In this document: positions 1 through 64,000 of the stretch, one piece after another
Numbering within the stretch: position 1 is the stretch's first letter
Layout of the letters: each line of letters starts with the position of its first letter
IMG/VR virus record: IMGVR_UViG_3300032164_000003
Location: 1 to 64,000 of that record
Source of the DNA: a virus
Length of the DNA: 64,000 nt
Direction: 5' to 3' (one strand)
Notes under the pieces: model-generated
Told to the model about the DNA's origin: nothing
Databases searched by the model: none
Seen by the model: only the letters and a program-made list of their open reading frames with translations
Program-made: the position numbers and the translations under genes

Positions 1-40
1 TCCTTTGTCCTTTTCTTGGCATGGGCACCGCGTGCTTGAC

Positions 41-68
41 ATTATACTCATTAAACTAAACTTGTAAA
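41..68 (-). promoter_or_regulatory. sigma70-type promoter TTTACA-N16-TATAAT for a gene starting at 22 and running off the left edge
   Basis: Minus strand reads CCTTTACAAGTTTAGTTTAATGAGTATAAT; ATG at 20-22 (MPRKGQR...). Confidence 0.6.
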
Positions 69-73
69 GGAAA

Positions 74-161
74 CGGAGACGACTGGATTTGAACCAGTGA
101 TCCTTTTTAGGGGATGCCACCTTAGCAGGATGGTGTCATAAACCAACTCGACCACGTCTCC
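74..161 (-). tRNA. tRNA-Ser(GCT)
   Basis: GGAGACG/CGTCTCC acceptor, anticodon arm CCATC-CTGCTAA-GGTGG, long variable arm, T-arm ACTGG-TTCAAAT-CCAGT, G73; no encoded CCA. Confidence 0.93.
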
Positions 162-164
162 ATA

Positions 165-234
165 AGATCCCGCAGGGAGTCGAACCCAGCCGCATAATTT
201 TGCAGACTATGCCCACCGCCGGATGGACGGGATC
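165..234 (-). tRNA. tRNA-Cys(GCA), compact D-arm
   Basis: GATCCCG/CGGGATC acceptor, U73, anticodon loop CTGCAAA, T-loop TTCGACT. Confidence 0.85.
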
Positions 235-387
235 ATTTATTCCTGCGCATGTTTTTGACTCCCTCCCATAAGGATCATAAACTCAAGCTGTTCCACGAGC
301 ATGTTAATCAATATATAATGGTGCTCGTGATTCATCAGTGTTGTAAGTGCTTCGTTCTGATTTACGGTGATATCGTTAATGAACTTA

Positions 388-525
388 CTAAGGATTGGGG
401 TCTGTTTCTTTACCAAATTTATTATAGCACGCATCAGAACAGAAATCATCCCCGTCATTGAATTGCCCTGCATTTCGCTCTATAAGACGTGGTTTACCAC
501 ATAGGATACAGACCCTTTTAGTCAT
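388..525 (-). CDS. small Cys-rich (Zn-binding) protein, 45 aa; below the ORF-track cutoff
   Basis: Hand translation MTKRVCILCGKPRLIERNAGQFNDGDDFCSDACYNKFGKETDPNP; CxxC...FCSxxC; starts 3 nt after the upstream stop. Confidence 0.55.
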   Translation of the reverse strand: MTKRVCILCGKPRLIERNAGQFNDGDDFCSDACYNKFGKETDPNP

Positions 526-527
526 TG

Positions 528-704
528 TCACTTATCTCCTGTTGCGACATACACAGCGAACAAAATGAATGCTAGATAAATCCACAATGGGGATGTCACC
601 CACCACCACGACCACGTGACATTGTCTGTAAGTTTCAGAACTAGGAAAATAAGGAACAAAACACTGGGTATTCCCAATCCTTTTTGCGTGTCAGCGCTAT
701 CCAT
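528..704 (-). CDS. small phage membrane protein (LKL..WSWWWV.SPLW type), 58 aa; below the ORF-track cutoff
   Basis: Hand translation MDSADTQKGLGIPSVLFLIFLVLKLTDNVTWSWWWVTSPLWIYLAFILFAVYVATGDK; GGAGG SD upstream. Confidence 0.75.
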   Translation of the reverse strand: MDSADTQKGLGIPSVLFLIFLVLKLTDNVTWSWWWVTSPLWIYLAFILFAVYVATGDK

Positions 705-721
705 AGTGTTCCTCCAAAATA

Positions 722-806
722 CGGAATGGGCTGGAGTCGAACCAGCGGACGTGTTACCGTCACTGCCTTTCCAGAGCAGCGCCCTAGGCCTCTAGGCGAC
801 CATTCC
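722..806 (-). tRNA. tRNA-Ser(GGA)
   Basis: GGAATGG/CCATTCC acceptor, CTGCT-CTGGAAA-GGCAG, long variable arm, T-loop TTCGACT. Confidence 0.93.
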
Positions 807-810
807 AAAA

Positions 811-894
811 CGGAGGGCAGATGAGTCGAACATCATGGTTTTACCCACGCACCGTGTTCGAGACGGGCTCCAGTCCACACCGGATTTACCCTCC
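811..894 (-). tRNA. tRNA-Ser(CGA), folds best as non-canonical 8/4 tRNA
   Basis: GGAGGGTA/TGCCCTCC 8-bp acceptor, GATG-TTCGACT-CATC 4-bp T-stem, anticodon loop CTCGAAC, long variable arm, G73. Confidence 0.8.
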
Positions 895-899
895 AAAGA

Positions 900-982
900 T
901 GGCCAAGAAGGGATTTGAACCCTTAAGCCTTTCGGCACCGACTTCTAAGACCGGCGCGTATACCAAGTTCCGCCACTTGGCC
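900..982 (-). tRNA. tRNA-Leu(TAG)
   Basis: GGCCAAG/CTTGGCC-A acceptor, CCGGT-CTTAGAA-GTCGG, variable arm GCCGAAAGGC, T-loop TTCAAAT. Confidence 0.93.
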
Positions 983-983
983 A

Positions 984-2123
984 TTATTCCACTGCCTTGA
1001 AGTTATAGACCGGCTTCATTATGAAATCGATAGTCACGCTCTCACCAATGGCGTCAATGATCTTCTGCTTGTCTTTGTACGCCATCGGGGACTCATCTAG
1101 CGTGTCTTTGCTGACACAGGACGACCACACACCAACCATCTCTTTTTGGAACTCGTCTAGCTGCAATTCCCGCTTCGCACGACTTCTGGAATAGATTCTC
1201 CCAGCACCATGGGGAGCAGACATATTCCATTTTGCACTACCCTTGCCGGTTCCTATAATAGTCCCGTCACGCATGTTCAAAGGAATTATTACCCTTTCTC
1301 CTTCATGTGCTGAAATGGCACCCTTGCGGAGAATGTTGTCGGAGAAGTTTATGTAGTTGTGAACTGATTTCACACTTTCCAATTTGGAATATTCTTGTTT
1401 GAAAAACTCCTCAATGATTTGTTTGACCATGAAGTATCTATTCATCAGTGCATATCTTTGTGCTACCTTCATGTCAGTCAAGTATTCTTTGCCACCCTTG
1501 TCTATAGGCAAGAATTCAAGATCTTTATATGCGGCCCCTATAAACATTTCTCGCATAAGTTCTTTGGCGCGCTTCTGATGATATCCAGCTATGTCCAACC
1601 CAAATTTGCGACTTCCAGAATGGACGAGCAACCAAATGTTACCAGTTGCATCCTTGTCCAATTCTATAAAATGGTTTCCACCGCCCAATGTACCTATGGA
1701 CTTTAATGCTCTGGTACTATCAGAACCTATGTTGCAACAAATGTCAACGATCATTGCTGGTAATTCTTCGAGCAGATTAGTATCTATTTGTTGTTTATCA
1801 CTTCGTACGTGAAAACCGCTCGGAATGTTTTCGCGGATGAAGCCATCCAACTTCGCAAAGTCTACTTCTATTTGTCCAAGGTTGAACGCCTCAATTCCGC
1901 AGCCGATGTCAACACCTACTAAATTGGCGATTACATAATTATTCATCTTAGCTGTGTAGCCGATAACCGCCCCGGCTCCAGCATGGCAATCTGGCATGAT
2001 TGCGATGTATGTATTTCCAAATGCTGGATGATTCAGGAAACTGTAGATTTGAGCTACAGTTGTTTCGTCGATATCGTCAATCATGACATTAGCAGAATTA
2101 TATTTTCCTGTGTACGTTAACAT
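984..2123 (-). CDS. rtcB: RtcB family RNA ligase (tRNA repair)
   Basis: Motifs MPDCHAG, VGVDIGCG, GTLGGGNHFIE, HSGSR, HNYI, RKGA, SAPHGAGR, DESPMAYK. Confidence 0.95.
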   Translation of the reverse strand: MLTYTGKYNSANVMIDDIDETTVAQIYSFLNHPAFGNTYIAIMPDCHAGAGAVIGYTAKMNNYVIANLVGVDIGCGIEAFNLGQIEVDFAKLDGFIRENIPSGFHVRSDKQQIDTNLLEELPAMIVDICCNIGSDSTRALKSIGTLGGGNHFIELDKDATGNIWLLVHSGSRKFGLDIAGYHQKRAKELMREMFIGAAYKDLEFLPIDKGGKEYLTDMKVAQRYALMNRYFMVKQIIEEFFKQEYSKLESVKSVHNYINFSDNILRKGAISAHEGERVIIPLNMRDGTIIGTGKGSAKWNMSAPHGAGRIYSRSRAKRELQLDEFQKEMVGVWSSCVSKDTLDESPMAYKDKQKIIDAIGESVTIDFIMKPVYNFKAVE

Positions 2124-2280
2124 ATTTTTTCCTTAGTCGTTGTCGTTCCTTACTTCGGATCGTTTTCGTAGTGATCTCTGCACCGCAGCATCTACATTTC
2201 ACTCCACCTGGGCCGACATGCCCTTTGTAGTATTGGCGCAGGTTTCTCTTGCCAGCACGTTTTCCAGCGGGCTTGCCCAC
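2098..2280 (-). CDS. small basic protein with GPGG.KC.CC motif; probably leaderless GTG start at 2280
   Basis: ORF track 2098..2295; the first ATG overlaps the -10 box, and an in-frame GTG lies 6 nt downstream of TATAAT. Confidence 0.5.
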   Translation of the reverse strand: MGKPAGKRAGKRNLRQYYKGHVGPGGVKCRCCGAEITTKTIRSKERQRLRKKYVNVHRKI

Positions 2281-2286
2281 GCCTTC

Positions 2287-2314
2287 ATTATACATACGAT
2301 GGAGAGTTTGTAAA
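2287..2314 (-). promoter_or_regulatory. sigma70-type promoter TTTACA-N16-TATAAT driving the small ORF, rtcB and downstream tRNAs
   Basis: Minus strand CTTTACAAACTCTCCATCGTATGTATAAT. Confidence 0.65.
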
Positions 2315-2339
2315 GAGGAAATGTGGTATAATCATAATA

Positions 2340-2411
2340 TGGAGGCTAAGGGAATCGAACCCTTATTTCCGGCTTGCAGGGCCAGCGTAATGCCCATTAT
2401 ACGAAGCCCCC
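2340..2411 (-). tRNA. tRNA-Ala(TGC)
   Basis: GGGGGCT/AGCCTCC-A with G3:U70 identity pair, anticodon loop CCTGCAA, T-loop TTCGATT. Confidence 0.92.
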
Positions 2412-2439
2412 TAAGAACACCATTCTTAACTGCACAAAA

Positions 2440-2503
2440 TGGTCAGGTCACGCTACGTACCCCACGGTTAAGTGGGACGCCAAGTCCGGTGGCCTGCCTG
2501 ACC
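2440..2503 (-). ncRNA. candidate minimal tRNA-like structured RNA
   Basis: GGTCAGG/CCTGACC-A 7-bp closing stem enclosing three small hairpins (GCCA/TGGC, CCCAC/GTGGG, ACG/CGT). Confidence 0.35.
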
Positions 2504-2583
2504 TATAACATCTGAGTTATCTAGGATCACTCAGTTTAATACTGCCTAGAACAGTAGCAGATTTTCTCCTGCTCCGGAGTTGA

Positions 2584-4155
2584 TTACAACTCGATCTCGT
2601 CCACGATCCCGACAAGCTGCTCGGAATCCAGATCATTGGTGGCGAACCGGTTGATTACGTCGAACACCTGATCGCTCCATCCACCAACGTTCAGCACGTC
2701 CTTGCGGTGCTTCGGTGCCTGTGTGTCCTTGCCAGCTTGAATGTCAATCAGCACCATCTTGGCGTTCTTGTTGCGCGACTTCAGCTGCTCCCACTCATGC
2801 ATCAATGGTGTGCAGCCCCGGCTCAAATAGTAAGAGCCTGCCCAGGACTCGTTGTCGCTAACAATGATGATTAGGTCTACCTCGGCGCGCTCACGGTTGA
2901 GTAGTCGCAATGGCGCAGAGCACTCCGTAGATCCACCGCCGATGCTTCCAAGCAGTGCCGCGTTGGTCATGATGCTGTCACGCGGATTGACCCGTACGTT
3001 GACCACATTTCCCTCGAACGGGATCACTCGCGACATTGGGTTCTTGCGCAAGTACACTGCGCTTACCAAGGCTGCCACGTCGATGCAGTTTACCTTGGTG
3101 GTTGCCGTGCCCCGGTCACCCGTGATCGGGCTGGACATAGATCCGGAAACATCTGGACAGATTACGACGTTTCCGTCAAACACGTCCACGTTCTCACAGG
3201 CAATTTCCATAGCCTCTTGCAGCGCATCCGAAATCTCAGCCGGCGCATCCTCGATGTTCTTGTACGCTGCTAGCAATTGGTACGGGAACGCACGTGCGCG
3301 CTGGATCTGATCACGATCCTGCAAGCGTTCCGCCACCAGCTTGACCATCTTCTTTCCGTCCCTGCCGTCGAACACACCATGCCGCTTGAACGTGTTGATG
3401 TTCATGCGGGTCATCATCCACTTTGCGTTCTTGGCAATCTCCTTCCAAGCTGCAGTATCCAATTCCAGCGAGGTTAGGTACTGGAAGGAAACATCCGGGA
3501 CTTCCTCTGCCTTGCCTGCCTTGAACAACTCGTACTCCTTGACGATCTTCGGCAGGTAGCGCTTGTTGTACTCCTTGCCCAGGATGTACGCGTAGAAGGC
3601 ATTGCGGGTCTTATCCTTCGGCTTCGGGTGAACCATCTTCACCAGATCGGCCAAAGATACACCAGCGCCTACGGCATCGCGGAATAGCTGCTCGTCAGTG
3701 CGACCGTCAAGCCAGCCACGGATGATGTTACGAGGAGCCGTACCGAAGCTCTTACGCCCGGTTACACCGCTGCGGATGATCTGAGCAAACTTGCGCAGCT
3801 GTGTGCCGTTGTCGATGGTCTTGGGAAAGATCGCCCTTACTAGATCGATCTCACCACGACCAACTAGGTGCGCCGTCAAGAAGGCCGGCATGTCCTTCAT
3901 ATAGCCCTTGTCACGGCTATACACTGCCACCTTGGCGATGAACTCTGGATCGACCTTGGTGCATAGATCTTGGGTATCGTTCATTAGTTCATCTGCGTGT
4001 GCATAGAAGATGTCATTGAAACAGTTGGTGACGGCATACTGAATGAGCGCATGCTTATCACTCATCTTGTATGCCAACCCACCCGCGCGGTTGCGAGTGT
4101 CCGACTTCGGGGCCATCTTACCACGGGTTGTTGAGAATAGACGACGGTTTACCAT
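2584..4155 (-). CDS. rsr: Ro60/Rsr-like TROVE domain RNA-binding protein with C-terminal vWA domain
   Basis: N-terminal NRAGGLAY, DPEFIAKVAVYSR..GYMKDMPA, GRKSFG, MVHPKP, ARAFPYQLLAAY; vWA MIDAS DVSGSM, SDNESW, GGWSDQVF. Probable start M7 (4155) after a GGAGG SD. Confidence 0.93.
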   Translation of the reverse strand: MVNRRLFSTTRGKMAPKSDTRNRAGGLAYKMSDKHALIQYAVTNCFNDIFYAHADELMNDTQDLCTKVDPEFIAKVAVYSRDKGYMKDMPAFLTAHLVGRGEIDLVRAIFPKTIDNGTQLRKFAQIIRSGVTGRKSFGTAPRNIIRGWLDGRTDEQLFRDAVGAGVSLADLVKMVHPKPKDKTRNAFYAYILGKEYNKRYLPKIVKEYELFKAGKAEEVPDVSFQYLTSLELDTAAWKEIAKNAKWMMTRMNINTFKRHGVFDGRDGKKMVKLVAERLQDRDQIQRARAFPYQLLAAYKNIEDAPAEISDALQEAMEIACENVDVFDGNVVICPDVSGSMSSPITGDRGTATTKVNCIDVAALVSAVYLRKNPMSRVIPFEGNVVNVRVNPRDSIMTNAALLGSIGGGSTECSAPLRLLNRERAEVDLIIIVSDNESWAGSYYLSRGCTPLMHEWEQLKSRNKNAKMVLIDIQAGKDTQAPKHRKDVLNVGGWSDQVFDVINRFATNDLDSEQLVGIVDEIEL

Positions 4156-4236
4156 AACTTCCCTCCGATGCATTTCCCTTTCGGGAACGATTATGCCGAG
4201 AGTACAACGAAAGTTTGAACGCTCTCAGCGATAAAA
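4156..4236 (-). promoter_or_regulatory. structured 5' leader of rsr with a circularly permuted Ro-site-like hairpin next to the SD
   Basis: GCTGAGAG/CTCTCGGC hairpin, then TCG-TTCCC-GAAA-GGGAA-ATGC, then GGAGG SD and ATG. Confidence 0.45.
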
Positions 4237-4244
4237 CTATAAAA

Positions 4245-4310
4245 TGGGGTGACAAGGTTTTGTAGAGATTTAGTCGGTTAATGATGTAATCCCTACAAGC
4301 ATTCACCCCA
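4245..4310 (-). ncRNA. Y-RNA-like unit 7 (minimal, scaffold only)
   Basis: GGGGTGA-ATGC-TTGTAGGGATTACAT...AATCTCTACAA-AACCTTG-TCACCCC. Confidence 0.7.
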
Positions 4311-4314
4311 ATAC

Positions 4315-4446
4315 TTTTGGGCAACGAAATTTGGAAAGACTTTTTACCGGAGTCCTGGCGTTAGACGACAGCCCGATGGTCGGGCTGGCAGGAGTTAAAC
4401 CTACGTTACCGGTCCTGTATGTAGTCCTTCCGGCATTTGCCCAAAA
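4315..4446 (-). ncRNA. Y-RNA-like unit 6 (YrlA-type, permuted tRNA domain)
   Basis: GGGCAA-ATGC-CGGAAGGACTACAT scaffold; ACCGG/CCGGT stem, T-arm GTAGG-TTTAACT-CCTGC, closed acceptor CAGCCCGA-CCA-TCGGGCTG, D-arm GTC..GAC. Confidence 0.8.
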
Positions 4447-4457
4447 CTGAAAATAAA

Positions 4458-4593
4458 TTGGCCAACGAGTATTGGAAAGATTTTTGTCTGCCGCTCTACC
4501 TACTGAGCTATACTACCATACAAAGTATGGCAGCAGCAGGACTCGAACCTGCGACCAACAGTTTATAATGTAATCCTTCCTGCATTTGGCCAA
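4458..4593 (-). ncRNA. Y-RNA-like unit 5 (YrlA-type, permuted tRNA domain)
   Basis: GGCCAA-ATGC-AGGAAGGATTACAT scaffold; T-arm GCAGG-TTCGAGT-CCTGC, closed acceptor TGCTGCCATAC-TTT-GTATGGTAGTA, D-arm GCTC-AGTAGGTA-GAGC. Confidence 0.85.
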
Positions 4594-4610
4594 AGCGAAA
4601 ACTTAGAAAA

Positions 4611-4766
4611 TTTGGACAACGAGAGTTGCGAGACGGTCAACCCGGGTATGACGTCCGGGCGCTCTACCTTAGAGCATCTCGCCCAATCAGAGATGGAATC
4701 CCGGTTGTGGGCGAGATAGGAATCGAACCTATTATGATGATGTAGTCCCGCTGGCATTTGTCCAAA
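4611..4766 (-). ncRNA. Y-RNA-like unit 4 (permuted tRNA retaining an anticodon-like arm)
   Basis: GGACAA-ATGC-CAGCGGGACTACAT scaffold; T-arm ATAGG-TTCGATT-CCTAT, acceptor CTCGCCCA/TGGGCGAG, D-arm GCTC-TAAGGTA-GAGC, arm CCCGG-ACGTCATAC-CCGGG. Confidence 0.8.
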
Positions 4767-4776
4767 ACTAAACTAC

Positions 4777-4894
4777 TTTACCCGACGAAAGGTGGAGAGA
4801 CTATTTTAAGCGTGCTACCGTTACACTAATTATACGGAGTTGAACCGTTCCTCCTCTTTATTAGAGATGTAATCCCTCTGGGCATTCGGGTAAA
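4777..4894 (-). ncRNA. Y-RNA-like unit 3 (T-arm + D-arm only)
   Basis: ACCCGA-ATGC-CCAGAGGGATTACAT scaffold; ACGG-TTCAACT-CCGT and GTG-TAACGGTAG-CAC with almost no acceptor stem. Confidence 0.75.
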
Positions 4895-4906
4895 ACGAAA
4901 ATTAGA

Positions 4907-4995
4907 TTGCCCAACGAAATTTGTCGAGACGTTGGACCACCCCCCGAGGGTGGTCATCTTTATCAGAGATGTAATCCCGACTGGCATTTGGGCAA
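4907..4995 (-). ncRNA. Y-RNA-like unit 2 (single GC-rich hairpin insert)
   Basis: GCCCAA-ATGC-CAGTCGGGATTACAT...GACCACCC/GGGTGGTC...GTCTCGAC-AAATTTCG-TTGGGC. Confidence 0.72.
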
Positions 4996-4999
4996 ATAG

Positions 5000-5063
5000 T
5001 TACCCGACAAGAGTAGAAGAGACATTTATCACATAAGATGTAGTCTCTTCAGCATTCGGGTAA
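5000..5063 (-). ncRNA. Y-RNA-like unit 1 (minimal, scaffold only)
   Basis: ACCCGA-ATGC-TGAAGAGACTACAT...GTCTCTTC-TACTCTTG-TCGGGT. Confidence 0.7.
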
Positions 5064-5074
5064 TCTTTAGTTCC

Positions 5075-5088
5075 GATTGTCACAGAAC
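5075..5088 (-). promoter_or_regulatory. boxA-like element GTTCTGTGACAATC in front of the Y-RNA array; a TATACT -10-like box lies just upstream (5101-5106)
   Basis: One mismatch to the two copies of GTTCTTTGACAATC at 5501 and 5691. Confidence 0.5.
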
Positions 5089-5120
5089 GATGCTACTAAC
5101 AGTATACTACAAGTTCATAG

Positions 5121-5193
5121 TCGAGAGGGGGAGATTCGAACTCCCAACCTGATGGCCCCAAACCACCCGCTCCGCCAGTTGAGCTACCCCTCG
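5121..5193 (-). tRNA. tRNA-Pro(TGG)
   Basis: CGAGGGG/CCTCTCG-A, D-arm GCTC..GAGC, anticodon loop TTTGGGG, T-loop TTCGAAT. Confidence 0.9.
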
Positions 5194-5196
5194 ATA

Positions 5197-5270
5197 TCGG
5201 GGAAGTCGGCTTTGATCCGACGGCCTCCTGGTCCCGAACCAGGCGCTCTACCAGACTGAGCTATTCCCCG
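5197..5270 (-). tRNA. tRNA-Pro(CGG), atypical T-loop ATCAAAG
   Basis: CGGGGAA/TTCCCCG-A, CCTGG-TTCGGGA-CCAGG, T-arm GTCGG-ATCAAAG-CCGAC. Confidence 0.88.
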
Positions 5271-5273
5271 GTA

Positions 5274-5346
5274 TAGGCCCAAGTGGGTTTGAACCACTTA
5301 CCTAGCGGTTATCAGCCGCTCGCTCTACCAAGTGAGCTATGGGCCT
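5274..5346 (-). tRNA. tRNA-Ile(GAT)
   Basis: AGGCCCA/TGGGCCT-A, AGCGG-CTGATAA-CCGCT, T-loop TTCAAAC. Confidence 0.93.
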
Positions 5347-5351
5347 AAAAC

Positions 5352-5500
5352 TGGGGTTTGGTTGTGGGAAGCGCATCGCGTCTCCGCTCACGAGTTGACA
5401 AAGCATCTCGTGCAACCCTTACGGCCACCGACCCCAAAGGCCATATCAATCCTCGATCAGTTGGATCGAGGACGCGTGTTCCATATTGACTTGCCGCTCC
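5352..5500 (-). ncRNA. candidate structured ncRNA of unknown family
   Basis: Stems TGGGGT/ACCCCA, CACGAG/CTCGTG and TCCTCGATC/GATCGAGGA, between a boxA-like motif and tRNA-Ile. Confidence 0.35.
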
Positions 5501-5514
5501 GATTGTCAAAGAAC
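5501..5514 (-). promoter_or_regulatory. boxA-like element GTTCTTTGACAATC
   Basis: Exact repeat of 5691-5704; resembles the rrn boxA antitermination consensus. Confidence 0.55.
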
Positions 5515-5524
5515 CCAGAAGCTA

Positions 5525-5593
5525 TAGCGGGGGTCGGATTCGAACCGACCGCCCGAGGCGTATGAGGCCCCAGTCTGCCCGAGCAGCCCCGCA
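5525..5593 (-). tRNA. tRNA-Met(CAT), initiator-like with reduced D-arm
   Basis: 1:72 mismatch (T/T) above GCGGGG/CCCCGC, A73, GGGGC-CTCATAC-GCCTC, T-arm GTCGG-TTCGAAT-CCGAC; D region only CTGC-TCGG-GCAG. Confidence 0.75.
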
Positions 5594-5631
5594 GTTACAA
5601 TCAGTCTATACCACAGACCAATTTAAATAAC

Positions 5632-5689
5632 TGTGGCCCGGATTGATACTAACCAGTGGGGGGAACTGATTAGCCCAAAACGGGCCACA
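5632..5689 (-). ncRNA. candidate hairpin ncRNA with C-rich apical loop
   Basis: TGTGGCCCG/CGGGCCACA outer stem, inner GCTAATCAGT-TCCCCCC-ACTGGTTAGT. Confidence 0.4.
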
Positions 5690-5690
5690 A

Positions 5691-5704
5691 GATTGTCAAA
5701 GAAC
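5691..5704 (-). promoter_or_regulatory. boxA-like element GTTCTTTGACAATC
   Basis: Lies just after the stop of 5708..6133, at the entry to the RNA gene cluster. Confidence 0.55.
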
Positions 5705-5707
5705 TTC

Positions 5708-6133
5708 TTACGGAACCAATGCTGCAACGAAGCTTGGGAACCACTTCATGAACTCGCTTCGTGTCTTTTCTCCCCTGTACTCTTTCACGCCGAGCAACTC
5801 TGGTATACTCTCCGTAGGCTGCTTGACTACTTCGCGCAGGTATTTGAGTAACGCTTCCGTTACCTGCAGCTTCCCGTTCTGCGCGGGCTCCAACCCAGTA
5901 ATGACTACTGGGAAGTGCTCAAGCCTGCTTACTGCCTTACCCCGTCCCCGGACCTTGAACAGAGGATCGCAGGGGTTCATGAACGAGAATCCTACTTTCA
6001 TGGACTTCTTTTCCAAGTCCACCTCGCAACATGCTGTAACCGCCCCGGCCACATCAACCTGTGTTTTAGGGTGGCCATCTAGGACGATCTTGGTGCGGAA
6101 AGTTCGAAAAGTTGTGTACGGATTCGGGGTCAT
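5708..6133 (-). CDS. hypothetical protein
   Basis: 141-aa ORF with GGAG SD, downstream of a consensus promoter. Confidence 0.7.
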   Translation of the reverse strand: MTPNPYTTFRTFRTKIVLDGHPKTQVDVAGAVTACCEVDLEKKSMKVGFSFMNPCDPLFKVRGRGKAVSRLEHFPVVITGLEPAQNGKLQVTEALLKYLREVVKQPTESIPELLGVKEYRGEKTRSEFMKWFPSFVAALVP

Positions 6134-6174
6134 GACGCTCTCCAGTTCTCCTTCGTTATTGGTCGCTGGTCTAC

Positions 6175-6202
6175 ATTATACTTCTGAAACATGCGTTGTC
6201 AA
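6175..6202 (-). promoter_or_regulatory. consensus sigma70 promoter TTGACA-N16-TATAAT
   Basis: Minus strand CCTTGACAACGCATGTTTCAGAAGTATAAT, with a T-tract upstream. Confidence 0.8.
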
Positions 6203-6361
6203 GGAAAAAATGTTATTAGCTTCTAAACATTGGATTTATAAGTATAATGTTATCAAAATAAATCTGAAACTGTCCATAATCTTGAAGAGGCTGTACCGAC
6301 TAATCAACTCGGGCGGTACAGTAATGGAAAGCGGAACGTGCTTTACAGAACACTATAAGCG

Positions 6362-6562
6362 CTAGTGGGAATTGCCATTATTCCGCTTTTTGCATTCTTC
6401 AATTATTTCTTTTACGCGCTGATCCAAGGAATCTACACCAGATGGCAGTGCTCCAAGGGCCACTACTTTGCCCTTCATGTTAGTGTATAACGTCTTGTTT
6501 TGTTTGAATTCATTAACAAAGTTGTCAGTTGCGGCTGTGTCCAAGACCCGATCCTCCTTCAT
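6362..6562 (-). CDS. hypothetical protein
   Basis: 66-aa ORF co-oriented directly after 6581..10648. Confidence 0.5.
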   Translation of the reverse strand: MKEDRVLDTAATDNFVNEFKQNKTLYTNMKGKVVALGALPSGVDSLDQRVKEIIEECKKRNNGNSH

Positions 6563-6580
6563 TAGTTTTATGGGTGGAAG

Positions 6581-9500
6581 CTAGGAAATGTAAACTAAAC
6601 ATTCGTACTTCTCAAGCTCCTCAAATTTATACCAAGTCATTGTCAGCATGGAATTGGCAATTGCTACGCCCGGCATCATTGGATCTTCGTGTGTGGACTT
6701 GAATTCCAAATAAATTGTACGGCGTCCTGAACCTTGCGTAAATGGGAATGCATCAACTACTTCTCCTGGTACAATACTAAAAGAATCAAGAATTTCGAAA
6801 GCGACAGTTAGTGCTTGGCCGGGTTCATCGAAGCGCCCATTCCCATCTAGACCAGCACCAGACAGTTTTTCATTTATCTTTTCCCGCGTCTTTGGATCTA
6901 ACCTATTGGTCTTTTGTGCAATCATCGTCTGCGGCATCGGGCTGTCTTCTTGCACTTCCGTGACTCTATTAAATGCTTCTTCCATATCTTTAGGTACTGG
7001 CTCTCTCGGACCGCCCTTTTTCATTTCTTCATCAACGTGTGTCCAGAAATACCCGGGGACAGGATATGTACAGTTCTGGCATGGTGTGTCTCGCCAATAG
7101 TCTACGCGCTGCATGCTTTTGCATTCTGGGCATAGCGTTATGAATGCTCTTCCCCTACGGACAAATTCATTTGCAGCTTTTTCCATTTGTGCAAGCCGTT
7201 CGTAGTAATCTGCCATTTCCTTAAGATGCGCCCAGGCGATCTTTGCAGCCGCTTCCAGATCGTCTCCGATTACATCTGTCTCTGGGTCACTAGATCCGTG
7301 CTCTTGTTCTACTGTGATTCCCTTAGCTAAAGATTCCGGGGAGAATTCTACTTCTTCCCAGTTGATCCCTATCTTAGTTCCAATCTCCTTAGCCTCTTCT
7401 GCGGTGATTTCCGTTTCGCTGTGCTCGTGAGGGTCCATGGGGTTACCCCCCGCACGCAACGGAACGCCTATACCAACTTCTCTGGCGTAGTCCTCCATTA
7501 GTTCGCGCACATCGTATGGATCCATGTGTAATTGAATCGCAAGCTCTTCTAGATCCGATTCCGAAGGATTGCGGTGTTCCAATAACCACTCTTCGGCCTC
7601 TTCCAGGGTTGGAAGCCGTTGTTGTGTCGGAGCCGGAGTTTCTTCATAATCTGGATTTACCGGGGTAGAATATTGTCCAGTTCCTTCTGCTGGTTCTTGG
7701 TTGAGTGCCGTCTTTTCAGATGCCACTGCTGGCCGCATTGCATATGGTTGATCTTGTACCTCAATAGGAATCTGGTCGCTGGGCATCATAGAACTAAGTT
7801 CTTGCCGGATCAAGTTGGCGTCCTGCGAATTGTCAAAGCGGATCTCATCACCGATCAATCTATAGGAGCCGGCAAACTGTCCACCACTATACAACTCATT
7901 TACCAGGGCGGCTACATCTCTAGAATCAATGTATGGATAGTCGCCAATACTGATACTGTCCGCAGGCATAAATGGAGCTACTGCAGCGATAATCTCATCG
8001 ACCTTCTTGCTGGGATGCCCCAATAGGGGAAGTTCCTTTAGAAGATCAGCAAGCAATTCTGGGTCGCTAATGAATGGAAGAATGTCCATACCGTCCAGTA
8101 CGGTTAATACCTCCATTACAACATCATTGTCTGGCTCTTCATCGTCCATTGGATTTCTGCGGTCCGGATGCTCAGCCTTACCCTCTGCCAGCCCTTTTCC
8201 TACATCTGAATACGGGCCATCTCCAGGATTTTTACCAGGAGTACCGTCGTCAAATAATGAGGCCGGCTTATTTATAAGTGCACTGGCCATCTTGATCCCT
8301 CCAAGCATACGGATAGCCGTCTTTACTCTTGCTTCCTGCAAAGTCTTTGAGGAACGTGCCAGCCATTCTTTATTTTGTGACACGTCGCGTATGGCGAATA
8401 GCCACGAAGAAGAGAGTGCAAATCGATCCATGCTACCATTTGCACACAATAATTTGGATCCCATCTCTTTGATTATGGCAGCAGCTGCCGTTTTTGCGTC
8501 TGGGTAAACAACGTGCCCAATGGGAGTTTTTGAACTGTACCACTGGACACGAACTTTACCATCTTTCTGATCTGACATCTCCGGGAGAATCGCCGCATAC
8601 AAATCCACGCCGATCCCTTTATATTCTGTCCCGATTTTTGCAACACCAAAAATTGCAGATTCACCGTCCAGCGGCGTTTCCTCCGAAGAAACCTTATTAA
8701 GTTGCCTCATTGGTTTCCCCGGTTTCTGAATGAATTGCTGTTGAATAGTTCTATCCTCTACTGGAGAGCCTTGCTCACTCTGTGTAGAGGGTGTACTTTG
8801 CGTAGATGGTGCACTAGGAGACACAGGTGTCGGTGTAGAGTTGTCAGTAGTGGGCGCACCGGGAGACATCGGAGGTTGCGGAGTAGTGCTTGAGGGATTC
8901 TTTACTTGATCCTCAAACTGTTTTACTATCTCCTCTGATATACCCATATCTTTAAGTAGCTGGGTAATTTCCGGAATGTCACTAACGTTCATTTGCGCAG
9001 TGTTATACACGCGTACGTCTCCCTCATACGGACCGGTGTATTGCTCTGTACTGGGTCCGGTGCTCAAGTTTAGCTCTGTCCAGGCGTACTTCTTTCCGCA
9101 GGATGCACAAACGATGTCTTTACCATGCTCACCGGCTTGCATTCCATTTTCATTACCACAGTGTGGGCATGTGGAAGATCCTCCGTGCATCATTCCGCCC
9201 TCTGGAACCATGTCCGTATTTGTTTCATCCAGAGGTGAGAACTTAGTGTAATTTGGCCTGGCCTCTTCTACTTCTGCTGGGCCTTGCTGCTTGTACGGAA
9301 ACGCGCGCTTATTAGTTGCGTCTTTCATTTGCAGTGTCTCTGCGACGTCTGACACTTCTTCTTTGTCAACGCCGCTTTTAAAGATTCTCTTTAGCTTCTT
9401 GAGAAGATCTATGTACTTGTACTTTTCGAGCATCTTATACCGCACGTTTCCCGGTGCCTTGTGCCTGTCATCTGCCGGTGCGTTTCGGTAGGATTCGTCA

Positions 9501-10648
9501 CGGTCTTCTTTTATTTGTTCGTACTCTTGGACTAGCTCTCCCAGGATGCGATTAATTTCTTGCAGCTTTCCCTCCATCTTTTGCATGAGCCGGTCTGGAT
9601 TCCGAACTGCAGAAACAGCCTCCTTAATAAGTTCATAATCTACTGTGTACGTTTTCGTTTCCTGAATCAATTTGTCCAGGCGAGTCATTGTCTCAATAGT
9701 TTCTTGGCGCTCTTGTCCAAAGATCTGATCTGGATCAAACGATTCATCGTAAAGCTCTCCACTTTGTACCATCTGTCCTTGCTGAATGCTATAAACCGGA
9801 TCACGGTCTGTGATCCCAAGTGGAGATTGCCCTAACTTTGTTTGTTCTCCCTGTATAACAATTGTAGCATTGAACGGATGCTCTGTCTCTCCAAGCTTGA
9901 TGTCGTGAATAAGGTCTATCGTTATTTCGTAGAGTTTATCTCCAGTGATTCCTGGATAAACACTTTGAACGACTTCCGGATTCAATAGGAGCCTAGTATC
10001 CACATCGGTTTTCGAGTTGTACTGATTTGTAAGGATCGATCCGTATATGAATACATCTATAATTGCCTCTGCTGGAAGATGCAAGTCATCGAGGAAAGAT
10101 CCTACAATATCTTCTATCGCCGTTAAGATCTCTGGTTGAAGCTTTAGCTGATCTGCAGAAACGTTCCAAATAGACGGATCTAACTCGTCCCTTGGATAAT
10201 CAATGATTGAAGCGTGTGTCTTTCCCATTATGGTGTGTCCACCGGATTCTTCCTGAACACGGAGCCCATAGGTATTTTCTAAGTGCCCAATCAAATCTTT
10301 ATTTACTACATCTAAAGACAATACGGCGTCTGGATCCATGTCCTTAATTTCATAATTAAACTTATCAACGGCAATCTTGATCAATGCGGCCCCAAGTCCT
10401 TGTCTACGATAGTTACTGTGTACTGCAATATCAAATGAGTATTTACCATCTAAGTAATTATCCATCAAAGCAGACACAAGCACGCCACCGCCCCCACCAG
10501 CAAAATCTGGATCTACATGACCACAAACAAAGTCTTTATCGGACAAGAATGTGATGCCGGATTGCTGTGCCAATGCCCACGGATCTGCATTGACTAGATT
10601 TGCATCGTCAAGTTCCTCTAAGCCATAATATAGTTCCAGATCTGCCAT
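6581..10648 (-). CDS. large modular protein: GNAT acetyltransferase + Pol-beta-type nucleotidyltransferase + two Zn ribbons + DUF5661-like domain; probably virion-associated
   Basis: IAVHSNYRRQGLGAAL (acetyl-CoA motif); IYGSILTNQYNSKTDVD (GS..DxD); CPHCG..CASCG; GITVEQEH..AKIAWAHLKEMADYY; CPEC..CQNC. Start at M32 avoids overlap with the upstream gene. Confidence 0.75.
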   Translation of the reverse strand: MADLELYYGLEELDDANLVNADPWALAQQSGITFLSDKDFVCGHVDPDFAGGGGGVLVSALMDNYLDGKYSFDIAVHSNYRRQGLGAALIKIAVDKFNYEIKDMDPDAVLSLDVVNKDLIGHLENTYGLRVQEESGGHTIMGKTHASIIDYPRDELDPSIWNVSADQLKLQPEILTAIEDIVGSFLDDLHLPAEAIIDVFIYGSILTNQYNSKTDVDTRLLLNPEVVQSVYPGITGDKLYEITIDLIHDIKLGETEHPFNATIVIQGEQTKLGQSPLGITDRDPVYSIQQGQMVQSGELYDESFDPDQIFGQERQETIETMTRLDKLIQETKTYTVDYELIKEAVSAVRNPDRLMQKMEGKLQEINRILGELVQEYEQIKEDRDESYRNAPADDRHKAPGNVRYKMLEKYKYIDLLKKLKRIFKSGVDKEEVSDVAETLQMKDATNKRAFPYKQQGPAEVEEARPNYTKFSPLDETNTDMVPEGGMMHGGSSTCPHCGNENGMQAGEHGKDIVCASCGKKYAWTELNLSTGPSTEQYTGPYEGDVRVYNTAQMNVSDIPEITQLLKDMGISEEIVKQFEDQVKNPSSTTPQPPMSPGAPTTDNSTPTPVSPSAPSTQSTPSTQSEQGSPVEDRTIQQQFIQKPGKPMRQLNKVSSEETPLDGESAIFGVAKIGTEYKGIGVDLYAAILPEMSDQKDGKVRVQWYSSKTPIGHVVYPDAKTAAAAIIKEMGSKLLCANGSMDRFALSSSWLFAIRDVSQNKEWLARSSKTLQEARVKTAIRMLGGIKMASALINKPASLFDDGTPGKNPGDGPYSDVGKGLAEGKAEHPDRRNPMDDEEPDNDVVMEVLTVLDGMDILPFISDPELLADLLKELPLLGHPSKKVDEIIAAVAPFMPADSISIGDYPYIDSRDVAALVNELYSGGQFAGSYRLIGDEIRFDNSQDANLIRQELSSMMPSDQIPIEVQDQPYAMRPAVASEKTALNQEPAEGTGQYSTPVNPDYEETPAPTQQRLPTLEEAEEWLLEHRNPSESDLEELAIQLHMDPYDVRELMEDYAREVGIGVPLRAGGNPMDPHEHSETEITAEEAKEIGTKIGINWEEVEFSPESLAKGITVEQEHGSSDPETDVIGDDLEAAAKIAWAHLKEMADYYERLAQMEKAANEFVRRGRAFITLCPECKSMQRVDYWRDTPCQNCTYPVPGYFWTHVDEEMKKGGPREPVPKDMEEAFNRVTEVQEDSPMPQTMIAQKTNRLDPKTREKINEKLSGAGLDGNGRFDEPGQALTVAFEILDSFSIVPGEVVDAFPFTQGSGRRTIYLEFKSTHEDPMMPGVAIANSMLTMTWYKFEELEKYECLVYIS

Positions 10649-10655
10649 GTTGTAA

Positions 10656-10991
10656 TTACTCGCCCTTAACCTGCATGCGCGGAACAACGTACTTTTCCGG
10701 TGTAATGGCTGGTGCTGGAGGCTTGATACCGACTGTGCCATGCATTGTTGTGTACATTCCAGACTTCATCATGTCTATGTACGCTTCGAGCTTAGCAATC
10801 TTTATTGCCTGCTCATTAAACTTGCTTTCCAAGGAAGGGATCACTACATTGTCTAATTGGACAACTGTCTTCTTTATTTCACCACTTCCAATAACTGCTG
10901 TAACAATTACTCCAATAACTGCGAGTAATGCGGCAAAGTATGGTCCCAGTACCTTTAGGAATTCAATCTTGGTCTTCGTCTCGTCTGCCAT
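10656..10991 (-). CDS. membrane-anchored coiled-coil protein
   Basis: N-terminal hydrophobic helix YFAALLAVIGVIVTAVIG; GAGG SD. Confidence 0.65.
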   Translation of the reverse strand: MADETKTKIEFLKVLGPYFAALLAVIGVIVTAVIGSGEIKKTVVQLDNVVIPSLESKFNEQAIKIAKLEAYIDMMKSGMYTTMHGTVGIKPPAPAITPEKYVVPRMQVKGE

Positions 10992-11000
10992 GGTGTACCT

Positions 11001-13046
11001 CTAGAAGTGCTGATTGAAGACGGCTGCAAGGTGCTTACATATAATGTTGCTGAGTGCTTTTGGTGCGCGTCCTTCTGGATATTCCCGTGGGGCAGGTACA
11101 CCCTCAGGTATTAATTCAGTGTCTCGTGTTTCCAGTTCGTACTGCGATCCGTGCCATAAATATGCTGGGCAGTTATGCACTATTATTCCCTGTTCTAATA
11201 AAAAGTTTTCATACTGCTCTACGGACAAATCGTACACTGGTACAGGCTCATCAAAGTTTACTACTCGCACGCTTATGACCTTGTGATTTTTGTATTCGTT
11301 TTTCTGCTCTCCGTTAACGTAGGATTTAACCTCCAATGAACATTTGCGCATGTCGGTCGGTAACAGTGGCCTGTATTTGTCAAGTATCGCTTCTTTGTTG
11401 CGGCTCCACCAATATTGCACCCGGTCAAAAGAGGAAAAGAATTTGTTGTAGTGCGCGGCTCCGGGGAGTTTATATGTTTTGTACGTGTTTGGAGTAAGTT
11501 TTACACCATGTATAGTTTCTGTAATGTAACACGACTTCATAATTTTACCAATTTGTTGATGCCGCTTTATAACATTAGATTTATTTCTTACGCAATTTTT
11601 CTTATTATATTCTTTCATTCTCTTGGACAAATTTTCGCGATATTTTTCTGATGTACGAGCATGGAACGCGATCATTCGTTTTCTATTTATTTCTCTTACA
11701 GATCTATTTGTAATCGCATTGATTGATTTTTCAAGTATTTTCCTTCTTCCACATTTATTTATGTTACTCCAAAATGCCGTTTTCCTATTACTTATTTGTT
11801 TTCTTCCGTCTATACTCTTTGTCCATGCGATTCCTAGAGCGCGCCCATTAATAATGTTTTGTTGATTTTTCTTGTAAGACGAGACGCCCGCACGTTGTAC
11901 GTGTCCTAGCATTTCATTTCTTCTATTGTCCCACAGGTTTTTTAGGTTCTTATTATTTTTTGCTACTGTTGAATGGTACAACAGATGTTCATTATATCCT
12001 TTCCATTCTAAATTTTCTGGCGTGTTATTATGCTTATCAAAGTTTTTGTGGTGCACAACAACAGTGTCTTCCATTTTTAAGCTGTTATTTTTTTCATCTG
12101 GTAGCGCACATTCTGCAACCTTCCTAAATACAAATCTCCAACCAGGCCCAGTGTTGGATTTATACTGTAGATAGTCTCCCGATGAACTAGTAGAGTATAT
12201 CTTTTTGTCTCTCAAATACAACGGCATTAATGATGTTCCCGGGGTCAAATCTTTAGCATATACATATTCGCCAGTGCGCAGCATGAATCGATGATTTCCA
12301 GTGCACTTTACTGTACTTCCATTATCTAATGTTACATAATATAGTTCTTTTACATAATTAGTTATTCCCAAGCTTTTAGCTTTTCCGGGAACAAATTCTC
12401 CATTCTTGTCTGTGGAGTACACCCAGAAGTGTTTATCAGATCCATATGTAGTATATAGTTCTTTCATACTAACTGTTTTACCATCTAATAGTGGTATTTT
12501 AGTATCTTCAGTAAGACAATTACAGTGTACCTTTACATCGGAGTTTATCAAATCTGGATATGCTGCATATACTGTTGGCCACTGCTCGGTAGACTTAACT
12601 AATAGTTCTCCTGGTTCATCTGGGAGAATGTCCGCCGGAAGAGCCTCAACGGCCTGTGCTAAGCGTAGGCGGGCTCCAGTGTACCATGGGTATAGATCGC
12701 CCCAAGGTTTCTTTTGTTGTGCGGGCGGTCCAGGAGCAGGGGACAGTTCCTGTGGCTCTGGTTCTAATTCAATGTCTGGCTCTGGTATTTCTGGTTCCTC
12801 TACAGGTGCCGGCGGTGGAGGCAAACCCAATTCCCCACGATCAAATTGTACAAGATCCTGCCAATTGTCAAACATTATAGTTTGGATCCACGTATTTATA
12901 GAGTATGCCGAGGTGGTGTTGAACTGCAACAGGCCACCAATTGGATCGAAGTGAATCAGCTGGGAAGTGCATGTTGCGGCTCTAGCATCAACCCAATCCG
13001 GAGTACTGGCACGAAGGTCCAGGATGCTTGTGGCCAATATAATCAA
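11001..13046 (-). CDS. SWIM-type Zn-finger protein interrupted by an HNH-containing intein
   Basis: Spliced extein reads VHCN|CPAYLWHG...ICKHLAAV (CxC...CxH). Confidence 0.75.
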   Translation of the reverse strand: MIILATSILDLRASTPDWVDARAATCTSQLIHFDPIGGLLQFNTTSAYSINTWIQTIMFDNWQDLVQFDRGELGLPPPPAPVEEPEIPEPDIELEPEPQELSPAPGPPAQQKKPWGDLYPWYTGARLRLAQAVEALPADILPDEPGELLVKSTEQWPTVYAAYPDLINSDVKVHCNCLTEDTKIPLLDGKTVSMKELYTTYGSDKHFWVYSTDKNGEFVPGKAKSLGITNYVKELYYVTLDNGSTVKCTGNHRFMLRTGEYVYAKDLTPGTSLMPLYLRDKKIYSTSSSGDYLQYKSNTGPGWRFVFRKVAECALPDEKNNSLKMEDTVVVHHKNFDKHNNTPENLEWKGYNEHLLYHSTVAKNNKNLKNLWDNRRNEMLGHVQRAGVSSYKKNQQNIINGRALGIAWTKSIDGRKQISNRKTAFWSNINKCGRRKILEKSINAITNRSVREINRKRMIAFHARTSEKYRENLSKRMKEYNKKNCVRNKSNVIKRHQQIGKIMKSCYITETIHGVKLTPNTYKTYKLPGAAHYNKFFSSFDRVQYWWSRNKEAILDKYRPLLPTDMRKCSLEVKSYVNGEQKNEYKNHKVISVRVVNFDEPVPVYDLSVEQYENFLLEQGIIVHNCPAYLWHGSQYELETRDTELIPEGVPAPREYPEGRAPKALSNIICKHLAAVFNQHF
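11172..12518 (-). mobile_element. intein (449 aa) with HNH homing endonuclease
   Basis: Starts CLTEDT, block B CTGNHRF, HHKNFDKHNNTPENL, ends VYDLSV..ENFLL..GIIVHN followed by C; AT-rich relative to flanks. Confidence 0.9.
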
Positions 13047-13885
13047 ATCAGCTTCTCCAAATCTTGCAGTGCCGCCAATGCGTCTGACATCTTTTGCTTT
13101 TTCAGGTTAACCATTCTATCTCGGTAGTCTAGCGCAGTTTCCCGGAATATTTTAGCAAATGTTTCTAATCCTATAATTCCGGGATGCCCAGATTCAGATA
13201 GTTGGTTCAGTACACCGTGTTGTATGTCTCCGCACATATTGCTCACAATTATGCTAAGCTCTCGGATTACATCATCTATAAACGCTTCCAAGAATTGAGC
13301 TACAAGTACCTTTGGAGCACGCAGCGCACTGACGTCTTTTATGAAGTCCCTGGCCTCTTTGTTTAGTTTGGCCTGCTGTTCAAGCAGATCCATTATGTTA
13401 ATGTCATCAAGTTCTTTGTCCAGGGCACCGCTCTCATCTCGGGTATCTACCTTAGTTGCTATTTTTTCTTGTAACTTGCGTGTGCGCTTAACAAAAAGCT
13501 GCGCCATCTTTACAAGATCTTCGTACGCCTTTTCTAGATCTTGACTTGTTACAAGTTTAACCGAGGAACTGATAGGCTCAAGCGCCTTTGCTATCGCCAG
13601 ATTCACTCCATCGGTACGCTTTGCTAGGACTTTGTTCAGGATGTGCTTGCCAAGAACATGCTTGTTGAAGTGGTGATTAATGTCGGTGTAATCAACCCCC
13701 ATCTTGTATGTTTCTTTTATATACTTACGAATCTTCTCGTAACCAAACTCTTCCTCCATCTTTCTGTGGTGAAGATCTCTCAGATGCTCTGGGGACATCC
13801 GACATATTCTACAGGATGCTTCACCGTAGGGACAAAGCTCTAATTGTTCTGCAGTAAGGGGCGGTAGGTTTTTTTGCTTTGGCAT
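13043..13885 (-). CDS. Zn-binding helical protein, possibly terminase small subunit-like
   Basis: CRIC...HHFNKH motif followed by coiled coil; function is inference only. Confidence 0.45.
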   Translation of the reverse strand: MPKQKNLPPLTAEQLELCPYGEASCRICRMSPEHLRDLHHRKMEEEFGYEKIRKYIKETYKMGVDYTDINHHFNKHVLGKHILNKVLAKRTDGVNLAIAKALEPISSSVKLVTSQDLEKAYEDLVKMAQLFVKRTRKLQEKIATKVDTRDESGALDKELDDINIMDLLEQQAKLNKEARDFIKDVSALRAPKVLVAQFLEAFIDDVIRELSIIVSNMCGDIQHGVLNQLSESGHPGIIGLETFAKIFRETALDYRDRMVNLKKQKMSDALAALQDLEKLI

Positions 13886-13906
13886 GGTATCATTTTCTTC
13901 GTTTCG

Positions 13907-14455
13907 TTAAAGGCGCTCTGTCAATAACAGACTCCATTCAGTTGGATCTATTGGAGCGCCAAACATTGGGCGTTCGATTATATCTTCGTGATGAAACGAC
14001 TGTGTTGGGGTCATTGGCTTGTCTATCACTGGTTTTGTGTTTTCTGCATCTTCAACTATCTTATCTATCAGTTCCTGCGAAAATACATGGCGCTTTTCTC
14101 TATAAAAAGCAATAGACGGTTTTTGAAATTCACCCTTGTACAATGGTATTGCTAATGATATGCGGATCACACGTTGATTACGTGTAACTACTTCTGCATT
14201 GACTTGGATAACTCCTACAACTTCAACGAATGCCTTATGTGTATCTTCAAATCCACGAATATTCCCAAGCTGAAATGTTGGTGTAGATGGTAGATTGAAG
14301 TCTGTAAGAAAATCACTGGCAAACCCAATGGCCGCTTGTGTTATCTCGCCAATTTTGGTGTTCCTATTGTAACCTACACCGATAGGTACATCCGGCATCT
14401 CCGCTGGATCCCGGCTACGATCTACCGCTAGAACTTCTGACGCTTCGACGCGCAT
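13907..14455 (-). CDS. hypothetical protein (N-terminal MRVEAS)
   Basis: 182-aa ORF in a tightly packed operon. Confidence 0.7.
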   Translation of the reverse strand: MRVEASEVLAVDRSRDPAEMPDVPIGVGYNRNTKIGEITQAAIGFASDFLTDFNLPSTPTFQLGNIRGFEDTHKAFVEVVGVIQVNAEVVTRNQRVIRISLAIPLYKGEFQKPSIAFYREKRHVFSQELIDKIVEDAENTKPVIDKPMTPTQSFHHEDIIERPMFGAPIDPTEWSLLLTERL

Positions 14456-14460
14456 GGTTT

Positions 14461-15057
14461 CTACCGATCATGCAAAAATTCTGGACCGTCTGGGCCTTCG
14501 TATTCCGGAGAACTTACATTAAATGCTGCCCCACATTGTGGACATTCCATATGAGTAGATGGGGGAAACATTGGCACATTGAACTTTGGATGCTGTGTGT
14601 CTAGATCATGCATAAAGGTATACCCACATTCTGGACAGGTTACCTGCTTCTTAGTCCTGAGCGCCTCTTTAGCGATGTCTCCGCCACTGTCCGTTCCATG
14701 TTGTTCTGCATCGTTAATTATATGACCCTCGTCAAGTCCCTCGGCTGTATAAGCTAGATATCCCTCGGTTAAGATTGATATTGCTTGCTCACGATCTTCA
14801 AATTGCTCCCGAAGATCTTTGGAGAATTCATCTACTATTTCATTTAATTCGTCTACTGCATCTTGCGTAGGCTTACCAGATGTAACATCTATAAAATAGG
14901 ACATCGGCATAATATCTTTTTTTGTTTTCTCCCACAGGGCATCTCGGTATTCTTCCCCAAATTGGTATCCCCACACAAAACATTGCTTGTGCGGGGCATA
15001 CGTGTATGGGGAACGTATACTAGTTTGTGCTAAAACTTTTGAGGCTTCAACACGCAT
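14461..15057 (-). CDS. hypothetical protein with C-terminal Zn ribbon (N-terminal MRVEAS)
   Basis: CPECG...CPQCG. Confidence 0.7.
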   Translation of the reverse strand: MRVEASKVLAQTSIRSPYTYAPHKQCFVWGYQFGEEYRDALWEKTKKDIMPMSYFIDVTSGKPTQDAVDELNEIVDEFSKDLREQFEDREQAISILTEGYLAYTAEGLDEGHIINDAEQHGTDSGGDIAKEALRTKKQVTCPECGYTFMHDLDTQHPKFNVPMFPPSTHMECPQCGAAFNVSSPEYEGPDGPEFLHDR

Positions 15058-15068
15058 TTTTAATTTCC

Positions 15069-16094
15069 TTACAATTTTTGGTTTTTGTCACGTTCAATAC
15101 TTTGCGTCAAGTCAGTATACCCACTTGCTTGATCACGCTCTTCATGGTGCGCTACTGCATCGTCGCTTTCTTCTTTTGCATAAATGCTTATATCAGTTTT
15201 TGCAAATCTGTCTTTATGTACCTCAAATACTCTAGCAAATTCCTCTGCTGACATTTCAAAAGTCCTACCATCAAATGTTTCCGTTAAAATCTCCATCCAC
15301 TGATCCCCCCACTCATCCTGCAATTCTTTCAAATAATTATCATCTTTATGGTAATCCATCTCCCATGTTTGTAAAATATCATAAGCTTCTTGCAAGCAGC
15401 TATCGCCTGAAGCGTGATACCTGTTTTGGTCTACATAAATAGCTGCTTGGTGTGGCCCATAACCTTGTACGTTAAAAACAATAGCTGCATGAACGGGATC
15501 TTCACTCCCTAAGTCAACGGTGCCTTCTCCGCCTACAAATATGGCCGCTTCAAGGATCCTTTCAAACTCTTCTATACCACCAGCGGTACCCCGCTGTGCT
15601 ATTACCTGCTTCTTAGTCCTACGTGCTGTTTTAATGATCTTAGCAACCTTTTCCAGATCCTTCTTTTTATACTGCTTGACCTGGAACGGGTCTAGCACAA
15701 CAAGGTATTCCTTGCTGTCAGGAATATAGTCTACGACAGAGCCGTACCGACCCTCATCCTCGACATAGACATGCTGGCCAATGTTGAACTTGACTTCCTT
15801 GGCAGCATGCAGGGCAGTAACTTGCTCTACATGATCTTCCCACGTAGTCGTGCCCTTTCTAATTCTGGCTAATTTGCCATTTTTGGCCAGCACAATTAAA
15901 TTCTTTAGCCATTTGGCTGCCTGGCCATCGCCAGAGAACTCAAACGCTTTTGTGTAAATTCCCAGGTCATCGACAGAGATGAACCCGCTGGGATTGGCTT
16001 CACAACGCTGCCGTGCTAGTACGCGCAGCCGTGGAGCCTGTTCCGCAACTAGCTTTTCAAATTCTACATTAGAAAGAACTCTCATCGGGGTCAT
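15069..16094 (-). CDS. hypothetical modular protein with SH3/KOW-like segment
   Basis: FNIGQHVYVE..RYGSVVDY; GGAGG SD. Confidence 0.7.
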   Translation of the reverse strand: MTPMRVLSNVEFEKLVAEQAPRLRVLARQRCEANPSGFISVDDLGIYTKAFEFSGDGQAAKWLKNLIVLAKNGKLARIRKGTTTWEDHVEQVTALHAAKEVKFNIGQHVYVEDEGRYGSVVDYIPDSKEYLVVLDPFQVKQYKKKDLEKVAKIIKTARRTKKQVIAQRGTAGGIEEFERILEAAIFVGGEGTVDLGSEDPVHAAIVFNVQGYGPHQAAIYVDQNRYHASGDSCLQEAYDILQTWEMDYHKDDNYLKELQDEWGDQWMEILTETFDGRTFEMSAEEFARVFEVHKDRFAKTDISIYAKEESDDAVAHHEERDQASGYTDLTQSIERDKNQKL

Positions 16095-16103
16095 CCTCCG
16101 TAT

Positions 16104-16706
16104 TTAAACACTTTTCTGTGTTGGTTCCCTATAAATTTCGCTTTTGTCTGGCTGCTTTTCATCGTAGACGCTTACAGTATACCACCCTTCAGGATCAATC
16201 CATACTTCTACGGGCGCAGAGAGATCTGATACGGTATTTGTTTCAACAATCTTTTGTAAAACCATATCAACATCTACCCGATCTGGTTGTATACCAAACA
16301 CCTCTGCTGCCATGTCAGCCCAGTCTGTGTCAGACATTGATAAAATGGCATCGGACACGTTCGTTGGCCGCGTACTCTTCTGCGCGTTGTATGGATCGCC
16401 GTAGAACTCTGGCGAGAAGGAATGGCTATATGAAGCGGTGCGCCGTTGATTGAGCAAATCGACTGCATTAGCTAGATGAATCATTGCCATTGCTACATTT
16501 CGAACTTCTTGTACTTGACCAGGAAGTGGCCCACCTGTAGATACCCACTCGTGCATCTCAGAGATGCGGTCAACCAACTCAACAGATGCCTGCGCTAATT
16601 GTCCTGCCAATTCCTGCTGCGGGTAGGACTTTAACGCATTCTCTGCAAGAATGGCTACAGCTTCTGACGCTGTTATCAACTCGTTGTACATTACATCGAA
16701 GTCCAT
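16104..16706 (-). CDS. hypothetical acidic protein
   Basis: 200-aa ORF with AGGAG SD. Confidence 0.7.
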   Translation of the reverse strand: MDFDVMYNELITASEAVAILAENALKSYPQQELAGQLAQASVELVDRISEMHEWVSTGGPLPGQVQEVRNVAMAMIHLANAVDLLNQRRTASYSHSFSPEFYGDPYNAQKSTRPTNVSDAILSMSDTDWADMAAEVFGIQPDRVDVDMVLQKIVETNTVSDLSAPVEVWIDPEGWYTVSVYDEKQPDKSEIYREPTQKSV

Positions 16707-16715
16707 AACTAGCTC

Positions 16716-18740
16716 CTACAATTGCCCTGTGGGAATAAGGGGCGCTTCACCTTCGCCTGGGGATGGTTCGCCTAGCTCCTCTTCCTCTCCCGGGGAGAAC
16801 TGCGCATATTCATCCTCAAGCCGTTTGAACTCCATCCGGGCTTCATCGCCCGTTTCAAACCGATTGGTCTGAACAAAGCCTTGCTCACTCTCATAAAGAA
16901 TTGCTCCGCCAAGAACTTCTGTGCCCGTTTCGCTCATAATGTTCATTGGTGGATCAAACGTGACTAGACTATAGACTCCGAAATACTCATCTCCTATTGT
17001 TTCATCGGCAAACCCATTGGCCCATTGGCTGTAGATAAATTCATCTACATTGTCACTGAACTTTCCAGGACCACCCGGTTGGCTGGTAATCGTACGCGAA
17101 TTCTCATCTATGCCACCAATATCTTGTGCGCGAATTACCTTAGCGCGTTTCACAGTGGTATCGGTTGCGTCGAAGGCAATACGAAGTGCCCTAGGCATCA
17201 GACTTGCTGCAACCGGTGCTGGGGCTGACTCTGGAACAGGCTCTGCTGGCGCAGACATTGGAACCTGCGGTGCCGGTGCCACTGGAGCCGGGGCTGCTAC
17301 AGGTTGCTGCTGTTGCGGTTCAGTTACATCCTGTGGTACGGCGATCTCGTCAAAGATCTTCTGGCGTGCATCCTGGTTAACGATCCGTTCAACCTCGGCA
17401 GTTGCCGCCTGTGCAAGCTGTTGAGACACTTCTTTTATAGCTTGTTCAATGAAAGCCATTGTCTGTTCTGGGCTAGCTGATGTTTTCGACTTCATTGCGG
17501 CGAGCAGTTTGGTTTGAGTCAAGATCCAACGTTTAGCTTCGGAGCTAAACATGTTGGGGAATGCAGATTGTGCTTCAATACGCATATTACCCTCTATCTT
17601 TTCTAGGGTCCTCGTGTCGTACTTCTGACCCCGGCCTAATCCTAGTCCAACACCGTTCTGTGCGAAGCAATTTGGGCACATGTTGGCCCATGGACCCATA
17701 CGAGTTGCACCATCGACCCACCAAGGTTGATCTGCGATGGGCGCTCCACAAATATCACACTGCTCCGGAGCGGAACCCACCCACTTTTTTACCGGAAGGG
17801 CCTCTACTCGTAAAGATGCTCTCCAACGGTCTTGTCCTGGATCTTTGTTAATACTATCTTCCGGGGAGGCTTCATCTAGCTGCTGCTTGGCGGAGAAATC
17901 CGTTTTTACAGTGCCCCCCGCTGCTAACTTAGTGGCCTCTTCGAGAGCCTGCTGATATATGGACTGGTTCCAGCTTGGATCCATAACTTCGTATGTCCTA
18001 ATTGGATAACCAGCAACTTCCCATATGATATAAGCGTTCTTCCACTTGCTCCAAGAAATGGTAAGCTCTTTCTTAGCCACATGCCTGGAGTACTTATCTA
18101 TACCTCTGGTTTCTGCACCGTACTCAGCATCGATGGCATCGTCAGCGTCATCCCACAGTTCGTAGTTTTCGATTAGTGGTAGCTTCAGTCCGTGGTCTTC
18201 GTGATCGTCACTCCAGGAAACTCCGTGCCCCATGGACTGCATTGCAAGGTACCAACCAAAGGACTTTTCATCTTCGGCAGACCACGTCGTTAGGTCTGCT
18301 TGTTCTTGACCCTGACCAAGCTCTAGCTGCTCGCTTCCGAACCCGGGCGGCCTGAACGTGTCGAGGTTAACACCATTGGTTGTCTCTATGGTCTTCTTTA
18401 AATCCTCTGCAATCATGTAAGCTTTTTGAGGAACCTCTGGCATGACCTCGGTGATCTCTGTACCAGAGAGGTGACCACTAAGTCCACGCTCGTCCATCTT
18501 GTCCGCCCAGCAGGTTGCCCATAGCGCACGTGCCATGCCTTCAATTAGATAGCTGGAAGCGGTGACGCGGAGAGATCCTTCACTCTTCTTAGTCTCCGTC
18601 CGCTTCTTGGAAGGAGACATCTTGTGGTACCAGATTGACCCTACTGTAGAATCAACCTGCTCTTGAGAATAACTTGGATTCTTCTCTTTTACTTCCTTAG
18701 TCATTCTATCCCAAAATTCCTTGGGCGGTTTGGATGGCAT
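16716..18740 (-). CDS. modular acidic protein with internal Zn-binding domain; probably virion-associated
   Basis: CDICG..DGATRMGPWANMCPNC..GLGLGRGQKY; segments separated by LRVTAS, LRVEAL and MRIEAQ. Confidence 0.72.
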   Translation of the reverse strand: MPSKPPKEFWDRMTKEVKEKNPSYSQEQVDSTVGSIWYHKMSPSKKRTETKKSEGSLRVTASSYLIEGMARALWATCWADKMDERGLSGHLSGTEITEVMPEVPQKAYMIAEDLKKTIETTNGVNLDTFRPPGFGSEQLELGQGQEQADLTTWSAEDEKSFGWYLAMQSMGHGVSWSDDHEDHGLKLPLIENYELWDDADDAIDAEYGAETRGIDKYSRHVAKKELTISWSKWKNAYIIWEVAGYPIRTYEVMDPSWNQSIYQQALEEATKLAAGGTVKTDFSAKQQLDEASPEDSINKDPGQDRWRASLRVEALPVKKWVGSAPEQCDICGAPIADQPWWVDGATRMGPWANMCPNCFAQNGVGLGLGRGQKYDTRTLEKIEGNMRIEAQSAFPNMFSSEAKRWILTQTKLLAAMKSKTSASPEQTMAFIEQAIKEVSQQLAQAATAEVERIVNQDARQKIFDEIAVPQDVTEPQQQQPVAAPAPVAPAPQVPMSAPAEPVPESAPAPVAASLMPRALRIAFDATDTTVKRAKVIRAQDIGGIDENSRTITSQPGGPGKFSDNVDEFIYSQWANGFADETIGDEYFGVYSLVTFDPPMNIMSETGTEVLGGAILYESEQGFVQTNRFETGDEARMEFKRLEDEYAQFSPGEEEELGEPSPGEGEAPLIPTGQL

Positions 18741-18741
18741 T

Positions 18742-19743
18742 TTATACCTCTTTTATAGCATGCTTCAAATTTGTGTATCTTTGTGCACGATAATGCATAG
18801 TGCAAAGATTTTTGGCCAAACATTTATGTTCACAGCCTGGAATAGTGCAATGACTTGGCTGAATGTGACATTTTAGTTCTTTGCCTTTCGCAGACATGTA
18901 TTTGTCGTACTTTCTAGTTAATCGCATTCCAGTGGAATCTTTGTATATATAATTACAAATTCTTAAGGCATCACCATGTCCAAAACCCAATTGATAAATA
19001 CTGCTCGTAGTAGATATACAGCCACCATACGCAAGATTACATCGTTGTAATTCTTTCAATACATTATTTAAGAATTTCTTTGATGCAGATGCAATGCTAA
19101 GTGTCAGATATCCATCTTTTTCAGACCGACTAATGCATCCGTCTCCTTCTACGACGCCACGCAGAAAATGACTGAACGTCTTATTGGACACACAACTTGG
19201 AATAAATTCCTTCCCGGACTTTTTTCCCGGTGAAAAGCCTAACTTGACAAGACGATTAACTGCATCCTGTCTAAATTGTATGTGATACGCAGCCTTCGCA
19301 ATATATTTTGTGTTTTTCATGGGGCCGCTTTGAGTCACAGATATCTTATTTTTGTACTTTGTTTTTTCTTTCATTATATCTATTATTTCTTTATCTGTAA
19401 TACCTAATGCCACACTATTCCTTTTGGACACATGACCATCTGCCATTATCCATCCAAGGAACCAACTTCTAAACGGCGCATCTTTATTTAGAAATGAAAG
19501 ATCGTACGCACCAAGTTCCCGGCCCTTGTTTATACATGATCTGGAACAATACACACGTTCATTATATTTGCTTTTTAGCACTGTGAACGTTTTATGACAA
19601 CATGAACATTCTTTAGTTGTCCTTCCTAATCTAGACACCTCCTCCCCGAAGCACTGTTTGGAACAATACTTAGGTTTCTGCGACAGCCAGGCCTGGAAAA
19701 TCTTACCACAGTTCTGGCATGTAATATTTGTTTTAATTCCCAC
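18742..19743 (-). CDS. free-standing LAGLIDADG homing endonuclease with Zn-finger extensions
   Basis: WFLGWIMADG and FLRGVVEGDG; CQNCG..YCSKQC, YCSRSC, C-terminal C..PGC..LCTMHY; AT-rich. Confidence 0.85.
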   Translation of the reverse strand: MGIKTNITCQNCGKIFQAWLSQKPKYCSKQCFGEEVSRLGRTTKECSCCHKTFTVLKSKYNERVYCSRSCINKGRELGAYDLSFLNKDAPFRSWFLGWIMADGHVSKRNSVALGITDKEIIDIMKEKTKYKNKISVTQSGPMKNTKYIAKAAYHIQFRQDAVNRLVKLGFSPGKKSGKEFIPSCVSNKTFSHFLRGVVEGDGCISRSEKDGYLTLSIASASKKFLNNVLKELQRCNLAYGGCISTTSSIYQLGFGHGDALRICNYIYKDSTGMRLTRKYDKYMSAKGKELKCHIQPSHCTIPGCEHKCLAKNLCTMHYRAQRYTNLKHAIKEV

Positions 19744-20511
19744 TTACTTTGACTTTTTGTTATCTTTGCGGGTTGTATAATCCTTCACGAGTTCTTTCGC
19801 AAAATTTAAATCTCCGTACGATTCTGCGTAGTAATTCTCAAGTAGCTTCTTTTCCTTCTCTACACTGTACATTCCAAGCTCTTTGCCAGCGACCAAGCGC
19901 TTCTGGTTTCCGATCTGGACAAACGCGTTGCCGTAATCGTCGAACCGCAAGATGCGTCCAGGACCGTACGGAGTGTTTGCGATATCTCCAGCCTTTAGAT
20001 CGCCTTCATCGGCCTTTACTTCGATGTCATCGTTGTTCCGATAAAGAAGCAGGCCATCTTCACTGCGCTTCAATGTCCAGATCTCGTTCACAGTGGAATC
20101 AACGGCACGCTTATATATACCGGTTCCAATAGCTACGAATTCCGGGGGGATGTCGTTCATGCTCTTGATTGGGATAGATTCGGTAGCTGGGGCTAGACTA
20201 ATCAGGACGATTCCCTGGTCGGAATCCACCTGAGCCATGTCCCATTCAATTTCGTGTGTTGGATACGTCTTGGCGACGAGGGTAACCAAATCTTCCTCTG
20301 CTGGATGCCCTAACTGCGTGTCAAAGCGTACCGCTGCCGTAAATCTACCTGCCGTGCTTTTGGCATCGGTTGCGATTTGCAAGTCTGCCCGGTAACCGCG
20401 CTTAGCCAGTGCTGCCTTTAGTGTTGATACAAACTGGGTAGCTACCTCAGTCTTGTCAACGTTCAGGCGGTGGCTGATCTTCTGAAGCTTCTTTAGATTG
20501 GCGATACTCAT
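19744..20511 (-). CDS. hypothetical protein
   Basis: 255-aa ORF with AAGGAG SD. Confidence 0.7.
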   Translation of the reverse strand: MSIANLKKLQKISHRLNVDKTEVATQFVSTLKAALAKRGYRADLQIATDAKSTAGRFTAAVRFDTQLGHPAEEDLVTLVAKTYPTHEIEWDMAQVDSDQGIVLISLAPATESIPIKSMNDIPPEFVAIGTGIYKRAVDSTVNEIWTLKRSEDGLLLYRNNDDIEVKADEGDLKAGDIANTPYGPGRILRFDDYGNAFVQIGNQKRLVAGKELGMYSVEKEKKLLENYYAESYGDLNFAKELVKDYTTRKDNKKSK

Positions 20512-20585
20512 TTTACACGTCTCCTTCTCAATTTTTTATTGAGGTTTTTACTTTCAAACTGTTACTGGAAAAAGAAAGGGCGGGA

Positions 20586-21080
20586 TTACTTTGTTCTTGG
20601 AATCCTGCTAAACAACTTTGCCGGCCTATTTTTCTTACGTTTCTTGGCATATGTATCTTTACGTTTTCCCGCCGCATTATTTGCCATGAAGGCTAAATAA
20701 TCTGGGCCACAGTATTTCGCTATGATTGAATAGAAGTATGGGATTGATACACCGAGCGCGCCGCACTGTGCTTTTATGCTTCCGTACTGTCGTGTTGTTT
20801 CCTTGAGGATGTCTACAATGTCCATCTTGAACTTGCGTTCCAAGGATATTATTTTTCTTGGTTTTTTCTGGAAACATTCGCGGCAGCACCAAAGATAGGG
20901 GCGTAGCATTCTTTGGATACTTACATTCTGTATTGGTTTTCCACAAACTGCGCAAGTCAAAACCTCGCGACCTGCTTTTATCCAATCCTGCAGAAGCTTG
21001 TTTTCAATTTGCAGCCAATCTATGTTCGTTTCGATGTGTCGTTCAACAGCATCGTTGTCGTACGCACTACTATATAGCAT
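20586..21080 (-). CDS. Zn-finger/HTH-like protein
   Basis: CAVCG..WCCREC; ALGVSIPYFYSII helix-turn-helix-like segment. Confidence 0.6.
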   Translation of the reverse strand: MLYSSAYDNDAVERHIETNIDWLQIENKLLQDWIKAGREVLTCAVCGKPIQNVSIQRMLRPYLWCCRECFQKKPRKIISLERKFKMDIVDILKETTRQYGSIKAQCGALGVSIPYFYSIIAKYCGPDYLAFMANNAAGKRKDTYAKKRKKNRPAKLFSRIPRTK

Positions 21081-21097
21081 AGTTTACTCCAAATTGT

Positions 21098-21382
21098 TTA
21101 ACTTATGTTGTCGTATTCTTCCGTTTTCGTAAGCGTATTTGATCCTTGGCGCAGCTTAAATATAGCACTTTCGTAGATTTTTGTTATCTCCTCTATGGAA
21201 AGTCCTTCAATTTCAGCTATTTCTTGAAAAGAGAGTTTCGCGCCAGTAAATTCGAGTTGTTCTGCGAGGACCCAGAAACAGCGATTATATCTAGAGTTGC
21301 AGACGTACCAATCACATACGGTGCAGTCACAAGGCAGGAGCGGTAATGTCATGCGTCGTAAAACGCATTTATGCACAAACAT
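21098..21382 (-). CDS. sigma70 region-4-like HTH protein with Cys-rich N-terminus
   Basis: LSFQEIAEIEGLSIEEITKIYESAIFKLR; start moved to the ATG at 21382 to avoid overlap with nrdJ. Confidence 0.65.
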   Translation of the reverse strand: MFVHKCVLRRMTLPLLPCDCTVCDWYVCNSRYNRCFWVLAEQLEFTGAKLSFQEIAEIEGLSIEEITKIYESAIFKLRQGSNTLTKTEEYDNIS

Positions 21383-21386
21383 GGCG

Positions 21387-23663
21387 CTATCCGCATTTGC
21401 TGTACCCACAGGAGGCGCATTCTGTACAGCCACTGGCTTGATACAGAACTTCCCCGCACTCTGGGCATAGCTCCCCGCTAATCTCTGGAGGGATTGTTTG
21501 TTTTGATCGCTTTGGTCGGTCTTCGTAAGTTTCATCACGTTCTAAGAACTCCGAGAATCCCTCGTAGTTGTCTTTGAATTGTTGTAGTACATAGGCAACC
21601 GCGTCAGGGACCGATTTTACGGATCTGCCGTTGTCGAATATAGGGTTTGACTTATGGCCTGCCAAATGGCCGATGAGTGTCTCGACAGGAATTCCGTGTT
21701 TTAGGGAATGGGAAATTAACCTACCTTCTGCCTCTACATGCGTTGCAATTTCAGATCCCGCCTTACTTATGTGTATGAATGTTTCACGAATGCCATAGGG
21801 ATCTTCGTTTACTGTTATGTACGCCTTGCCCCCGGGGGTATTTATCTTGAAGGTGGCCCCGAATAGCACACGCGGCCGGTCGCGCGTAGCTGGTCGCGCG
21901 GTAGTAAGCTCTTTTGAAATCTGCTCTACCTCTTCCTGTATCTCTTTTTGTTCTTTTACTAGGACTTCTGATTGGCGGCTACCACTTCTATATACTGTAA
22001 TTGACTTGCACCCTGTACGATATGCCAATCTAAATATATTCGATACCTCTTCAACTGTAGCGCTGTGTGGCAGGTTTACAGTTTTACTTACACTTTCATC
22101 GAGATATTTCTGGATGCGTCCCTGAACGGCAACGTGTGCTTCGGGGCTTATTTCTAGGGCGGTCTTGGCGTATGGTGGAAGATCATCTCCGAACTTTTCT
22201 AGCATAAAGTGACGCATCTTATGCGTCCCGAAGCTGTCATTACGTGTATATTCCCATTGGAATACTGGTTCTATTCCGCTGGACACTTGATTGCATATCA
22301 TTGAGATCGTACCAGTCGGCGGGGCAGTGAGTAGAAAACCGTTTCTTCTTTCTATACTGTTTTCTTTAAGATCCGCAGGAATCCCACGGACAGATCCCAG
22401 GTGCTCGGAAGTAAGACTGGCGGTTGACTTGATCAGCCCAAATATGTCATCGATAAGTTCCAAACTGTGTTTACTGCCATACTCTGTACCAAGCTTCAGC
22501 ATAAGATCATGCAACCCCATTGTGCCCAAACCAATAGGGCGCATCTTTAGTGTCATACGCTCTATTTCTGGAAGCGGGTAATTATTAATATCTATGACGT
22601 TATCAAGGAAGCGAATTCCAAGACGCGTCAACACACATAACTTTTCTGTATCTAACCTAACCGGATCCTGCATGATGCAAGTAGCCAAATTTATAGAGGC
22701 CAAATTACATGAACTATAATTGTGCAGCGGAAGTTCGGAACATGGATTTACCAACAATTTCCCGTACTTACCATGCACCACATCATCTTTATCTAACCTG
22801 TCCTGAAATATAATACCAGGCTCGCCGTTTCTATGAGAGTGACCAATTAGTACATCCCATATTTCCTTAGCTCGTATTGTTTTAGATTCTTTTGCTTTTG
22901 GATGGGACAATGTTATATTCTTATCAACTTCAACAGCGAGCAAAAATTCATCTGTTACAAATACTGACAAATTGAAATTGGATAACTCACCTTCTTTTTC
23001 TTTACACGTAATAAATTTCAGAATGTCTGGATGGTCCACACGCAAGCCGGCGAGCAGCGCTGCCCGCCTTGCGCCACCCTGCTTTACCTGATTTCCTGTC
23101 TCATTGAATACTTTAAGGAAGGAGATTGGGCCGCTGGACACTCCGCCGCGATTACCCACGGGGGAGCCCTCTGGTCGCAGATCGGACAACTCCAATCCGC
23201 AGCCTCCTCCCTTTTGGCTAATGATCGCTACGTGTTTTACAACATCAAAGATCCCTTCCATTGTGTCCGGAACTCGTATGGCGAAACAACTAGACAACAT
23301 TCCGCCCAATCCCGCATTCATCAATGTCGGAGTTGCCGGCATGAAGGACAGATCACACATTGCATCGTAGTAAACACGTGCAGCGTCACTCCACTCTTTT
23401 GATACATCGACAAACGGGAATTGTGCATTTACATCTACGGTCAGTCCACGTCGAAGAAATACACGTTCTGCTACATTTTCCCAAGGATGAAAGTGCTTTT
23501 GATAGTCTACCGGGAGCGCGTTATTTATTATTAGTTTATCTATTACATCCGGAATAGAGCAGACACGCGCAACTCGCAAGAATACGTCTTCTGGTTTACT
23601 TTCGTCCGGAGCGTAATACTTGGATTGTAGAATGTGCGTAGCTAGTTGATTAAGAGCGGTCAT
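21387..23663 (-). CDS. nrdJ: class II (adenosylcobalamin-dependent) ribonucleotide reductase with TSCPD-like C-terminal domain
   Basis: PATPTLMNAG, LSSCF, KQGGARR, GEPG, NPCSE, CNLASINL, APPTGT, SKTVN, KSVPDA, terminal CPECG..CASCGYSKC. Confidence 0.93.
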   Translation of the reverse strand: MTALNQLATHILQSKYYAPDESKPEDVFLRVARVCSIPDVIDKLIINNALPVDYQKHFHPWENVAERVFLRRGLTVDVNAQFPFVDVSKEWSDAARVYYDAMCDLSFMPATPTLMNAGLGGMLSSCFAIRVPDTMEGIFDVVKHVAIISQKGGGCGLELSDLRPEGSPVGNRGGVSSGPISFLKVFNETGNQVKQGGARRAALLAGLRVDHPDILKFITCKEKEGELSNFNLSVFVTDEFLLAVEVDKNITLSHPKAKESKTIRAKEIWDVLIGHSHRNGEPGIIFQDRLDKDDVVHGKYGKLLVNPCSELPLHNYSSCNLASINLATCIMQDPVRLDTEKLCVLTRLGIRFLDNVIDINNYPLPEIERMTLKMRPIGLGTMGLHDLMLKLGTEYGSKHSLELIDDIFGLIKSTASLTSEHLGSVRGIPADLKENSIERRNGFLLTAPPTGTISMICNQVSSGIEPVFQWEYTRNDSFGTHKMRHFMLEKFGDDLPPYAKTALEISPEAHVAVQGRIQKYLDESVSKTVNLPHSATVEEVSNIFRLAYRTGCKSITVYRSGSRQSEVLVKEQKEIQEEVEQISKELTTARPATRDRPRVLFGATFKINTPGGKAYITVNEDPYGIRETFIHISKAGSEIATHVEAEGRLISHSLKHGIPVETLIGHLAGHKSNPIFDNGRSVKSVPDAVAYVLQQFKDNYEGFSEFLERDETYEDRPKRSKQTIPPEISGELCPECGEVLYQASGCTECASCGYSKCG

Positions 23664-23669
23664 ATAATC

Positions 23670-25616
23670 TTAGCCTTTCGTTCTTATATTCGATATGCCA
23701 TCTGTTAAGGATACGTTCCAGAAATGATCAAACAGGCGGGAATCAAGTTCTTGGTGGGATATGATCTTTACCGAGATCGTTCCCATACTTTTTATGATAT
23801 CTATAACGGAGTCAAACACTCTATTTATAATCTCTTCGTCAAGAGTACCAAAAACCTCGTCTAGCCACAACGACGAGACGCCCTTTTGCGATATAGAATT
23901 AGCTGTTTTCCATACGCTCAACAAAACTGATAATCCCACTTCGGTAGACTGTCCACCAGAACACAGTTCAATTGGCAAAACCTTATAGCTGTCATATACC
24001 AAAATTCCTATCTTGTCAAGAGTTCTCTTCTTGTCCGCCGTCCGTTTTTGAGAAACAAATTCAGCCCGATACACCCCATCAGAGATTTTTTCTAGTATTT
24101 CCTTCATGTGCATGTTCAAAAACTGCAAGACCAAGTCTATCTTGTACATCTTCATCTTTTTGAACACCGCCAGGGCACCAGCAAGATATTGAATGTCTAT
24201 TGTCTTCTTCGTTATCTGTTTCTTTAGCGCGGCTATTGCCCGCTCTTTCTCTTCCAGTGCATTATTAACCTTGTCGCGCAGTGCCTGTTTCTCCTGGGCT
24301 ACAGCAATCGCTGTCTGTATATCTGATCGTCTCTTTAGTAGTTGATTTAACTTGGCAGTTCCGGTACTGATAAGGCCCCTATACTTGTCTAGTTCTTTGT
24401 TCTTCTCTGCCAAACTTGGAATGGCCCCGTCAAGCTTGAACGTTTTTATGAGGTCTTCTTTAGCTTCAAGCGAGTACTTCGTGTCATTGTACTCCCTGGC
24501 TATAGTGCACGCTTTTTGTACATCGCTAAGAGAGCAACTTAGTTTCTCAAGATCTGTCTTTGCCAGATCTCGTTCTTGCTTGCATCTGACAAATGTTTTC
24601 TTGCTATGTTTTACAGGTACATTTACTGGACAATCTTTTGCAGTAATAGGACAAGTATTCTTTAGCTCTTTTGCGTTGGCAATTTTCTCGCGTAGATCGC
24701 GCAGCTTGTTTTCTGCATCTGCGTGTAGTCGAGTGAGTCTATCTAATTCCCGTTCTAGAGAGGACTGATCTGTTTGTGGCTTTTTTATTGCAGCAAGTTC
24801 TTTTTTCAAATCAGCAATCTGATTCTTGATCTTCTCAATATGATCCCGTTGCCGATCAAGTGCCGTCGCGCGTCCTATAATCTTATTTATTTCATCTGCC
24901 TTGTCACGGATCTTTTCAATTGTTTCCTCTGTGGACTTTATCGTTTGGTCAACTTTGGCAAGATCCTTAGGATCTGGTACATCGGCGGATGGTTCATCGA
25001 GCAGAGATTGCTCTAGATGTTCAAATTCTTGCTCGGACTGTTCCAGCGTTTCCGTAAACTCCTTTTTCTCATTTGTTGTGTTCTTTACGTCAGCTTCGCA
25101 TGTCTCAAGCAATGTGTCGTAGCGCTTAAGGCCAAAGATATCTACCAATGCTCTTGCCCTGTCTGCCTCATCGCCATCGACTAAAAGTTGTGTCTGTCGT
25201 TGCCCCAGGAATGCAATAGATCGGAAATCGTCTGCGGCCATCCCCAGTGTTTCCACAATGCGCTTGCGCGTGTCTGGATCTGTCTTACCGCGAAGCTTTG
25301 TGCCGTCTTCTCTACGAAAGTACAGTCCAGATCTAGGCCGCTCCCTAATTTCCCGTACCTTGTACTTTACGTCATCAACAGAGAATACAAGAGAGATGTC
25401 GTACCCTCTTTTGAGTACTTTATTAACAAGATTATTTACGGTGCTCTTTTTTCTGAGTGTCTTTCCGAAGAGAAGATAGAAGATCGCCTCAAGAATGGCT
25501 GATTTCCCAGCGCCGAGTTTCCCCTTTATCCAGGTTATTCCGGGTTCGTCTAATTTTATTACGGCTTTGTCATAACTTAACCAGCCGTCGAGTTTGAGTG
25601 TGTGTAAGTTTATCAT
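23670..25616 (-). CDS. SbcC/Rad50/gp46-like SMC ATPase
   Basis: Walker A GAGKS, coiled coil with central CP..C, signature CSGGQ, Walker B WLDE, H-loop ISH. Confidence 0.88.
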   Translation of the reverse strand: MINLHTLKLDGWLSYDKAVIKLDEPGITWIKGKLGAGKSAILEAIFYLLFGKTLRKKSTVNNLVNKVLKRGYDISLVFSVDDVKYKVREIRERPRSGLYFRREDGTKLRGKTDPDTRKRIVETLGMAADDFRSIAFLGQRQTQLLVDGDEADRARALVDIFGLKRYDTLLETCEADVKNTTNEKKEFTETLEQSEQEFEHLEQSLLDEPSADVPDPKDLAKVDQTIKSTEETIEKIRDKADEINKIIGRATALDRQRDHIEKIKNQIADLKKELAAIKKPQTDQSSLERELDRLTRLHADAENKLRDLREKIANAKELKNTCPITAKDCPVNVPVKHSKKTFVRCKQERDLAKTDLEKLSCSLSDVQKACTIAREYNDTKYSLEAKEDLIKTFKLDGAIPSLAEKNKELDKYRGLISTGTAKLNQLLKRRSDIQTAIAVAQEKQALRDKVNNALEEKERAIAALKKQITKKTIDIQYLAGALAVFKKMKMYKIDLVLQFLNMHMKEILEKISDGVYRAEFVSQKRTADKKRTLDKIGILVYDSYKVLPIELCSGGQSTEVGLSVLLSVWKTANSISQKGVSSLWLDEVFGTLDEEIINRVFDSVIDIIKSMGTISVKIISHQELDSRLFDHFWNVSLTDGISNIRTKG

Positions 25617-26692
25617 TGAAGGTAGTTACGGCAAGTCTTTTCCAATTTTTGCCGATCCAGGCCAAAATCATCATCATCTAATATAATACTCAGTTCCTCA
25701 GAGAGATTCTTGGCCTTGGCTACCTTTTCTATAGATTTCCTTGGTGCACACTCTGGAATAGGATCATTTTCAAGAACTACTTCTAGACAATGCTCGCCCA
25801 GTTCCTTCTTTATATAAGGTTGGTTTAGTGATGACCATACGGACAAAGGCAATGTAAATTTCAGTTTTACTAGGTTCCCCGCCGGAAATGTTTTCTTTAT
25901 GAAGTCTATAACTGACCGCTCAGTATCTACGCCCTCTTTGAAAGTTACAGCAACATTTATCTTTTTTGGAAGGACAAGGCGGTGCCGCTTTATTTTGACT
26001 ATATTCTTGTCGATTGAAACAACCAGGAGCCCGTCTTCATCCACGTATGACTTTTGAACGGGTGGCCCAGGATACCAGCATTTTCTAGCTACGCGCATGC
26101 ACCTGTGTATGTCGCCTAATGCGATGTAGGATGCCCCAGTGCGTTTGAGAAGCGCTGCAATCTCCTCCTCTACTCCAGGAGGTTGTTTGGACAGATCTTT
26201 GAAATCCATTCCTGGGATCATGTCGTGCCATGCCAAAACAAGCGGACGCCCGGACGTAGCAGTTACCTCTGGATCAAGTACCCCCCATTCCCACATTACA
26301 GCGAGATCGAAGTCTTTGAACGCAAAGAATTGTCCTGGCTCAAGTACATGTATATCTACTTTTCCCGGGGCGTACGTATTGATTATGTCTTTTATTATGC
26401 GAAGATACTTCAGGGAATGGTACTTCTTATCTTTGGTTGTATAGTCATGGTTTCCAACAACGAATATGAATGTAATGTTCCGGTTAAGATACTTTGACAG
26501 TTGCCGGATAAGTTGATCCTTTATCTTTTGATCTGGATTTGGTTTGTCAAATACGTCTCCGACAACAAGAATGTACTCGCAGTTTTCTCTGACTGCTAGC
26601 TTAATTAATTTTGGTATTGTCTTTAGTTGATAAACGGGGTGCGCCCCAGGCGCACCCCGATGCCAGTCAGCTGTATGCAGGATCCGAAACAT
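25613..26692 (-). CDS. SbcD/Mre11/gp47-like metallophosphoesterase nuclease
   Basis: HTADWH, VGDVFD, GNHD, LGDIH; adjacent to the SbcC-like gene. Confidence 0.9.
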   Translation of the reverse strand: MFRILHTADWHRGAPGAHPVYQLKTIPKLIKLAVRENCEYILVVGDVFDKPNPDQKIKDQLIRQLSKYLNRNITFIFVVGNHDYTTKDKKYHSLKYLRIIKDIINTYAPGKVDIHVLEPGQFFAFKDFDLAVMWEWGVLDPEVTATSGRPLVLAWHDMIPGMDFKDLSKQPPGVEEEIAALLKRTGASYIALGDIHRCMRVARKCWYPGPPVQKSYVDEDGLLVVSIDKNIVKIKRHRLVLPKKINVAVTFKEGVDTERSVIDFIKKTFPAGNLVKLKFTLPLSVWSSLNQPYIKKELGEHCLEVVLENDPIPECAPRKSIEKVAKAKNLSEELSIILDDDDFGLDRQKLEKTCRNYLQ

Positions 26693-26710
26693 TATGCGGG
26701 AACGCGGGCA

Positions 26711-27439
26711 CTACTCTTCGTCGTCGTCGTCTGTAGTTTCGAAATCGAACGGGTCCTCTTCCTCCTCATCCTTCTTTACCTTCTTGCCTGGCTTCTTAGA
26801 GGATTCTTTTGGCGGAGCTTCATCCTCTTCCTCTTCCTCTTCCTCATCGTCGTCTTTCTTGGCTGGCTTCTTTACGACCTTCTTGGCTGGCTTCTTTACT
26901 TCTTCCTCTTCTTCAGCCTCTTCTTCAGCCTCTTCTTCAGCCTCTTCCTCTTCCGTGTCTTCCTCTTCTTCCTTGGCCGGCTTTTTGGCTACCTTGTGCT
27001 TCGGCTTCTCTTCCTCGTCGTCCTCTTCCTCTTCCGAATCATCAGCCGGTGCAGCTGCGCCCTTGAGTTGGCTTATCCGAACAATCTTGGACCATGTACG
27101 GCCTTCCTTGTCTTCCTCGTCCTCCAGCTTGATCATTACAACTGCTTTCAAGCACTTTTCCAGGTCAATCTCTTCCTTCGTTACATCCAAGCCGCAGGCG
27201 CGCGCCCACTTGTATAGCTTAGATAGCTCGGAGAACTTAGCAGAGGTTAATCCTGTAACCCTTACCTTGCCCTCTAGGGGCTTGTCTTCGTTGGTGGCAT
27301 TCTTTACCAGGAAGGTCCACTGATAGAAGGTGCCATCATCGAACTTACCGCCGGATTTCTCCTCAATGTTTGCTACCACAGCCTTGTACTTTCCTTCATC
27401 CACGTGCACGTTCTGCGTCTTCTTGATCTTCATTGCCAT
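26711..27439 (-). CDS. putative single-stranded DNA-binding protein with long acidic/KKPAK tail
   Basis: Beta-rich N-terminal half (EGKYKAVV..WTF), E/D-rich tail ending DPFDFETTDDDDEE; recombination context. Confidence 0.6.
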   Translation of the reverse strand: MAMKIKKTQNVHVDEGKYKAVVANIEEKSGGKFDDGTFYQWTFLVKNATNEDKPLEGKVRVTGLTSAKFSELSKLYKWARACGLDVTKEEIDLEKCLKAVVMIKLEDEEDKEGRTWSKIVRISQLKGAAAPADDSEEEEDDEEEKPKHKVAKKPAKEEEEDTEEEEAEEEAEEEAEEEEEVKKPAKKVVKKPAKKDDDEEEEEEEDEAPPKESSKKPGKKVKKDEEEEDPFDFETTDDDDEE

Positions 27440-27451
27440 GTTACTGTTCTC

Positions 27452-28033
27452 CTATCTGTGGGTTACTTGTTCAAGAGACAATGCTTTTACTTGTTTACCT
27501 AGCGTAGTCAGTACCGATGTCAAATCCTTTTTCTTGGTTTCTATCATAAGCATGAAGCTCTGCGATTCGTCCAACTTGTCTTGGAATTTTCTTAGTGTCC
27601 GTCTCTCCTTCCCAACTGCATTCTTTACTGCCGCAGTTGCTTTCATGTTCGTCATTTCTGCAATATCTTCCCTTCCCAGCAATCTGTATTCTTTGTCCTC
27701 TATGTAGCCATCCATAAGATTTACTAGCCGCTTCCATCTGGAATGATTGTCTATCGCGTTTACCTCTATAGCGGTAACCCGTGATGACCATGATTGCGCA
27801 ATTGCATAAAGCTTGTTTATTGACGATAGATCCTTGAAATCTGGGCTGTGCGGAAGCTCTACAAGATATCCCTGTATCTCGTCTTTCTCGGACCGGTAAT
27901 TTGGGCATGCTGACTTAGCAATCTTATACTCTTCCTTGATCAAGGATACCTTGTCCTTTTCGTTCATGTCCTCTGGATCGTCGCTAAGAGTGGCATCCAT
28001 GGGCTTTTTCTTTACAACCATTTTACTACTCAT
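27452..28033 (-). CDS. helical protein, possibly UvsY-like recombination mediator
   Basis: Coiled-coil character and position between SSB-like gene and recA; function is inference. Confidence 0.45.
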   Translation of the reverse strand: MSSKMVVKKKPMDATLSDDPEDMNEKDKVSLIKEEYKIAKSACPNYRSEKDEIQGYLVELPHSPDFKDLSSINKLYAIAQSWSSRVTAIEVNAIDNHSRWKRLVNLMDGYIEDKEYRLLGREDIAEMTNMKATAAVKNAVGKERRTLRKFQDKLDESQSFMLMIETKKKDLTSVLTTLGKQVKALSLEQVTHR

Positions 28034-28319
28034 CTAGCACCTTCTCTGCATCTCGCTCATTTTGCTGGCTTTGTACGGCATGTTTTATTCCTAAAAGTAT
28101 TTCCTTAATAACCGCATCAAGTTTTATTGCCCGTCGAATGTCTGTTTGCGTGGCAAGATACGCAGCCTTCGCTAAATTCTTATCGATCAGATCTGCATCC
28201 TCTTTCTTTATAGCGCCGTCTGTATCTTCTGCATATTGTGTTCCGAAACTTACCGAGGCTATATCACCGTTTGGAAACTTATGAGAAAAGGTTGCATCGA
28301 AATGTTTCTCAATCTTCAC
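28026..28319 (-). CDS. hypothetical protein
   Basis: 97-aa ORF coupled to both neighbours. Confidence 0.6.
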   Translation of the reverse strand: MKIEKHFDATFSHKFPNGDIASVSFGTQYAEDTDGAIKKEDADLIDKNLAKAAYLATQTDIRRAIKLDAVIKEILLGIKHAVQSQQNERDAEKVLDE

Positions 28320-30375
28320 TGGTTGCCCTTTCTATCTTTATATCGGCAATGATAGACTCGTAGGTGTCTCGGTTTTCTTTCAGCACTGTTATAGCCCCAA
28401 CCTTGCCCTTACCTAGCAAGTCACCCTTGTAATAATACTTCGTTCCTCGGAGTTCTACGATATCTTTTTCTTCGGCCATAGCAAGTAGTTCTGCTTCTTT
28501 ACTAAAGCCGCTGCCAAATATAAGGTCTGTTTGGATCACCTTGAATGGGGGAGCAAGTTTATTCTTTACGATCTTTACCTGAACGCGGTTTCCCACAATC
28601 TTTTCCTTTAGTTTCAGGCTTCCTATACGCCGAATGTCCACGCGAACACTGGCGTAGAACTTTAGCGCGTTGCCGCCGGATGTCGTTTCTGGATTGCCAA
28701 ACATTACTCCAATTTTGTGCCGTACTTGATTAATAAAGATGGCCAGCGTCCCAGTCCGCGCGACAGGTGTACTTATTTTACGCATGCCTTGGCCCATCAA
28801 CCTGGCCTGTGCGCCCATCTGGGCATCACCCATGTTTCCGTCAATCTCAGACTGTGGAGTGAGCGCGGACACAGAGTCAATGACCGCGACGTCGAACTTA
28901 CCAGAAGAAACAGCCATCTCAAAGATTTCTAGGGCCTGTTCCCCAGAGTCCGGCTGACTGATAACAAGCTTTGCCGGGTCTACCCCAATCTTCATGGCAA
29001 GATTCATATCTAATGCATGTTCTGCATCGATAAAGATAGCTTGTCCACCTGCTCTCTGCGCCTCCGCGATGCAATGGAGAGCTAGCGTAGTATTATGTGT
29101 GACTATAAAATCGTCTGTAATGTAAAGGTGGTCAGGATCGTCTATTAATATGCAGCTGGCTTCTTTTTTTCCAACTGGAATTATGTCTGTTATCCACCTA
29201 TTTAAGTAGTCACACTTTGCAGTACTTCTGTTATTAAGAAGTACATTTTTCTTCCTGGACAAGCGGAAGGGCATTAGATTATGGGGAAGCATGATTATAA
29301 TACGATACGCTCGCTTACCCGAAACACACGCCCCGGCTTTTATGTAATGTGTTTTCTTTGTGGCTACATTTACTTTACCGCCTAAACTGCGTACGATATG
29401 TGTTACACCATCTTTTAACCATGGGCTGGTAGTAATGTACTCTAGCGATTGATGCGCCTTGCAAATGTGCCCATCAGTGTCAAGGAGCCCCTGTAATACT
29501 GCAAGGCGATCTTCTACTGAGGAGTACAAATAACAATCTGGTATAAACTTAACTGGGGATGTATGATTGTGTAAGTTTAATTCCTCTAGTATATTTCTTA
29601 GTGGTGCCTTTTCGTGCGATCTTGTTTTTTTTGATATACTGTAATCATACTTAGACACCTGGGTTACTTTTTGATTAGTGCTCATTGCATAATCTACTAT
29701 GGCGTCCACAATTTCTGCATCTGTGGTGCTCATTCTGATTGTAGCATTTCTAAAACAACCATCACCAAGTAGCAAGCCAAGTATATATGGATCTAATGGC
29801 AACTCCTTTTTCGGAAAATTTATAGGTGACACCATTGGAATATAGTATTTAAATCTGTCGGTTAACTTAAAATCGATCATTAGTTCGGTAAGCGGTAGAA
29901 CGCGCCACAAATCATTTTCTTTATCATCCCAAGTTTGAACGGCCCACAGGTGATCTCTACAGCATTCTGTGCTGCTTCCATCAGAGAAAACAACTTTGAA
30001 AATTTCTTTTTCTCCCTGCGGAAATACACCAAGTACTACTGATGGCTTTCCGCTAGAAGAAAATACGATGCTTCCTGGAAACAGGTCCCTTATAGTTTTC
30101 CACCCACGCGGAGTTAGCACCTTGGAATCTAGCGGTTGCGCTTTTCCACCCCCCTCAGGTCCGTATATTTCTACGATCCTGCCTCGCGGGAACCCGCCGA
30201 TTCCTAGGGCCTCGTCAACCCAAAACGAACCGGTAGATATTACATCCACTCTCTCTGTGGACATATCATCCATTTTACGAACGCATGCTTTACCATGCTT
30301 CTTTTGAATCTCGTACAGGATTTCATCGATGGACTTATCTGTGAGATCTGCCTTTGGTACTCTCTTTTTTGCCAC
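28309..30375 (-). CDS. recA: RecA recombinase with intein in the P-loop
   Basis: GGFPRGRIVEIYGPEGGGK|TTLAL, FIDAEHALD, QPDSGEQ, IDSV, QARLMGQ, FINQ, ETTSGGNALKFYASVR; GTG start after AAGGAG. Confidence 0.95.
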   Translation of the reverse strand: MAKKRVPKADLTDKSIDEILYEIQKKHGKACVRKMDDMSTERVDVISTGSFWVDEALGIGGFPRGRIVEIYGPEGGGKAQPLDSKVLTPRGWKTIRDLFPGSIVFSSSGKPSVVLGVFPQGEKEIFKVVFSDGSSTECCRDHLWAVQTWDDKENDLWRVLPLTELMIDFKLTDRFKYYIPMVSPINFPKKELPLDPYILGLLLGDGCFRNATIRMSTTDAEIVDAIVDYAMSTNQKVTQVSKYDYSISKKTRSHEKAPLRNILEELNLHNHTSPVKFIPDCYLYSSVEDRLAVLQGLLDTDGHICKAHQSLEYITTSPWLKDGVTHIVRSLGGKVNVATKKTHYIKAGACVSGKRAYRIIIMLPHNLMPFRLSRKKNVLLNNRSTAKCDYLNRWITDIIPVGKKEASCILIDDPDHLYITDDFIVTHNTTLALHCIAEAQRAGGQAIFIDAEHALDMNLAMKIGVDPAKLVISQPDSGEQALEIFEMAVSSGKFDVAVIDSVSALTPQSEIDGNMGDAQMGAQARLMGQGMRKISTPVARTGTLAIFINQVRHKIGVMFGNPETTSGGNALKFYASVRVDIRRIGSLKLKEKIVGNRVQVKIVKNKLAPPFKVIQTDLIFGSGFSKEAELLAMAEEKDIVELRGTKYYYKGDLLGKGKVGAITVLKENRDTYESIIADIKIERATSED
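29092..30141 (-). mobile_element. class-3-type intein (350 aa; Ala1, W-C-T triad) with LAGLIDADG endonuclease
   Basis: Starts AQPLDS; DHLW (block B Trp); ASCILID (block F Cys); IVTHN (block G Thr) followed by T; LGLLLGDG and LQGLLDTDG. Confidence 0.88.
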
Positions 30376-30388
30376 GGTGCGCTCCTTT

Positions 30389-33300
30389 TTATAATTCAAC
30401 GACTTCCAAAGTTCCCAGTGTGGTTCCAATCTCGAAGTCCAGTTTCATCTTGCACAAAAACCCAGGAAAAGCAGTCGCGACAACTTTATTCATAACATTG
30501 ATCAAAGATTCTTCCTGTCCCTTTTTTACTTGAATCACATTAGCGTCGTGAATGGTTGTCATAGGATAACAAGTTATACCTTCTTTCTTTGCTAACCGAA
30601 GGGTCATTACCATGTAGTGATTATTCATATCAGAGGCGAGCCCTTGGATTGGACTATTCCGAGCTTGGCGCTCTGCTTCTGCCTGCACCATCTTGTCATA
30701 ACTGTCGATCTCTGGTAGCCTTCTAATACGACCCATCCATGTTTTAACTGTCTTGTATTCATGCGCCTGCTGCACTTGCTTATCCAACCAAATTGAGGCG
30801 TCAGGATACTTTTGGAAGAATAGATCGCGCACTGCTTCTGCCTCGTCCTCAGTTATCCCGTATTGTTTAGCAATGGCCTTTACACCACGCCCATACATTA
30901 ATCCAAACACGCAATCGAGTGTATAAAAACCATTGGCTACCATAACCTTATCACCTGTTGTAACAAAGTCGTACACAGGCAATTTACCAATATGTTTTAT
31001 CGCAGTTATTTTAACAGAATAAATATTATTTTTTACCAATGTGTCTATTGTACTGTTAATCCCAAAACAATACTTCCTTAGAAAAGAATGTGTTAATTTC
31101 TTTCTGATTTTAATTCCATACCGTACATCACAATTAGTATGGTGTGTCCGATAAAATTGGTTAACATTATGCAAAAACTTCCTTCCACGATTCTGTCTAG
31201 GGTATGCCCATCCTTTTGGTACATGCACACCAACCGTGTCCACCAACAGTGCCAATTCGTCAGTATTGGTGATTTGTATATTGTAAAATACGCGTCCATG
31301 GTTTGGGTGTTCAATAGCTATTTTGGGATATATGCCAAACCCACGTAACAATAAACACAGGGCGTCACATGTGTCTCGGCAAACAGTTCCAGCGCATGCC
31401 CTGTCCCATTTAAACGTGCCGTCCCCCAAAAAGTATCCTTGTAAAAAGGCTTTTTGAACATCCGTTGGAGACATAATAATCTTGTCTGGAAATGTTTTAA
31501 ATCCTTTCTTATTTCCTGGAGTCATTCCAAGGTACTTCAAAAATTCAACAAACTCTAAGGAGGTTACAGCCCAAGTAACAAGGCCATTACGTTTGTCAAT
31601 ATATCGCTTAACTCTGGCACCAAATATTTTTTTGCTCAAAACATCAATCATGTTCACAAATTTGCCCTTTTGACACCACCGTACATAAACATGTCTAGTC
31701 CTGGTATTTATAGAGCCCTCTGCCAAAATAAAACCCAACAGGTACCCTAATTCCGGAGTTAGTACCCAGCGCCTAAAGATAGGCTTGAAAGATGTTCTTC
31801 TGTCGCCTACAAAACTCCAAGTAATGTACTTCTTTTGTTTGTTCCGTGGTGTGCAAGATAATATGTAGTCCCCATTGGATAGTTCAGATAATTTCTTAGT
31901 GATCACATTACCATGTACATCGATTACATAAAATGGGTGATTGGCTGTACATTTTATGCTGCCACATTCAGTGTCCACCAAATAAACATTGTCTAGTTTA
32001 GTAACTGTTTTCAGAACAGTTTGGCGACGATTAAGATGATCTAAAACAATATCGCCCTTGTTAATACTGTTTATCTGTCTTAGACCGACACTTGTAGGTA
32101 TCCAGGTATCCCCCGAAACACAATTTTTCGCGGCGGTGCGTTGTTCCTTTGTGACAGCATCCTCCGTTGTGCCAAATATCTCTGCAGCAATCTTGCGATG
32201 GATGTCCAAGCCTGCTTCAATATCTGCGATCATCTGTGCATCTTCAGAATAGTGCGCCCAGCACCGGAACTCTGCTTGGGCAAGGTCTGACTTTACTATG
32301 GTCATCCCCGGATCTGCCAAGAAGCATTCTTTCAAATCAGCTGCGTTTCTAGGGATGTTTTGGAAGTTGGGGTTTTGACTAGCGATACGACCAGTTACAG
32401 TGCGGTGCTGCATATACCCGGGGTGCACGCGTCCATCAAACTTTGACTTACTGTAAATAGACTTAATGTAAGTTGAAAGGAACTTGGTCAATTGCCGGTA
32501 TTCTATAATCTGCTTTGCCAGATTTACATTATCTTCGCTAGCAAGGAGCTTTAATGTTTCTTCGTTAGTGCTATAGTCCCCTTTTCCAGTTTTATTTTCT
32601 GTTTCAAGCCCCATCATGTCAAAGAATATCTCTCGTAATTGCTTAGTAGACCCCGGGTTGAAGACCCAGTCATCTTCTTTTATTCTAATCTTAGTGTAAT
32701 CTGAAGCACAGGGAAAGCGCCCGCGCAATGTTTTAGATTGTTCCCACTTCGCCTCTAACATCTTGGAGGCGCGCATGTAGCGGATCTTCTGGTATTTACC
32801 TACTTCTTTATTCTCCATTATCGCAGCTAGGGCATTCCGAACCTTTGCAGTATATTTTTTACCAAGCTTCTTTAGCTTTTTGCGATCAACGAGTATGCCG
32901 TGATACTCCATCTTTAGCAGAACCCATAATGTAGGGATCGTGTATGTGTTATAGAAATCTAGAAGGTTTTGCCGGAGCAATTCTTTTCTGAATTTTATAA
33001 ACAAGCGGAACGTTGCGTCTCCGTCGCACTGGGCGTACGAGGAAAGTATAGAATAAGGAATGCGACTATATGTATAGTCATCCTTATTTATTTTATTCTT
33101 CTTCATGTCCTCTTTTTTGAAGTCTTCTAAATCTACCCAATACTCTCCCATGTCTAGATAGCGTAGAGTTAGCGTATCCAGTGACTTGTCTCGAAGATTT
33201 TCATTGAGTAAAGCAATCGCAGGTAGACAGTCAAAGATCGGATTCTTTACTCTTATCCCATTCGCGAGCAAAACCTGTATATCAAACTTAAGGTTATGTC

Positions 33301-34123
33301 CTACCTTGAGCTTCCCTTTAGCAGCAAGTATTCTTTGCAAACGATCCAGTTGTTGTGGTGTAAGTCTGTCCCAGCGGATAGTTACACCGAGCCCAATCGT
33401 CCAAGAAAATGATATAAGTAGTATTTTTGCGTCGTGTGGATTTAGTGATGTTGTCTCTAAGTCGAAAGCGAATTCATCGGCTCGTTCTAGAGCACGCAAT
33501 ACCGCATTTATTTGCTCCGGTGTCTTTGCATCGATATGTCTTGTCTGTACCTTGTCTTTCGCTCCCTTAACTTCCCCGTGCGCAGTCGATTCTCTCTTTA
33601 TTATTTCCAGACCCTTTTTAAGATCTGCCTCGGCAGAAGGATTTCTTAGAACATACGCAGGATGTACAACTGGCACTACCTTGACGTTGAATTCCTTACT
33701 GAATAGAACATTGTTCTGTATCTTAGTTATTCCTGTGCGTTTAAGGACTGCGTCAAGAGCTATATTCCCAATAACTCCAATTACATTTGGTTTGATCTTA
33801 TTTATTTCAGCTATCAGATATTCTCGGCAAAGTGCTATTTCTAGCTTTGCTGGTTTCTGATTTTCATCCGGAGTCGCACACTTTATGGCGTTAGTTATAT
33901 AAACTTGATCGCGATCTATGCCGACCTCTGCGAATAAGTCGGTAAGAACCTCACCGGACGCCCCAATGAATGGGATTCCTTTCCGATCTTCTTCCTGCCC
34001 CGGCGCTTCTCCTATAAACATTATCTTAGCGTCGGTCGGCCCAACACCGCGCAGTTTAGGAGAACAAATGTCAGCTGATTTGCGGGTGCACTTCTCAGAA
34101 CAACCATGACGTGGATCTGCCAT
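30389..34123 (-). CDS. polA: family A DNA polymerase with N-terminal family-4 uracil-DNA glycosylase-like domain (SPO1-type), 3'-5' exonuclease and intein
   Basis: GEAPGQEED..PFIGASG and HPAYVLR; DLETT, HNLKFD, YAQCD; TVTGR..NPNFQNIP, DLAQAEFR, R..AKN|CVFGLMYG, NSPIQG, IHDA. Confidence 0.93.
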   Translation of the reverse strand: MADPRHGCSEKCTRKSADICSPKLRGVGPTDAKIMFIGEAPGQEEDRKGIPFIGASGEVLTDLFAEVGIDRDQVYITNAIKCATPDENQKPAKLEIALCREYLIAEINKIKPNVIGVIGNIALDAVLKRTGITKIQNNVLFSKEFNVKVVPVVHPAYVLRNPSAEADLKKGLEIIKRESTAHGEVKGAKDKVQTRHIDAKTPEQINAVLRALERADEFAFDLETTSLNPHDAKILLISFSWTIGLGVTIRWDRLTPQQLDRLQRILAAKGKLKVGHNLKFDIQVLLANGIRVKNPIFDCLPAIALLNENLRDKSLDTLTLRYLDMGEYWVDLEDFKKEDMKKNKINKDDYTYSRIPYSILSSYAQCDGDATFRLFIKFRKELLRQNLLDFYNTYTIPTLWVLLKMEYHGILVDRKKLKKLGKKYTAKVRNALAAIMENKEVGKYQKIRYMRASKMLEAKWEQSKTLRGRFPCASDYTKIRIKEDDWVFNPGSTKQLREIFFDMMGLETENKTGKGDYSTNEETLKLLASEDNVNLAKQIIEYRQLTKFLSTYIKSIYSKSKFDGRVHPGYMQHRTVTGRIASQNPNFQNIPRNAADLKECFLADPGMTIVKSDLAQAEFRCWAHYSEDAQMIADIEAGLDIHRKIAAEIFGTTEDAVTKEQRTAAKNCVSGDTWIPTSVGLRQINSINKGDIVLDHLNRRQTVLKTVTKLDNVYLVDTECGSIKCTANHPFYVIDVHGNVITKKLSELSNGDYILSCTPRNKQKKYITWSFVGDRRTSFKPIFRRWVLTPELGYLLGFILAEGSINTRTRHVYVRWCQKGKFVNMIDVLSKKIFGARVKRYIDKRNGLVTWAVTSLEFVEFLKYLGMTPGNKKGFKTFPDKIIMSPTDVQKAFLQGYFLGDGTFKWDRACAGTVCRDTCDALCLLLRGFGIYPKIAIEHPNHGRVFYNIQITNTDELALLVDTVGVHVPKGWAYPRQNRGRKFLHNVNQFYRTHHTNCDVRYGIKIRKKLTHSFLRKYCFGINSTIDTLVKNNIYSVKITAIKHIGKLPVYDFVTTGDKVMVANGFYTLDCVFGLMYGRGVKAIAKQYGITEDEAEAVRDLFFQKYPDASIWLDKQVQQAHEYKTVKTWMGRIRRLPEIDSYDKMVQAEAERQARNSPIQGLASDMNNHYMVMTLRLAKKEGITCYPMTTIHDANVIQVKKGQEESLINVMNKVVATAFPGFLCKMKLDFEIGTTLGTLEVVEL
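30914..32122 (-). mobile_element. intein (403 aa) with LAGLIDADG endonuclease and atypical C-terminal Leu-Asp
   Basis: Starts CVSGDT, CTANHPF, LGFILAEG, LQGYFLGDG, VYDF..., ends ANGFYTLD followed by C. Confidence 0.85.
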
Positions 34124-34199
34124 GGTTGTATTATACTTGAAGGCTTGGAAGTTTTTGGGAGCTTATAGAACTATTAGCGGAAGGATCAGCTTGCGGGTC

Positions 34200-35918
34200 C
34201 TACTTGTGCTTGATCGTGTACACGCCGCGCTTCGGGACCTTCAAGCCGATGTCCTCGCGCTTGAGATTGGACAGCATGACGGACACGTAGTTCTTTACCT
34301 TGTCCACGGACTTGTTGGCAGTTAGGCCACCTTTGATGATTGCCTTGGCCAACTCGTCTCGGGTATGCTCACCCTTGCCCAACAGGGTAAGAACCAATTC
34401 CTTAGCTGTGCCAGTGCGCGGGTTACGCTGTTTCTTAACATCGCGCACCTTATTGGTGGTTCCCTTTGGCCGACCGAGCTTGCGGTGCATTTTTACCTTT
34501 TTGGTCTTCTTGATCTTCTTGATCATCTTCTTTGTCTTCTTTCTACCGCTCTTTCGCGGTTTCTCATTATCTTCCTCTTCTTCAGCATCTTCCTCTTCTT
34601 CAGCATCTTCCTCTTCTTCAGCATCTTCCTCTTCTTCAGCATCTTCCTCTTCTTCAGCATCTTCCTCTTCTTCAGCTTCTTCAGCATCTTCCTCTTCCTT
34701 GGCTTCCTTAGCTGGCTTCTTTGCAGGGGCTACTGCGGCCTCATCTTCGTCGTCTGCATCGTCGTCCGTCTCTTCCTCTTCGTCCTCTTCCTCTTCGTCC
34801 TCTTCCTCTTCCGCCTCTTCCGCCTCTTCCTCTTCCTCTTCCTCGTCTTCAGCCACTTCTTCTTTCTCGGGCGCAGCCTTGCTCGTCGCTGCCTCTACTG
34901 GATCTTCCTCGTCCTTTTTGTTCTTCTCTTCCATCGCTTCCTCCACTGGCTTGACCTTGTAATTGGGTGGCACATCTAGTTCGTCATCGGTGGCAAGGAT
35001 CTTGATCGTGACCTTCTTGGGAGATTTTGAAACGATCTGTATTTTCTTGCCGTGTGGTGTTACATATTGCTTCTTCAAAATCCCATCTTCGATACTGATG
35101 AATCCGTCGTCTGGCATGCTCTGCTCCTTTTCGTTTTCGGTTATCACATCAGAAAATTCTATCCTAAGTTTACTTTCTATCGGGTCGCCTTTCTTAGTAT
35201 AAACTCCATCTGTCCTTATCTCATTATACCCCAAGTTTACATCCTTATCGGTTTTTTCTTCTTGGACTTCGAGTAATGGTGTCAAGACAGCAGAGAATGT
35301 TTTCTTTATGTTCTTTATGCTGGCCCCAGAAATCAGCGACCACAGTTCAAGGCAAAGCCTGTGTTTCTCAGAAAGTTCAAGATGTTTAGCATATTCCATG
35401 ATTTCCGGGATAGTGAGTTTTTGTGGCATTTGTTCCTCGCATATCTTGTCAATAACTGCGCGTTGTTTATCTGTAAGTGATTCGCTAAGGCAAACTAAAT
35501 CTAACGGATCGCTTTTAGGCATCCGAGACAAACCGCTAAGATTTCCCTCAGGATCTTCAACAAGTATTCCATCGAGGGATTCCGCCATAAAGTTTAGTTT
35601 ACTCTTATGCGAATTCCTTTTCTTATGGTTATTGGTCAAAACATTATTGACCTTCATCCTCAGGAAATCTATAAAAGGTTTTCCCTGGTAACGTGGGCCA
35701 TACCGTTGTAAACCTTGCCACAGGTGCAAATAAATGTCACCTATGGCATTTTCCTTATCATATTTGTCGGAACGATGCGCCGACTTGTGGACGTATCCCT
35801 CTACCATCGAGAAGAACTCGGTGGCATACTTATGGTCCAAATCCCAGGTTCCATCAGCCTTTTGTTTGGACGCCATGGCGTCCACGATGCGCTGAAGCCG
35901 CTCGGGGTCTAGAGACAT
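34200..35918 (-). CDS. sigma-region-2-like N-terminal domain + acidic repeat linker + AT-hook/winged-helix C-terminus
   Basis: DKENAIGDIYLHLWQGLQRYGPRYQGKPFIDFLRMKVNNVL; (EEEEDA)n; GRPKG; TRDELAKAI..VKNYVSVMLSNL..RGVY. Confidence 0.6.
   Translation of the reverse strand: MSLDPERLQRIVDAMASKQKADGTWDLDHKYATEFFSMVEGYVHKSAHRSDKYDKENAIGDIYLHLWQGLQRYGPRYQGKPFIDFLRMKVNNVLTNNHKKRNSHKSKLNFMAESLDGILVEDPEGNLSGLSRMPKSDPLDLVCLSESLTDKQRAVIDKICEEQMPQKLTIPEIMEYAKHLELSEKHRLCLELWSLISGASIKNIKKTFSAVLTPLLEVQEEKTDKDVNLGYNEIRTDGVYTKKGDPIESKLRIEFSDVITENEKEQSMPDDGFISIEDGILKKQYVTPHGKKIQIVSKSPKKVTIKILATDDELDVPPNYKVKPVEEAMEEKNKKDEEDPVEAATSKAAPEKEEVAEDEEEEEEEAEEAEEEEDEEEEDEEEETDDDADDEDEAAVAPAKKPAKEAKEEEDAEEAEEEEDAEEEEDAEEEEDAEEEEDAEEEEDAEEEEDNEKPRKSGRKKTKKMIKKIKKTKKVKMHRKLGRPKGTTNKVRDVKKQRNPRTGTAKELVLTLLGKGEHTRDELAKAIIKGGLTANKSVDKVKNYVSVMLSNLKREDIGLKVPKRGVYTIKHK
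34570..34697. repeat. 18-bp coding tandem repeat (TCTTCCTCTTCTTCAGCA, about 6 copies) encoding EEEEDA
   Basis: Directly visible. Confidence 0.9.
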
Positions 35919-35951
35919 AAGTTTCCTCCGGGGAAGTTTGGCAAGGCTCGT

Positions 35952-35979
35952 ATGGTAAGCGTGATACCAGGAAAGTCAA
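35952..35979 (-). promoter_or_regulatory. sigma70-type promoter TTGACT-N16-TACCAT
   Basis: Intergenic, upstream of the GGAGG SD of 34200..35918. Confidence 0.55.
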
Positions 35980-36003
35980 GCTATTTTTTCAATGCTCACT
36001 AAC

Positions 36004-36462
36004 TTATTGATTTTCAACGAGTTTAGAAATCTTACGCATACCACGATGAACAAAGGTTGCCACTTCTAGTAATGTGGCCTCTGGTCGATCTGCTAAGGAC
36101 TTAACGTCAATAAATAATGAATCGAACATGTCGTACAGTTTGAATTTTACCTTCTGTGTGCAATCTATCAATATTAAGCTAAGCTCTGTTTCGGCGCGGG
36201 ACTTTAGGGTATCAACCTTCTCAGTAACATGATCCTTAGTCTCCGTAAAGATATCTACTATGGTGCGAAAGTCTATATCATAGAGATCCTGTATATCTTT
36301 AGCCTTTCCGTGGGCACCGCAACCAAAGCAGTGAAAGCTGCCGTCTGGGTAAACAACGAACGAGGCGTCCAATTCTTTATGAAACGGACAAATAGATTTC
36401 CACCTATCACCGGTTTTCTTAAGTTCAATTCCGATTTCCTTGTAAAATGATTCAATGTTCAA
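36004..36462 (-). CDS. stand-alone CHC2 zinc-finger protein (primase Zn-binding domain)
   Basis: CPFHKE..SF.V...FHCFGCGAHG. Confidence 0.85.
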   Translation of the reverse strand: MNIESFYKEIGIELKKTGDRWKSICPFHKELDASFVVYPDGSFHCFGCGAHGKAKDIQDLYDIDFRTIVDIFTETKDHVTEKVDTLKSRAETELSLILIDCTQKVKFKLYDMFDSLFIDVKSLADRPEATLLEVATFVHRGMRKISKLVENQ

Positions 36463-37862
36463 GAATCTTTACCTTCGTTATATGCCGGAGAGCGCTTTTC
36501 TTTGTTAACAATCAGATTGTTTTTAATTAGGTTATCCCCCACATATGTTCTATCCCATAACGCTAATAGTGGTATTTCATCGCCCTGTCGTCCGTATCTT
36601 ACTTTGTCCAGGATGCCCCACAATCTGTTGTGCGTTTTATCTTTGCTGTCCTGTTTTAATCTTATGACGATGTCACAATGCACGGCCATAAAGTTACTCA
36701 GCCCGATTTTGTGGACACCGTGCTCTACATCAATTTTCTTTCTACGCGCCTCAATGTCCTCCTTAGAGGCATCCCTACTTTCCTGCGTAGCAGTAAGAAG
36801 TGCCACGTGCTCGTATTTAGCAATTTCATGGTATTCCTGGAATAAACAATCGTATTTTTCGGATCTCCCAGAATACCGAGCCACCGGCTCCATAATGTTG
36901 GCGTAATCTATAATTACAAGGTCTGGCGGGACACCATAAGCAGCTTTGTAAAGTTCTATCTCTTCCAGAATTAAGGAAGATTTGGCACCCATTGAAACAT
37001 CTACAATCCATATGTTTAGCTTGTCCTTCAATTGCTTTCTTAGTGTTTCAGCATATATCTTTTTCTCTTCTTTGCTCAACTTTCCAAACATGATCTTGTT
37101 ACTATCAAGTTTGGACATCCTACTATCGAAGCGTATGGCAAGTGAATTGAATGCCATCTCCAGCGTGATATACATAACTCTATAACCGGCTAATGCTGCA
37201 TTGTAGGCGATATTTACTGCCGTGGTTGTTTTTCCACCACTAGTCTTAGAATAGATTAGTGTCAAAAAAGACTTCTTCATTCCGCCTAGGCGGGAATCAA
37301 ATGAATCTATGCCAAACGGGACTATGTCTCCCATGTCTCCCATTTCTACCTTCTTAAAATCCTCTATGCGGTCGTTAATCTTTTCGTGTAGCATCCCGCG
37401 ACTGATTGCTTCTCCAGATGATGCAGACTTTAGCAATTCCGCCATTATCTCCTGACGCATTTCTACAAATTCTGACTCCCCCTGCTCAAACTTGGTCTTT
37501 ATTGTATCTGCGAGATCTGCCAACGCCCTTCCTATTCTGAGATTGTCTGCACGCTGAAATTCGAAATTTGCATCGGCTATTCTTACTTTTGGTAGTTGAG
37601 AAAGCTCTTCAAAAACCTTGATTAGGCTTTCTGTTTCCTCCACGTCATTGCTATACATATTTTCCGCGTATGTCTTTAGTGTGGACATGCTCGGAGGAGA
37701 CTTGTACTTGCGCACATACTTTTTTATAAGCTCCGCTGCCTGTCGTCTTGAAGAATGTGCAAATGTGTCGAGCGGTATGTTAATCGCTTTCATGTGTGTT
37801 GGAGACTTCATAAGAAGTGCCAGCAACCGACGCTCGTTATTTTTAGAACTAAGAATCGGCAT
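36459..37862 (-). CDS. DnaB-like replicative helicase
   Basis: Walker A SGGKTT, YITLEM, LVIIDY, TATQESR, DKVRYG. Confidence 0.88.
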   Translation of the reverse strand: MPILSSKNNERRLLALLMKSPTHMKAINIPLDTFAHSSRRQAAELIKKYVRKYKSPPSMSTLKTYAENMYSNDVEETESLIKVFEELSQLPKVRIADANFEFQRADNLRIGRALADLADTIKTKFEQGESEFVEMRQEIMAELLKSASSGEAISRGMLHEKINDRIEDFKKVEMGDMGDIVPFGIDSFDSRLGGMKKSFLTLIYSKTSGGKTTTAVNIAYNAALAGYRVMYITLEMAFNSLAIRFDSRMSKLDSNKIMFGKLSKEEKKIYAETLRKQLKDKLNIWIVDVSMGAKSSLILEEIELYKAAYGVPPDLVIIDYANIMEPVARYSGRSEKYDCLFQEYHEIAKYEHVALLTATQESRDASKEDIEARRKKIDVEHGVHKIGLSNFMAVHCDIVIRLKQDSKDKTHNRLWGILDKVRYGRQGDEIPLLALWDRTYVGDNLIKNNLIVNKEKRSPAYNEGKDS

Positions 37863-38598
37863 TACGCATGTCTTCCCGCCCGGAGGCACCCTTTATGGTT
37901 ATGAACATAAGCGATTTGAACCGATCTTGTATCCAAACTGGTAGTGTTGGAATTGTCTCCTCGAATGTTTCGTTGGAACTTATCATTAATGACAGCCCAG
38001 CATTATACACGTCAGACAAAAATTGATAAAATAACTTTCCTGCCATTGACCCGTGTCGATCAGTCTGTTTCTCTCCCAAATCGCGCTTGTCAATTTCTTC
38101 TATTGCGAGGAGATGCACATTCTTAATTATATTCTTTACCGTGGCACGCGCTTCTGGATCTCTCTCCATGGTTGACTGAAACAAGAGTGATATAAGATGC
38201 GACGCAGTGTCATAGTACACACTATACTTTTTATTAAGCGCCATGCGCATTATGTAACATATCATGGAACTTTTCGCAGTGCCAGGAGGGCCAGCGAACC
38301 ATATTCCGCGTCCGCGATTCAAATTGAAATCTATATTCCTAATGTATTTGTTTATGTGGGATATGGAAATTTTGTTTGTCACAAGAAATTGCTCATTAAG
38401 TTTTTTCATATTCCATCTGCGGTATGTAAGTGGGATATTGGCTTCTATGAGCGCTATTTCTTTTTCAATTCGTTGTACACACGCACAATCTTCAATGAGA
38501 ATACCGTCCGGTTTTTCTACTTCCTTGTAACCAATCCCATTGCAGACGGTGCACGCAGATCGAATTTTATGAAGTCTATCCAGATCGCGCTGATACAA
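37849..38598 (-). CDS. DnaC/IstB-like ATPase (helicase loader)
   Basis: N-terminal CTVCNG..CAC, GPPGTAKS, LLAIEE, ISSN. Confidence 0.8.
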   Translation of the reverse strand: MYQRDLDRLHKIRSACTVCNGIGYKEVEKPDGILIEDCACVQRIEKEIALIEANIPLTYRRWNMKKLNEQFLVTNKISISHINKYIRNIDFNLNRGRGIWFAGPPGTAKSSMICYIMRMALNKKYSVYYDTASHLISLLFQSTMERDPEARATVKNIIKNVHLLAIEEIDKRDLGEKQTDRHGSMAGKLFYQFLSDVYNAGLSLMISSNETFEETIPTLPVWIQDRFKSLMFITIKGASGREDMRNADS

Positions 38599-38605
38599 GT
38601 GGCAC

Positions 38606-39145
38606 CTAGGCGGTGAATTTGTTCACGTATTGATCGAATTTTTCTTGCTCTTGGAGCAGATCATGATCTAGATTATGGAAATCATCTGTAGATACAAACT
38701 TGTTCACGTTCGCCATGATGTGATTATACAAGCGGGAACTACAAATATGCGATATTTTTGGGAGATTAATTTTGTTGAAGTAGCGACCGAATGCTAAGTC
38801 TATGAATTGTTTGTAATCCTTCTTTGGTATCTGCCCGCCGAGACGGAATTCATCAATCTTTTGGTATGTCAACACAATATTTCCAATTTGCCGATACTCG
38901 TGACCATAGCGTTCTACATACTTAGTACAGAAGTAATGGTAGAAGTCGAATGGCTTCCATAATTCGACATCCTTCAAGTGTGACCATCCACTAGTTTTTT
39001 GTATGTGATCCTTCAGGCGCTTGTTCTGGTGACGAAGGCGCTGCAAATGAAGAATGATGTGGCGCTCTATCGGATCGTCACTTACCGTTGCGTCGCGTAC
39101 CATTAATTCTTCTAAACTTAGGTCTTTTAGATTTCGGTTTGCCAC
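38606..39145 (-). CDS. hypothetical protein in replication module
   Basis: 179-aa ORF between the loader and the SF2 helicase. Confidence 0.65.
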   Translation of the reverse strand: MANRNLKDLSLEELMVRDATVSDDPIERHIILHLQRLRHQNKRLKDHIQKTSGWSHLKDVELWKPFDFYHYFCTKYVERYGHEYRQIGNIVLTYQKIDEFRLGGQIPKKDYKQFIDLAFGRYFNKINLPKISHICSSRLYNHIMANVNKFVSTDDFHNLDHDLLQEQEKFDQYVNKFTA

Positions 39146-40593
39146 CGGGAACCCTCCATCTGATAGAAGTCTGCTGACACTTTTCGAATCTTTATTTTTG
39201 AACCCTGTATGGTTTTGTACAGACTGAACCGTTGTTTGCTGTGCTTACTTAGGTATTTTCCACGGTCAAAGAAGTCTATCACGATTCCGTATTTTTTTCC
39301 TTCAGCGGCAGTAAGAGAACGCATCTTTTGGATGGTCGTCACTTTTGATTTTAAACCCTCTGCATTTATCACGGCGTTCAATTGGGGTATGTTTAGGCCT
39401 TCTTTTCCTACGGTCGCAATTATACAATGAATGTCTTTTCTTTGCAACGCTTCGTACAACTCACCCCGTTCTTTACTGTCAATACTTCCATTTACAAAAA
39501 CACTTCCAGGAATCATTGCTCTAAGAATAGGTCCGTGCGGCAGCTTGCGAATCATAATGAAAGATGTCTTTCCAGACTTATGCAGACTTTCTACAATGTC
39601 TGCGATAAACTGATTTCTGCAAAGGTTTTCCACCACGTTGCTATCGTAAATATCTTGATAATTTCCTAGTCCAGTTGAGTACCATCGATATGGCATTTGG
39701 TACATGATGATCATAGGGCGTGCGAGGCGCTTGTGATTAATAAGTGTTTTGTATTTTACGGTGAGCACGATTGAACCCAGAGCAGCCTCTAGTTCCAGCA
39801 TCCGCGCGTGCTGTGGTTTTGGAGTACCAGACAACCCAATGACGTATCCAGCGGAGTCCATGGTGGCGAGAAGGTTCTTGTTTTTCGGAGAGAGCGAATG
39901 GTGGCATTCATCGAAAATGAAAACCCGCGCGCTCCGGATCATTTTGTTAATAGCTTCATTTCTTGCACGTGTGTCAGCGCCTATTCTAACTTTACCTTTT
40001 GTTACCGTAAGTGCTCTGGTTATAGCTTGATAACTGGTTACTACAATATCCCCGTGTTCATACTCTCCTTCGGAGAATGAACCAATCTGGCGCTGAAGAT
40101 GAAACTCCAAATCCTTTTTAGTTTGGTTGACTAGATCTTTACCATAGGTAATTAACCACACTGGAAAATGCCCGATGTTCTTTATTATGCTAGCAGCTAT
40201 GGCGGTTTTCCCTGCGCGGACAGGTGCCTGGATGACTGCACGCCGATACTTTATGGCTCTCTGCACAGCAAGCTTCTGAAATGATTCTAGCTGCAGGCCA
40301 TGGATATCTGGTGTACCACGGGGTTTGTAATCATGTGAATAGACTATTTCTACAGTATGTCCACACTTCTTTTCCAGTATATATTTTATTCTGTACAAGC
40401 AGCCAGTTGGTGCTGTCTGATCTTTCAAAAGAAGGCGTTTCTTACCGTCCCACCCATACTCTTTATGCTGCTTTGTGAATTGGTAGTTGAATACAACGAA
40501 TGTCAGTTTCTCTCTTAACAGTGCGAAGTCCACATCCGAAAGTCCCGGAGTAATCTTCAAGCGCACTGGACCGACTTCTATGCAGACATTCAT
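39127..40593 (-). CDS. superfamily 2 helicase (UvsW-like)
   Basis: APVRAGKT, DECHH, LSGTP, KEGLNIP; probable leaderless start at M4, 7 nt after TATAAT. Confidence 0.88.
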   Translation of the reverse strand: MNVCIEVGPVRLKITPGLSDVDFALLREKLTFVVFNYQFTKQHKEYGWDGKKRLLLKDQTAPTGCLYRIKYILEKKCGHTVEIVYSHDYKPRGTPDIHGLQLESFQKLAVQRAIKYRRAVIQAPVRAGKTAIAASIIKNIGHFPVWLITYGKDLVNQTKKDLEFHLQRQIGSFSEGEYEHGDIVVTSYQAITRALTVTKGKVRIGADTRARNEAINKMIRSARVFIFDECHHSLSPKNKNLLATMDSAGYVIGLSGTPKPQHARMLELEAALGSIVLTVKYKTLINHKRLARPMIIMYQMPYRWYSTGLGNYQDIYDSNVVENLCRNQFIADIVESLHKSGKTSFIMIRKLPHGPILRAMIPGSVFVNGSIDSKERGELYEALQRKDIHCIIATVGKEGLNIPQLNAVINAEGLKSKVTTIQKMRSLTAAEGKKYGIVIDFFDRGKYLSKHSKQRFSLYKTIQGSKIKIRKVSADFYQMEGSRWQTEI

Positions 40594-40608
40594 CAGGATC
40601 ATTATACT

Positions 40609-41373
40609 TCAAGAAACAGGATACTTCTTCCTTATTATTTTCATATTATATTTACGTAATGATTCTGTTCCTATATTTAGTTCGGAGAATGTGGCACGAT
40701 GGACATGGTGAATGAACGTCCCAAGACTAAGCAAGATATTGTATCCATACGAGCGCATGCGTAGACAAAATTCGTCATCGTCCCCTAGCCCTATGCTCAA
40801 CTCCTCACAAAGAGGCCCGATCTCAGTAAACAGTGCGCGGCGCATGGCGACGCAGAAGAATGAAAGGGACATCTTCTCCAGCTGTACATATTTATCCTTT
40901 AATTTGGACAGACTATGTATAAAATCCTGCTTGTTTGCATGCCCGGTAGGCAGTTCCACACCAAGATTCTGCTGTATGCCGTAGGGCGTTTGCCAGGCAG
41001 AATTAAAGGTGACTGGACCCACTGCACCGACTCCCGGATAATGCATCAATGGTTTTATTAGTGTAATGTCCCAACCCCTAGTTACGCGCGTGTCATTGTT
41101 TAGCAAAATTACATAATCGCCAGTGGCCTCTTTAATCCCTTGATTGGTCGCCCGAATGAATCCCAAATTTTCTTTATTTAGGATCACCTTGCAATTTGAT
41201 AACCGCGATGCCTGTCTCCTTATAATTTCTATTTCGTGCGTTTGCGATCCGTTGTCAACCCAGATTACCTCTGTAGGCAAACCAGTATTTAGTCGGATGG
41301 ATTCGAAGCACTGGACGGTATAGCCAGACTGGTTCAACACTGGAATAACAATGCTTACAGACGGATTACCCAT
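40609..41373 (-). CDS. glycosyltransferase family 2
   Basis: SIVIPV.N, VDNGS, N.GF..ATN.G, LLNND, DDDEFC. Confidence 0.9.
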   Translation of the reverse strand: MGNPSVSIVIPVLNQSGYTVQCFESIRLNTGLPTEVIWVDNGSQTHEIEIIRRQASRLSNCKVILNKENLGFIRATNQGIKEATGDYVILLNNDTRVTRGWDITLIKPLMHYPGVGAVGPVTFNSAWQTPYGIQQNLGVELPTGHANKQDFIHSLSKLKDKYVQLEKMSLSFFCVAMRRALFTEIGPLCEELSIGLGDDDEFCLRMRSYGYNILLSLGTFIHHVHRATFSELNIGTESLRKYNMKIIRKKYPVS

Positions 41374-42193
41374 TAGGCCTTAGCTCTTTATCTATCTTGT
41401 TCTTCTTTTCCTTTAATAACCGGATGTTAGTTCTCCGTATATTGTCTACAGGGAGTTTGAGGGCGTTGAATGTAGTTCGGTGCCAGTGATATACGAAAGT
41501 TCCTAAACTAATGAGTAACTTATATCCGTGCGCTCGCAATCTATAGCAATATTCATCATCATCGCACAACCCCATGCCGAAATCTTCATCCAGTATGCCT
41601 ATCTTATTTATAGTTGCTTTTGCTAGGGCGACACAAAAGAAGGACAGTGGGTTACCGTGTGTCTCCACATATTTTTCTTTGAACTTGGCGGTGAGTGCAG
41701 ACCCGTACTGTGCAATTAGATTAGATATATTCCTGGTGATTGTGGGCGGATTGAACGCCGGAAGTCCGAGATGCCAGCGCCGGTTGAGATGATTTGCAGC
41801 TTGCCAGGCTAACGCGCTTTGTGTTATCGGGCCAACGGCACCTATTATTGGATCTTTTAATGGGGCGACCAGCTTATTTACCCAACCTGCAGTTACTTCT
41901 GTGTCATTATTCAACAGAATTATATATTTTGCGCTTGGGGAAGCTGCACGAATGCCAATATTAGTTGCCTTTACAAATCCAACATTAGCTTGTAGGCGTA
42001 TGGAATTTAGGCGTTCTCCAAACCTGGCAGAATGTTTTTTTATCGCCGCGTACATTCCGGGAATGGACCCATTGTCAACCCAGATTACTTCATATGGAAG
42101 GTCTGTGTTAGCCAAAATGCTAGAAAAGCAGCGTGTCGTTTTTTCTTGTTCATTCCATGTAGGAATAATTATACTTACAATTGGGACAGTCAT
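41366..42193 (-). CDS. glycosyltransferase family 2 (paralog of 40609..41373)
   Basis: SIIIPTWN, VDNGS, LLNND, LSFFCVA, DDDEYC. Confidence 0.9.
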   Translation of the reverse strand: MTVPIVSIIIPTWNEQEKTTRCFSSILANTDLPYEVIWVDNGSIPGMYAAIKKHSARFGERLNSIRLQANVGFVKATNIGIRAASPSAKYIILLNNDTEVTAGWVNKLVAPLKDPIIGAVGPITQSALAWQAANHLNRRWHLGLPAFNPPTITRNISNLIAQYGSALTAKFKEKYVETHGNPLSFFCVALAKATINKIGILDEDFGMGLCDDDEYCYRLRAHGYKLLISLGTFVYHWHRTTFNALKLPVDNIRRTNIRLLKEKKNKIDKELRPNG

Positions 42194-42195
42194 AA

Positions 42196-42948
42196 TTATC
42201 TCACGGATTGTGCCTTGTGCATTTCTGCATTTTTCAGCATTCTGTATTTAGGATCATCGACATTTCCACGATGGTACACTAGATCACTAGTATTAAAATA
42301 CCCGATCCAATACCCGTGATCTGCCGCTCGGCAACTCATGGGGTAGTCCACCCCGTAAACTATGCCTCCAGGATGCCCACCGATGTCCAGGAACTCTTTT
42401 CTGGGAGAGAGCCGGCATACCCCGTTCATCATCCACATTCTAGGATTGTAGCAGAGCAGTGCACGTTCTGAGTTTCCTAATGGGACTATCTTACCCATGG
42501 CGTTCTGGTACATGCCTATTCCTGAGCGCGTTGCAAATGTTCCACTTCCACCCGTAGAATTTTGTCCACTCCAACCCATGTCCCATCCCAGGAACAGCAA
42601 CTTTTTTTCGTTCAGTTTTTCGTATGCTTCTACCAGGCGTCGTCCAAAGTTATTGGGAACATCTATGTCGTCGTCCACTTTCAGTATATACTTTCCGCGA
42701 GCATCTGTGGCCATAGTGTTGAAGGCTTCCATACCTATATTATTAGTGGCCCCATATACTTTATAGACTCTACAGTCAGCGTTTCCATAAGAATAAATCC
42801 AATCGTATGATCCGTCAATGGATCCGTTGTCCCATAGGAGCACTTCGAATGGTATATTGCCTACCTTATCTACAATCTTTGGTATATAGTTACTGGATAG
42901 AATAACCCTATTGTAAGTTAAGATCAGAATAGAAATTGTAATACTCAT
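42196..42948 (-). CDS. glycosyltransferase family 2
   Basis: ILILTYNR, DNGSIDG, KVDDD. Confidence 0.88.
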   Translation of the reverse strand: MSITISILILTYNRVILSSNYIPKIVDKVGNIPFEVLLWDNGSIDGSYDWIYSYGNADCRVYKVYGATNNIGMEAFNTMATDARGKYILKVDDDIDVPNNFGRRLVEAYEKLNEKKLLFLGWDMGWSGQNSTGGSGTFATRSGIGMYQNAMGKIVPLGNSERALLCYNPRMWMMNGVCRLSPRKEFLDIGGHPGGIVYGVDYPMSCRAADHGYWIGYFNTSDLVYHRGNVDDPKYRMLKNAEMHKAQSVR

Positions 42949-43320
42949 AAATCTGGTGCCTGGGGAATCTCGTACGTAATAATTTCAACTGTCGGATTTG
43001 GAACATCAAATACGATCAGGCGCTGATCATATCCTCTCGCTGCCTCTTCTGCTCCTTCGTCAATGACTGTGCGCCGATTCAAACAGTTAAGATGCCCCTT
43101 TGTTCTTTTGTACATTACGATGCCCCTTTGTTCTTTTGTACATTACGATGCCATCTGGAACCGGTCGCTTTATTCTGCGGTGTGGTTTCTTTTCCTGCAG
43201 AGTAGGTTTTTTCTTTGGCTCTTTATGCGCCAGCCCATTAACAGTGGCACGCGGCCCAAGCGGACCTTTTCCAATTGCTGTCCGTCCTATATTTTCTTGT
43301 CTAGTACGCATAATAAACAT
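42945..43320 (-). pseudogene. gene frameshifted by a 28-bp tandem duplication (115 aa if one copy is removed)
   Basis: Removing one copy gives ...YKRTKGHLNCLNRR...QAPDL with its stop overlapping the next ATG (ATGA). Confidence 0.65.
43091..43152. repeat. perfect 28-bp tandem duplication GATGCCCCTTTGTTCTTTTGTACATTAC x2 plus GATGCC
   Basis: Directly visible. Confidence 0.95.
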
Positions 43321-43816
43321 TTTGTAAAGTGTATGCTGCTCCGATTAGCGCTTCTTTGCAGACGGTCGAATAATGTTTATTAAACATACCTAGAAAACTT
43401 TCAGTGTTAAACAACGGGGCTATTCCTTGCGGTAGCTTACCGCCGGTAGCTGCCAATATAGCAACCACGTCCAGGTATGAAAAAACTATTGATGAGCATG
43501 CCATCACAATGTTATTAATAAATGCAGGAACATCAAATATGTATTCAAAGATGCCAAGGCAGACACACATGGTGTCCTCTCTTGGAGTTACAATTTTTGG
43601 AAAATCCACGTTGAAATCTACAACTGTCACTCCTGGGAATGCCATGTATGAGTCATGTGGAAAATATACTTTATCGCTTTTCCACAACTGCATGCCCATG
43701 TGCCCGGGTCCGCATCCGAGATCGTACACGTTTTTCTGCGGTAATTTTTTCACTAAGGTAGCGGCAATTCCCATTCTTTCGTCTATAAGGACAGTTGGAC
43801 TTTTGTAGATGTTCAT
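43301..43816 (-). CDS. class I SAM-dependent methyltransferase
   Basis: VYDLGCGPG; LGIFEYI.D. Confidence 0.8.
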   Translation of the reverse strand: MNIYKSPTVLIDERMGIAATLVKKLPQKNVYDLGCGPGHMGMQLWKSDKVYFPHDSYMAFPGVTVVDFNVDFPKIVTPREDTMCVCLGIFEYIFDVPAFINNIVMACSSIVFSYLDVVAILAATGGKLPQGIAPLFNTESFLGMFNKHYSTVCKEALIGAAYTLQNVYYAY

Positions 43817-44460
43817 TTTATCCCTCGGAATTGATTTTCCAGTTCAATAACCTTCCCAAGCACAGTATTTAAGGATGCGTCAGAATAGTGACACCACATC
43901 AGTTTGCTTTGAAACGGATCTGACATCTGAACCATTGGCCAATGGCAAAGAGTACGCAGCGCCTGATTGTCATACGCAATTACTCTGTTCTTATCTGCTA
44001 CATCCGCTAACTTTGTATTGTCATATATGACAAGTATTCTAAGTGTGTTGGATCCCCACATCGCAATTACTTTTTTCTCCATCGCAAGCATGCTTTTAGA
44101 AAATTCGTCGATGGACAAGCGTTCTACCGGTTTAGCTATCTTCTTTAGCTGCACCGCTCCCTCGTGCGGTCCAATTGCATATCGAATACCGTCCTCAAAC
44201 ACGAAGTTGGGATGGTACGATTCATTGAATGGCGAAAATAAAAATGTATCTATTTTCTTTGGGATTTTGAACACGCGCACGTACCCACTTGGCCACATAT
44301 CAGTGTGCATAGCAGGTATCCGTGCGCCCGGCTCTGCTTTCTTCATAAACATATCCATAGTCATTGCATGCGCAGTATATGTCTCTGGAAAGTAAACGGT
44401 CATGCAATTAGCCATACTAAACCGTTTCACATACTCTATGTCCACTTCTTGGTGATGCAT
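43813..44460 (-). CDS. hypothetical protein in glycosylation island
   Basis: 215-aa ORF coupled to neighbours. Confidence 0.6.
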   Translation of the reverse strand: MHHQEVDIEYVKRFSMANCMTVYFPETYTAHAMTMDMFMKKAEPGARIPAMHTDMWPSGYVRVFKIPKKIDTFLFSPFNESYHPNFVFEDGIRYAIGPHEGAVQLKKIAKPVERLSIDEFSKSMLAMEKKVIAMWGSNTLRILVIYDNTKLADVADKNRVIAYDNQALRTLCHWPMVQMSDPFQSKLMWCHYSDASLNTVLGKVIELENQFRGIK

Positions 44461-44467
44461 GCTAATC

Positions 44468-45493
44468 CTAAGGAAGATTTACCGTCGGACCAAACCTACA
44501 GTAGTATGCGTCGTCTTGACGGGCTCCTGGGATATAGTTCCATGGGTTGAGTCCGTACCACAATCCCCAGAACGGTGTGCCGCAATAATTGGCCGGGCAC
44601 GCGGTTGGGCTGGATCTAAAATTGAAATTGCCACCAACAAAGTCCCCAATATGGTGTGTGTTCAATCCAAAGCACGGAAAGATGCTTCCAGAAATGTCCA
44701 TATATGCATAGCTACATCCGGCATCACAGGGCATACCCTTAAAGAATCCCGCCCCGGCACAGTACAACTGCTGACATGTTCTTCTATACTTTGTAACGCT
44801 TGCCAGAATTTCTCGTTCTTTTTGTGTGTATGCTTGTGGGTATGCGCCGTTTGAATTCGCTACGCTCTTTGGAGATCCGTGTATAAACACCCATGGAAGT
44901 ATTGGGGCGTTTTCCGGAAGCAATGTTTGTAACCATTTCATTTTGTCAGGAAACGCAGTTATCTCTGCTGGTTGTACTACGGTTTTAAGTATTGTAGTAA
45001 ATCCACGCGCTGCTGCCTCATGAAAATTGTTCATGTATATACTGCGGGCATACTCATCTGTGTCCAAGCGCCACCCATGATAGGTAGCCATAATCTGCCC
45101 AACGTGTGCCGGGTCAACCTGATTTACCCACTCAGTGAATCGGCCAGTGGTTAGATTAGTGTGTAATTCTAAAACGAATCCCCGTTTTCCAAGCTCCTTA
45201 TACAATTCAGGAAGCTGTTTTACCATTGTCGGCTCACCACCGCTAATGGTTAGATATACATTTTTCTTGGCGGCGATTCTAAGTTGTTCCATTCGCGCAA
45301 CGACCTTGTCAACACCACCCAACATATTTATCAATGTGGGTACTGGCGTCTTAGACTTCCAGCCTACGCAATAAGGGCAGTTCATTGTGCACTGATGCGT
45401 AATTATCCAGGCGAGGTTGAGCCAATCTAGTCGTTTCCTGGATGGAAAGTCTCCTAGCTCCATTTCGCCGTTTGGCAATGTGTATATATTCAA
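44468..45493 (-). CDS. radical SAM protein with SPASM/twitch-like C-terminus
   Basis: CTMNCPYC, SGGEP, HTN, CDAG..G.IFPC..C. Confidence 0.9.
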   Translation of the reverse strand: MNIYTLPNGEMELGDFPSRKRLDWLNLAWIITHQCTMNCPYCVGWKSKTPVPTLINMLGGVDKVVARMEQLRIAAKKNVYLTISGGEPTMVKQLPELYKELGKRGFVLELHTNLTTGRFTEWVNQVDPAHVGQIMATYHGWRLDTDEYARSIYMNNFHEAAARGFTTILKTVVQPAEITAFPDKMKWLQTLLPENAPILPWVFIHGSPKSVANSNGAYPQAYTQKEREILASVTKYRRTCQQLYCAGAGFFKGMPCDAGCSYAYMDISGSIFPCFGLNTHHIGDFVGGNFNFRSSPTACPANYCGTPFWGLWYGLNPWNYIPGARQDDAYYCRFGPTVNLP

Positions 45494-46371
45494 GTTATCC
45501 TCTTTATTGTTTTATCACACCAGTACATGAATGCACTTTTTGTTGCGTCTACAATGCTCCTATATGTGCTCGGATTCTGCAGGGTCATAGGAGCAGTTTT
45601 ACCAAGCGGATTTATAATAATACCAAAAAGATCTAAAAGTGAAAATCTAGAATCTGCCGGATCCCCGAAAAAGTACACTGGTTTGTCTTGAGATAATGCC
45701 GGGAGAACACTATGCAATCTTCCAGTATATACTGCCCGTGTTCCTGCGTACACATTCATAACCTCATCCGGATTATCATAATAAATTGCATCTGCATGCA
45801 GTCCGATAGCCATTGGAAGTTCGAAGTGGCGTTCTTGAATAGACGCCACTATCTTTCCAGGAATCTTAGACAAAAATGAAAGCTGCCATGGGACATTCGT
45901 TCGGGCGAAGCCCACAATGTTATAAGGAATAGTACTGCTCCATTTTCTCTTAGGCAAATATGCAGTAGGACAACCGACCAAGATAGCGGATATTCCCAAG
46001 TTGCGACAAGCAGCCAGGGTAGCCGGATCGCGCACCCCGATTGGTGGTGTGATGTGTTTAAGAATTTCTTTGTTTATAGGGTATGTTGGTCCCCAGAAGG
46101 ACGCGGCGGTACAGAATTTTGGAACCTTTATCTTAGAAAGCGCTGCAGTAGCCTCTCCCTGACCTTGTCCGGTAGCTAAAATTGTAGATCCTGGAAGCAG
46201 CACAAAGTCACATTTATTTAGTTCTACAATCTCCTGCGCGGAAGGGTACGAAAACATAGAAACAGCTACTGATGGGGCAGGAAGATTTGCCAACGTCTTT
46301 ACCGCATACTCGATTAGTCGATTTCCAAGATTAGAATTCGGAGTATCTATAGTAAGTATTCCGTATTTCAT
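45490..46371 (-). CDS. polysaccharide pyruvyl transferase family protein
   Basis: NLGN, IGVRD, GCPT, TGRLH. Confidence 0.8.
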   Translation of the reverse strand: MKYGILTIDTPNSNLGNRLIEYAVKTLANLPAPSVAVSMFSYPSAQEIVELNKCDFVLLPGSTILATGQGQGEATAALSKIKVPKFCTAASFWGPTYPINKEILKHITPPIGVRDPATLAACRNLGISAILVGCPTAYLPKRKWSSTIPYNIVGFARTNVPWQLSFLSKIPGKIVASIQERHFELPMAIGLHADAIYYDNPDEVMNVYAGTRAVYTGRLHSVLPALSQDKPVYFFGDPADSRFSLLDLFGIIINPLGKTAPMTLQNPSTYRSIVDATKSAFMYWCDKTIKRIT

Positions 46372-47099
46372 TTTCCATCTCTGAAGTTGAAGAAGCGTGT
46401 TCTGTTTTCTACAAGCAGTCTTTCATAAACATCCTTTTTTCCAATCTTTTCCATCAGTGCGCTATACGGGGGATGCCATATATGAATAGGATGAATGTTA
46501 GTATTACGTGCGCCTACGCCACTTCTAGTTAATCGAACGAATAAATCGTTGTCTTCCCCACCCCATCCTTTGTAAGCTTCGTTGTACCCCCCGTGTGCAG
46601 AGAACCACTGCTTCATTACACCCATGTGGCTAAAACCGTCTGGGCGTGTATCATGTATTCCTTGACCGTTTATGCTAGCTAGTACGTCATTGTAATTGCC
46701 TGTTTGGCGCACCCCTTCTAAGCTGTCATAAACCAAATTGAACGTGAATGCTCGACTATTAATAAATTTTATATTCTCTTGTACATAGTTTGGTGGTATC
46801 ACACAATCTGCATCGACGAAAAGTATAACGTCACCAGGAGCATTCTTTATTCCGACATTCAGTGCACAGCTTCTGCTCCAAATCGGTCCCTCTCCACGTA
46901 AATATGTTAATCCATTATTTTGTGCAACATCTTTTATACTTTTTACGTATGCCGACTCACTACCATAATCAACCAGTACATTTTTGCAGTGTATGTTCTG
47001 TTTGCTTACAGATTCTGCAGACAGAACTAGGTTTCCTAGATAGACCTCAAACGCTGGTTCGGAAACACGGATTGGAATTATGATTGTTGGTATTGTCAT
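46368..47099 (-). CDS. glycosyltransferase (GT2/GT7-like)
   Basis: VDYGS, LNVG, FVDAD, GGYNE.Y.GWGGEDND, HIWH. Confidence 0.88.
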   Translation of the reverse strand: MTIPTIIIPIRVSEPAFEVYLGNLVLSAESVSKQNIHCKNVLVDYGSESAYVKSIKDVAQNNGLTYLRGEGPIWSRSCALNVGIKNAPGDVILFVDADCVIPPNYVQENIKFINSRAFTFNLVYDSLEGVRQTGNYNDVLASINGQGIHDTRPDGFSHMGVMKQWFSAHGGYNEAYKGWGGEDNDLFVRLTRSGVGARNTNIHPIHIWHPPYSALMEKIGKKDVYERLLVENRTRFFNFRDGK

Positions 47100-48112
47100 T
47101 TAAGTCCTATGGACGAGAGCACATCTAATAGGTAATCGACACGATGTGCATATGTGTGTTGCGCCAGTATTTTCTTCCTAGCATTCTCGCCTATCTTGTT
47201 GCGAGCGTCTGGATTTTTTAGATAGTAACTAGCCTTGTTTTTGAAATCAGTAATGTCAGAATAATATACTAGGTCTTCTCCATCTGTGAAGAACTTATCT
47301 ATTTCTGGCTGATTATCTAGTAATAGAAATCCACCGACCCCCATTACCATAAACACACGGTCATTTAGGTATCCAGGAGATCGTACTATATGGTTAGAAA
47401 AGTTTATCCTAGACTTCTCGAACAGTGTATGCACGGTGCTCCAATTGTCCCAAGATCCTTTGTAATGTTGTGTCAGCCTAGGATCTCCACTAAGTACTTT
47501 CCCGCCAGCGGCTACCCACATCTTATCGCCATATAGCTGTACATTAATTCCAGAATTTATTAATGACCATATCATGTCCGTTCTTTTAAGTGGAGAAATT
47601 ACATACGGAGATCCTGCGAATATACAGTCTATTTTATCCGCTTCCTCCACAGGAGAAACTTTTCTGTCTACATTGTCCCATGCTGGCCACCACAAATGTG
47701 CATAAGAAAATCCTAAAGATTTGTAGACTGCCATGCTTGCCATGTCACAGGTTAATGCGATCTGATACCCACGATGCATATAGTGACTGGAGAACTGTTG
47801 CACAAAAAATGGATCGTCTTGGCTCCAGTATATGGTCGTACCTACTTTTGCCCGGATCCACTCTGTAGTCTCTGGAAGGATGTATTTATCGAAAAAGTAT
47901 CCCTTGCAGCAAATGTACACATCTGGTTTTTCTTCTTCTATCTGTCTTCTTAGTATCACATCATATTGTTTCATACTCACATTTGGATTGGCAAAATACG
48001 AGTAACAAACGTAGTCATTTATATTTCGATCAGCACCAACTACAGTGTGCCCACGCTCTTGCAGGCGGTGAATTATTCCGGGATATGCACCAGAGTTTAT
48101 GAAGAATTTCAT
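47096..48112 (-). CDS. CgeB-like (GT-B) glycosyltransferase
   Basis: YWSQDDP, NDRVF..MGVGGFLL, YYL.NP..R..I...AR..IL..HTYAHR. Confidence 0.85.
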   Translation of the reverse strand: MKFFINSGAYPGIIHRLQERGHTVVGADRNINDYVCYSYFANPNVSMKQYDVILRRQIEEEKPDVYICCKGYFFDKYILPETTEWIRAKVGTTIYWSQDDPFFVQQFSSHYMHRGYQIALTCDMASMAVYKSLGFSYAHLWWPAWDNVDRKVSPVEEADKIDCIFAGSPYVISPLKRTDMIWSLINSGINVQLYGDKMWVAAGGKVLSGDPRLTQHYKGSWDNWSTVHTLFEKSRINFSNHIVRSPGYLNDRVFMVMGVGGFLLLDNQPEIDKFFTDGEDLVYYSDITDFKNKASYYLKNPDARNKIGENARKKILAQHTYAHRVDYLLDVLSSIGLK

Positions 48113-48834
48113 TACAATTCTCCCCAAGCGGTATCTTCGTTTACGATTATTTTTCCGGCTCGCTGGTTCGCACAGAATAATGCGCTGTTTTGTACATGGC
48201 CAGTTAAGTCAATATCATGTGGCATGTGCACCATACTTGTAAAATTATCAATGAAGGTAATCCCATATCCAAGTAATGACAGTCTATAAACAAAATCACA
48301 GTCTTCATAGCCCCAGCCAATAAACTGCTCATCGAAGCCGTGCATATATAGTGCATGTTCGGTGTGGCACCCTAAACAGCAACCCTCTCCTAAGAATTTA
48401 TTATTCTTTTTAGCTATTTCCAAAACCGCATTGTAGGATTTGTACAGACTTGCTCTTGGTATATTTTTTGGGATTTCCGGGAGAAAGTATGTGTTGCATT
48501 TTGCTAGAACACGCGAAGTTCCAATTGTATCCCTAACGGTCTTGAAAAAATCGGTGGCAAACAATTGGTCCGCATCCGTAAAGACCACATACTTGGTTGT
48601 TACATGGCGCAGTCCGATATTAAGCGCACGCGCCTTGTGAAATCTACCTGTATTTCTTCCCACATGTACAACCTTCAACCATTCCGGACCGCACATTGTT
48701 ACTGGTGGATAACTTCCGAAGTCCACGATTATGCACTTTGGGATATCAGAGTTTACAGATATAGAGTTTACACAGCACGCTATGTTTTCATTTCTGTTCT
48801 TAACCGCAATTACTGCTGTAAGATCTGTCAGCAT
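48112..48834 (-). CDS. glycosyltransferase (GT2/GT7-like)
   Basis: VDFGS, KARALNIG, FTDAD, GFDEQFIGWGYED. Confidence 0.88.
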   Translation of the reverse strand: MLTDLTAVIAVKNRNENIACCVNSISVNSDIPKCIIVDFGSYPPVTMCGPEWLKVVHVGRNTGRFHKARALNIGLRHVTTKYVVFTDADQLFATDFFKTVRDTIGTSRVLAKCNTYFLPEIPKNIPRASLYKSYNAVLEIAKKNNKFLGEGCCLGCHTEHALYMHGFDEQFIGWGYEDCDFVYRLSLLGYGITFIDNFTSMVHMPHDIDLTGHVQNSALFCANQRAGKIIVNEDTAWGEL

Positions 48835-48836
48835 TA

Positions 48837-49838
48837 TTACTTTAATATTCTATTGAGTTCTTCTAAGAATCTTTTTGTTGCATTTGCCCAAGAAAATGTT
48901 TTTACAAGCGCCCTCCCGTTTTCGGATAATGTCTTGTGCAACACTACATCAGAAATTATTCTATGCGCGGCGGCAGCTACATCATTAGAATTATCTTTAG
49001 AGATTAGGCATGTCTTGCCATCTCTCATGTACTCGTCCAAACCCATGCTTGGAATATACACTACTGGGGTTCCACATGCAAGGCTTTCTAGCGTTGGAAG
49101 TCCCCAGCCCTCGCTTAATGATGTAGATAACCATACAGTGCACATAGCATATATAGTAGGAATTGTTAGCTGTTGCGGATTTGTGTAAATCTGATACTTT
49201 ATACCCCGTTTGGAAAACTCTCCTATTGAATTAATGTTAGTAGAGGAGATCATTATTGGAACCACATTTATATTATATGTTTCCTTCAGCAGAATTACGG
49301 CCTCGACAAATCTGTTGAAGTTCTTCATGGGGCTTTTGTGAAAAAGACCGCCGACTAAAATAGTGTGGGGATCTCTAGTAACCAGGCTCGGAGAGAAGAT
49401 GCCGTCTATTCCAGGATGGATAATCGTGATGTCCTTGTGCCCATACTTTAGTGCTACATCTGCTAGCCACTTGGATGTTGCAATGACTGCGGTATATGGG
49501 AACTTCAGATTCCTTTCCTCTGTGGGCATGTGCTGTGTTCCAAAACCTTGAAGAAGTAGTATTTGTTTTTTATTATGCAGTTCCGGGAATATCCTGCCAT
49601 CTGCAAAGTTCACTATACACGCCGCAGAAGCTAACCAGGGATGTGTTGGGCTACTTGCTTGAGCGAAGGGAGTTTGCTGTGCCGCGCCATCAATTAGCCA
49701 GGGCATATTTGCATCTGTGATACGGCGTACTGCTATTACCGCATCAACGCCCTGTTTGCGCAGGGCATGTGCAAACCTAAATATTACCTTAACTCCACCA
49801 GACACGCTGGTGTGTGGGCACATAAATACTAGTTTCAT
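48837..49838 (-). CDS. glycosyltransferase family 4
   Basis: SGGVKVI, SEGWGLPTLESLACGTPVV. Confidence 0.9.
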   Translation of the reverse strand: MKLVFMCPHTSVSGGVKVIFRFAHALRKQGVDAVIAVRRITDANMPWLIDGAAQQTPFAQASSPTHPWLASAACIVNFADGRIFPELHNKKQILLLQGFGTQHMPTEERNLKFPYTAVIATSKWLADVALKYGHKDITIIHPGIDGIFSPSLVTRDPHTILVGGLFHKSPMKNFNRFVEAVILLKETYNINVVPIMISSTNINSIGEFSKRGIKYQIYTNPQQLTIPTIYAMCTVWLSTSLSEGWGLPTLESLACGTPVVYIPSMGLDEYMRDGKTCLISKDNSNDVAAAAHRIISDVVLHKTLSENGRALVKTFSWANATKRFLEELNRILK

Positions 49839-50476
49839 CTTTTTACAATGCACCCGCGCTCTCTCCAGTAGAGCTTTCGTGCGATAAGGCGTTCCGCTTT
49901 TATATTGACGCCACTCTTCTTAGAACTGGCTTCTCCTATGTGATAGACAAACGCGTCCTTGCGCCAAAGGAACTTGTATCCCAGCTGTCTTCCGCGATCT
50001 TCTAGATCTGTATCTTGGCCATATAGATAGTAGCGCTCATCGAAGCCGCCTAGTTTTCTCCAAAGTTCCCTTTCAAACAATAAACAAAATCCACTTAGTG
50101 GATCTACTACTTCGGCGCACTGCCCAAAACACTTTTCGGCTTGTTCCCAGGTTCTGATCGTCCTTGACGGTCCAAAATGACAGTTGGTAGATGGACCTAC
50201 AAATCCGCATTTAGGATACGCGGCGAGCGTCTCTATCATTCTGGAGAGCCAGTGCGGATATACTAATGTATCATTATTCAACAAACAAATATATTTATTG
50301 TCGCAATCTTTTATCAGCCTATTCCAGATCTCTGTAAGTGTATGTCCGCTTTTAAAATTATCGAGGAAGGTTATGGTAGCAGGAATGTCGGTGTTTTTCT
50401 TAACACTCTCTATGCATGCTGCTTCTTCTTTTGGTAAATTGTATCCTATTATGATAATGTTTATCTTGTCATTCAC
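49835..50476 (-). CDS. glycosyltransferase family 2
   Basis: LLNND, GFCLL, GGFDERY..YGQD.D. Confidence 0.88.
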   Translation of the reverse strand: MNDKINIIIIGYNLPKEEAACIESVKKNTDIPATITFLDNFKSGHTLTEIWNRLIKDCDNKYICLLNNDTLVYPHWLSRMIETLAAYPKCGFVGPSTNCHFGPSRTIRTWEQAEKCFGQCAEVVDPLSGFCLLFERELWRKLGGFDERYYLYGQDTDLEDRGRQLGYKFLWRKDAFVYHIGEASSKKSGVNIKAERLIARKLYWRERGCIVKR

Positions 50477-51035
50477 TTCTTTTCTCCAGCGTGCACTTGT
50501 TCCCTATCTTCTTTAATATGTCCGCGATTTGCTTTGATGCTTTCTCCCCATTTAGATACAGAAGCAATGCTATGCCCATTTTTGCTAAGCAAAACGCGTC
50601 AACTTGATTATTGTCTGTGAGTGTATCTGACCCTAAGCCAAACTTACGAAAGGTTTGTTCTAGCATTATCTCTTTTGGGGCATTTCCCTTACCTGTAATA
50701 AACTTCTTCAGCGACGTAGGGGGAACCTCGTAGTATCCGTTCCATTTTCGTGCAAGGAGTAACCGTAGGACTCCACCTAGCTCTCCTAGATCGAATACGC
50801 GCCCCTTTCCGGCAAATGCGTACCCCTCTATAAATAGGGCCGGTTGTTCTCCTGCAGAAAATTCTGTTACGCGGGCATTTACCTTTCTAGAAATCCAGTC
50901 TATGCGCCGTATACCACGAAGCCCATCTGGGGGATTTAGCGTACATGTGTGTAGGAGCTTTCCGGAAAGCCGCGAAAGTGCGCACATCCCAGTGCCGACG
51001 AGGCTAGGATCAATCCCGATAACTATCTGGGACAT
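50469..51035 (-). CDS. RuvC-like Holliday junction resolvase
   Basis: IGIDPSL..TG, FIEGY, P..LKKF.TGKGNA.K, DN.VDA. Confidence 0.88.
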   Translation of the reverse strand: MSQIVIGIDPSLVGTGMCALSRLSGKLLHTCTLNPPDGLRGIRRIDWISRKVNARVTEFSAGEQPALFIEGYAFAGKGRVFDLGELGGVLRLLLARKWNGYYEVPPTSLKKFITGKGNAPKEIMLEQTFRKFGLGSDTLTDNNQVDAFCLAKMGIALLLYLNGEKASKQIADILKKIGNKCTLEKRSE

Positions 51036-51627
51036 CTTTTACTCCAAACACGGGCTTGTAGTGTGGGTCTGATACCAACGGTGGTGTACTCAGTGCCTCA
51101 TTTATAAGATCCTTGAACAGTTCCTCATTAGTAATTGCTAGAAAGGCACTACCAAGTATATGACGTAGTAATGCGAACAGCCTTGCATTAGTTATGTCGC
51201 CATTCTCGTTTGTATTGTCGCAGAACGAATATGAAGACGGGTCTTTAGCACCCAAACTGAGATCGGCAATGGAGACATCGATCACAATGCCGTCAAGCGG
51301 ATAGTATATTTTATTTCCTTCATCCACACGGCAGGCCTCCTTCAAGCCAACACACCGGTAACACACACCCTGAACCGTGCTCTCGGTTGCAACTACAGAC
51401 ATACGTAATGCGCGTGATGTTTTCCTGTCCACAAATAATCCGCCACGCTGCTCTGTTCTGTAGCCATCCTCATTAGTGGCGTGCAGAATAGGAAGCTCGT
51501 GGAATTGATCCACACCATCCCAGAGCACTGTATTCGCAAAAAGTAACGTATTGAGATAATCGATGATGTACTTTTTCGTTATCTTTTCTATGTGATAATT
51601 TACTGCCGTTTGCGGTTTTTCGTTCAT
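51010..51627 (-). CDS. hypothetical protein
   Basis: ORF with probable start MNEKP after GGAG. Confidence 0.6.
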   Translation of the reverse strand: MNEKPQTAVNYHIEKITKKYIIDYLNTLLFANTVLWDGVDQFHELPILHATNEDGYRTEQRGGLFVDRKTSRALRMSVVATESTVQGVCYRCVGLKEACRVDEGNKIYYPLDGIVIDVSIADLSLGAKDPSSYSFCDNTNENGDITNARLFALLRHILGSAFLAITNEELFKDLINEALSTPPLVSDPHYKPVFGVKDVPDSYRD

Positions 51628-51965
51628 TTTGCGTCTCCGCATTTTAACAAGTACGCTTCTACCGGATCTTTGATCTGGCTTGCCCATACTTCCTTCATCT
51701 TTATGGATGTATCCTTAACTGTGGCCTCTAATTTCTCTATAGCATTGATCAGTGTCCGTATGCTTCCGTCCAGCGTTTTAGCTGTTTCCTCGCTTCGTAG
51801 CATGTGCCGAACATACCCGCGAACTACATCGCCAATCTCATAATAAAAGTACTTCGAAATCCATTGTTCTCCATCTTTCGTTCGTACACGAAGGACAAAG
51901 GATTCATTGGCAGCGACAAGCTGCGTGCTCTTATCCAAATTACATAGAACATATCCGTCAGTCAT
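51624..51965 (-). CDS. hypothetical protein
   Basis: 113-aa ORF coupled to neighbours. Confidence 0.6.
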   Translation of the reverse strand: MTDGYVLCNLDKSTQLVAANESFVLRVRTKDGEQWISKYFYYEIGDVVRGYVRHMLRSEETAKTLDGSIRTLINAIEKLEATVKDTSIKMKEVWASQIKDPVEAYLLKCGDAK

Positions 51966-51968
51966 CGC

Positions 51969-52400
51969 TTATTTCCTCGGTAGAAGGTGCGAAACATTAC
52001 CTGGAATATCTCCTGGTGTTGCTAATGTTATTCCACTTAGTGCAGCACGATACTTTGCAACTGCATCGGTATAACTTTGGAACAACCTTTGATTTTTTAT
52101 GCAACTTTCGTTATTGGTTTCATCAGCAATAACTTCTCCAAGTACCTCTACAGAAGTGGGGAAAAGTGCTAATGTTTCCTGTTGGGTATCTCCAAAATAT
52201 GGAGATCCTATGCTCATTGCCACACGCCGACCATCGCCAACCGGTTGAACAAATATCGCCCGCACATCATGCATGACAAGTGCGGTTTCTCCATCACGCC
52301 ATGTTGCATATTCGGCCGTTGTAGCTACGCCAAGCCACACGTTTGGCATTGAATCAGGTACCACAAGTAAAAATATCTTAGGGCCAACTAGATTACTCAT
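51969..52400 (-). CDS. hypothetical protein
   Basis: 143-aa ORF with GGAGG SD. Confidence 0.6.
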   Translation of the reverse strand: MSNLVGPKIFLLVVPDSMPNVWLGVATTAEYATWRDGETALVMHDVRAIFVQPVGDGRRVAMSIGSPYFGDTQQETLALFPTSVEVLGEVIADETNNESCIKNQRLFQSYTDAVAKYRAALSGITLATPGDIPGNVSHLLPRK

Positions 52401-53415
52401 CTTTCCTCCCTAGGACGTCGGTTATAGCCGCGTCCCATAGTTTGTAATTTGTAGAAATACTAAAGTTTTCTTTAACTACGCGCTTGGCATTTTCCAAAAT
52501 GCGCTTGTGCATGTCTTGATCTGCAAGTACCATACGAACCTTTTCATACCACTCGCTGTTGTCAGAGACTAAGATCCCAGTTACCCCGTCCTCGATGGTG
52601 TCCTTATACGGTCCAAAGTTCGATGCAACGGTCACGGCATCATGAACTGTATATTCAAGAAACTTAAGGTTAGATTTGCTTTTGTTAAACACGTTGGCGC
52701 AGAGCGGAGCCAAGCCAACGTAGGTTCCCACCTGTGAGAACATCTGATAGAAGGCTTCGAAGGGCACCAATTGTAATGTCTCAGCACCAGGAATATTGAA
52801 TGCCGGTTCTCGCGTCTTGCCATCATAGCCACACCAGAGTTTAAATATGATATCTTGGTCCTTTGCCAACTGTTCGAATCCAGCACGGGCAACCATAAGA
52901 TCTCGTTCATGTGTCGTTGAGCCCTGCCAACAGACTACAGGCTTTACTGTATTTCTGTTACATGGATAGATAATCTCAGAGTCTACAGAATTTGGAAGCA
53001 CATATATGTTCTCACAATAATTTCGGTATATACCGCGTAATTCTTCTGTTGTGACAAATATTGCATCAACATTGGACACGAAGTACTTTATTCCGTCTTG
53101 AACCTTCTTGACATTGAGTGTTTTTGCGGCAGGATTCCATTCAGGTATATTGAATAAGTCATCATCAATTTCATATATAAGCTTTGCGCCCTTCTTTTTC
53201 ATCTCAAGCGCGGGTGCCAGTACTTCAAGCTTGTACTGGCGTTGTAGAATGACTACATCATATTTACCAATTTGATCCTTTGAAATAGATCCAGAAACAC
53301 TGATCTCAAACTTCTCCTGATTATTCCTAGCAATATAGACAAGCGGGGAATGGATCCTATAAAACCAACACGCGGCACGGTCACCGCGATACGCAATTAG
53401 TTTAGTCTTACTCAT
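52393..53415 (-). CDS. GT-B glycosyltransferase (GT4-like)
   Basis: C.FYR..P, ILQR, YEIDD, GLAPL..FN.SKSNLKFLEY, G.TGILV. Confidence 0.85.
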   Translation of the reverse strand: MSKTKLIAYRGDRAACWFYRIHSPLVYIARNNQEKFEISVSGSISKDQIGKYDVVILQRQYKLEVLAPALEMKKKGAKLIYEIDDDLFNIPEWNPAAKTLNVKKVQDGIKYFVSNVDAIFVTTEELRGIYRNYCENIYVLPNSVDSEIIYPCNRNTVKPVVCWQGSTTHERDLMVARAGFEQLAKDQDIIFKLWCGYDGKTREPAFNIPGAETLQLVPFEAFYQMFSQVGTYVGLAPLCANVFNKSKSNLKFLEYTVHDAVTVASNFGPYKDTIEDGVTGILVSDNSEWYEKVRMVLADQDMHKRILENAKRVVKENFSISTNYKLWDAAITDVLGRKDE

Positions 53416-54562
53416 TGTACTCTTCCTTAGTGGAGGCAAACGAGGGCTGTGGATCACTGGCCAAATTAGGATCTCCTGCCATCACGATTCCAGGAACTAG
53501 TGATGTAGCAGTGCTATACTTTTGATCGCTTGGCGGTGGTGCACGCCGCGCTGCCTCTAATTCTGGATTTCCTTTGTTCTCTTGCTTTCTCTTTCTGTTG
53601 TCTTCAAGAGCTTCAAGTAAGCTCTTTTCAAGATCTCCCGCTGGCATCTTTGCGCATACCTGATTTGGACATTCCCACAGGAGGGATTGCCGCGTCTTTG
53701 GATTTTTGTAGCCCGGGGCCATATCAAGTAATGCGCCAACGGGCCGGTTACACGGCCACAAATTACATCCTCCACTGTACGACACATTATAGTTATTGGC
53801 ATATCCAAAGAACTTAGGATCAGTATTTTGAAACACAACAATGCCCCGAGTGCCAAGCCCGTTTGAACAGTGCGCAAATAGACTTTCTATAAATATGTAC
53901 GTGTCTACAAGCGGGATCAGAGCGATTGTTTCGCGCATCTGCATGCCAAGTGCATCAATGGTGCCTGGTACCTTCGGTTCTCCTTCGAGTCCAATATGAA
54001 TAAACAGTGCTTTGTCCTTTAGCTTTTCTACAACTGTAGACACCATCTGTATGTTCAGATCTTTTAAATTGTTAGTCTTATTGAAGTTTCCATCTGACGG
54101 GATCGCCCCCGTACAGTGCAATAGCACCAATGGTTTATTCAGTATGCGGTACTGATCCAAAAATGTATGCGCTGCGCGGCGCTCATACTCTGTACTTGTA
54201 TAGTCCAAAGGTAATCCATCGTACTCAGCGCCGTACACCCGACAGATGAACTCTGGTAGAGTTTTGCATCCCGTAGCAGGTTCGTCCATTATTGCATCAT
54301 AAACAAAATGCTTTTTGAAAAACCTAATATTGTAATTTAGAACGTGTTCCGAATAAAAATCCTTGGGATCCTTCAACGGAATAAGTTTATCTATGTTAGC
54401 ATTGTTTTCCAAAAGCTGTGCGTATGTGCTAGTTACTACAATTTCATCGTCAGGATATTTTTTTCTAAAATAGCGAATCATGGGGGTATGAGACAATACA
54501 TCGCCTGCGCCGCCTTGGCAGAACAAAATTATGCGCGATTTCTTTTCAAACTTCGTAGCCAT
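53408..54562 (-). CDS. glycosyltransferase family 9 (heptosyltransferase-like)
   Basis: GGAGDVL..TP.IR..RKKYPD, NID, IES..AH, C.LWPC..C. Confidence 0.8.
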   Translation of the reverse strand: MATKFEKKSRIILFCQGGAGDVLSHTPMIRYFRKKYPDDEIVVTSTYAQLLENNANIDKLIPLKDPKDFYSEHVLNYNIRFFKKHFVYDAIMDEPATGCKTLPEFICRVYGAEYDGLPLDYTSTEYERRAAHTFLDQYRILNKPLVLLHCTGAIPSDGNFNKTNNLKDLNIQMVSTVVEKLKDKALFIHIGLEGEPKVPGTIDALGMQMRETIALIPLVDTYIFIESLFAHCSNGLGTRGIVVFQNTDPKFFGYANNYNVSYSGGCNLWPCNRPVGALLDMAPGYKNPKTRQSLLWECPNQVCAKMPAGDLEKSLLEALEDNRKRKQENKGNPELEAARRAPPPSDQKYSTATSLVPGIVMAGDPNLASDPQPSFASTKEEYNE

Positions 54563-54592
54563 CGGAGCCTCCTATCAAATATGCCTGTCACT

Positions 54593-54598
54593 ATTATA
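54593..54598 (-). promoter_or_regulatory. -10 box TATAAT at the head of the minus-strand gene block
   Basis: TTTGTATAAT followed by AGGAGG SD and the ATG at 54562. Confidence 0.5.
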
Positions 54599-54719
54599 CA
54601 AAGATATTCGACATTTTCGTATAGAATTTTTCTATAACACCTTCGATACCAAATGAAAAATGAAATTTGTACGCACTATAAAATTATAAATTTATAGAAA
54701 ACGTGCTATCAACCTTATT

Positions 54720-55025
54720 GTAGGCGATACCACTAGTACTAGTAACCTAGCTATATGCACCTGGGCACATATACTAGGCATAGCACAAGTCCTATATCCT
54801 TTAGGGCTAATATTACACCTGGGGCCTAATATTAGGCCTTAAGGACTAGGCTATAGGCTATAGGCTATAGGCTATAGGCCTTGGGGCTAATATTACACCT
54901 AAGTCCTAATATTAGGCTTAAGGGTTAAATTACCATTATATAAGGACTAGTAGATAGATCTCCGCCCTCAGAGCCGGGCGTAGATCCTTATATCTAAGTC
55001 CTAGTCCTATAGGCTATAGGGCACA
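54720..55025. repeat. non-coding direct-repeat/palindrome region at the strand switch; candidate replication origin
   Basis: GGGCTAATATTACACCT at 54804 and 54884, each followed by the palindrome CCTAATATTAGG; (GGCTATA)x4 at 54849-54876; ACTAGTACTAGT; adjacent AT-rich tract. Confidence 0.65.
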
Positions 55026-55191
55026 ATTGAAATATAAACTAAGGAGTCGTGGAACCCGACCTGATTCCGGGGGTGTTGATTAAACAGATGGCAGGCCTTG
55101 ACGCACTGCGTCATACAAAACGCACATATTTTCTTTCAGAACACGGGGAAGGGAGTATGATATCTGGTGTCGCTGACGATAGGAGAAATCA

Positions 55192-55905
55192 ATGGCGAAA
55201 AAGAATGGTGGTAAAAATACTAAGTCCGTTCCAACACAGTATGACCCGGCTGAAGACGTCGAGAAATTAGCCAAAACGCTTATCCCGAAAAATCACTCGC
55301 ATTTGGTTACCTGCAAGATCGCGTATCTTTACAAAAATAAAGCTATAAAATTGAAGGGCCGTGATGTTGCAGCGACGGCTGAGAAGGTACCCCAGAAGCA
55401 CCGTACATTGTCTGGCTATCACTTTTTGATTACTGTGGCGTACCCCACATGGAAGGAGCTTGACGATAAAATTCGGCTTGCTGTTTTGGACCATGAGCTA
55501 GAGCACTGCTTCGTCGAGGATGATGAAAAGACCGGTGAGCCGAAGTATTCGATCCTTCCCCACGATGTTGAAGAGTTTAGTTCCATAATCCTTCGCCATG
55601 GGTTGTACACTGTGGACCTAATTCGGTTGGGCACAGTTGTGCAGGATGCCATGGAAAACATGCCCAAGGATGTAATTGTAAAAAAGCTTGGGGACACGAC
55701 GACCAAGCCAGCCGCAGCTGACGAAGAAGATCCGGTTGACAAAGCTATGGATCGTTCACATAATGAAAAGCGGAAGGACAAACCAAACGGATCGCTAAAA
55801 GTAAAGAAGACAAAGCCGTCGAGAGATGACACAAATTACACTGAAGATGAGGACGGCGGAGACGAGAACGAAGGATCGGATTTTATTGCTGACGAAGATA
55901 TTTAA
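55192..55905 (+). CDS. putative phage metallopeptidase-family protein with acidic tail
   Basis: DHELEH zinc motif and PHDVEEF; AGGAG SD. Confidence 0.8.
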   Translation: MAKKNGGKNTKSVPTQYDPAEDVEKLAKTLIPKNHSHLVTCKIAYLYKNKAIKLKGRDVAATAEKVPQKHRTLSGYHFLITVAYPTWKELDDKIRLAVLDHELEHCFVEDDEKTGEPKYSILPHDVEEFSSIILRHGLYTVDLIRLGTVVQDAMENMPKDVIVKKLGDTTTKPAAADEEDPVDKAMDRSHNEKRKDKPNGSLKVKKTKPSRDDTNYTEDEDGGDENEGSDFIADEDI

Positions 55906-55917
55906 TGGGGACCTAAT

Positions 55918-56760
55918 ATGCTGCTAAATCGCTCCATTTTTGTCGGGGATAACCTCGTTGTGTTAAATCGGCTACCGACAGAATCTGTAGATTTAATTTA
56001 TATCGATCCTCCTTTCAATACACACAAAATGCGTACGTACACACGGTTAAGAACGGATAAAGATCCGTCTGGAGATCGCACCGGCTTTGGTGGAAAGCGC
56101 TATCGTTCTTCTGCGCGTGGTACACAGCAGTACGCAGATAGCTTCGAAGATTACATTTCTTTTCTTGAACCCCGCTTGAACCGCGCATACAATCTGTTAA
56201 CGCCTACAGGATCTTTATTTTTCCATATAGACTACCGGGAGTCGCATTACTGTAAGATCCTGTTGGACAAGATTTTTGGGCGTGACTGTTTTCAGAACGA
56301 GATCATCTGGGCCTACGATTACGGTGGAAGGTCCAAAACTAAGTGGCCGTGCAAACACGACACGATCTTTTGGTACACCAAACACCCCACTAAGTTTACA
56401 TTTAACTATTCGGAGATCGACCGTATTCCATACATGGCTCCCGGCTTGGTTGGCCCAGAAAAGGCCAAGCGTGGAAAGACGATTACAGACACGTGGTGGC
56501 ACACCATCGTGCCGACCAATGGCCGCGAGCGCACCGGCTATCCTACACAGAAGCCAATTGGAATTTTGAAGCGTATTATTTCTGTTCACTCAAATCCCGG
56601 AGATATGGTTCTAGACTTCTTTGCTGGCGCTGGAACTACCGGAGAGGCGGCAGCGGTCCTGGGGCGAGCCTTTGTCCTCGTAGATAATAATCTTACAGCG
56701 ATAAGAGTAATGCAGAAGCGCCTCCAGAAATATTCTGTTCGATTAATTAAGATTCAGTAG
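55918..56760 (+). CDS. DNA amino-methyltransferase (N6-A/N4-C, beta class)
   Basis: IYIDPPF precedes YPTQKP and LDFFAGAGTT. Confidence 0.92.
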   Translation: MLLNRSIFVGDNLVVLNRLPTESVDLIYIDPPFNTHKMRTYTRLRTDKDPSGDRTGFGGKRYRSSARGTQQYADSFEDYISFLEPRLNRAYNLLTPTGSLFFHIDYRESHYCKILLDKIFGRDCFQNEIIWAYDYGGRSKTKWPCKHDTIFWYTKHPTKFTFNYSEIDRIPYMAPGLVGPEKAKRGKTITDTWWHTIVPTNGRERTGYPTQKPIGILKRIISVHSNPGDMVLDFFAGAGTTGEAAAVLGRAFVLVDNNLTAIRVMQKRLQKYSVRLIKIQ

Positions 56761-56826
56761 TTTAAACTACCAGCTTTGTGGTTGTAGAATGTCCCAGCGT
56801 GTAAGTACTAACCTGGAGGCCATTCT

Positions 56827-57321
56827 ATGACTAAAGTGTTCGATCTGTTCGGTGGAAAAAAGTACTTCTTGGCGCTGTTCTTCTACGCCGCAGTTACTGT
56901 CGGCTTCTTCCTGCGCTGGGTTCCTGATGCGACGTGGCTAAACGCATTGGAATGGTGCCTGGCTATCTATCTCGGTGCAAACGCAATCAAGGGCATTCCC
57001 GATGCACTCGCCCGAGACGGGGTTGTAGAAAACGGAGACAATAAATTCTTCGATTGGTTTGGCGGACGCAAGATGTTTTTGGCCATTGTGTTTGTTCTGA
57101 CGATCTGCGCTGCGTTCTTTATCCCAGCCGATCCTAAATTCTTGACTGTGGATCAGTGGATCGGTGGCTTGGAATGGTGCCTAGCAATCTATCTTGGTGC
57201 TAACGTGGTGAGCGCTGTTCCAGAATTTCTCACTCGGAAGACCACACCAGAGGGTACTGCGGTTCCTACCGTTCCGGTGATCCCGTCCGTACAGCCAACT
57301 ACACCGCCAACCATCGCCTAG
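56827..57321 (+). CDS. holin-like membrane protein built from two tandem 2-TM units
   Basis: FD.FGG.K.FLA...W...LEWCLAIYLGAN occurs twice. Confidence 0.55.
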   Translation: MTKVFDLFGGKKYFLALFFYAAVTVGFFLRWVPDATWLNALEWCLAIYLGANAIKGIPDALARDGVVENGDNKFFDWFGGRKMFLAIVFVLTICAAFFIPADPKFLTVDQWIGGLEWCLAIYLGANVVSAVPEFLTRKTTPEGTAVPTVPVIPSVQPTTPPTIA

Positions 57322-57548
57322 TGCTCCGTACGCCCACCCAACAACGCTGAGAGTCTATTTGACAGTTCCTCATTCTCCTTCCTTAGCCGGGTGATCTCTT
57401 CCCGAAGTTCCTTGACCTTCCAGGCTAACTGCGCGACAGATTCGGTCACATCTTTTCCTAGGAGCAGGCGGGCATTTTCATCCTGAAGCTTAGCGGTAGC
57501 TTTCTTCAAGTCTTCCAATGCTTCCAATGAGTCTTTTTGAGATGCCAT
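57318..57548 (-). CDS. small coiled-coil protein
   Basis: AAGGAGG SD before MASQK; has its own promoter. Confidence 0.65.
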   Translation of the reverse strand: MASQKDSLEALEDLKKATAKLQDENARLLLGKDVTESVAQLAWKVKELREEITRLRKENEELSNRLSALLGGRTEH

Positions 57549-57569
57549 GTTTTCCTCCTTCATACTTAC

Positions 57570-57597
57570 ATTGTAAGTCTTTCTGGCAAGTTGTAAA
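57570..57597 (-). promoter_or_regulatory. sigma70-type promoter TTTACA-N16-TACAAT
   Basis: Minus strand CTTTACAACTTGCCAGAAAGACTTACAAT. Confidence 0.55.
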
Positions 57598-57689
57598 GAA
57601 GAAATTTTCCCAACAGAAGTTAATGACGTAAGTTAACATACTTTCAATAACTTGGGTTATACATAGGTAGGCAAACAAAGGAAATAACC

Positions 57690-58223
57690 ATGTCAAATAA
57701 ATTTAGGGTCGAAGCACAGGAAAGTGGTGGAGGCGGTGTCCTTCCCGGTGGTGGCATGTCGGAAGAGGAAATTCAGCAGCTTGAGCAGTCCGCGCCGCCT
57801 GCTGCTGCTCCGGGCAACACATTGGAAGTTCTCTGGGCTGACTATCAACGAAGGGGCCAAGCGCTTACTGTAGAACTTACACTAGCAGATTCACAAAATA
57901 GATTGTACTCTGTTTCCGTGGCTCCTGACGGACAACAAATTCTTGTGTACCCAATTCAGCAAATCATGCGACCAGATTATAACTCTGGAGAGATGATTCC
58001 ACCCGCGCAGTCCGGGGAACCGAATTGGGATGCTGTAACACAAAAGTATTTCCCAGGTGGTTTTACAGAACTTCCATCCCAATTTCCTGAACCAGATGAG
58101 CGTACTATGGCATCGTCACGGAAGTCCCCCAATGACTTTTGGATGCGCGTGTTGGCCAATGTTCTTCGTGGCTACTCTCGTAGAACTGAGATACTACGGA
58201 AACTAAATCCGTATTTGCGATAG
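57690..58223 (+). CDS. hypothetical protein (N-terminal FRVEAQ motif)
   Basis: 177-aa ORF with AAGGA SD. Confidence 0.65.
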   Translation: MSNKFRVEAQESGGGGVLPGGGMSEEEIQQLEQSAPPAAAPGNTLEVLWADYQRRGQALTVELTLADSQNRLYSVSVAPDGQQILVYPIQQIMRPDYNSGEMIPPAQSGEPNWDAVTQKYFPGGFTELPSQFPEPDERTMASSRKSPNDFWMRVLANVLRGYSRRTEILRKLNPYLR

Positions 58224-58253
58224 TGAATTAACCACTAACGAAACGAGCACGAA

Positions 58254-58601
58254 ATGGAAACGCTGAAGAAGATCTGGCAATGGGTCACTACGCATCTCAA
58301 ATTGGTTAGTTTGTTCGCGGTAATTATTCTCCTTACAATATTCATTTTGTGGTGGGGCCGCAAGAATAGTAAGATCAGATCGCTGGAAAATCAACTTGCA
58401 ATATTGACAGCTAAGGTAAAGATAGAGAAGCTTGCTATGCAGTATGACGCCAAGGTCGCGGAATTGAAAACGCTCAAAGAAAAAGATGACAAGCTTAGTG
58501 CTGACATAGCAAGTATAGAAACTTCTCTCACCACTAGACTACGCCAAGATATGACCGCAGAAGAGATCGCCGCCAAGTTTAGAGAGATCGGTATACGGTA
58601 G
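58254..58601 (+). CDS. membrane-anchored coiled-coil protein (i-spanin-like)
   Basis: Single N-terminal TM helix followed by coiled coil. Confidence 0.5.
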   Translation: METLKKIWQWVTTHLKLVSLFAVIILLTIFILWWGRKNSKIRSLENQLAILTAKVKIEKLAMQYDAKVAELKTLKEKDDKLSADIASIETSLTTRLRQDMTAEEIAAKFREIGIR

Positions 58602-58609
58602 AGGCTACC

Positions 58610-59017
58610 ATGCTAAAGATCATATCATTATTATTGGTAGGCTTCTGCGTTCCGGTCGCTTCAATGGCTGCGGACCTAGATGTTCGGGCGCATGACATTG
58701 ACGGAACGGCTTTTGTTTGTTTCACACAGAACGATGCGCGGGATCTTCTGCAACTGACATTAGACTTTCCAAAGCTAACGCTTGAACTTTCTAAGTATAA
58801 AGAGCTTGCGGATGTAAAAGATAAAGAGATACTTACGTTAAAGGACATGAACTTAAATCTAAATCAACAGAACAGTGTATATGTAGATGAGAATGTGCGG
58901 CTGCACGAAGAGAACGAATCCATGAACAAGTGGTACCGCAGTCCATATCTCTGGTTCTGTGTGGGACTTTTTGTCGGCGCTGGTATAAGTATTGGTATCG
59001 CCCTGGCTGTAAAGTAG
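58610..59017 (+). CDS. exported coiled-coil protein with C-terminal TM (spanin-like partner)
   Basis: Signal-peptide-like N-terminus; WYRSPYLWFCVGLFVGAG tail. Confidence 0.5.
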   Translation: MLKIISLLLVGFCVPVASMAADLDVRAHDIDGTAFVCFTQNDARDLLQLTLDFPKLTLELSKYKELADVKDKEILTLKDMNLNLNQQNSVYVDENVRLHEENESMNKWYRSPYLWFCVGLFVGAGISIGIALAVK

Positions 59018-59024
59018 GTGCCAC

Positions 59025-59771
59025 GTGAAAGGTATAATTTTAGCTGGTGGCACCGGCTCTCGCATGCTTCCTGTAACTAAGGTAACCAATAAGCACTTGC
59101 TGCCAGTAGGCAAGAAGCCAATGATTTTCCACGCTATCGAAAAATTGGTACGCGCGAAAATCACAGACATTCTTGTAATTACTGGAACAGATCATATGGG
59201 CGATATGATCGCGTGCCTTGGGTCTGGGAATAGTTTTGGTTGCCAACTAACATACCGTGTACAGGATACAGCCGGCGGCATTGCACAGGCATTAGGCCTA
59301 GCGCGCGATTTCTGTAGCGGTCAGGACATGTGCGTTCTTTTAGGGGATAATATATTTGAGGATAGCCTGACCCCGTGGATCGAAGAATACAATAAACAAG
59401 GGCGTGGAGCACACGTTGTACTTAAAGAGGTCAGCGATCCCAGTCGCTACGGTGTTGCTGTTGTAGCTAATAATAAGCTTGTTGAGATTGTAGAGAAACC
59501 TACACTAGATATGATAACAGGTATAATTTCATCTTACTCTCATATCTATGCAGTTACTGGGATATATTTTTACGACAAAAATGTGTTCGATATAATTGCT
59601 TCATTGAAGCCGTCCGGCCGGGATGAACTTGAAATAACAGATGTAAATAATGCTTACAACGCACTGGGTGTACTTACGTATTCGGTAGCCCCTGGGTGGT
59701 GGTCGGATGCAGGAACTTTTCCTTCATGGTTTTTGGCCAATCAACTCGTAATGAAGAATGACACATGGTAG
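59025..59771 (+). CDS. glucose-1-phosphate thymidylyltransferase (RmlA/SpsI-like)
   Basis: GIILAGGTGSR, KHLLPV, LGDN, EKP, PSGR.ELEITD, W.DAGT. Confidence 0.92.
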   Translation: MKGIILAGGTGSRMLPVTKVTNKHLLPVGKKPMIFHAIEKLVRAKITDILVITGTDHMGDMIACLGSGNSFGCQLTYRVQDTAGGIAQALGLARDFCSGQDMCVLLGDNIFEDSLTPWIEEYNKQGRGAHVVLKEVSDPSRYGVAVVANNKLVEIVEKPTLDMITGIISSYSHIYAVTGIYFYDKNVFDIIASLKPSGRDELEITDVNNAYNALGVLTYSVAPGWWSDAGTFPSWFLANQLVMKNDTW

Positions 59772-60364
59772 TTCTATATAAAAAGAGAACCAATAAGAGT
59801 CCGCAGACGGTCCGCAATAAGATCAAAGATTGTAGGCAAGAAGGACGTTGTCCCGCTTGCGGAGAAGGCCTCAAACTTACTGAGGCGGGAAAAGATCGAG
59901 ATACATTTGCCTGTCAGAAATGTAAAGCTACAGTAACATTTACCAAGTCTCCATTTGAGCAGCCGTCGCAGAGAAAGCATGAAAAGCGGATGGGCGCGAT
60001 CACGCTACGTGACAAATCTACGCGATCAACATACAAAGAAAGCCCGAGTGAGTTTGGTCTTTCGTCTACAGCAGATGTGGCGGCACTGTCCAAAATACGT
60101 GAATGCATGACCGATCATAGTCTTATCAATTTTGATTATACTGATAGCAACAAGATTACTACGGCCCGAACGGTAGAGCCATATAAGCTTACAAAAAGGA
60201 ATGGTGATATAATACTTTATGGTTACGATGTAGAAGGAAACGGAATTCGCGTATTCAAAATTTCCAGAATCGCAGCACTGGAGAAACAATCATATTCGTT
60301 CAAGCCACGATGGGAAATAGAAGATAAGCTAATCCGGAAGGACGATAATGCCGAAGTATCTTGA
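59765..60364 (+). CDS. WYL domain protein with N-terminal Zn ribbon
   Basis: CPACG..CQKC; F.Y......T.RTVEPY.L......LYGYD....IRVFKISRI. Confidence 0.85.
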   Translation: MVVLYKKRTNKSPQTVRNKIKDCRQEGRCPACGEGLKLTEAGKDRDTFACQKCKATVTFTKSPFEQPSQRKHEKRMGAITLRDKSTRSTYKESPSEFGLSSTADVAALSKIRECMTDHSLINFDYTDSNKITTARTVEPYKLTKRNGDIILYGYDVEGNGIRVFKISRIAALEKQSYSFKPRWEIEDKLIRKDDNAEVS

Positions 60365-62285
60365 AAATCCGGATGGTTCAAGTAGGCGTGATATATTCGA
60401 GGGGATCTCTAGTCTGCTTGCCGGAAAAGTGCATGTACAACCGAAGAGTAAGGGACGTGTTCAACTTGAATTAGCGTCCAGTCCATTAATATTTATAGAA
60501 TCCCCGCGCTTTCTTGATGGCCCAACCTTACACTACCCGCAGTACGCAGTAGTCCGTGATTTCTTCGAATTGCTTTGCCCACACTGTAATGATATAGATG
60601 AGCTACACGAAAAAACTACAATGGATCGTGCAGGAGAGATCTTACTGGATTACGGGATCTGTGCAAAGTGTGGCTTCAATAAATATGAAAATCCGGAAGC
60701 GTTCAATCACTACAATGAAATGGTTGGCGTGGTAGGCATGCGTGGTGGTAAGTCTGTGCTCGTAGCGTGTATGTCTGCTGCAATTCTACACGAACTTATA
60801 TGCGTAGAAAACCTGCAAGATAAACTTGGGTTGGTAAAGAGCCAGGAAATAGACGGGGCATTCGTAGCTGCGTCTGGAGAGCAGGCTAGTGAAACAATCT
60901 ACGGCCACTTTCGTGGCTTTTATGACAACAGCCCATGGTTTCAAGACTACAGAAAAAAGCTTATGGATCTGGAGATCACTGATCCTGATTTACGGAGGGG
61001 AGATCTATATTGGGAGACAGAGAAATCTATATTATTCAAAGAAAAGCGGATACGGATAAAATCACTTACCTCTAACTCTGGTTCTATCGCAGGAAAAACT
61101 AGAATATTTGCTGTTATCGACGAGATTTCTCGCATGGACGCGGGGGAGAGTCGGCGCAGTGCAACTGAAGTTTATCGCGTCTTGAAACGATCTCTTATTA
61201 CTATCAAATCTTCCGTTGAGCGGCGTCGCCAGAATGGGGACTATCAGATACCAGACGCGCGTATGTTTTGTATCTCATCTCCAATCTTTGAAGATGACAA
61301 GGCGATGCAGCTTTTGAAGATCGCTGAAAAGAATCACAAGATGTTTTCTTTTCACCGCACTACATGGGAATTCAACCCAGACATTACTAAAGAGGATCTG
61401 GCAGAAGAGTTCGCAACGGATCCAATTGGTGCGGAGCGCGATTACGCGGCAAATCCTCCCGGTGCGGAGAATCCATTTGTTACAAATCCAACAATTATTG
61501 AAATATGTGTAGACAAAAATAGAGTCAATACTGTCTCCACACGCGAAGACTTCTTCGAGGAGGAACTTGAGGGTTACAAGTTTAAGTATGTTAAGCCAAT
61601 CATCTTGAACGTGGCCTACAAAAATCTGTTCGATTACGTTATCCACTGCGATCCGGGCCACAAGGGAGATAGCTTCGGACTTGCTATTGGGCACAGGGAG
61701 GGAGAGAAGGTACTGATTGATGGAGCTATTGAGTGCCGCCCCATACCAAAAAATAATAGGCAGGGATTAGATCCAAGAGAGGTATATTTTCCTGCCATGA
61801 CAGATCTTATTTTAGATCTTTCCAAGAAACTTTCTATACGTTATGTTTCTTATGACCGCTGGAATTCTACAGAACAGATACAGCGTCTTAGGAAAGGTAA
61901 GATCCTGGCGTTTCAAAAAAACATTAATCGGGAAGATCATATGCGCTTTTTGAGTACCATGGTGAATAGGAGCATCGGATTTCCAAATCGCGAAAATGAA
62001 TTTTTGGATCCTTCAATTGCGCGGAGTATGCCCTGCTCCAAAGCACTCTGGGAACTCAAGAAGTTAAACGACAATGGACAAAAGGTGGACCACCCCGTTG
62101 GTGGGTCATCTGATATGGTTCAGTGCTATGTTGGTGTTCATCGATTATTGCTACATGCGGAAGAAGTGATAACGCCGCAGGAAATGCAAAAGGCACAGCG
62201 TAATAGAATGGGCAGATACAATAGCGGAAACGTTGGTCAAGTTATTAGGCTTCCCCAAAAGGGCAGCCGTCTGCAACGTCGGTAG
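60348..62285 (+). CDS. terminase large subunit
   Basis: Walker A GMRGGKS, Walker B AVIDE, motif III ISSP, TWEFNP, nuclease HCDPG, YDRWNS, DHP..GSSD. Confidence 0.85.
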   Translation: MPKYLENPDGSSRRDIFEGISSLLAGKVHVQPKSKGRVQLELASSPLIFIESPRFLDGPTLHYPQYAVVRDFFELLCPHCNDIDELHEKTTMDRAGEILLDYGICAKCGFNKYENPEAFNHYNEMVGVVGMRGGKSVLVACMSAAILHELICVENLQDKLGLVKSQEIDGAFVAASGEQASETIYGHFRGFYDNSPWFQDYRKKLMDLEITDPDLRRGDLYWETEKSILFKEKRIRIKSLTSNSGSIAGKTRIFAVIDEISRMDAGESRRSATEVYRVLKRSLITIKSSVERRRQNGDYQIPDARMFCISSPIFEDDKAMQLLKIAEKNHKMFSFHRTTWEFNPDITKEDLAEEFATDPIGAERDYAANPPGAENPFVTNPTIIEICVDKNRVNTVSTREDFFEEELEGYKFKYVKPIILNVAYKNLFDYVIHCDPGHKGDSFGLAIGHREGEKVLIDGAIECRPIPKNNRQGLDPREVYFPAMTDLILDLSKKLSIRYVSYDRWNSTEQIQRLRKGKILAFQKNINREDHMRFLSTMVNRSIGFPNRENEFLDPSIARSMPCSKALWELKKLNDNGQKVDHPVGGSSDMVQCYVGVHRLLLHAEEVITPQEMQKAQRNRMGRYNSGNVGQVIRLPQKGSRLQRR

Positions 62286-62384
62286 CGGGAGTAAACGTCA
62301 TTAGGCGAACGCACATGCTAGACGTTAGTTAAATTATATTCGTGTTGTAGTTGTAAGATCACACTTGCAGAAAGGAGTTATTTT

Positions 62385-62996
62385 ATGTATAAAGTTCAAA
62401 ATATTACATCAGGTAACCTGAGTTTGGATCTTGAGAATGGTGGAGCTATCACTTTACAATCTGGCCGCGCATTTGATCTTGAAGGATCGTGTTCTAGGGA
62501 ATGGCTTGAGGCAGATATTACCTTGAAAAGGCTAATTATTGCTGGGCATATAAAGCTGTTGCACGATTCTACAGAGGGTCTACCAGCACAACCTACCCAT
62601 GAAGTTGTAGCTATTCGCGCAGTACAGCCACCGGCTGTGATTCAAATTGTTACTGCCCCAGCGGAACTTCCACGGCAGCCTATTATTATAGATATCGGTG
62701 GAAAACCGGATCCGACTCCGGAAAGGTGCACGCCGGTAGAGGAAAAGGTAGAAGTTATTACTGTAAAAGAATCTCCGGTTGTTACTACTATCAATTCTGC
62801 CATAGACATCGTCCCGGTCAACTCGTCTGTTTTCGGATCTCGGACGAACACAGACGTACCAGTGGCAGACGTACCAGACGTACCAGACGTACCAGTGGCA
62901 GACGTACCAGCCACGGAAGACGAAGAACCAGCCATCAAAATTATTGATCCCGTAGAAAAGATCCTTGGCAAGAAAAAGAAGAACAGAAATAAGTAA
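62385..62996 (+). CDS. hypothetical protein with V/P/D low-complexity repeat
   Basis: AAGGAG SD; DVPVADVPDVPDVPVADVP. Confidence 0.65.
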   Translation: MYKVQNITSGNLSLDLENGGAITLQSGRAFDLEGSCSREWLEADITLKRLIIAGHIKLLHDSTEGLPAQPTHEVVAIRAVQPPAVIQIVTAPAELPRQPIIIDIGGKPDPTPERCTPVEEKVEVITVKESPVVTTINSAIDIVPVNSSVFGSRTNTDVPVADVPDVPDVPVADVPATEDEEPAIKIIDPVEKILGKKKKNRNK

Positions 62997-63011
62997 TTTT
63001 GGAGTGATACC

Positions 63012-64000
63012 ATGGCAACGTTCGAAGAACTGAAAGCAAAATTCGCGGCTATTGCTGCCGCACGCGGATTCATTCTTGAATCAGATTATAATGGAATCTG
63101 CCACGGGATCACTGATCAAGCACTCCTGAACCATGTGGCCCATTGGATTCTTAGCCAAGGTATTCCGCTAAAGAAGTGTGTTGGGCCACAGTATAAACAG
63201 GAACTTATGCGGCGGGTAAAGAATCCGCATGTTCGTGATGTTGTTGATACCAAAGATCGGACACATAACAATCCGGATAAGCTTCAGGAATCAAAGAAGA
63301 CATCTATTGAAGCACCAACGGATACAAAGCAGGCCACATTGAATTTGAACGATAAAATTGAGGACAACAAAGATAAAGATTTCAAAGAGCCGTTCCTTCC
63401 TCCCTGGAAGAAGCGCACGATAATGCTAAAGAAGGGCATGCGTGTGGAAGCATCTACATCTCCGGTCGCAGCTAGTTTGAAGTTGTATGCATTTATGCAG
63501 GAAAATCCGGAGGTATTTGATCTTCTTGTTGCAACCTTTGGTTTGGACGCGGCCACCTGGGACATTATGTACAATGCCGACGGCGTGCGGCAATATATTA
63601 ACACATCGGTTGTTCCATATCTACCAGATCGCGCATACTTGGACCCAAACACGTTCCCACAACTTTCTGGTATAAATCTTGGAAATCAGCAGGCGGCAGA
63701 ACAAGCACTGTCCACTATTGATGATGTAGATACGCTAAACAATATTGTTATGTCTTTGGAGCGCAGAGAATATTTCGAAGATCCAGCCGGTGCGACAGAG
63801 GAAACCTGGGACAAGATGCCATCAGGCACCCGAGAGATTGAGTTTGATGCCGCAAAGAAGGCAGTCCGGCAGGCTAAACTAGCAAGGGACCTTCCACATG
63901 TGGATTTTAGCAATCCTACAGCGTCTTTTGTTGTGGATATTGCGGATACTCCTGCCAAAAAGGCGGCAGGCCTAGAGACATTTGAGGCACTCGCAGCTGA
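63012..64000 (+). CDS. partial modular protein (runs off the window); internal MRVEAS motif and start of a DUF192-like domain
   Basis: Hand translation MATFEELKAK...KKGMRVEAST...FVVDIADTPAKKAAGLE; GGAG SD; missing from the ORF track because its stop is outside the window. Confidence 0.7.
   Translation, partial: MATFEELKAKFAAIAAARGFILESDYNGICHGITDQALLNHVAHWILSQGIPLKKCVGPQYKQELMRRVKNPHVRDVVDTKDRTHNNPDKLQESKKTSIEAPTDTKQATLNLNDKIEDNKDKDFKEPFLPPWKKRTIMLKKGMRVEASTSPVAASLKLYAFMQENPEVFDLLVATFGLDAATWDIMYNADGVRQYINTSVVPYLPDRAYLDPNTFPQLSGINLGNQQAAEQALSTIDDVDTLNNIVMSLERREYFEDPAGATEETWDKMPSGTREIEFDAAKKAVRQAKLARDLPHVDFSNPTASFVVDIADTPAKKAAGLETFEALAA

What the first reader, a model, noticed from the sequence alone, without database searches (positions are those of the whole stretch)
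4156..4236. rsr leader contains a circularly permuted Ro-site mimic beside the Shine-Dalgarno: candidate autoregulatory switch
Seen on the minus strand: GCTGAGAG-(19 nt)-CTCTCGGC-ATAA-TCG-TTCCC-GAAA-GGGAA-ATGC-ATC-GGAGG-GAAGTT-ATG. The two scaffold half-motifs of the array (TCG-TT[stem] and [stem]AA-ATGC) occur here in reverse order, joined by a GAAA tetraloop. The position of the upper stem would pair CTCTCGG with TCGGAGGG (the SD; G-U pairs and one bulge), while CTCTCGGC can alternatively pair with upstream GCTGAGAG and free the SD. Inference: Ro in excess over its Y RNAs could bind its own leader and block translation, matching protein to RNA levels in the manner of ribosomal-protein operators.
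Basis: partly seen in the sequence, partly recalled or inferred. Interest (0 to 1): 0.78.

Follow-up and report, generated by a model that had tools for sequence, protein, structure and literature searches.

The report
Ro-site mimic in phage rsr leader
Just ahead of a phage's Ro60 (Rsr) gene sits a small capped hairpin carrying both halves of the site by which Ro60 grips its partner Y RNAs, right beside the ribosome-binding site. The same layout recurs in unrelated phages, so Ro60 probably senses and limits its own synthesis, which has not been described before.

Summary
On the minus strand, 4190-4170 reads UCG-UUCCC-GAAA-GGGAA-AUGC. The Shine-Dalgarno GGAGG follows 3 nt later, and the rsr start is ATG 4155, not 4173.

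The flanks are the two invariant half-motifs of the seven Y-RNA units directly upstream, in swapped order around a capped lower stem.

The element recurs:
- It is near-identical in the closest available homologue (L003, loop GUAA).
- It has different, still complementary stems in L095 and L030.
- Exact hits in 169 rsr leaders number 2, against 0.045 expected by shuffling.
- Ro leaders of Streptomyces, Microbacterium and Rhodococcus phages show the same layout built from their own Y RNAs' motifs (AACAU ... CGAA).

Best reading, about 0.45: an Rsr-binding operator that blocks ribosome entry when Rsr exceeds its Y RNAs. Binding and repression are inferred, not shown.

The CUCUCGG:SD helix costs 8 kcal/mol against the predicted fold and is absent from the homologues.

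I found no report of Ro60 autoregulation in the searchable literature.

The scan had already noted the Y-RNA array on this same window, but not this leader element on other DNA.

The parts
4245..5063 (-). Context: tandem array of seven Y-RNA-like units, each [stem]-RA|AUGC ... UYG|UY-[stem']. This is the source of the two half-motifs.
   Evidence: (Rfam YrlA/YrlB sub-threshold hits)
4195..4229 (-). Hairpin 1: GCUGAGAG, 19-nt loop, CUCUCGGC. It stands in the position of a Y-unit upper stem. Its 3' strand resembles the GUCUCUCC 3' strand of the Y units. It is not conserved in L003.
   Evidence: (-10.9 kcal/mol alone; formed in the MFE and the centroid)
4188..4194 (-). AUAA-UCG: the 3'-strand half of the Y-unit Ro module (Y units read AAUAC-UCG, AAAUU-UCG, AACC-UUG).
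4174..4187 (-). Hairpin 2: UUCCC-GAAA-GGGAA. This is the Y-unit lower stem closed by a tetraloop, and the conserved core of the element.
   Evidence: (formed in all low-energy folds). Identical stem in L003; different complementary stems in L095 and L030.
4170..4173 (-). AUGC: the 5'-strand half of the Ro module. With the stem it reads GGGAAAUGC, against GGGCAAAUGC in unit Y6.
   Evidence: The published Rsr motif is GNCGAAN0-1G.
4162..4166 (-). Shine-Dalgarno GGAGG, 3 nt after AUGC and 6 nt before the start codon.
4153..4155 (-). True rsr start codon ATG (MVNRR...).
   Evidence: (homologue N-termini)
4171..4173 (-). Upstream in-frame ATG lying inside the AUGC motif. It is not the start codon.
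   Evidence: The equivalent ATG is out of frame in L003 and L030.
2584..4155 (-). rsr gene: Ro60 with TROVE and vWA domains, 523 aa.

Best explanation
The rsr 5' leader holds a cis-acting mimic of the Rsr (Ro60) binding module of the phage's own Y RNAs.

In a Y RNA the module is the lower stem, made by pairing the two RNA ends, plus two conserved strands: RA-AUGC on the 5' side and UYG-UY on the 3' side. In the leader the same stem is closed by a loop, so the strands appear in swapped order (UCG-UUCCC-loop-GGGAA-AUGC). The 5' strand, which is the strand Ro60 mainly contacts, ends 3 nt before the SD.

Inferred mechanism: Rsr that is not occupied by Y RNAs binds this hairpin and sterically keeps the 30S subunit off the SD and start codon. 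Rsr synthesis is thereby matched to Y-RNA supply.

Shown here: the motif, its conservation, its stem covariation, and its position next to the SD.

Inferred: binding, repression, and competition by Y RNAs.

The element most likely arose from a tail-to-head junction of two tandem Y units.
For: (1) The sequence matches the grammar of all 10 Y units examined: RA|AUGC and UYG|UY.

(2) Window and L003 (Rsr 71% identical) share 20 of 21 core bases while the flanking leader sequence is unrelated. The single change keeps a GNRA loop.

(3) L095 (UUG-UCCAGUCC-GUUA-GGACUGGA-AUGC) and L030 (UUG-UCCGCGU-8 nt-ACGUGGA-AUGA) keep the flanks and the position but have wholly different complementary stems. L088 and L090 carry a weaker variant with one compensatory A-U to G-C change.

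(4) Enrichment: 2 exact hits in 169 leaders against 0.045 in shuffles; 8 near hits against 1.2.

(5) The motif ends 0-7 nt from the SD in these six leaders and in Beuffert and Big4.

(6) In very distant Ro genes (about 22-24% identity) the leader copies that phage's own Y RNA:
- Streptomyces phage Beuffert has AAUAACCAU-GCCCA-UAA-UGGGC-CGAAG-SD. Its Y RNA reads GUGGGU-CGAAUG ... AACAACAU-AUCCAC.
- Microbacterium phage Big4 has ACGAGC-CGAAG-SD. Its Y RNAs read GAGC-CGAAAG and GAGC-CGAAG.
- Rhodococcus phage Trina has CAAACAUA-UUCAACC-loop-GGUUGAA-CCGAG. Its Y RNA reads CUGAGC-CGAC ... CCAACAU-GCUCAG.

Against: - There are no binding, expression or RNA-end data.
- All four strong leader copies (window, L003, L095, L030) have G where the Y units have C or U, 3 nt before AUGC. 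This is the invariant C of GNCGAA. It could weaken binding, as expected of an operator, or abolish it.
- The leader lacks the GAYUACAU box and, in L003, any upper stem.
- Most rsr leaders sampled (about 160 of 169) lack the element, as do several phages: Mx1, Pumpernickel, GMA2, BlueNGold, pv27 and csAssE-Sib.
- In Mycobacterium phage Cali the candidate junction motif lies about 30-45 nt upstream of the start codon, not at the SD.
- Tandem Y units with like stems make junction hairpins by themselves (L013, L085), so part of the pattern could be descent rather than selection.
- The actinophage examples were found by eye in 16 leaders, not by a blind test, and some of them are related to one another.
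Confidence: 0.45

Rival explanations
1. The element binds Rsr but does not repress translation. Bound Rsr might shield the 5' end left after the Y-RNA array is processed away. It might recruit PNPase to the mRNA (RYPER-type decay). Or it might help newly made Rsr load onto the co-transcribed Y RNAs.
For: The mimicry and conservation evidence is the same as for the main reading. The gene sits in one long same-strand run of tRNAs, Y RNAs, rsr, tRNA-Ala and rtcB, so its mRNA 5' end is probably made by processing. Rsr-Y RNA-PNPase complexes are established, including for a phage Ro60 (PMC12135203).
Against: The consistent position against the SD is what a translational operator needs and is not required for these roles. 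L088, L090 and L095 appear to have their own promoters and no Y array upstream.
Confidence: 0.15
2. It is a structural 5'-UTR element that does not involve Rsr: a stabilising hairpin, an RNase processing signal at the end of the Y array, or the site of another factor. The likeness to the Ro site would then be inherited from Y-unit ends.
For: Hairpin 2 forms in all low-energy folds. The leader copies differ from the Y units at one conserved position and lack the GAYUACAU box.
Against: A plain stabiliser needs no UYG and AUGC flanks. Yet these flanks persist while stem and loop change freely. Distant phages rebuild the element from their own Y-RNA motifs.
Confidence: 0.17
3. It is a non-functional remnant: the decayed junction between the 3' end of one Y unit and the 5' end of a lost unit.
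For: Junction hairpins arise automatically between tandem Y units (L013 at 1541, L085 at 4447). Hairpin 1 plus AUAA-UCG looks like the 3' half of a Y unit.
Against: 20 of 21 bases are kept at 71% protein identity while the flanks have diverged. Stems stay complementary across lineages. The element is also present where no Y array lies upstream (L095, L088, L090).
Confidence: 0.13
4. It is an eighth, circularly permuted mini Y RNA (4229-4170) that is cut out and acts in trans. The SD merely lies downstream of it.
For: Hairpin 1, linker, hairpin 2 and AUGC together reproduce a YrlB-like unit nicked between AUGC and the upper stem.
Against: Hairpin 1 is absent in L003. Cutting after AUGC would leave an mRNA with only about 3 nt ahead of its SD. 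No Rfam hit falls on 4156-4240 even at E up to 5.
Confidence: 0.05
5. The region is a promoter. TTCAAA-18 nt-CATAAT (4219-4190) would start transcription inside hairpin 2, so the hairpin would never form in RNA.
For: A 9-of-12 sigma-70 match.
Against: The region holds no more such matches than shuffled sequence (3 found, 3.6 expected). The hexamers are not conserved in L003.
Confidence: 0.05

Closest known systems
Autogenous translational operators built by molecular mimicry: ribosomal-protein leaders (S8/spc, L1, S15, L20), the E. coli thrS operator that mimics tRNA-Thr, and the MS2 coat-protein/replicase hairpin. From established knowledge, not tested here.
   Same: A copy of the protein's normal RNA target is placed in its own mRNA at or beside the ribosome-binding site. 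It deviates from the primary target, as such operators often do, and so would be occupied only when the primary targets are saturated.
   Different: The protein is Ro60/Rsr, for which I found no autoregulation reported. The mimic is a topological permutation, with the two target strands swapped around a capped stem. It co-varies with lineage-specific Y RNAs.
Bacterial Y RNAs: YrlA (RF02553) and YrlB (RF02565)
   Same: It has the lower stem and both conserved strands of the Rsr-binding module, and it sits next to rsr.
   Different: The stem is capped by a loop rather than formed by the RNA ends. There is no effector or tRNA-like module and no GAYUACAU box. It lies inside an mRNA leader. The covariance models do not hit it.
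Y-like RNAs Yrl1 and Yrl2 upstream of Thermus phage phiLo Ro60 (PMC12135203)
   Same: Phage-encoded Ro60 ligands with a CGAA-type motif, lying upstream of the Ro60 gene.
   Different: They are described as free Y-like RNAs that bind Ro60 and PNPase. A site abutting the SD and control of Ro60 synthesis are not discussed in the passages I read.

Membership tests
Y RNA (YrlA/YrlB) | Match to the Rfam covariance model | tested here: not met
   No YrlA or YrlB hit covers 4156-4240 at E up to 5. The nearest hit, YrlB-like at 26.9 bits, ends at 4241.
Y RNA (YrlA/YrlB) | Long stem formed by pairing the RNA's 5' and 3' ends, holding the Ro60 site | tested here: not met
   The stem is closed by a GAAA loop and the strand order is reversed.
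Y RNA (YrlA/YrlB) | 5'-strand Rsr motif GNCGAAN0-1G (Chen 2014) | tested here: inconclusive
   The leader reads GGGAAAUG. The phage's own Y units read G/C-N-C/U-A/G-AAUG. The leader differs only at the C/U position, but that is the conserved C. The Beuffert and Big4 leaders match GCCGAAG exactly.
Y RNA (YrlA/YrlB) | Effector module (tRNA-like domain or large internal loop) | tested here: not met
   No tRNA-like element lies in 4156-4240.
Mimicry-type autogenous translational operator | Copy of the protein's cognate RNA site in its own mRNA | tested here: met
   Met at sequence level: both half-motifs and the stem are present.
Mimicry-type autogenous translational operator | Site overlaps or abuts the ribosome-binding site | tested here: met
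   The motif ends 3 nt from the SD in the window and 0-7 nt from it in the other examples, except Cali.
Mimicry-type autogenous translational operator | Conserved with covariation in homologous leaders | tested here: met
   Found in L003, L095, L030, L088 and L090, with enrichment over shuffles. The set is small and no R-scape-type test was possible.
Mimicry-type autogenous translational operator | The protein binds the site and represses translation | not testable with these tools
   Needs EMSA, toeprinting or a reporter assay.
Two-state SD-sequestering switch | Mutually exclusive helices of comparable stability, with a conserved anti-SD | tested here: not met
   The alternative fold is 8 kcal/mol worse. 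No anti-SD exists in L003.
Intrinsic terminator | GC-rich hairpin followed by a U tract | tested here: not met
   No terminator-like site is called at 4156-4240. AUGCAUC follows the hairpin.

The most novel reading that the evidence does not exclude
Autoregulation of Ro60 through a permuted mimic of the Y-RNA binding module is a general, repeatedly evolved or co-evolving feature of phage Ro60 genes, and perhaps of some bacterial ones. Each leader would track the sequence flavour of its own genome's Y RNAs. The Rsr-to-Y-RNA ratio would then be a controlled quantity.
Probability: 0.3. Interest if true: 0.85.

Novelty: new variant of a known kind. Interest (0 to 1): 0.7.

Why it matters
How Ro60 and its Y RNAs are kept in balance is not known. 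Y RNAs both gate and tether Ro60, so free Ro60 should matter to the cell or phage.

A leader operator would give the first feedback loop for this conserved RNA-surveillance protein, which is an autoantigen in humans.

It would also define a minimal Rsr-binding RNA of about 21 nt, useful for structural work.

It would explain why rsr and Y RNAs are so often linked, and it is directly testable in cultured systems such as Streptomyces phage Beuffert, Microbacterium phage Big4 and Rhodococcus phage Trina.

It would also be a clear case of an operator made by circular permutation of its model.

Tried and rejected
The contigs of the nine other close homologues (P0003, P0005-P0012; 59-72% identity) could therefore not be read. 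Only L003 (P0004) was recovered, through the search for related loci.
- Scans of viral contigs with TCGTTCCCGNRAGGGAAATGC found nothing. A version with a free stem plus the SD found one hit, in a giant-virus MAG, whose arms do not pair, so it is chance.
- The closest relative of the L095 Rsr (L117, 71%) is cut off at the contig end and has no leader.
- No RNA holder was listed among the public runs.
- Contigs of four sediment runs showed no variant in the leader.
- MAFFT put the unequal stems of the three leaders out of register. I therefore built no covariance model and used a descriptor scan with shuffled controls instead.
- Rfam found no Y RNA within 3 kb of rsr in L095, L088, L090 or L030. 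L088 and L090 have Y RNAs elsewhere in their genomes, with GA-AUGC and UUG-UC. Their leaders (G-AUGR) match these less well, so I count them only as weak examples.
- The Myxococcus phage Mx1 rsr has a 32-nt spacer and no element.
- No Y RNA was identified in Streptomyces phage Angela, so its CGGAAG leader variant could not be compared.

Full report
CONTEXT

The window is the first 64 kb of a 91-kb IMG/VR virus record with an estimated completeness of 50%. DNA runs that hold it are sediment metagenomes.

On the minus strand one co-oriented run reads:
- four tRNAs, 5593-5120;
- seven Y-RNA-like units, 5063-4245;
- an 89-nt leader;
- rsr, 4155-2584, with Ro60 TROVE and vWA domains;
- tRNA-Ala;
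- rtcB, 2123-984;
- more tRNAs.

THE OBSERVATION

The core is UCG-UUCCC-GAAA-GGGAA-AUGC (4190-4170). It is followed by AUC, the SD GGAGG (4166-4162), six bases, and ATG 4155.

The start is 4155. Seventeen homologues, down to 53% identity, begin MVN/MAN at that codon. The ATG inside AUGC is out of frame in L003 and L030.

All seven Y units here, and three in L003, share the grammar [stem]-RA|AUGC-N-purine-rich stem-GAYUACAU ... (G/A)UCUY-rich stem-N4-5-UYG|UY-[stem']. The leader holds the two invariant junctions in reverse order around a capped five-pair stem.

IS IT MORE THAN CHANCE?

The exact descriptor is TYG, a perfect stem of 5 bp or more, a loop of 3-8 nt, then ATGC. It occurs once in the 128 kb of window strand.

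I collected about 200 rsr loci from metagenomes, IMG/VR and GTDB genomes. In 169 non-identical leaders (90 nt upstream), 2 besides the window carry the exact descriptor, where 200 shuffles gave a mean of 0.045. With one flank mismatch allowed, 8 leaders hit against a mean of 1.2 and a maximum of 4.

CONSERVATION

L003 has an Rsr 71% identical and the same layout of tRNA, Y array, rsr and tRNA. It reads AAC-UCG-UUCCC-GUAA-GGGAA-AUGC-UA-GGAGG-UCGUC-GUG. That is 20 of 21 core bases identical, and the only change keeps a GNRA loop. The rest of the leader is unalignable.

Other leaders:
- L095 (Rsr 44% identical to the window's): AAC-UUG-UCCAGUCC-GUUA-GGACUGGA-AUGC-7 nt-GGAGG-5 nt-GUG.
- L030 (a sigma-54-type bacterial leader): UUG-UCCGCGU-8 nt-ACGUGGA-AUGA-4 nt-GGAGG.
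- L088 and L090: UUG-CUGRC-AUAA-GYCAG-AUGR running into the SD, with one compensatory pair change, downstream of good sigma-70 promoters.

So the stems and loops change freely, while the flanks and the position against the SD persist.

L095, L088 and L090 have no Y array upstream. The element is therefore not just the tail of an array.

DISTANT PHAGES

I read 16 Ro leaders from GenBank phages whose Ro is only about 20-24% identical to this one.
- Streptomyces phage Beuffert has AAUAACCAU-GCCCA-UAA-UGGGC-CGAAG-AAAGGA(SD). Its own Y RNA reads GUGGGU-CGAAUG ... AACAACAU-AUCCAC.
- Microbacterium phage Big4 has GCUCGU-7 nt-ACGAGC-CGAAG-AAAGGA. Its Y RNAs read GAGC-CGAAAG and GAGC-CGAAG.
- Rhodococcus phage Trina has CAAACAUA-UUCAACC-AAAAG-GGUUGAA-CCGAG. 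Its Y RNA reads CUGAGC-CGAC ... CCAACAU-GCUCAG.
- Streptomyces phages Angela and BoomerJR carry GCCCU-ARA-AGGGC-CGGAA(A)GG. Their closing pair is swapped relative to Beuffert.
- Mycobacterium phage Cali has CCAU-GUU-CAC-AAC-CGAAU farther from the SD.
- Several others have nothing comparable.

GCCGAAG in Beuffert and Big4 is an exact match to the published Rsr motif GNCGAAN0-1G (PMC4201824).

Each leader therefore uses the motif flavour of its own genome's Y RNAs. This is the strongest argument for mimicry. It rests on reading by eye, and several of these phages are related to one another.

FOLDING

In a 111-nt context the minimum free energy is -26.4 kcal/mol, with hairpin 1 (4229-4195) and hairpin 2 (4187-4174) both formed. 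The SD is partly paired to UUCUC in the coding region.

When enforced it reaches only -18.4 kcal/mol. L003 has no partner for its SD, and L095 has none in the same register. The two-state switch is therefore not supported.

Hairpin 1 can instead be read as the upper stem of the permuted unit. It is not conserved.

MECHANISM

Ro60 contacts mainly the 5' strand of the Y-RNA helix. In the leaders that strand ends 0-7 nt from the SD, well inside the region that a 30S subunit covers.

The simplest model is steric translational repression by Rsr that is not engaged with Y RNAs. All four strong leader copies carry G where the Y units carry C or U, three bases before AUGC. This fits a deliberately weaker site. 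It could equally mean that Rsr does not bind.

Alternatives are listed with their odds under rival explanations:
- Rsr binding for mRNA stability or decay;
- a structural or processing hairpin unrelated to Rsr;
- a decayed Y-unit junction;
- a trans-acting permuted mini Y RNA;
- a promoter.

NOVELTY

Full-text searches found no report of Ro60/Rsr controlling its own mRNA. The kind of device, an autogenous operator by mimicry, is classical. The protein, the permuted topology, and the co-variation with lineage-specific Y RNAs are new.

LIMITS

- There are no RNA or binding data.
- No covariance model could be built.
- The actinophage survey was small and not blind.

Noticed in passing
window 4245-5063 (-): Seven tandem Y-RNA-like units of 64-156 nt. 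Each has an 8-11-bp lower stem, RA-AUGC, a GAYUACAU box and UYG-UY. Three score as YrlA just below the Rfam gathering threshold (64, 46 and 41 bits).
   Followed up: partly
loci L004-L197, positions -20 to -13 from the rsr start: CGAAAG lies just upstream of the start in 35 of 168 non-identical bacterial rsr leaders, against 2.8 expected. The usual context is aCGAAAGcGAGGa. CGAA is the core of the Rsr motif, but GAAAG is also SD-like and these leaders are related to one another. Many also carry sigma-54 promoters (TGGCAC-N5-TTGC). A recurrent GGUAYUUCGAUUGAAAGCGAGG block can pair CUUCG with CGAGG, which would cover the SD.
   Followed up: partly
L003 441-660 (+): A HEARO (IS200/IS605 omega-RNA-like) hit of 60.8 bits, below the gathering score of 83, lies inside the Y-RNA array region of the related contig.
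   Followed up: no
window 4130-4165 (-): In the predicted fold, the SD bases GAGGG pair with UUCUC about 30 nt into the coding region, enclosing the start codon. Conservation was not checked.
   Followed up: no
window 4190-4219 (-): A sigma-70-like TTCAAA-18 nt-CATAAT overlaps hairpin 1 and the linker. The match is no better than in shuffled sequence and is not conserved in L003.
   Followed up: partly
L030 3453-3529: A near-perfect 29-bp palindrome lies just downstream of rsr. It is picked up as spurious miRNA-precursor hits.
   Followed up: no
window 6581-10741 (-): A 1386-aa ORF with a DUF5661 domain and a weak GNAT match lies upstream of the tRNA and Y-RNA block.
   Followed up: no
L095 2810-2967 (+): The rsr gene has a putative extended -10 promoter (TTGAAG-17 nt-TGnTAGATA). 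It would start the transcript at a GUUCCUC/GAGGGGC hairpin immediately before the element. No YrlA was found in the 31.7-kb contig.
   Followed up: partly

What the first reader, a model, noticed from the sequence alone, without database searches (positions are those of the whole stretch)
4245..5063. Tandem array of seven Y-RNA-like genes: one constant Ro-binding scaffold, seven different inserts, directly upstream of a phage Ro60/Rsr gene
Seen: this 820-nt stretch without a credible CDS splits into seven units of 64-156 nt separated by 4-17-nt A/T-rich spacers. On the minus strand each reads [stem]-(G/A)A-ATGC-[stem2]-GA(T/C)TACAT-insert-[stem2']-...T(C/T)G-T(C/T)-[stem']. Both stems differ in sequence between units but keep their pairing. 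Terminal stem: ACCCGA/TCGGGT, GCCCAA/TTGGGC, GGACAA/TTGTCC, GGCCAA/TTGGCC, GGGCAA/TTGCCC, GGGTGA/TCACCC. Upper stem: GAAGAGAC/GTCTCTTC, GTCGGGAT/GTCTCGAC, GCGGGAC/GTCTCGC, GGAAGGAT/ATCTTTCC, TGTAGGGAT/ATCTCTACA. The unpaired ATGC and TACAT are invariant. Known: bacterial Y RNAs (YrlA/YrlB) lie next to rsr, bind it through a stem formed by their 5' and 3' ends, and usually number one or two per locus (e.g. Salmonella rsr-yrlBA-rtcBA). Inference: the phage encodes a library of adaptor RNAs that load one Ro ring with different payloads, such as decoys for host anticodon nucleases or tethers for different partner proteins. I am not aware of an array this large and varied, but could not search to confirm that.
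Basis: partly seen in the sequence, partly recalled or inferred. Interest (0 to 1): 0.93.

Follow-up and report, generated by a model that had tools for sequence, protein, structure and literature searches.

The report
Seven Y-RNA genes beside phage Ro60
A large uncultured phage carries seven different small RNA genes in a row that share the handle used by bacterial Y RNAs to bind the Ro60 protein encoded next door; such rows of 3 to 12 turn out to be common in related phages and bacteria, though I found no paper describing them.

Summary
On the minus strand of 4245-5063 lie exactly seven units (64-154 nt). Each has an 8-bp terminal stem, an invariant AAUGC internal loop, a 7-9-bp upper stem, GAYUACAU, and then a different insert. 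The motif occurs 7 times against 0.6 expected, and nowhere else in the 91-kb record.

They belong to the YrlA/YrlB class of bacterial Y RNAs:
- Rfam YrlA matches three units full length, just below its cut-off. Units of relatives' arrays pass it.
- The handle covaries strongly in more than 260 independent units from relatives.
- Four inserts are permuted-tRNA modules and three are short hairpins.

The array sits between a tRNA cluster and a canonical Ro60/Rsr gene (2584-4155), with RtcB downstream.

The 'payload library' function is plausible but untested, and the anticodon-nuclease decoy idea has little support.

The array is not exceptional. Relatives of this Ro60 in viral contigs, metagenome contigs and bacterial genomes carry up to 9-12 units, always on the Ro strand.

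I found no paper describing arrays above about four. This scan has noted similar multi-RNA arrays beside Ro60-like genes on other DNA. Verdict: a real multi-gene variant of a known system, of moderate interest.

The parts
6175..6202 (-). Promoter-like site, TTGACA-16-TATAAT (12 of 12), upstream of a 141-aa ORF, the tRNA cluster and the array
   Evidence: No minus-strand terminator-like site lies between it and 2850. Consensus match only.
5120..5593 (-). tRNA-Met, tRNA-Ile, tRNA-Pro(cgg), tRNA-Pro(tgg), immediately 5' of the array
5000..5063 (-). U1, short Y RNA (YrlB-like), handle CCCGA-AUGC, one small hairpin as insert
   Evidence: 63.3 bits; YrlB 23.7 bits; z -6.6
4907..4995 (-). U2, short Y RNA; insert is a small hairpin plus an 8-bp G+C hairpin with a UCGG loop
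   Evidence: 65.2 bits; z -3.8
4778..4893 (-). U3, Y RNA with V hairpin, T-arm-like and D-arm-like hairpins but no acceptor stem
   Evidence: 61.6 bits; z -1.7
4612..4765 (-). U4, Y RNA whose insert is a whole permuted tRNA: T arm, 7-bp acceptor stem closed by a 24-nt loop, D arm and a closed anticodon-like arm (loop ACGUCAUAC). The Ro handle leaves from the variable-loop position.
   Evidence: YrlA 40.7 bits; 54.1 bits; ARAGORN cloverleaf with anticodon TCA after un-permuting; z -4.1
4458..4593 (-). U5, canonical YrlA-type Y RNA: T arm, 11-bp acceptor-like stem with UUU loop, D arm
   Evidence: YrlA 64.2 bits, cut-off 69, E 3.7e-14, full length; z -4.3
4317..4444 (-). U6, YrlA-type Y RNA: 5-bp anticodon-stem equivalent, 4-nt variable loop, T arm, 7-bp acceptor stem closed by ACCA+U (encoded CCA), D arm
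   Evidence: YrlA 45.7 bits; z -4.4
4245..4310 (-). U7, short Y RNA (YrlB-like)
   Evidence: YrlB 26.9 bits; 57.5 bits; z -4.8
4170..4187 (-). Ro60 leader hairpin UUCCC-GAAA-GGGAA followed by AUGC, 3 nt before the Shine-Dalgarno GGAGGG (4166-4161). Possibly a mini copy of the Ro handle.
   Evidence: Conserved in the closest relative L317. Enrichment across relatives is weak.
2584..4155 (-). Ro60/Rsr protein gene (TROVE + Ro60 vWA), 523 aa from the ATG with a Shine-Dalgarno sequence
2340..2411 (-). tRNA-Ala(tgc) between Ro60 and the RtcB unit
984..2123 (-). RtcB RNA ligase gene, preceded by a 65-aa ORF and a promoter-like site at 2314-2287
   Evidence: (224.7 bits)

Best explanation
The stretch is an array of seven Y RNA genes of the bacterial YrlA/YrlB class, carried by a large (about 180 kb) T4/Mx1-like phage. 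Shown: all seven share the handle that defines bacterial Y RNAs, namely a terminal stem formed by the 5' and 3' ends, an asymmetric AAUGC / UYG internal loop, an upper stem and GAYUACAU. That handle is under structural selection. The units lie on the same strand as, and directly 5' of, a canonical Ro60/Rsr gene. Four inserts are circularly permuted tRNA-like modules and three are short hairpins. Inferred: the array is transcribed with the flanking tRNA genes and Ro60 as one long precursor, from a promoter near 6200. Host tRNA-processing and A/U-directed endonucleases cut it into seven RNAs, and each RNA binds the phage Ro60 ring through the common handle. By analogy with published Y RNAs, the bound RNA gates the Ro60 cavity and its variable module ties Ro60 to a partner: PNPase in Deinococcus, Salmonella and Thermus phage phiLo, and an unknown tRNA-elbow binder for YrlA. 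Seven different modules would then give several differently equipped Ro60 particles during infection. These probably act on damaged or misfolded tRNA and rRNA together with the phage tRNA set and the RtcB ligase.
For: Motif 7 seen against 0.62 expected. Identical fold of all units with low z-scores. Rfam YrlA aligns end to end to U5, U6 and U4 (64.2, 45.7, 40.7 bits; E 4e-14 to 2e-7) and YrlB to U7 and U1. Units in relatives' arrays found with the same scaffold model pass the YrlA cut-off (L335 82.2, 72.8, 70.1; L465 78.2; L473 69.6). Covariation on units that exclude the window: 93.9% of cells paired against 60.3% shuffled and 30-57% slid, with 14 of 14 pairs showing compensatory changes in 111 units; 95.3% against 68.0% in 150 bacterial units. 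All 600 hits in 216 Ro60 loci are on the Ro60 strand. Ro60 identity. tRNA-like anatomy. In relatives, Y units abut tRNA genes within 0-3 nt (L278, Mx1), which fits joint processing. RtcB lies on the same strand within the flank in 17 of 136 related loci. Published support: phiLo Ro60 binds two upstream Y-like RNAs and host PNPase (PMC12135203); YrlA mimics tRNA (PMC4201824; bioRxiv 10.1101/312249).
Against: There is no expression, processing or binding data for this uncultured phage. No unit reaches an Rfam gathering score. Only 2 of 7 units keep the CGAA of the published Ro motif; four have CAAA and one UGAA, with the paired base changed to match. Nothing shows that the inserts bind different partners. 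There are no tRNA genes inside the array, so how neighbouring units are separated is unknown. The alignments used for covariation were fitted to the model, and the sequences are related to each other.
Confidence: 0.85

Rival explanations
1. Dosage or gating rather than a payload library: the units are redundant Ro60 regulators. Copy number only sets how much Ro60 is kept closed or stabilised, and insert differences are drift.
For: One relative (L262) has three 63-nt units with identical scores at a 142-nt period, preceded by a 69-nt unit at the same spacing, which looks like plain amplification. Insert sequences show almost no conservation between phages beyond the T and D arms. The closest relative, L317 (Ro60 71% identical), already has a different unit set.
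Against: In the window all seven inserts differ in kind (hairpin, double hairpin, headless, full and canonical permuted tRNA), and each is itself well folded. T arm plus 7-bp acceptor stems recur in 27 of 52 long units. Encoded NCCA follows the acceptor strand in 7 of those 27, where about 0.4 is expected. This points to selection on the modules.
Confidence: 0.25
2. The tRNA-like units act mainly as tRNA decoys or baits against host tRNA-targeting defence enzymes, with Ro60 only protecting or presenting them.
For: The context is phage tRNA genes plus the RtcB ligase. U4 carries a complete cloverleaf with an anticodon-like arm. U6 and several relatives encode NCCA at the acceptor end.
Against: Three units have no tRNA-like part. 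U3, U5 and U6 have no anticodon loop. U4's loop has G where U33 is universal, and its counterpart in L012 has a GCAA tetraloop. The same arrays occur in bacterial chromosomes next to rsr, where an anti-defence role is not obvious.
Confidence: 0.1
3. Decayed tRNA genes or processing spacers of the tRNA cluster with no function of their own.
For: They lie in a tRNA cluster and contain T- and D-arm-like hairpins. Weak tRNA-model hits of 18-19 bits.
Against: The non-tRNA handle is the most conserved part and covaries across hundreds of units. Three units have no tRNA-like element. ARAGORN calls no tRNA here. No unit resembles a tRNA of the window beyond generic loops.
Confidence: 0.03

Closest known systems
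Bacterial YrlA/YrlB Y RNAs with Rsr (Salmonella rsr-yrlBA-rtcBA, M. smegmatis; Chen et al. 2014, PMC4201824; Rfam RF02553, RF02565)
   Same: The handle layout is the same: terminal stem, AUGC loop, 7-bp upper stem, CUAC/UUAC. The tRNA-like module has the same T arm, closed acceptor stem, D arm order. The units sit on the same strand next to rsr, with RtcB nearby. Units of relatives' arrays pass the YrlA cut-off.
   Different: There are seven distinct genes in one row instead of one or two. The array is 5' of Ro60 and follows a phage tRNA cluster. Most units have CAAA rather than CGAA. One unit has a complete permuted tRNA whose handle exits at the variable loop, and one has an encoded CCA. No unit reaches the Rfam cut-offs.
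Thermus phage phiLo Ro60 with Yrl1 and Yrl2 (PMC12135203, 2025)
   Same: A phage-encoded Ro60 with Y-like RNAs just upstream of its gene. Binding to Ro60 and to host PNPase was shown there. The window's Ro60 matches the phiLo structure 9KOP at E 5.9e-15.
   Different: phiLo has two simple stem-bulge-stem RNAs. Here there are seven, four with tRNA-like modules, and nothing has been tested biochemically.
Deinococcus radiodurans Rsr with Yrn1/Yrn2 (RYPER); vertebrate Ro60 with two to four Y RNAs
   Same: One Ro60 ring, several Y RNAs sharing a binding stem and differing in the effector module, encoded together.
   Different: Copy number is at most about four. The Yrn1 module differs in orientation and appears to have evolved independently (PMC4201824).
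Listeria phage CKA15: three abundant ncRNAs upstream of an Rsr-like gene (PMC12282133)
   Same: Several highly transcribed small RNA regions on the same strand within 2 kb of a phage Rsr-like gene, proposed there to be Y RNAs.
   Different: Their structure and handle were not defined in that paper. The protein is only a remote Rsr match. I did not compare sequences.

Membership tests
YrlA (Rfam RF02553) / bacterial Y RNA | Encoded within a few kb of rsr/Ro60, on the same strand | tested here: met
   The array ends 89 nt before the Ro60 start and lies on the same strand. All 600 hits in relatives are on the Ro60 strand.
YrlA (Rfam RF02553) / bacterial Y RNA | 5' and 3' ends pair into a stem carrying the conserved Ro-binding motif (GNCGAA-N0-1-G, 'CGAA') | tested here: inconclusive
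   The stem and AAUGC loop are present in all seven and covary. Literal CGAA occurs only in U1 and U3; four units have CAAA and one UGAA, with a compensating partner base.
YrlA (Rfam RF02553) / bacterial Y RNA | Effector module resembling tRNA: T arm, acceptor-like stem-loop, D arm | tested here: met
   Met for U4, U5 and U6, with every stem fully paired. U3 has T and D arms but no acceptor stem. U1, U2 and U7 lack the module, like YrlB.
YrlA (Rfam RF02553) / bacterial Y RNA | Score at or above Rfam's gathering cut-off (69 bits) | tested here: not met
   U5 64.2, U6 45.7, U4 40.7 bits, all full-length alignments. Units of relatives found by the same scaffold model do pass, at 69.6-82.2 bits.
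YrlA (Rfam RF02553) / bacterial Y RNA | Bound by Ro60/Rsr in cells or in vitro | not testable with these tools
   Needs RIP or EMSA.
YrlB (Rfam RF02565) | Score at or above the gathering cut-off (97 bits) | tested here: not met
   U7 26.9 and U1 23.7 bits; U2 gave no hit. They resemble YrlB only in being short Y RNAs with the common handle.
Ro60/Rsr protein | TROVE (HEAT-repeat ring) domain followed by the Ro60 vWA domain, about 500-540 aa | tested here: met
   PF25045 69.7 bits (cut-off 27.7) and PF05731 39 bits (cut-off 23). Full-length match to Rsr 2NVO at E 8.5e-24 and phiLo Ro60 9KOP at 5.9e-15.
tRNA (RF00005) | Contiguous cloverleaf recognised by tRNA models | tested here: not met
   Best tRNA-model hits in the array are 18-19 bits against a cut-off of 29, and ARAGORN finds none. 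Only after un-permuting U4 in a script does ARAGORN draw a cloverleaf.
rsr-yrl-rtcBA RNA repair operon | RtcB ligase (and RtcA cyclase, RtcR regulator) linked to rsr and the Y RNAs | tested here: inconclusive
   RtcB lies 461 nt downstream of the Ro60 stop codon, on the same strand. I did not search for RtcA or RtcR.

The most novel reading that the evidence does not exclude
Large phages, and the Acidobacteriota-type bacteria that share this Ro60 clade, run a combinatorial Ro60 system. One ring is programmed by 5-12 different Y RNAs whose permuted-tRNA modules are processed at the acceptor loop by RNase P. Some have encoded CCA and one has a full anticodon arm. They would then display true tRNA ends, so that each particle recognises, shields or decoys a different tRNA-directed enzyme during infection.
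Probability: 0.12. Interest if true: 0.8.

Novelty: new variant of a known kind. Interest (0 to 1): 0.55.

Why it matters
Y RNAs are usually described as one to four per genome, and what the tRNA-like module of YrlA binds is still unknown. This window and about 600 related units show that long, diversified Y RNA arrays are a regular feature of one widespread Ro60 clade in phages and bacteria. Standard Rfam annotation misses most of them: none of the seven here, and 3 of 9 in L335. The natural variety of modules on one constant handle is ready-made material for finding Y RNA partners. It may also help explain why phages pair Ro60 with tRNA genes and an RNA ligase. At least one GenBank phage (Mx1) annotates such an RNA as a protein gene.

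Tried and rejected
- Tandem Repeats Finder finds nothing, because the units are too unlike in sequence and length.
- blastn of the array against GenBank phages finds nothing.
- Two pattern scans of viral contigs with the 14-base motif returned mostly chance matches. Of the first 200 of their 237 stretches searched with the scaffold model (L218-L254 were not searched), only about six loci held real units.
- My regex plus stem screen was too permissive and I dropped it.
- I could not pair the window's units with orthologues in other phages. Local alignment of inserts finds only the T and D arms.
- I looked for donor tRNAs among the window's nine tRNAs and found none.
- R2 finds nothing in six GenBank Ro60 loci (actinophage, Vibrio phage, halovirus). 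Rfam YrlA gives 0-1 weak hits there, so the arrays belong to this Ro60 clade.
- An eighth unit is rejected. The 8-bp hairpin at 4229-4195 contains a handle-like AACUUUCGUUG, but the model gives no hit.
- The anticodon-nuclease decoy reading is rejected as the main explanation, for the reasons given under the rival explanations.
- The supplementary tables of Chen 2014 and the 2020 Annual Review were not available. I therefore could not learn the largest number of YrlAs per locus already tabulated there.

Full report
**Observation**

- The motif AATGC-N6-12-YTACAT occurs seven times in the window, all on the minus strand between 4284 and 5056. Dinucleotide shuffles give 0.62 expected, at most 3. 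It occurs nowhere else in the 91-kb viral record that holds the window.
- Unit limits are 5063-5000, 4995-4907, 4893-4778, 4765-4612, 4593-4458, 4444-4317 and 4310-4245. Spacers are 4-18 nt and 72-85% A+T.
- Folded alone, each unit gives the same architecture: an 8-bp terminal stem made by its two ends, an asymmetric internal loop (5' AAUGC+N, 3' about 8 nt ending UYG), a 7-9-bp upper stem, GAYUACAU, then a variable module.
- Folding z-scores are -3.8 to -6.6, except -1.7 for U3.
- The terminal stem is Watson-Crick in all 56 cells while its sequence changes.
- ORFs overlapping the array have no PHROG match. Tandem Repeats Finder sees nothing, as expected for units that share shape rather than sequence.

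**What the units are**

- With permissive thresholds, Rfam's YrlA model aligns end to end to U5 (64.2 bits, E 3.7e-14; cut-off 69), U6 (45.7) and U4 (40.7). YrlB aligns to U7 (26.9) and U1 (23.7). U2 and U3 get no hit.
- The handle matches the YrlA consensus piece for piece.
- A covariance model of the handle (R1, then R2 from 18 units) scores the seven units at 54-65 bits with filters off. The next best hit in the 64 kb scores 13 bits, so there is no eighth unit.
- The same model finds units in relatives, and some of those pass Rfam's own YrlA cut-off: three in L335 at 70-82 bits, L465 at 78.2, L473 at 69.6. The scaffold family is therefore the YrlA/YrlB family, and the window's members are divergent ones.

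**Covariation**

| Unit set | Cells paired | Shuffled | 3' partner slid by 1-3 | Pairs with compensatory change |
|---|---|---|---|---|
| 111 units from viral contigs (none from the window) | 93.9% | 60.3% | 30-57% | 14 of 14 |
| 150 units from bacterial genomes | 95.3% | 68.0% | 37-68% | 14 of 14 |
| First 18 units | 95.2% | 66.2% | not recorded | 12 of 14 |

These alignments are fitted to the model and the sequences are related, so the numbers are generous. The contrast with the slid controls is still large.

**The inserts**

- U1 and U7 carry one small hairpin.
- U2 carries a small hairpin and an 8-bp G+C hairpin with a UCGG loop.
- U3 has a V hairpin, a T-arm-like hairpin and a D-arm-like hairpin, but no acceptor stem.
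- U5 is a canonical YrlA module: T arm GCAGG/UUCGAGU/CCUGC, an 11-bp acceptor-like stem closed by UUU, and D arm GCUC/AGUAGGUA/GAGC.
- U6 is a clean permuted tRNA. It has a 5-bp anticodon-stem equivalent, a 4-nt variable loop, a T arm, and a 7-bp acceptor stem whose 3' strand is followed by ACCA and one U before the 5' strand, then a D arm.
- U4 is different. After the D arm it has its own closed 5-bp arm with loop ACGUCAUAC, so the Ro handle leaves the tRNA body at the variable-loop position. When I un-permuted it in a script, using five bases of its own linker as the variable loop, ARAGORN drew a cloverleaf with anticodon TCA. Two other linker choices gave nothing.
- L012:1392-1560 has the same topology as U4, but that arm ends in a GCAA tetraloop. 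I therefore do not read the loop as a conserved anticodon.
- Over 118 units (the window's seven plus 111), 52 are 95 nt or longer. Of those, 35 have a T arm and 27 have a T arm plus a 7-bp acceptor stem. Seven of the 27 have NCCA directly after the acceptor 3' strand, against about 0.4 expected.
- Published work shows that M. smegmatis YrlA, which has a 7-bp acceptor stem, is cut by RNase P and receives CCA (PMC4201824; bioRxiv 10.1101/312249). U4 and U6 are candidates for the same processing. This is inference.

**Context**

- On the minus strand the order is: a perfect sigma-70-like promoter (6202-6175), a 141-aa ORF, tRNA-Met, Ile, Pro, Pro, the seven units, a 71-nt leader, Ro60 (4155-2584), tRNA-Ala, a second promoter-like site (2314-2287), a 65-aa ORF, RtcB (2123-984), and more tRNAs.
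- No minus-strand terminator-like site lies between 6175 and 2850.
- The Ro60 ORF has both Pfam domains above cut-off. It matches D. radiodurans Rsr (2NVO, E 8.5e-24) and phiLo Ro60 (9KOP, 5.9e-15) over its full length.
- The rest of the window encodes ribonucleotide reductase, SbcC, a UvsX-like recombinase, DnaB and a large terminase. The record is classed as viral and about 50% complete.
- The nearest GenBank phage by Ro60 is Myxococcus phage Mx1 at 43% identity.

**Relatives**

| Collection | Loci searched | Ro60 identity | Hits | Largest arrays |
|---|---|---|---|---|
| Viral contigs | 56 | 41-53% | 111 (36 loci with at least one) | 12 (L278, a 183-kb contig), 6 (L292, L263) |
| Metagenome contigs | 80 | up to 71% | 191 | 9 contiguous (L335), 7 (L343, L357) |
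| Bacterial genomes | 80 | 49-55% | 298 (mean 3.7 per locus) | 11 (L467), 8 (L411, L473) |

- Every hit in all three collections is on the Ro60 strand.
- In viral contigs, counts within 6 kb of Ro60 were: 1 in 9 loci, 2 in 8, 3 in 7, 4 in 4, 5 in 5, 6 in 2 and 12 in 1.
- The bacterial loci are mostly Pyrinomonadaceae and other Acidobacteriota, with some Planctomycetota and Verrucomicrobiota. They include complete chromosomes.
- L411 has 19 tRNA genes, 8 units and Ro60, flanked by ordinary cellular genes.
- L465 has Ro60, three units and two ORFs in the order of rtcBA. I did not check those ORFs.
- Counts are lower bounds because flanks were limited and default filters were used.
- In relatives the units often abut tRNA genes within 0-3 nt (L278; Mx1 tRNA-Ile 45447-45518 followed by a unit at 45519-45626). 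One array (L301) encloses a tmRNA gene.
- RtcB lies within the flank in 17 of 136 viral and metagenome loci.
- Six GenBank Ro60 loci from actinophages, a Vibrio phage and a halovirus give 0-1 weak YrlA hits and no R2 hit.
- The window's seven units are therefore typical to high for its clade, not a record.

**How it most likely works**

Shown:
- a conserved, covarying Ro-type handle on seven different RNAs;
- co-orientation and adjacency with Ro60;
- tRNA-like modules in four units;
- placement within a tRNA and RtcB island.

Inferred:
- one precursor transcript is processed together with the tRNAs;
- each RNA binds the phage Ro60 through the handle;
- as for characterised Y RNAs, binding gates the ring and the module recruits a partner. 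Known partners are PNPase for Yrn1, YrlA and the phiLo Yrls, and an unknown factor at the tRNA elbow for YrlA (PMC4201824, PMC12135203, 10.1101/312249).

Seven modules would give several kinds of Ro60 particle. I put 0.85 on 'Ro60-binding Y RNAs', about 0.4 on 'different partners for different units', and about 0.1 on a decoy role.

**Novelty**

The kind is known: Rsr with YrlA/YrlB, phage Ro60 with two Yrls, and three candidate RNAs in Listeria phage CKA15 (PMC12282133). My searches found no paper describing arrays of more than about four Y RNAs, or their spread in this clade. I could not see the supplementary tables of Chen 2014. Earlier notes of this scan report comparable arrays next to more divergent Ro60-like proteins in other phages and giant viruses. 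Another reader flagged the permuted tRNAs of U5 and U6, which I confirm. I class this as a new variant of a known kind, of moderate interest.

**Limits**

- Model E-values are rough.
- I counted per-locus tallies for by hand from the tables.
- The viral or cellular status of many contigs is unverified.
- Nothing here tests expression or binding.

Noticed in passing
window 4170-4187 (-), and L317:1113-1130: The Ro60 leader holds a hairpin UUCCC-GAAA-GGGAA followed at once by AUGC, 3 nt before the Shine-Dalgarno sequence. Locally it looks like the Y RNA handle (stem strand plus AAUGC), so Ro60 might bind its own mRNA. It is conserved in the closest relative (loop GUAA). A hairpin plus (A)AUGC lies near the Ro60 start in 13 of 123 relatives against 3.1 expected, and several of the 13 are near-duplicates.
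   Followed up: partly
window 4685-4703 (-) compared with 4961-4979 (-): The acceptor-stem loop of U4 contains CGGGATTcCATCTCTGATt, which matches the handle-to-insert junction of U2 (CGGGATTACATCTCTGATA) at 17 of 19 bases. It looks like a relic of recombination between units.
   Followed up: no
L015:2020-2127 (Myxococcus phage Mx1, OR576727.2 45519-45626) and 45170-45296: Mx1 has two unannotated Y RNA-like genes inside its tRNA cluster, 11 kb from its Ro60 gene. One overlaps the 'hypothetical protein' WNM70101.1, which is probably not a protein gene.
   Followed up: partly
L262:10618-11106: Three 63-nt units with identical scores and G+C, preceded by a 69-nt unit, all at a 142-nt period. This looks like recent amplification, unlike the diversified array of the window.
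   Followed up: no
L301:9215-9623 (same contig as L013/L016): A phage tmRNA gene (tag AKNDKFVRGGFGLRAAA) sits between Y RNA units downstream of Ro60.
   Followed up: no
L411, L467, L473 (Pyrinomonadaceae genomes, e.g. OZ244725.1): Bacterial chromosomes carry blocks of 16-22 tRNA genes interleaved with 8-11 Y RNA units next to rsr. L411 is flanked by cellular-type genes (AIR synthase-like, PIN/DUF5615, GNAT). Whether these are islands of phage origin is open.
   Followed up: partly
window 4612-4765 (-): The tRNA body of U4, un-permuted in a script, is drawn by ARAGORN as a cloverleaf with anticodon TCA (it would read UGA). Rfam's tRNA-Sec model gives a weak 21.6-bit hit across U4 and U5. Position 33 of the loop is G, not U.
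   Followed up: partly
window 28309-30429 (-): A 706-aa ORF matches UvsX-like recombinase in three stretches. It also matches PHROG families named terminase, DnaC-like loader and primase over residues 88-454. This pattern would fit an intein or another inserted domain.
   Followed up: no
window 6581-10741 (-): A 1386-aa ORF just upstream of the RNA island has only a DUF5661 match (51 bits) and a weak GNAT hit.
   Followed up: no
L317:421-715: The closest relative appears to have a unit of about 295 nt with the usual terminal stem (UUGCGUCAA / UUGACGCAA) and AUGC. It has CAACUACCGU in place of GAYUACAU, and the model missed it. Divergent handles may mean the counts are too low.
   Followed up: no

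What the first reader, a model, noticed from the sequence alone, without database searches (positions are those of the whole stretch)
4611..4766. A Y-RNA unit with a different permutation: scaffold attached at the variable loop and an anticodon-like arm retained
Seen: the order is scaffold, T-arm (ATAGG-TTCGATT-CCTAT), acceptor CTCGCCCA/TGGGCGAG closed by a ~20-nt insert, D-arm (GCTC-TAAGGTA-GAGC), a complete arm CCCGG-ACGTCATAC-CCGGG, then scaffold. The 9-nt loop contains TCATA, like a Met anticodon loop. Inference: unlike YrlA, this RNA displays an anticodon-like loop on a Ro-bound particle. It could act as bait or a repairable substrate for tRNA-Met-specific nucleases (VapC-type), paired with the neighbouring RtcB.
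Basis: partly seen in the sequence, partly recalled or inferred. Interest (0 to 1): 0.72.

Follow-up and report, generated by a model that had tools for sequence, protein, structure and literature searches.

The report
Phage Y RNA with anticodon-position arm
Next to a phage's Ro60 gene lies a tRNA look-alike "Y RNA" that carries one extra hairpin where a tRNA's anticodon arm would sit. The hairpin recurs in four other phage-like sequences, but its anticodon-like loop does not, so a role as bait for a methionine-tRNA nuclease remains unproven.

Summary
On the minus strand, 4766..4611 is one of seven tandem Y-RNA units lying upstream of a phage Ro60 gene and RtcB. It matches Rfam YrlA at 40.7 bits (E 2.4e-7), below the curated cut-off of 69.

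An arm at this position is rare but recurrent. I found it in five of about 190 permuted tRNA-like cores beside phage or metagenome Ro60 genes, and in none of 80 bacterial Ro60 loci. The five helices all differ in sequence, and all form with pair probability of about 1.

The loop is not conserved. The other four arms are capped by GCAA, UUCG, GAAA or a triloop. Only this unit has a large loop; its UCAUAC equals the 3' part of the phage's own tRNA-Met anticodon loop, but the loop has 9 nt rather than 7.

So the topology claim is supported. The "Met bait paired with RtcB" function is not: RtcB lies near Ro60 in only 17 of 167 loci.

This is a new variant of YrlA-type Y RNAs. Earlier notes of this scan record similar anticodon-arm-bearing mimics on other DNA; I found none in print.

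The parts
4611..4766 (-). Whole Y-RNA unit 'B' (156 nt), fourth of seven tandem units
   Evidence: Rfam YrlA 40.7 bits, E 2.4e-7. MFE fold z = -4.1.
4758..4766 (-). Outer scaffold stem, 5' strand; pairs with 4611-4619
   Evidence: The same two-helix scaffold occurs in all seven units.
4745..4757 (-). Conserved AUGC internal loop plus the inner scaffold stem 5' strand (4745-4751); putative Ro60-binding region
   Evidence: Aligned to YrlA model positions 1-23. A shared motif, ATG[CT]..GA[CT]TACA, occurs in 242 distinct units.
4733..4744 (-). 5' linker (variable-loop equivalent). Its last base is U, which could pair with A15 of the D loop as a Levitt-type pair.
   Evidence: Sequence. The pairing is inferred by analogy with Chen 2014.
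4716..4732 (-). T arm: 5 bp, loop UUCGAUU
4678..4715 (-). Sealed acceptor-like stem (8 bp: 4708-4715 with 4678-4685) closed by a 22-nt insert containing a small hairpin
4661..4675 (-). D arm (4-bp stem, loop with GG), preceded by the linker AU (4676-4677)
4641..4659 (-). Extra arm at the anticodon position: CCCGG, a 9-nt loop (4646-4654) and CCGGG, one base (G4660) after the D stem
   Evidence: Pair probabilities about 1.0. The stem plus G26 is identical to the D/anticodon junction of real phage tRNAs in the sample. Arms at the same position occur in L004, L124, L293 and L302.
4628..4640 (-). 3' linker (4635-4640) and inner scaffold stem 3' strand (4628-4634)
4611..4627 (-). 3' internal loop (..CUCG) and outer scaffold stem 3' strand
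2584..4173 (-). Ro60/Rsr gene (529 aa), the presumed protein partner, 438 nt downstream of unit B
   Evidence: Pfam vWA_Ro60 3.7e-19 and TROVE 7.2e-10
4241..5067 (-). The seven-unit Y-RNA array that contains unit B
   Evidence: Rfam YrlA/YrlB matches and folds
6175..6202 (-). Consensus sigma-70-type promoter (12 of 12) upstream of the tRNA, Y-RNA and Ro60 run; co-transcription is inferred
984..2123 (-). RtcB RNA ligase gene, same strand, downstream of Ro60
   Evidence: Pfam RtcB 3.4e-66

Best explanation
Unit B is a genuine partner RNA (Y RNA) of the phage's Ro60 protein. It belongs to the YrlA class but has a five-helix junction instead of four.

The two-helix scaffold with the conserved AUGC / UCG internal loop docks on Ro60. 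The T and D arms form a tRNA-like elbow, and the acceptor is sealed, so the RNA cannot be charged. The extra helix follows the D stem after one base, so it can stack under the D stem as an anticodon stem does. The scaffold then leaves the body where a class II tRNA has its long variable arm. The RNA therefore presents a nearly complete tRNA silhouette on Ro60.

Its likely job is that proposed for YrlA in general: to tether Ro60 to a tRNA-recognising protein, or to compete with tRNA for one. Here the partner would be one that also reads the anticodon limb. What selection keeps is the helix. In this unit the loop looks like the decayed, two-base-expanded loop of a tRNA-Met-type anticodon arm.

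Shown: the fold, the topology, the recurrence, and the linkage to Ro60. Inferred: Ro60 binding, coaxial stacking, and the partner protein.
For: - Rfam YrlA matches the whole unit (E 2.4e-7). It lies 438 nt upstream of Ro60 on the same strand, inside an array of seven scaffold-sharing units.
- The MFE fold and the ensemble give all five helices.
- An arm 0-2 nt after the D stem recurs in four other units beside Ro60 genes: L004:1392-1559, L124:2065-2242, L293:1174-1315 and L302:5514-5659. All five helix sequences differ, and all form with probability about 1. L293 also keeps a 4-bp closing stem, making a clean five-way junction.
- The stretch 'D stem 3' strand, G, CCCGG ... CCGGG' is identical to the same stretch in real phage tRNA-His and tRNA-Asn genes in the sample.
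- When the unit is put back into tRNA order, ARAGORN calls it a tRNA.
- Canonical YrlA units sit beside the five-arm unit in the window, L124, L293 and L302. This points to a separate role rather than a replacement.
- Thermus phage phiLo Ro60 was shown to bind phage Y-like RNAs and host PNPase (PMC12135203).
- Hughes 2020 proposed the YrlA tRNA-like domain as a competitive inhibitor of an anticodon nuclease.
Against: - No transcript, binding or structure data exist for this RNA.
- The score is below Rfam's curated cut-off (40.7 against 69 bits).
- The closest available Ro60 relative (L094, 71% identity) has a Y array but no B-like unit, so the unit is not conserved even at that distance.
- The linker between acceptor and D arm is AU, not the UA conserved in YrlA.
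- Sequence cannot decide which helix stacks on the D stem.
- The five examples may be independent inventions with different roles.
Confidence: 0.7

Rival explanations
1. The extra arm displays a tRNA-Met-like anticodon loop on the Ro60 particle. It serves as bait or a repairable substrate for a tRNA-Met-specific anticodon nuclease (VapC type), and the neighbouring RtcB reseals the cut.
For: - The loop's 3' six bases, UCAUAC, equal positions 33-38 of the phage's only tRNA-Met. By my arithmetic the chance of such a 6-mer match to any of the nine phage tRNA loops is roughly 0.02.
- Two other phage Y scaffolds carry 5-bp hairpins with UUCAUA(C) loops. L058:961-1033 is called tRNA-Met(CAU) by ARAGORN; the other is in L049.
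- RtcB is 460 nt downstream of Ro60 here.
- A decoy idea has been voiced for YrlA (Hughes 2020).
Against: - The loop has 9 nt, with two extra bases on its 5' side. Read symmetrically, its centre is UCA rather than CAU (ARAGORN).
- The four units with the same topology have GCAA, UUCG, GAAA or AUA caps.
- TCATAC is not enriched in Y modules: 3 seen, 3.9 expected.
- With the loop masked, the arm shows no Met preference.
- RtcB lies within the flanks of only 17 of 167 Ro60 loci, and of only one other five-arm locus.
- Salmonella YrlA was not cut by the SOS anticodon nuclease.
Confidence: 0.1
2. The extra hairpin is a structural or docking add-on unrelated to anticodon mimicry. It could be a stable capped helix that braces the junction or contacts Ro60 or a tetraloop receptor. 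In this phage it merely happens to have an enlarged loop.
For: - Four of the five arms end in classic stable caps: two GNRA, one UUCG and one triloop.
- Other Y units (L117, L040, and a second hairpin in L124) carry small GNRA- or GAA-capped hairpins outside the tRNA-like junction.
Against: - In all five units the arm starts 0-2 nt after the D stem, the spacing of a tRNA anticodon stem.
- In the window its stem is letter-for-letter a real tRNA anticodon stem.
- Both facts fit tRNA mimicry or tRNA descent better than a free-standing brace.
Confidence: 0.15
3. Unit B is a precursor of a working tRNA, either permuted or split. Cuts in the acceptor insert and CCA addition would open the acceptor, leaving a two-piece tRNA held together by the scaffold.
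For: - Permuted pre-tRNAs with a sealed acceptor exist in algae (cited in Wang 2018).
- M. smegmatis YrlA is cut by RNase P RNA in vitro (Chen 2014).
- The re-ordered sequence passes ARAGORN.
Against: - The anticodon loop has 9 nt and lacks the usual U33 and purine-37 frame in the symmetric register.
- No CCA follows the acceptor 3' strand.
- The Ro scaffold is fully conserved.
- Units with the same topology have tetraloops that cannot decode.
Confidence: 0.03

Closest known systems
YrlA (Y RNA-like A; Rfam RF02553; Chen et al. 2014, PMC4201824; structure in Wang et al. 2018, doi 10.1101/312249)
   Same: It is encoded beside Ro60 on the same strand. It has the same Ro-binding two-helix scaffold, the same permuted order of T arm, loop-closed acceptor and D arm, and the same T- and D-loop signatures.
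   Different: Canonical YrlA has a four-way junction, its scaffold continues the anticodon stem, and it 'lacks the anticodon loop'. Here a fifth helix with a loop follows the D arm, and the scaffold leaves from the variable-region side. The Rfam score is below the family cut-off.
Deinococcus radiodurans Yrn1 (Chen et al. 2014)
   Same: A Ro60-bound Y RNA that was modelled with a potential 'anticodon arm' (5-bp stem, 6-nt loop).
   Different: Yrn1 has another permutation: there the hairpin between the T and D elements takes the anticodon place. It has no full D arm and no acceptor-like stem.
Class II tRNAs (Leu, Ser, Sec) with a long variable arm
   Same: A five-helix junction in the cyclic order acceptor, D, anticodon, variable, T. 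In unit B the Ro scaffold takes the place of the variable arm. It also has an 8-bp acceptor and a UCA-centred loop, which gives a weak tRNA-Sec resemblance (Rfam 21.6 bits, E 0.17; ARAGORN labels the re-ordered unit 'SeC').
   Different: The acceptor is sealed and the ends lie in the 'variable arm'. The loop has 9 nt, and it is not a decoding RNA. The Sec resemblance is below any threshold.
Circularly permuted tRNA genes of Cyanidioschyzon merolae and the 'dimeric tRNA' origin model for YrlA (Sim and Wolin 2018, as cited in Wang 2018)
   Same: The 3' half comes before the 5' half, and a spacer closes the acceptor. Unit B reads as T arm plus acceptor 3' strand, then spacer, then acceptor 5' strand plus D arm plus anticodon arm. 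That is what a junction of two tandem tRNAs would give.
   Different: There is no evidence of processing to a tRNA. The ends are held in a Ro60-binding scaffold.
Thermus phage phiLo Yrl1/Yrl2 with phage Ro60 (PMC12135203)
   Same: Phage-encoded Y-like RNAs upstream of a phage Ro60 gene. Binding to Ro60 and to host PNPase was shown experimentally.
   Different: Those RNAs were described as stem-bulge-stem Y RNAs. The terms 'tRNA-like' and 'anticodon' do not occur in that paper's text.

Membership tests
YrlA (RF02553) | Encoded within about 4 kb of a Ro60/TROVE gene on the same strand | tested here: met
   Unit at 4766-4611 (-), Ro60 at 4173-2584 (-)
YrlA (RF02553) | 5'/3' ends form the Ro-binding helix with the conserved internal-loop motif | tested here: met
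   Model positions 1-23 and 88-114 aligned with high posterior probability. The scaffold is shared by all seven units.
YrlA (RF02553) | Permuted tRNA-like module: T arm, loop-closed acceptor stem, D arm | tested here: met
YrlA (RF02553) | Score at or above Rfam's gathering cut-off (69 bits) | tested here: not met
   40.7 bits. The other five-arm units score 32.3 bits (L004) or are not found at E <= 0.01 (L124, L293, L302).
YrlA (RF02553) | No anticodon stem-loop; the scaffold continues the anticodon stem (four-way junction) | tested here: not met
   A fifth helix with a 9-nt loop follows the D arm
YrlA (RF02553) | Bound by Ro60/Rsr in vivo | not testable with these tools
   Needs co-immunoprecipitation or a gel-shift assay
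tRNA (RF00005) | Cloverleaf in normal order with an open acceptor end | tested here: not met
   No ARAGORN or Rfam tRNA call in the native order. The best sub-threshold tRNA match is 18.9 bits, E 0.58. Only the re-ordered sequence is called a tRNA.
tRNA (RF00005) | 7-nt anticodon loop with U33 and purine 37 | tested here: not met
   The loop has 9 nt. A 7-nt reading needs an A-C closing pair and gives G33 and U37.

The most novel reading that the evidence does not exclude
Phage Ro60 arrays are display racks that present tRNA parts on one constant handle. The parts range from elbow-only pieces to whole mimics with anticodon arms, repeatedly of the CAU (Met) type. They would capture, blunt or sense host nucleases that cut tRNA anticodon loops. 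Unit B would be a bait that is cut in its loop while held on Ro60 and then resealed by the phage RtcB.
Probability: 0.1. Interest if true: 0.85.

Novelty: new variant of a known kind. Interest (0 to 1): 0.5.

Why it matters
[quoted passage not shown] Published work expects them to read the tRNA elbow.

A recurrent phage variant that adds a helix at the anticodon position, next to ordinary YrlA copies in the same array, suggests that some partners also read the anticodon limb. It gives a natural pair of RNAs, with and without the arm, for pull-downs.

The unit also has the layout expected at the junction of two tandem tRNA genes. That bears on the published idea that Y RNAs arose from dimeric tRNA transcripts.

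Rfam's model largely misses these variants, so phage Y RNAs are probably under-annotated.

Tried and rejected
- **blastn against cultured phages.** Searching the array found nothing. The nearest cultured Ro60 is Myxococcus phage Mx1 at 43% identity, and its 8.6-kb Ro60 locus has no scaffold motif.
- **Pattern for the D arm, CCGG arm and scaffold in IMG/VR.** It returned only the window, L004, ordinary tRNAs and coding matches.
- **First hairpin census.** A regex error in the T loop caused it to miss the window itself. I corrected it.
- **Spurious 'arm after D' hits.** Many were tandem tRNA genes, or canonical YrlA in which the A-rich linker pairs with the inner scaffold strand. I rejected these after folding.
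- **Covariation counts.** The MAFFT alignment of the five cores (A2) is out of register in the D loop, so I did not run covariation counts or build a covariance model. The evidence is the five helices listed one by one.
- **tRNA-Sec reading.** It rests on a sub-threshold Rfam match (21.6 bits against a cut-off of 47) and on an A-C pair, so I did not adopt it.
- **Recent capture of a tRNA gene.** Rejected: the best local alignment to 483 phage tRNAs scores 34 of a possible 70.
The closer Ro60 relatives P0002 and P0004-P0011 (59-71% identity) could not be fetched, so conservation of the loop among near relatives is untested.
- **Papers not held.** Two reviews (PMC10870794, PMC6047535) were unavailable.

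Full report
**What is there.** The window is part of a 91-kb uncultured virus record estimated at about 50% complete. It carries a phage replication and packaging set: DNA polymerase, DnaB-like helicase, ribonucleotide reductase, SbcC-like nuclease and terminase.

Everything around the finding is on the minus strand. A 12-of-12 sigma-70-type promoter lies at 6202-6175. It is followed by tRNA-Met, Ile, Pro and Pro (5593-5120). Then comes a run of seven small structured units at 5067-4241, and then a 529-aa Ro60 protein at 4173-2584 with TROVE and vWA_Ro60 domains. After that come tRNA-Ala, RtcB (2123-984) and more tRNAs.

At its curated thresholds Rfam reports only tRNAs. At permissive thresholds it matches the Y-RNA family YrlA three times: 4456-4592 at 64.2 bits, 4315-4443 at 45.7 bits, and 4610-4764 at 40.7 bits (E 2.4e-7). 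It also matches YrlB weakly twice. The finding is the third YrlA match.

- Outer stem 4766-4758 / 4619-4611 and inner stem 4751-4745 / 4634-4628.
- T arm 4732-4716.
- An 8-bp acceptor-like stem sealed by a 22-nt insert, 4715-4678.
- D arm 4675-4661, then one G.
- A hairpin at 4659-4641: CCCGG, a 9-nt loop, CCGGG.

The minimum-free-energy fold returns all of these (-60.2 kcal/mol, z = -4.1, none of 200 shuffles as stable). The pairs of the extra arm have ensemble probabilities of 0.87-1.0. The Rfam alignment accommodates the D arm and extra arm only as a 34-nt insertion, which explains the low score.

**Is the extra arm more than a quirk of one sequence?** I collected Ro60 loci from three sources.

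- IMG/VR: plus loci from DNA-pattern scans.
- JGI metagenomes.
- Bacterial genomes.

A scaffold motif with closure of both helices gave 242 distinct Y units in 97 phage or metagenome loci, in arrays of up to nine units. A separate search looked for the permuted core (T arm, closed acceptor, D arm) without reference to the scaffold. It gave 186 cores in 223 loci.

After folding the candidates and discarding tandem tRNAs and spurious pairings, a helix starting 0-2 nt after the D stem remained in five units:

| Unit | Loop cap of the extra arm |
|---|---|
| Window unit B | 9-nt loop |
| L004:1392-1559 | GCAA |
| L124:2065-2242 | UUCG |
| L293:1174-1315 | AUA triloop |
| L302:5514-5659 | GAAA |

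All five lie beside a Ro60 gene on the same strand. All five helices (5-7 bp) differ in sequence, and all form with probability near 1.

L293 also keeps a 4-bp closing stem, so it shows a plain five-way junction. L124 can form a 5-bp closing stem and the window unit a 3-bp one. None of the 115 cores in 80 bacterial Ro60 loci has a genuine arm there. The feature is therefore rare, recurrent and, in this sample, confined to phage-like DNA.

Rfam's model detects the window and L004 units only below threshold, and does not detect the L124, L293 and L302 units at E <= 0.01. It does find a canonical YrlA elsewhere in each of those arrays. The five-arm form therefore sits alongside the ordinary form rather than replacing it.

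**Topology.** In published YrlA the arms run (V), T, acceptor, D, and the scaffold continues the anticodon stem. The crystal-structure paper states that YrlA lacks the anticodon loop.

Here the order is T, acceptor, D, extra arm. In the cyclic order of a tRNA (acceptor, D, anticodon, variable, T), the extra arm falls at the anticodon position and the scaffold at the variable-arm position, as in class II tRNAs. The linkers fit this reading:

- no base between the T arm and the acceptor;
- two bases between the acceptor and the D arm;
- one base between the D arm and the extra arm;
- one base between the extra arm and the closing stem, where a closing stem exists.

In the window the stretch 'D-stem 3' strand, G, CCCGG ... 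CCGGG' is letter-for-letter what real phage tRNA-His and tRNA-Asn genes in my sample carry at the D/anticodon junction. When the unit is put back into tRNA order, ARAGORN calls it a tRNA. Which helix actually stacks on the D stem cannot be read from sequence.

**The loop.** This is the weak part of the finding. The loop has 9 nt.

- Read from its 3' side, UCAUAC is identical to positions 33-38 of the phage's only tRNA-Met. I estimate about a 0.02 chance of such a 6-mer match to any of the nine phage tRNA loops.
- Read symmetrically with an A-C closing pair, the centre is UCA. That is why ARAGORN labels the re-ordered unit 'SeC' and why Rfam's tRNA-Sec model gives a sub-threshold 21.6 bits.
- The four units with the same topology have stable tetraloop or triloop caps that cannot mimic an anticodon.
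- TCATAC is not enriched among Y modules: 3 seen, 3.9 expected.
- With the loop masked, the arm has no isotype preference among 483 phage tRNAs.

There is some evidence on the other side. All three TCATAC occurrences lie in or at the 3' edge of the loops of 5-bp hairpins. One is a Y scaffold enclosing an un-permuted tRNA-Met-like body (L058:918-1072, which ARAGORN calls tRNA-Met CAU). Another is a hairpin directly after the scaffold in L049. Display of a Met-type loop on Ro60 partner RNAs is therefore not excluded, but it is not what defines the extra arm.

**Function.** Nothing here tests function. Three published results bear on it.

- A phage Ro60 binds phage Y-like RNAs and host PNPase in vitro (PMC12135203).
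- The structure paper expects the partners of YrlA to be tRNA-binding proteins that read the elbow.
- Hughes et al. found that Salmonella YrlA is not cut by the SOS-induced anticodon nuclease and suggested it may act as a competitive inhibitor.

My best reading is that unit B is a Ro60 partner RNA whose module mimics nearly the whole tRNA body, for a partner that also reads the anticodon limb.

The proposed coupling to RtcB gets no support from gene order. RtcB lies within the fetched flanks of 17 of 167 Ro60 loci, and of only one of the other four five-arm loci.

**Evolution.** The unit reads as T arm plus acceptor 3' strand, then a spacer, then acceptor 5' strand plus D arm plus anticodon arm. 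That is what the junction of two tandem tRNA genes looks like, and it lies in a phage tRNA cluster. This fits the dimeric-tRNA origin model cited by Wang et al., with the second tRNA's anticodon arm still in place.

The unit is not a recent capture. Its best alignment to any sampled tRNA scores 34 of a possible 70. The closest available Ro60 relative (71% identity) has no equivalent unit.

**Novelty and limits.** I found no description of this arrangement in the searchable literature. Two reviews were not held.

Earlier notes of this scan report complete permuted tRNA mimics with anticodon arms on Ro60-partner 'handles' in other phages, one of them CAU-like. I did not check those. They are AI notes and count only as leads.

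The five-unit comparison rests on thermodynamic folds and direct inspection, not on a covariation statistic, because the automatic alignment was out of register.

Noticed in passing
L058:918-1072 (+): A Y scaffold encloses a tRNA body in normal (un-permuted) order: a hairpin, a D arm, an anticodon arm with loop UUCAUAC, and a degenerate T arm. ARAGORN-1033 tRNA-Met(CAU). Two ordinary CAU tRNAs lie just upstream. The fold z-score is only -0.9.
   Followed up: partly
L049, minus strand, unit starting at offset 4646 of the reverse complement: This Y unit has as its first module element a 5-bp hairpin with loop UUCAUA (Met-like), followed by a T-like arm and a GUAA-capped hairpin. It has no D arm.
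   Followed up: no
L117:1625.., L040:12565.., L124:2525.. and L124:2205-2216: Small GNRA- or GAA-capped hairpins sit between the closing stem of an otherwise canonical tRNA-like module and the scaffold's 3' strand. This is a second, different place where phage Y RNAs carry an added hairpin.
   Followed up: partly
window 4241-5067 (-); also L040 and L055: Seven Y units lie in tandem here. Arrays of up to nine scaffold-sharing units occur in other large phage contigs. The modules range from scaffold-only to full tRNA mimics.
   Followed up: partly
L094:425-712 (+): The closest Ro60 relative (71% identity) has a roughly 290-nt unit with the usual outer scaffold but a long insert that is not tRNA-like. 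A stretch at about 190-280 looks like the 3' half of a YrlA without its 5' half.
   Followed up: no
L381:2030-2122 (+), Pyrinomonadaceae chromosome, about 1 kb upstream of Ro60: A tRNA-like gene with an anticodon arm has a variable-arm hairpin whose loop contains GAUUAC, the motif next to the Ro-binding stem of Y RNAs. It may be the un-permuted counterpart of the window's topology, or a coincidence.
   Followed up: no
window 4676-4677 and 4671 (-): The acceptor-to-D linker reads AU instead of the conserved UA, and the first D-loop base is U instead of A. The usual U8:A14 contact would then be swapped to A8:U14, a possible compensatory change.
   Followed up: no
window 28309-30429 (-) and 30389-34123 (-): The UvsX/RecA-like protein (706 aa) and the DNA polymerase (1244 aa) each have an internal segment matching PHROG families annotated as endonuclease, terminase or helicase loader. 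This suggests inteins or homing-endonuclease inserts.
   Followed up: no
window 6175-6202 (-) and 2287-2314 (-): A perfect (12 of 12) and a near-perfect (11 of 12) sigma-70 consensus promoter lie upstream of the tRNA/Y-RNA/Ro60 run and of the RtcB run respectively.
   Followed up: no
window 5525-5593 (-): The phage's only tRNA-Met is short (69 nt), with a reduced D arm and C at position 38 of the anticodon loop.
   Followed up: no
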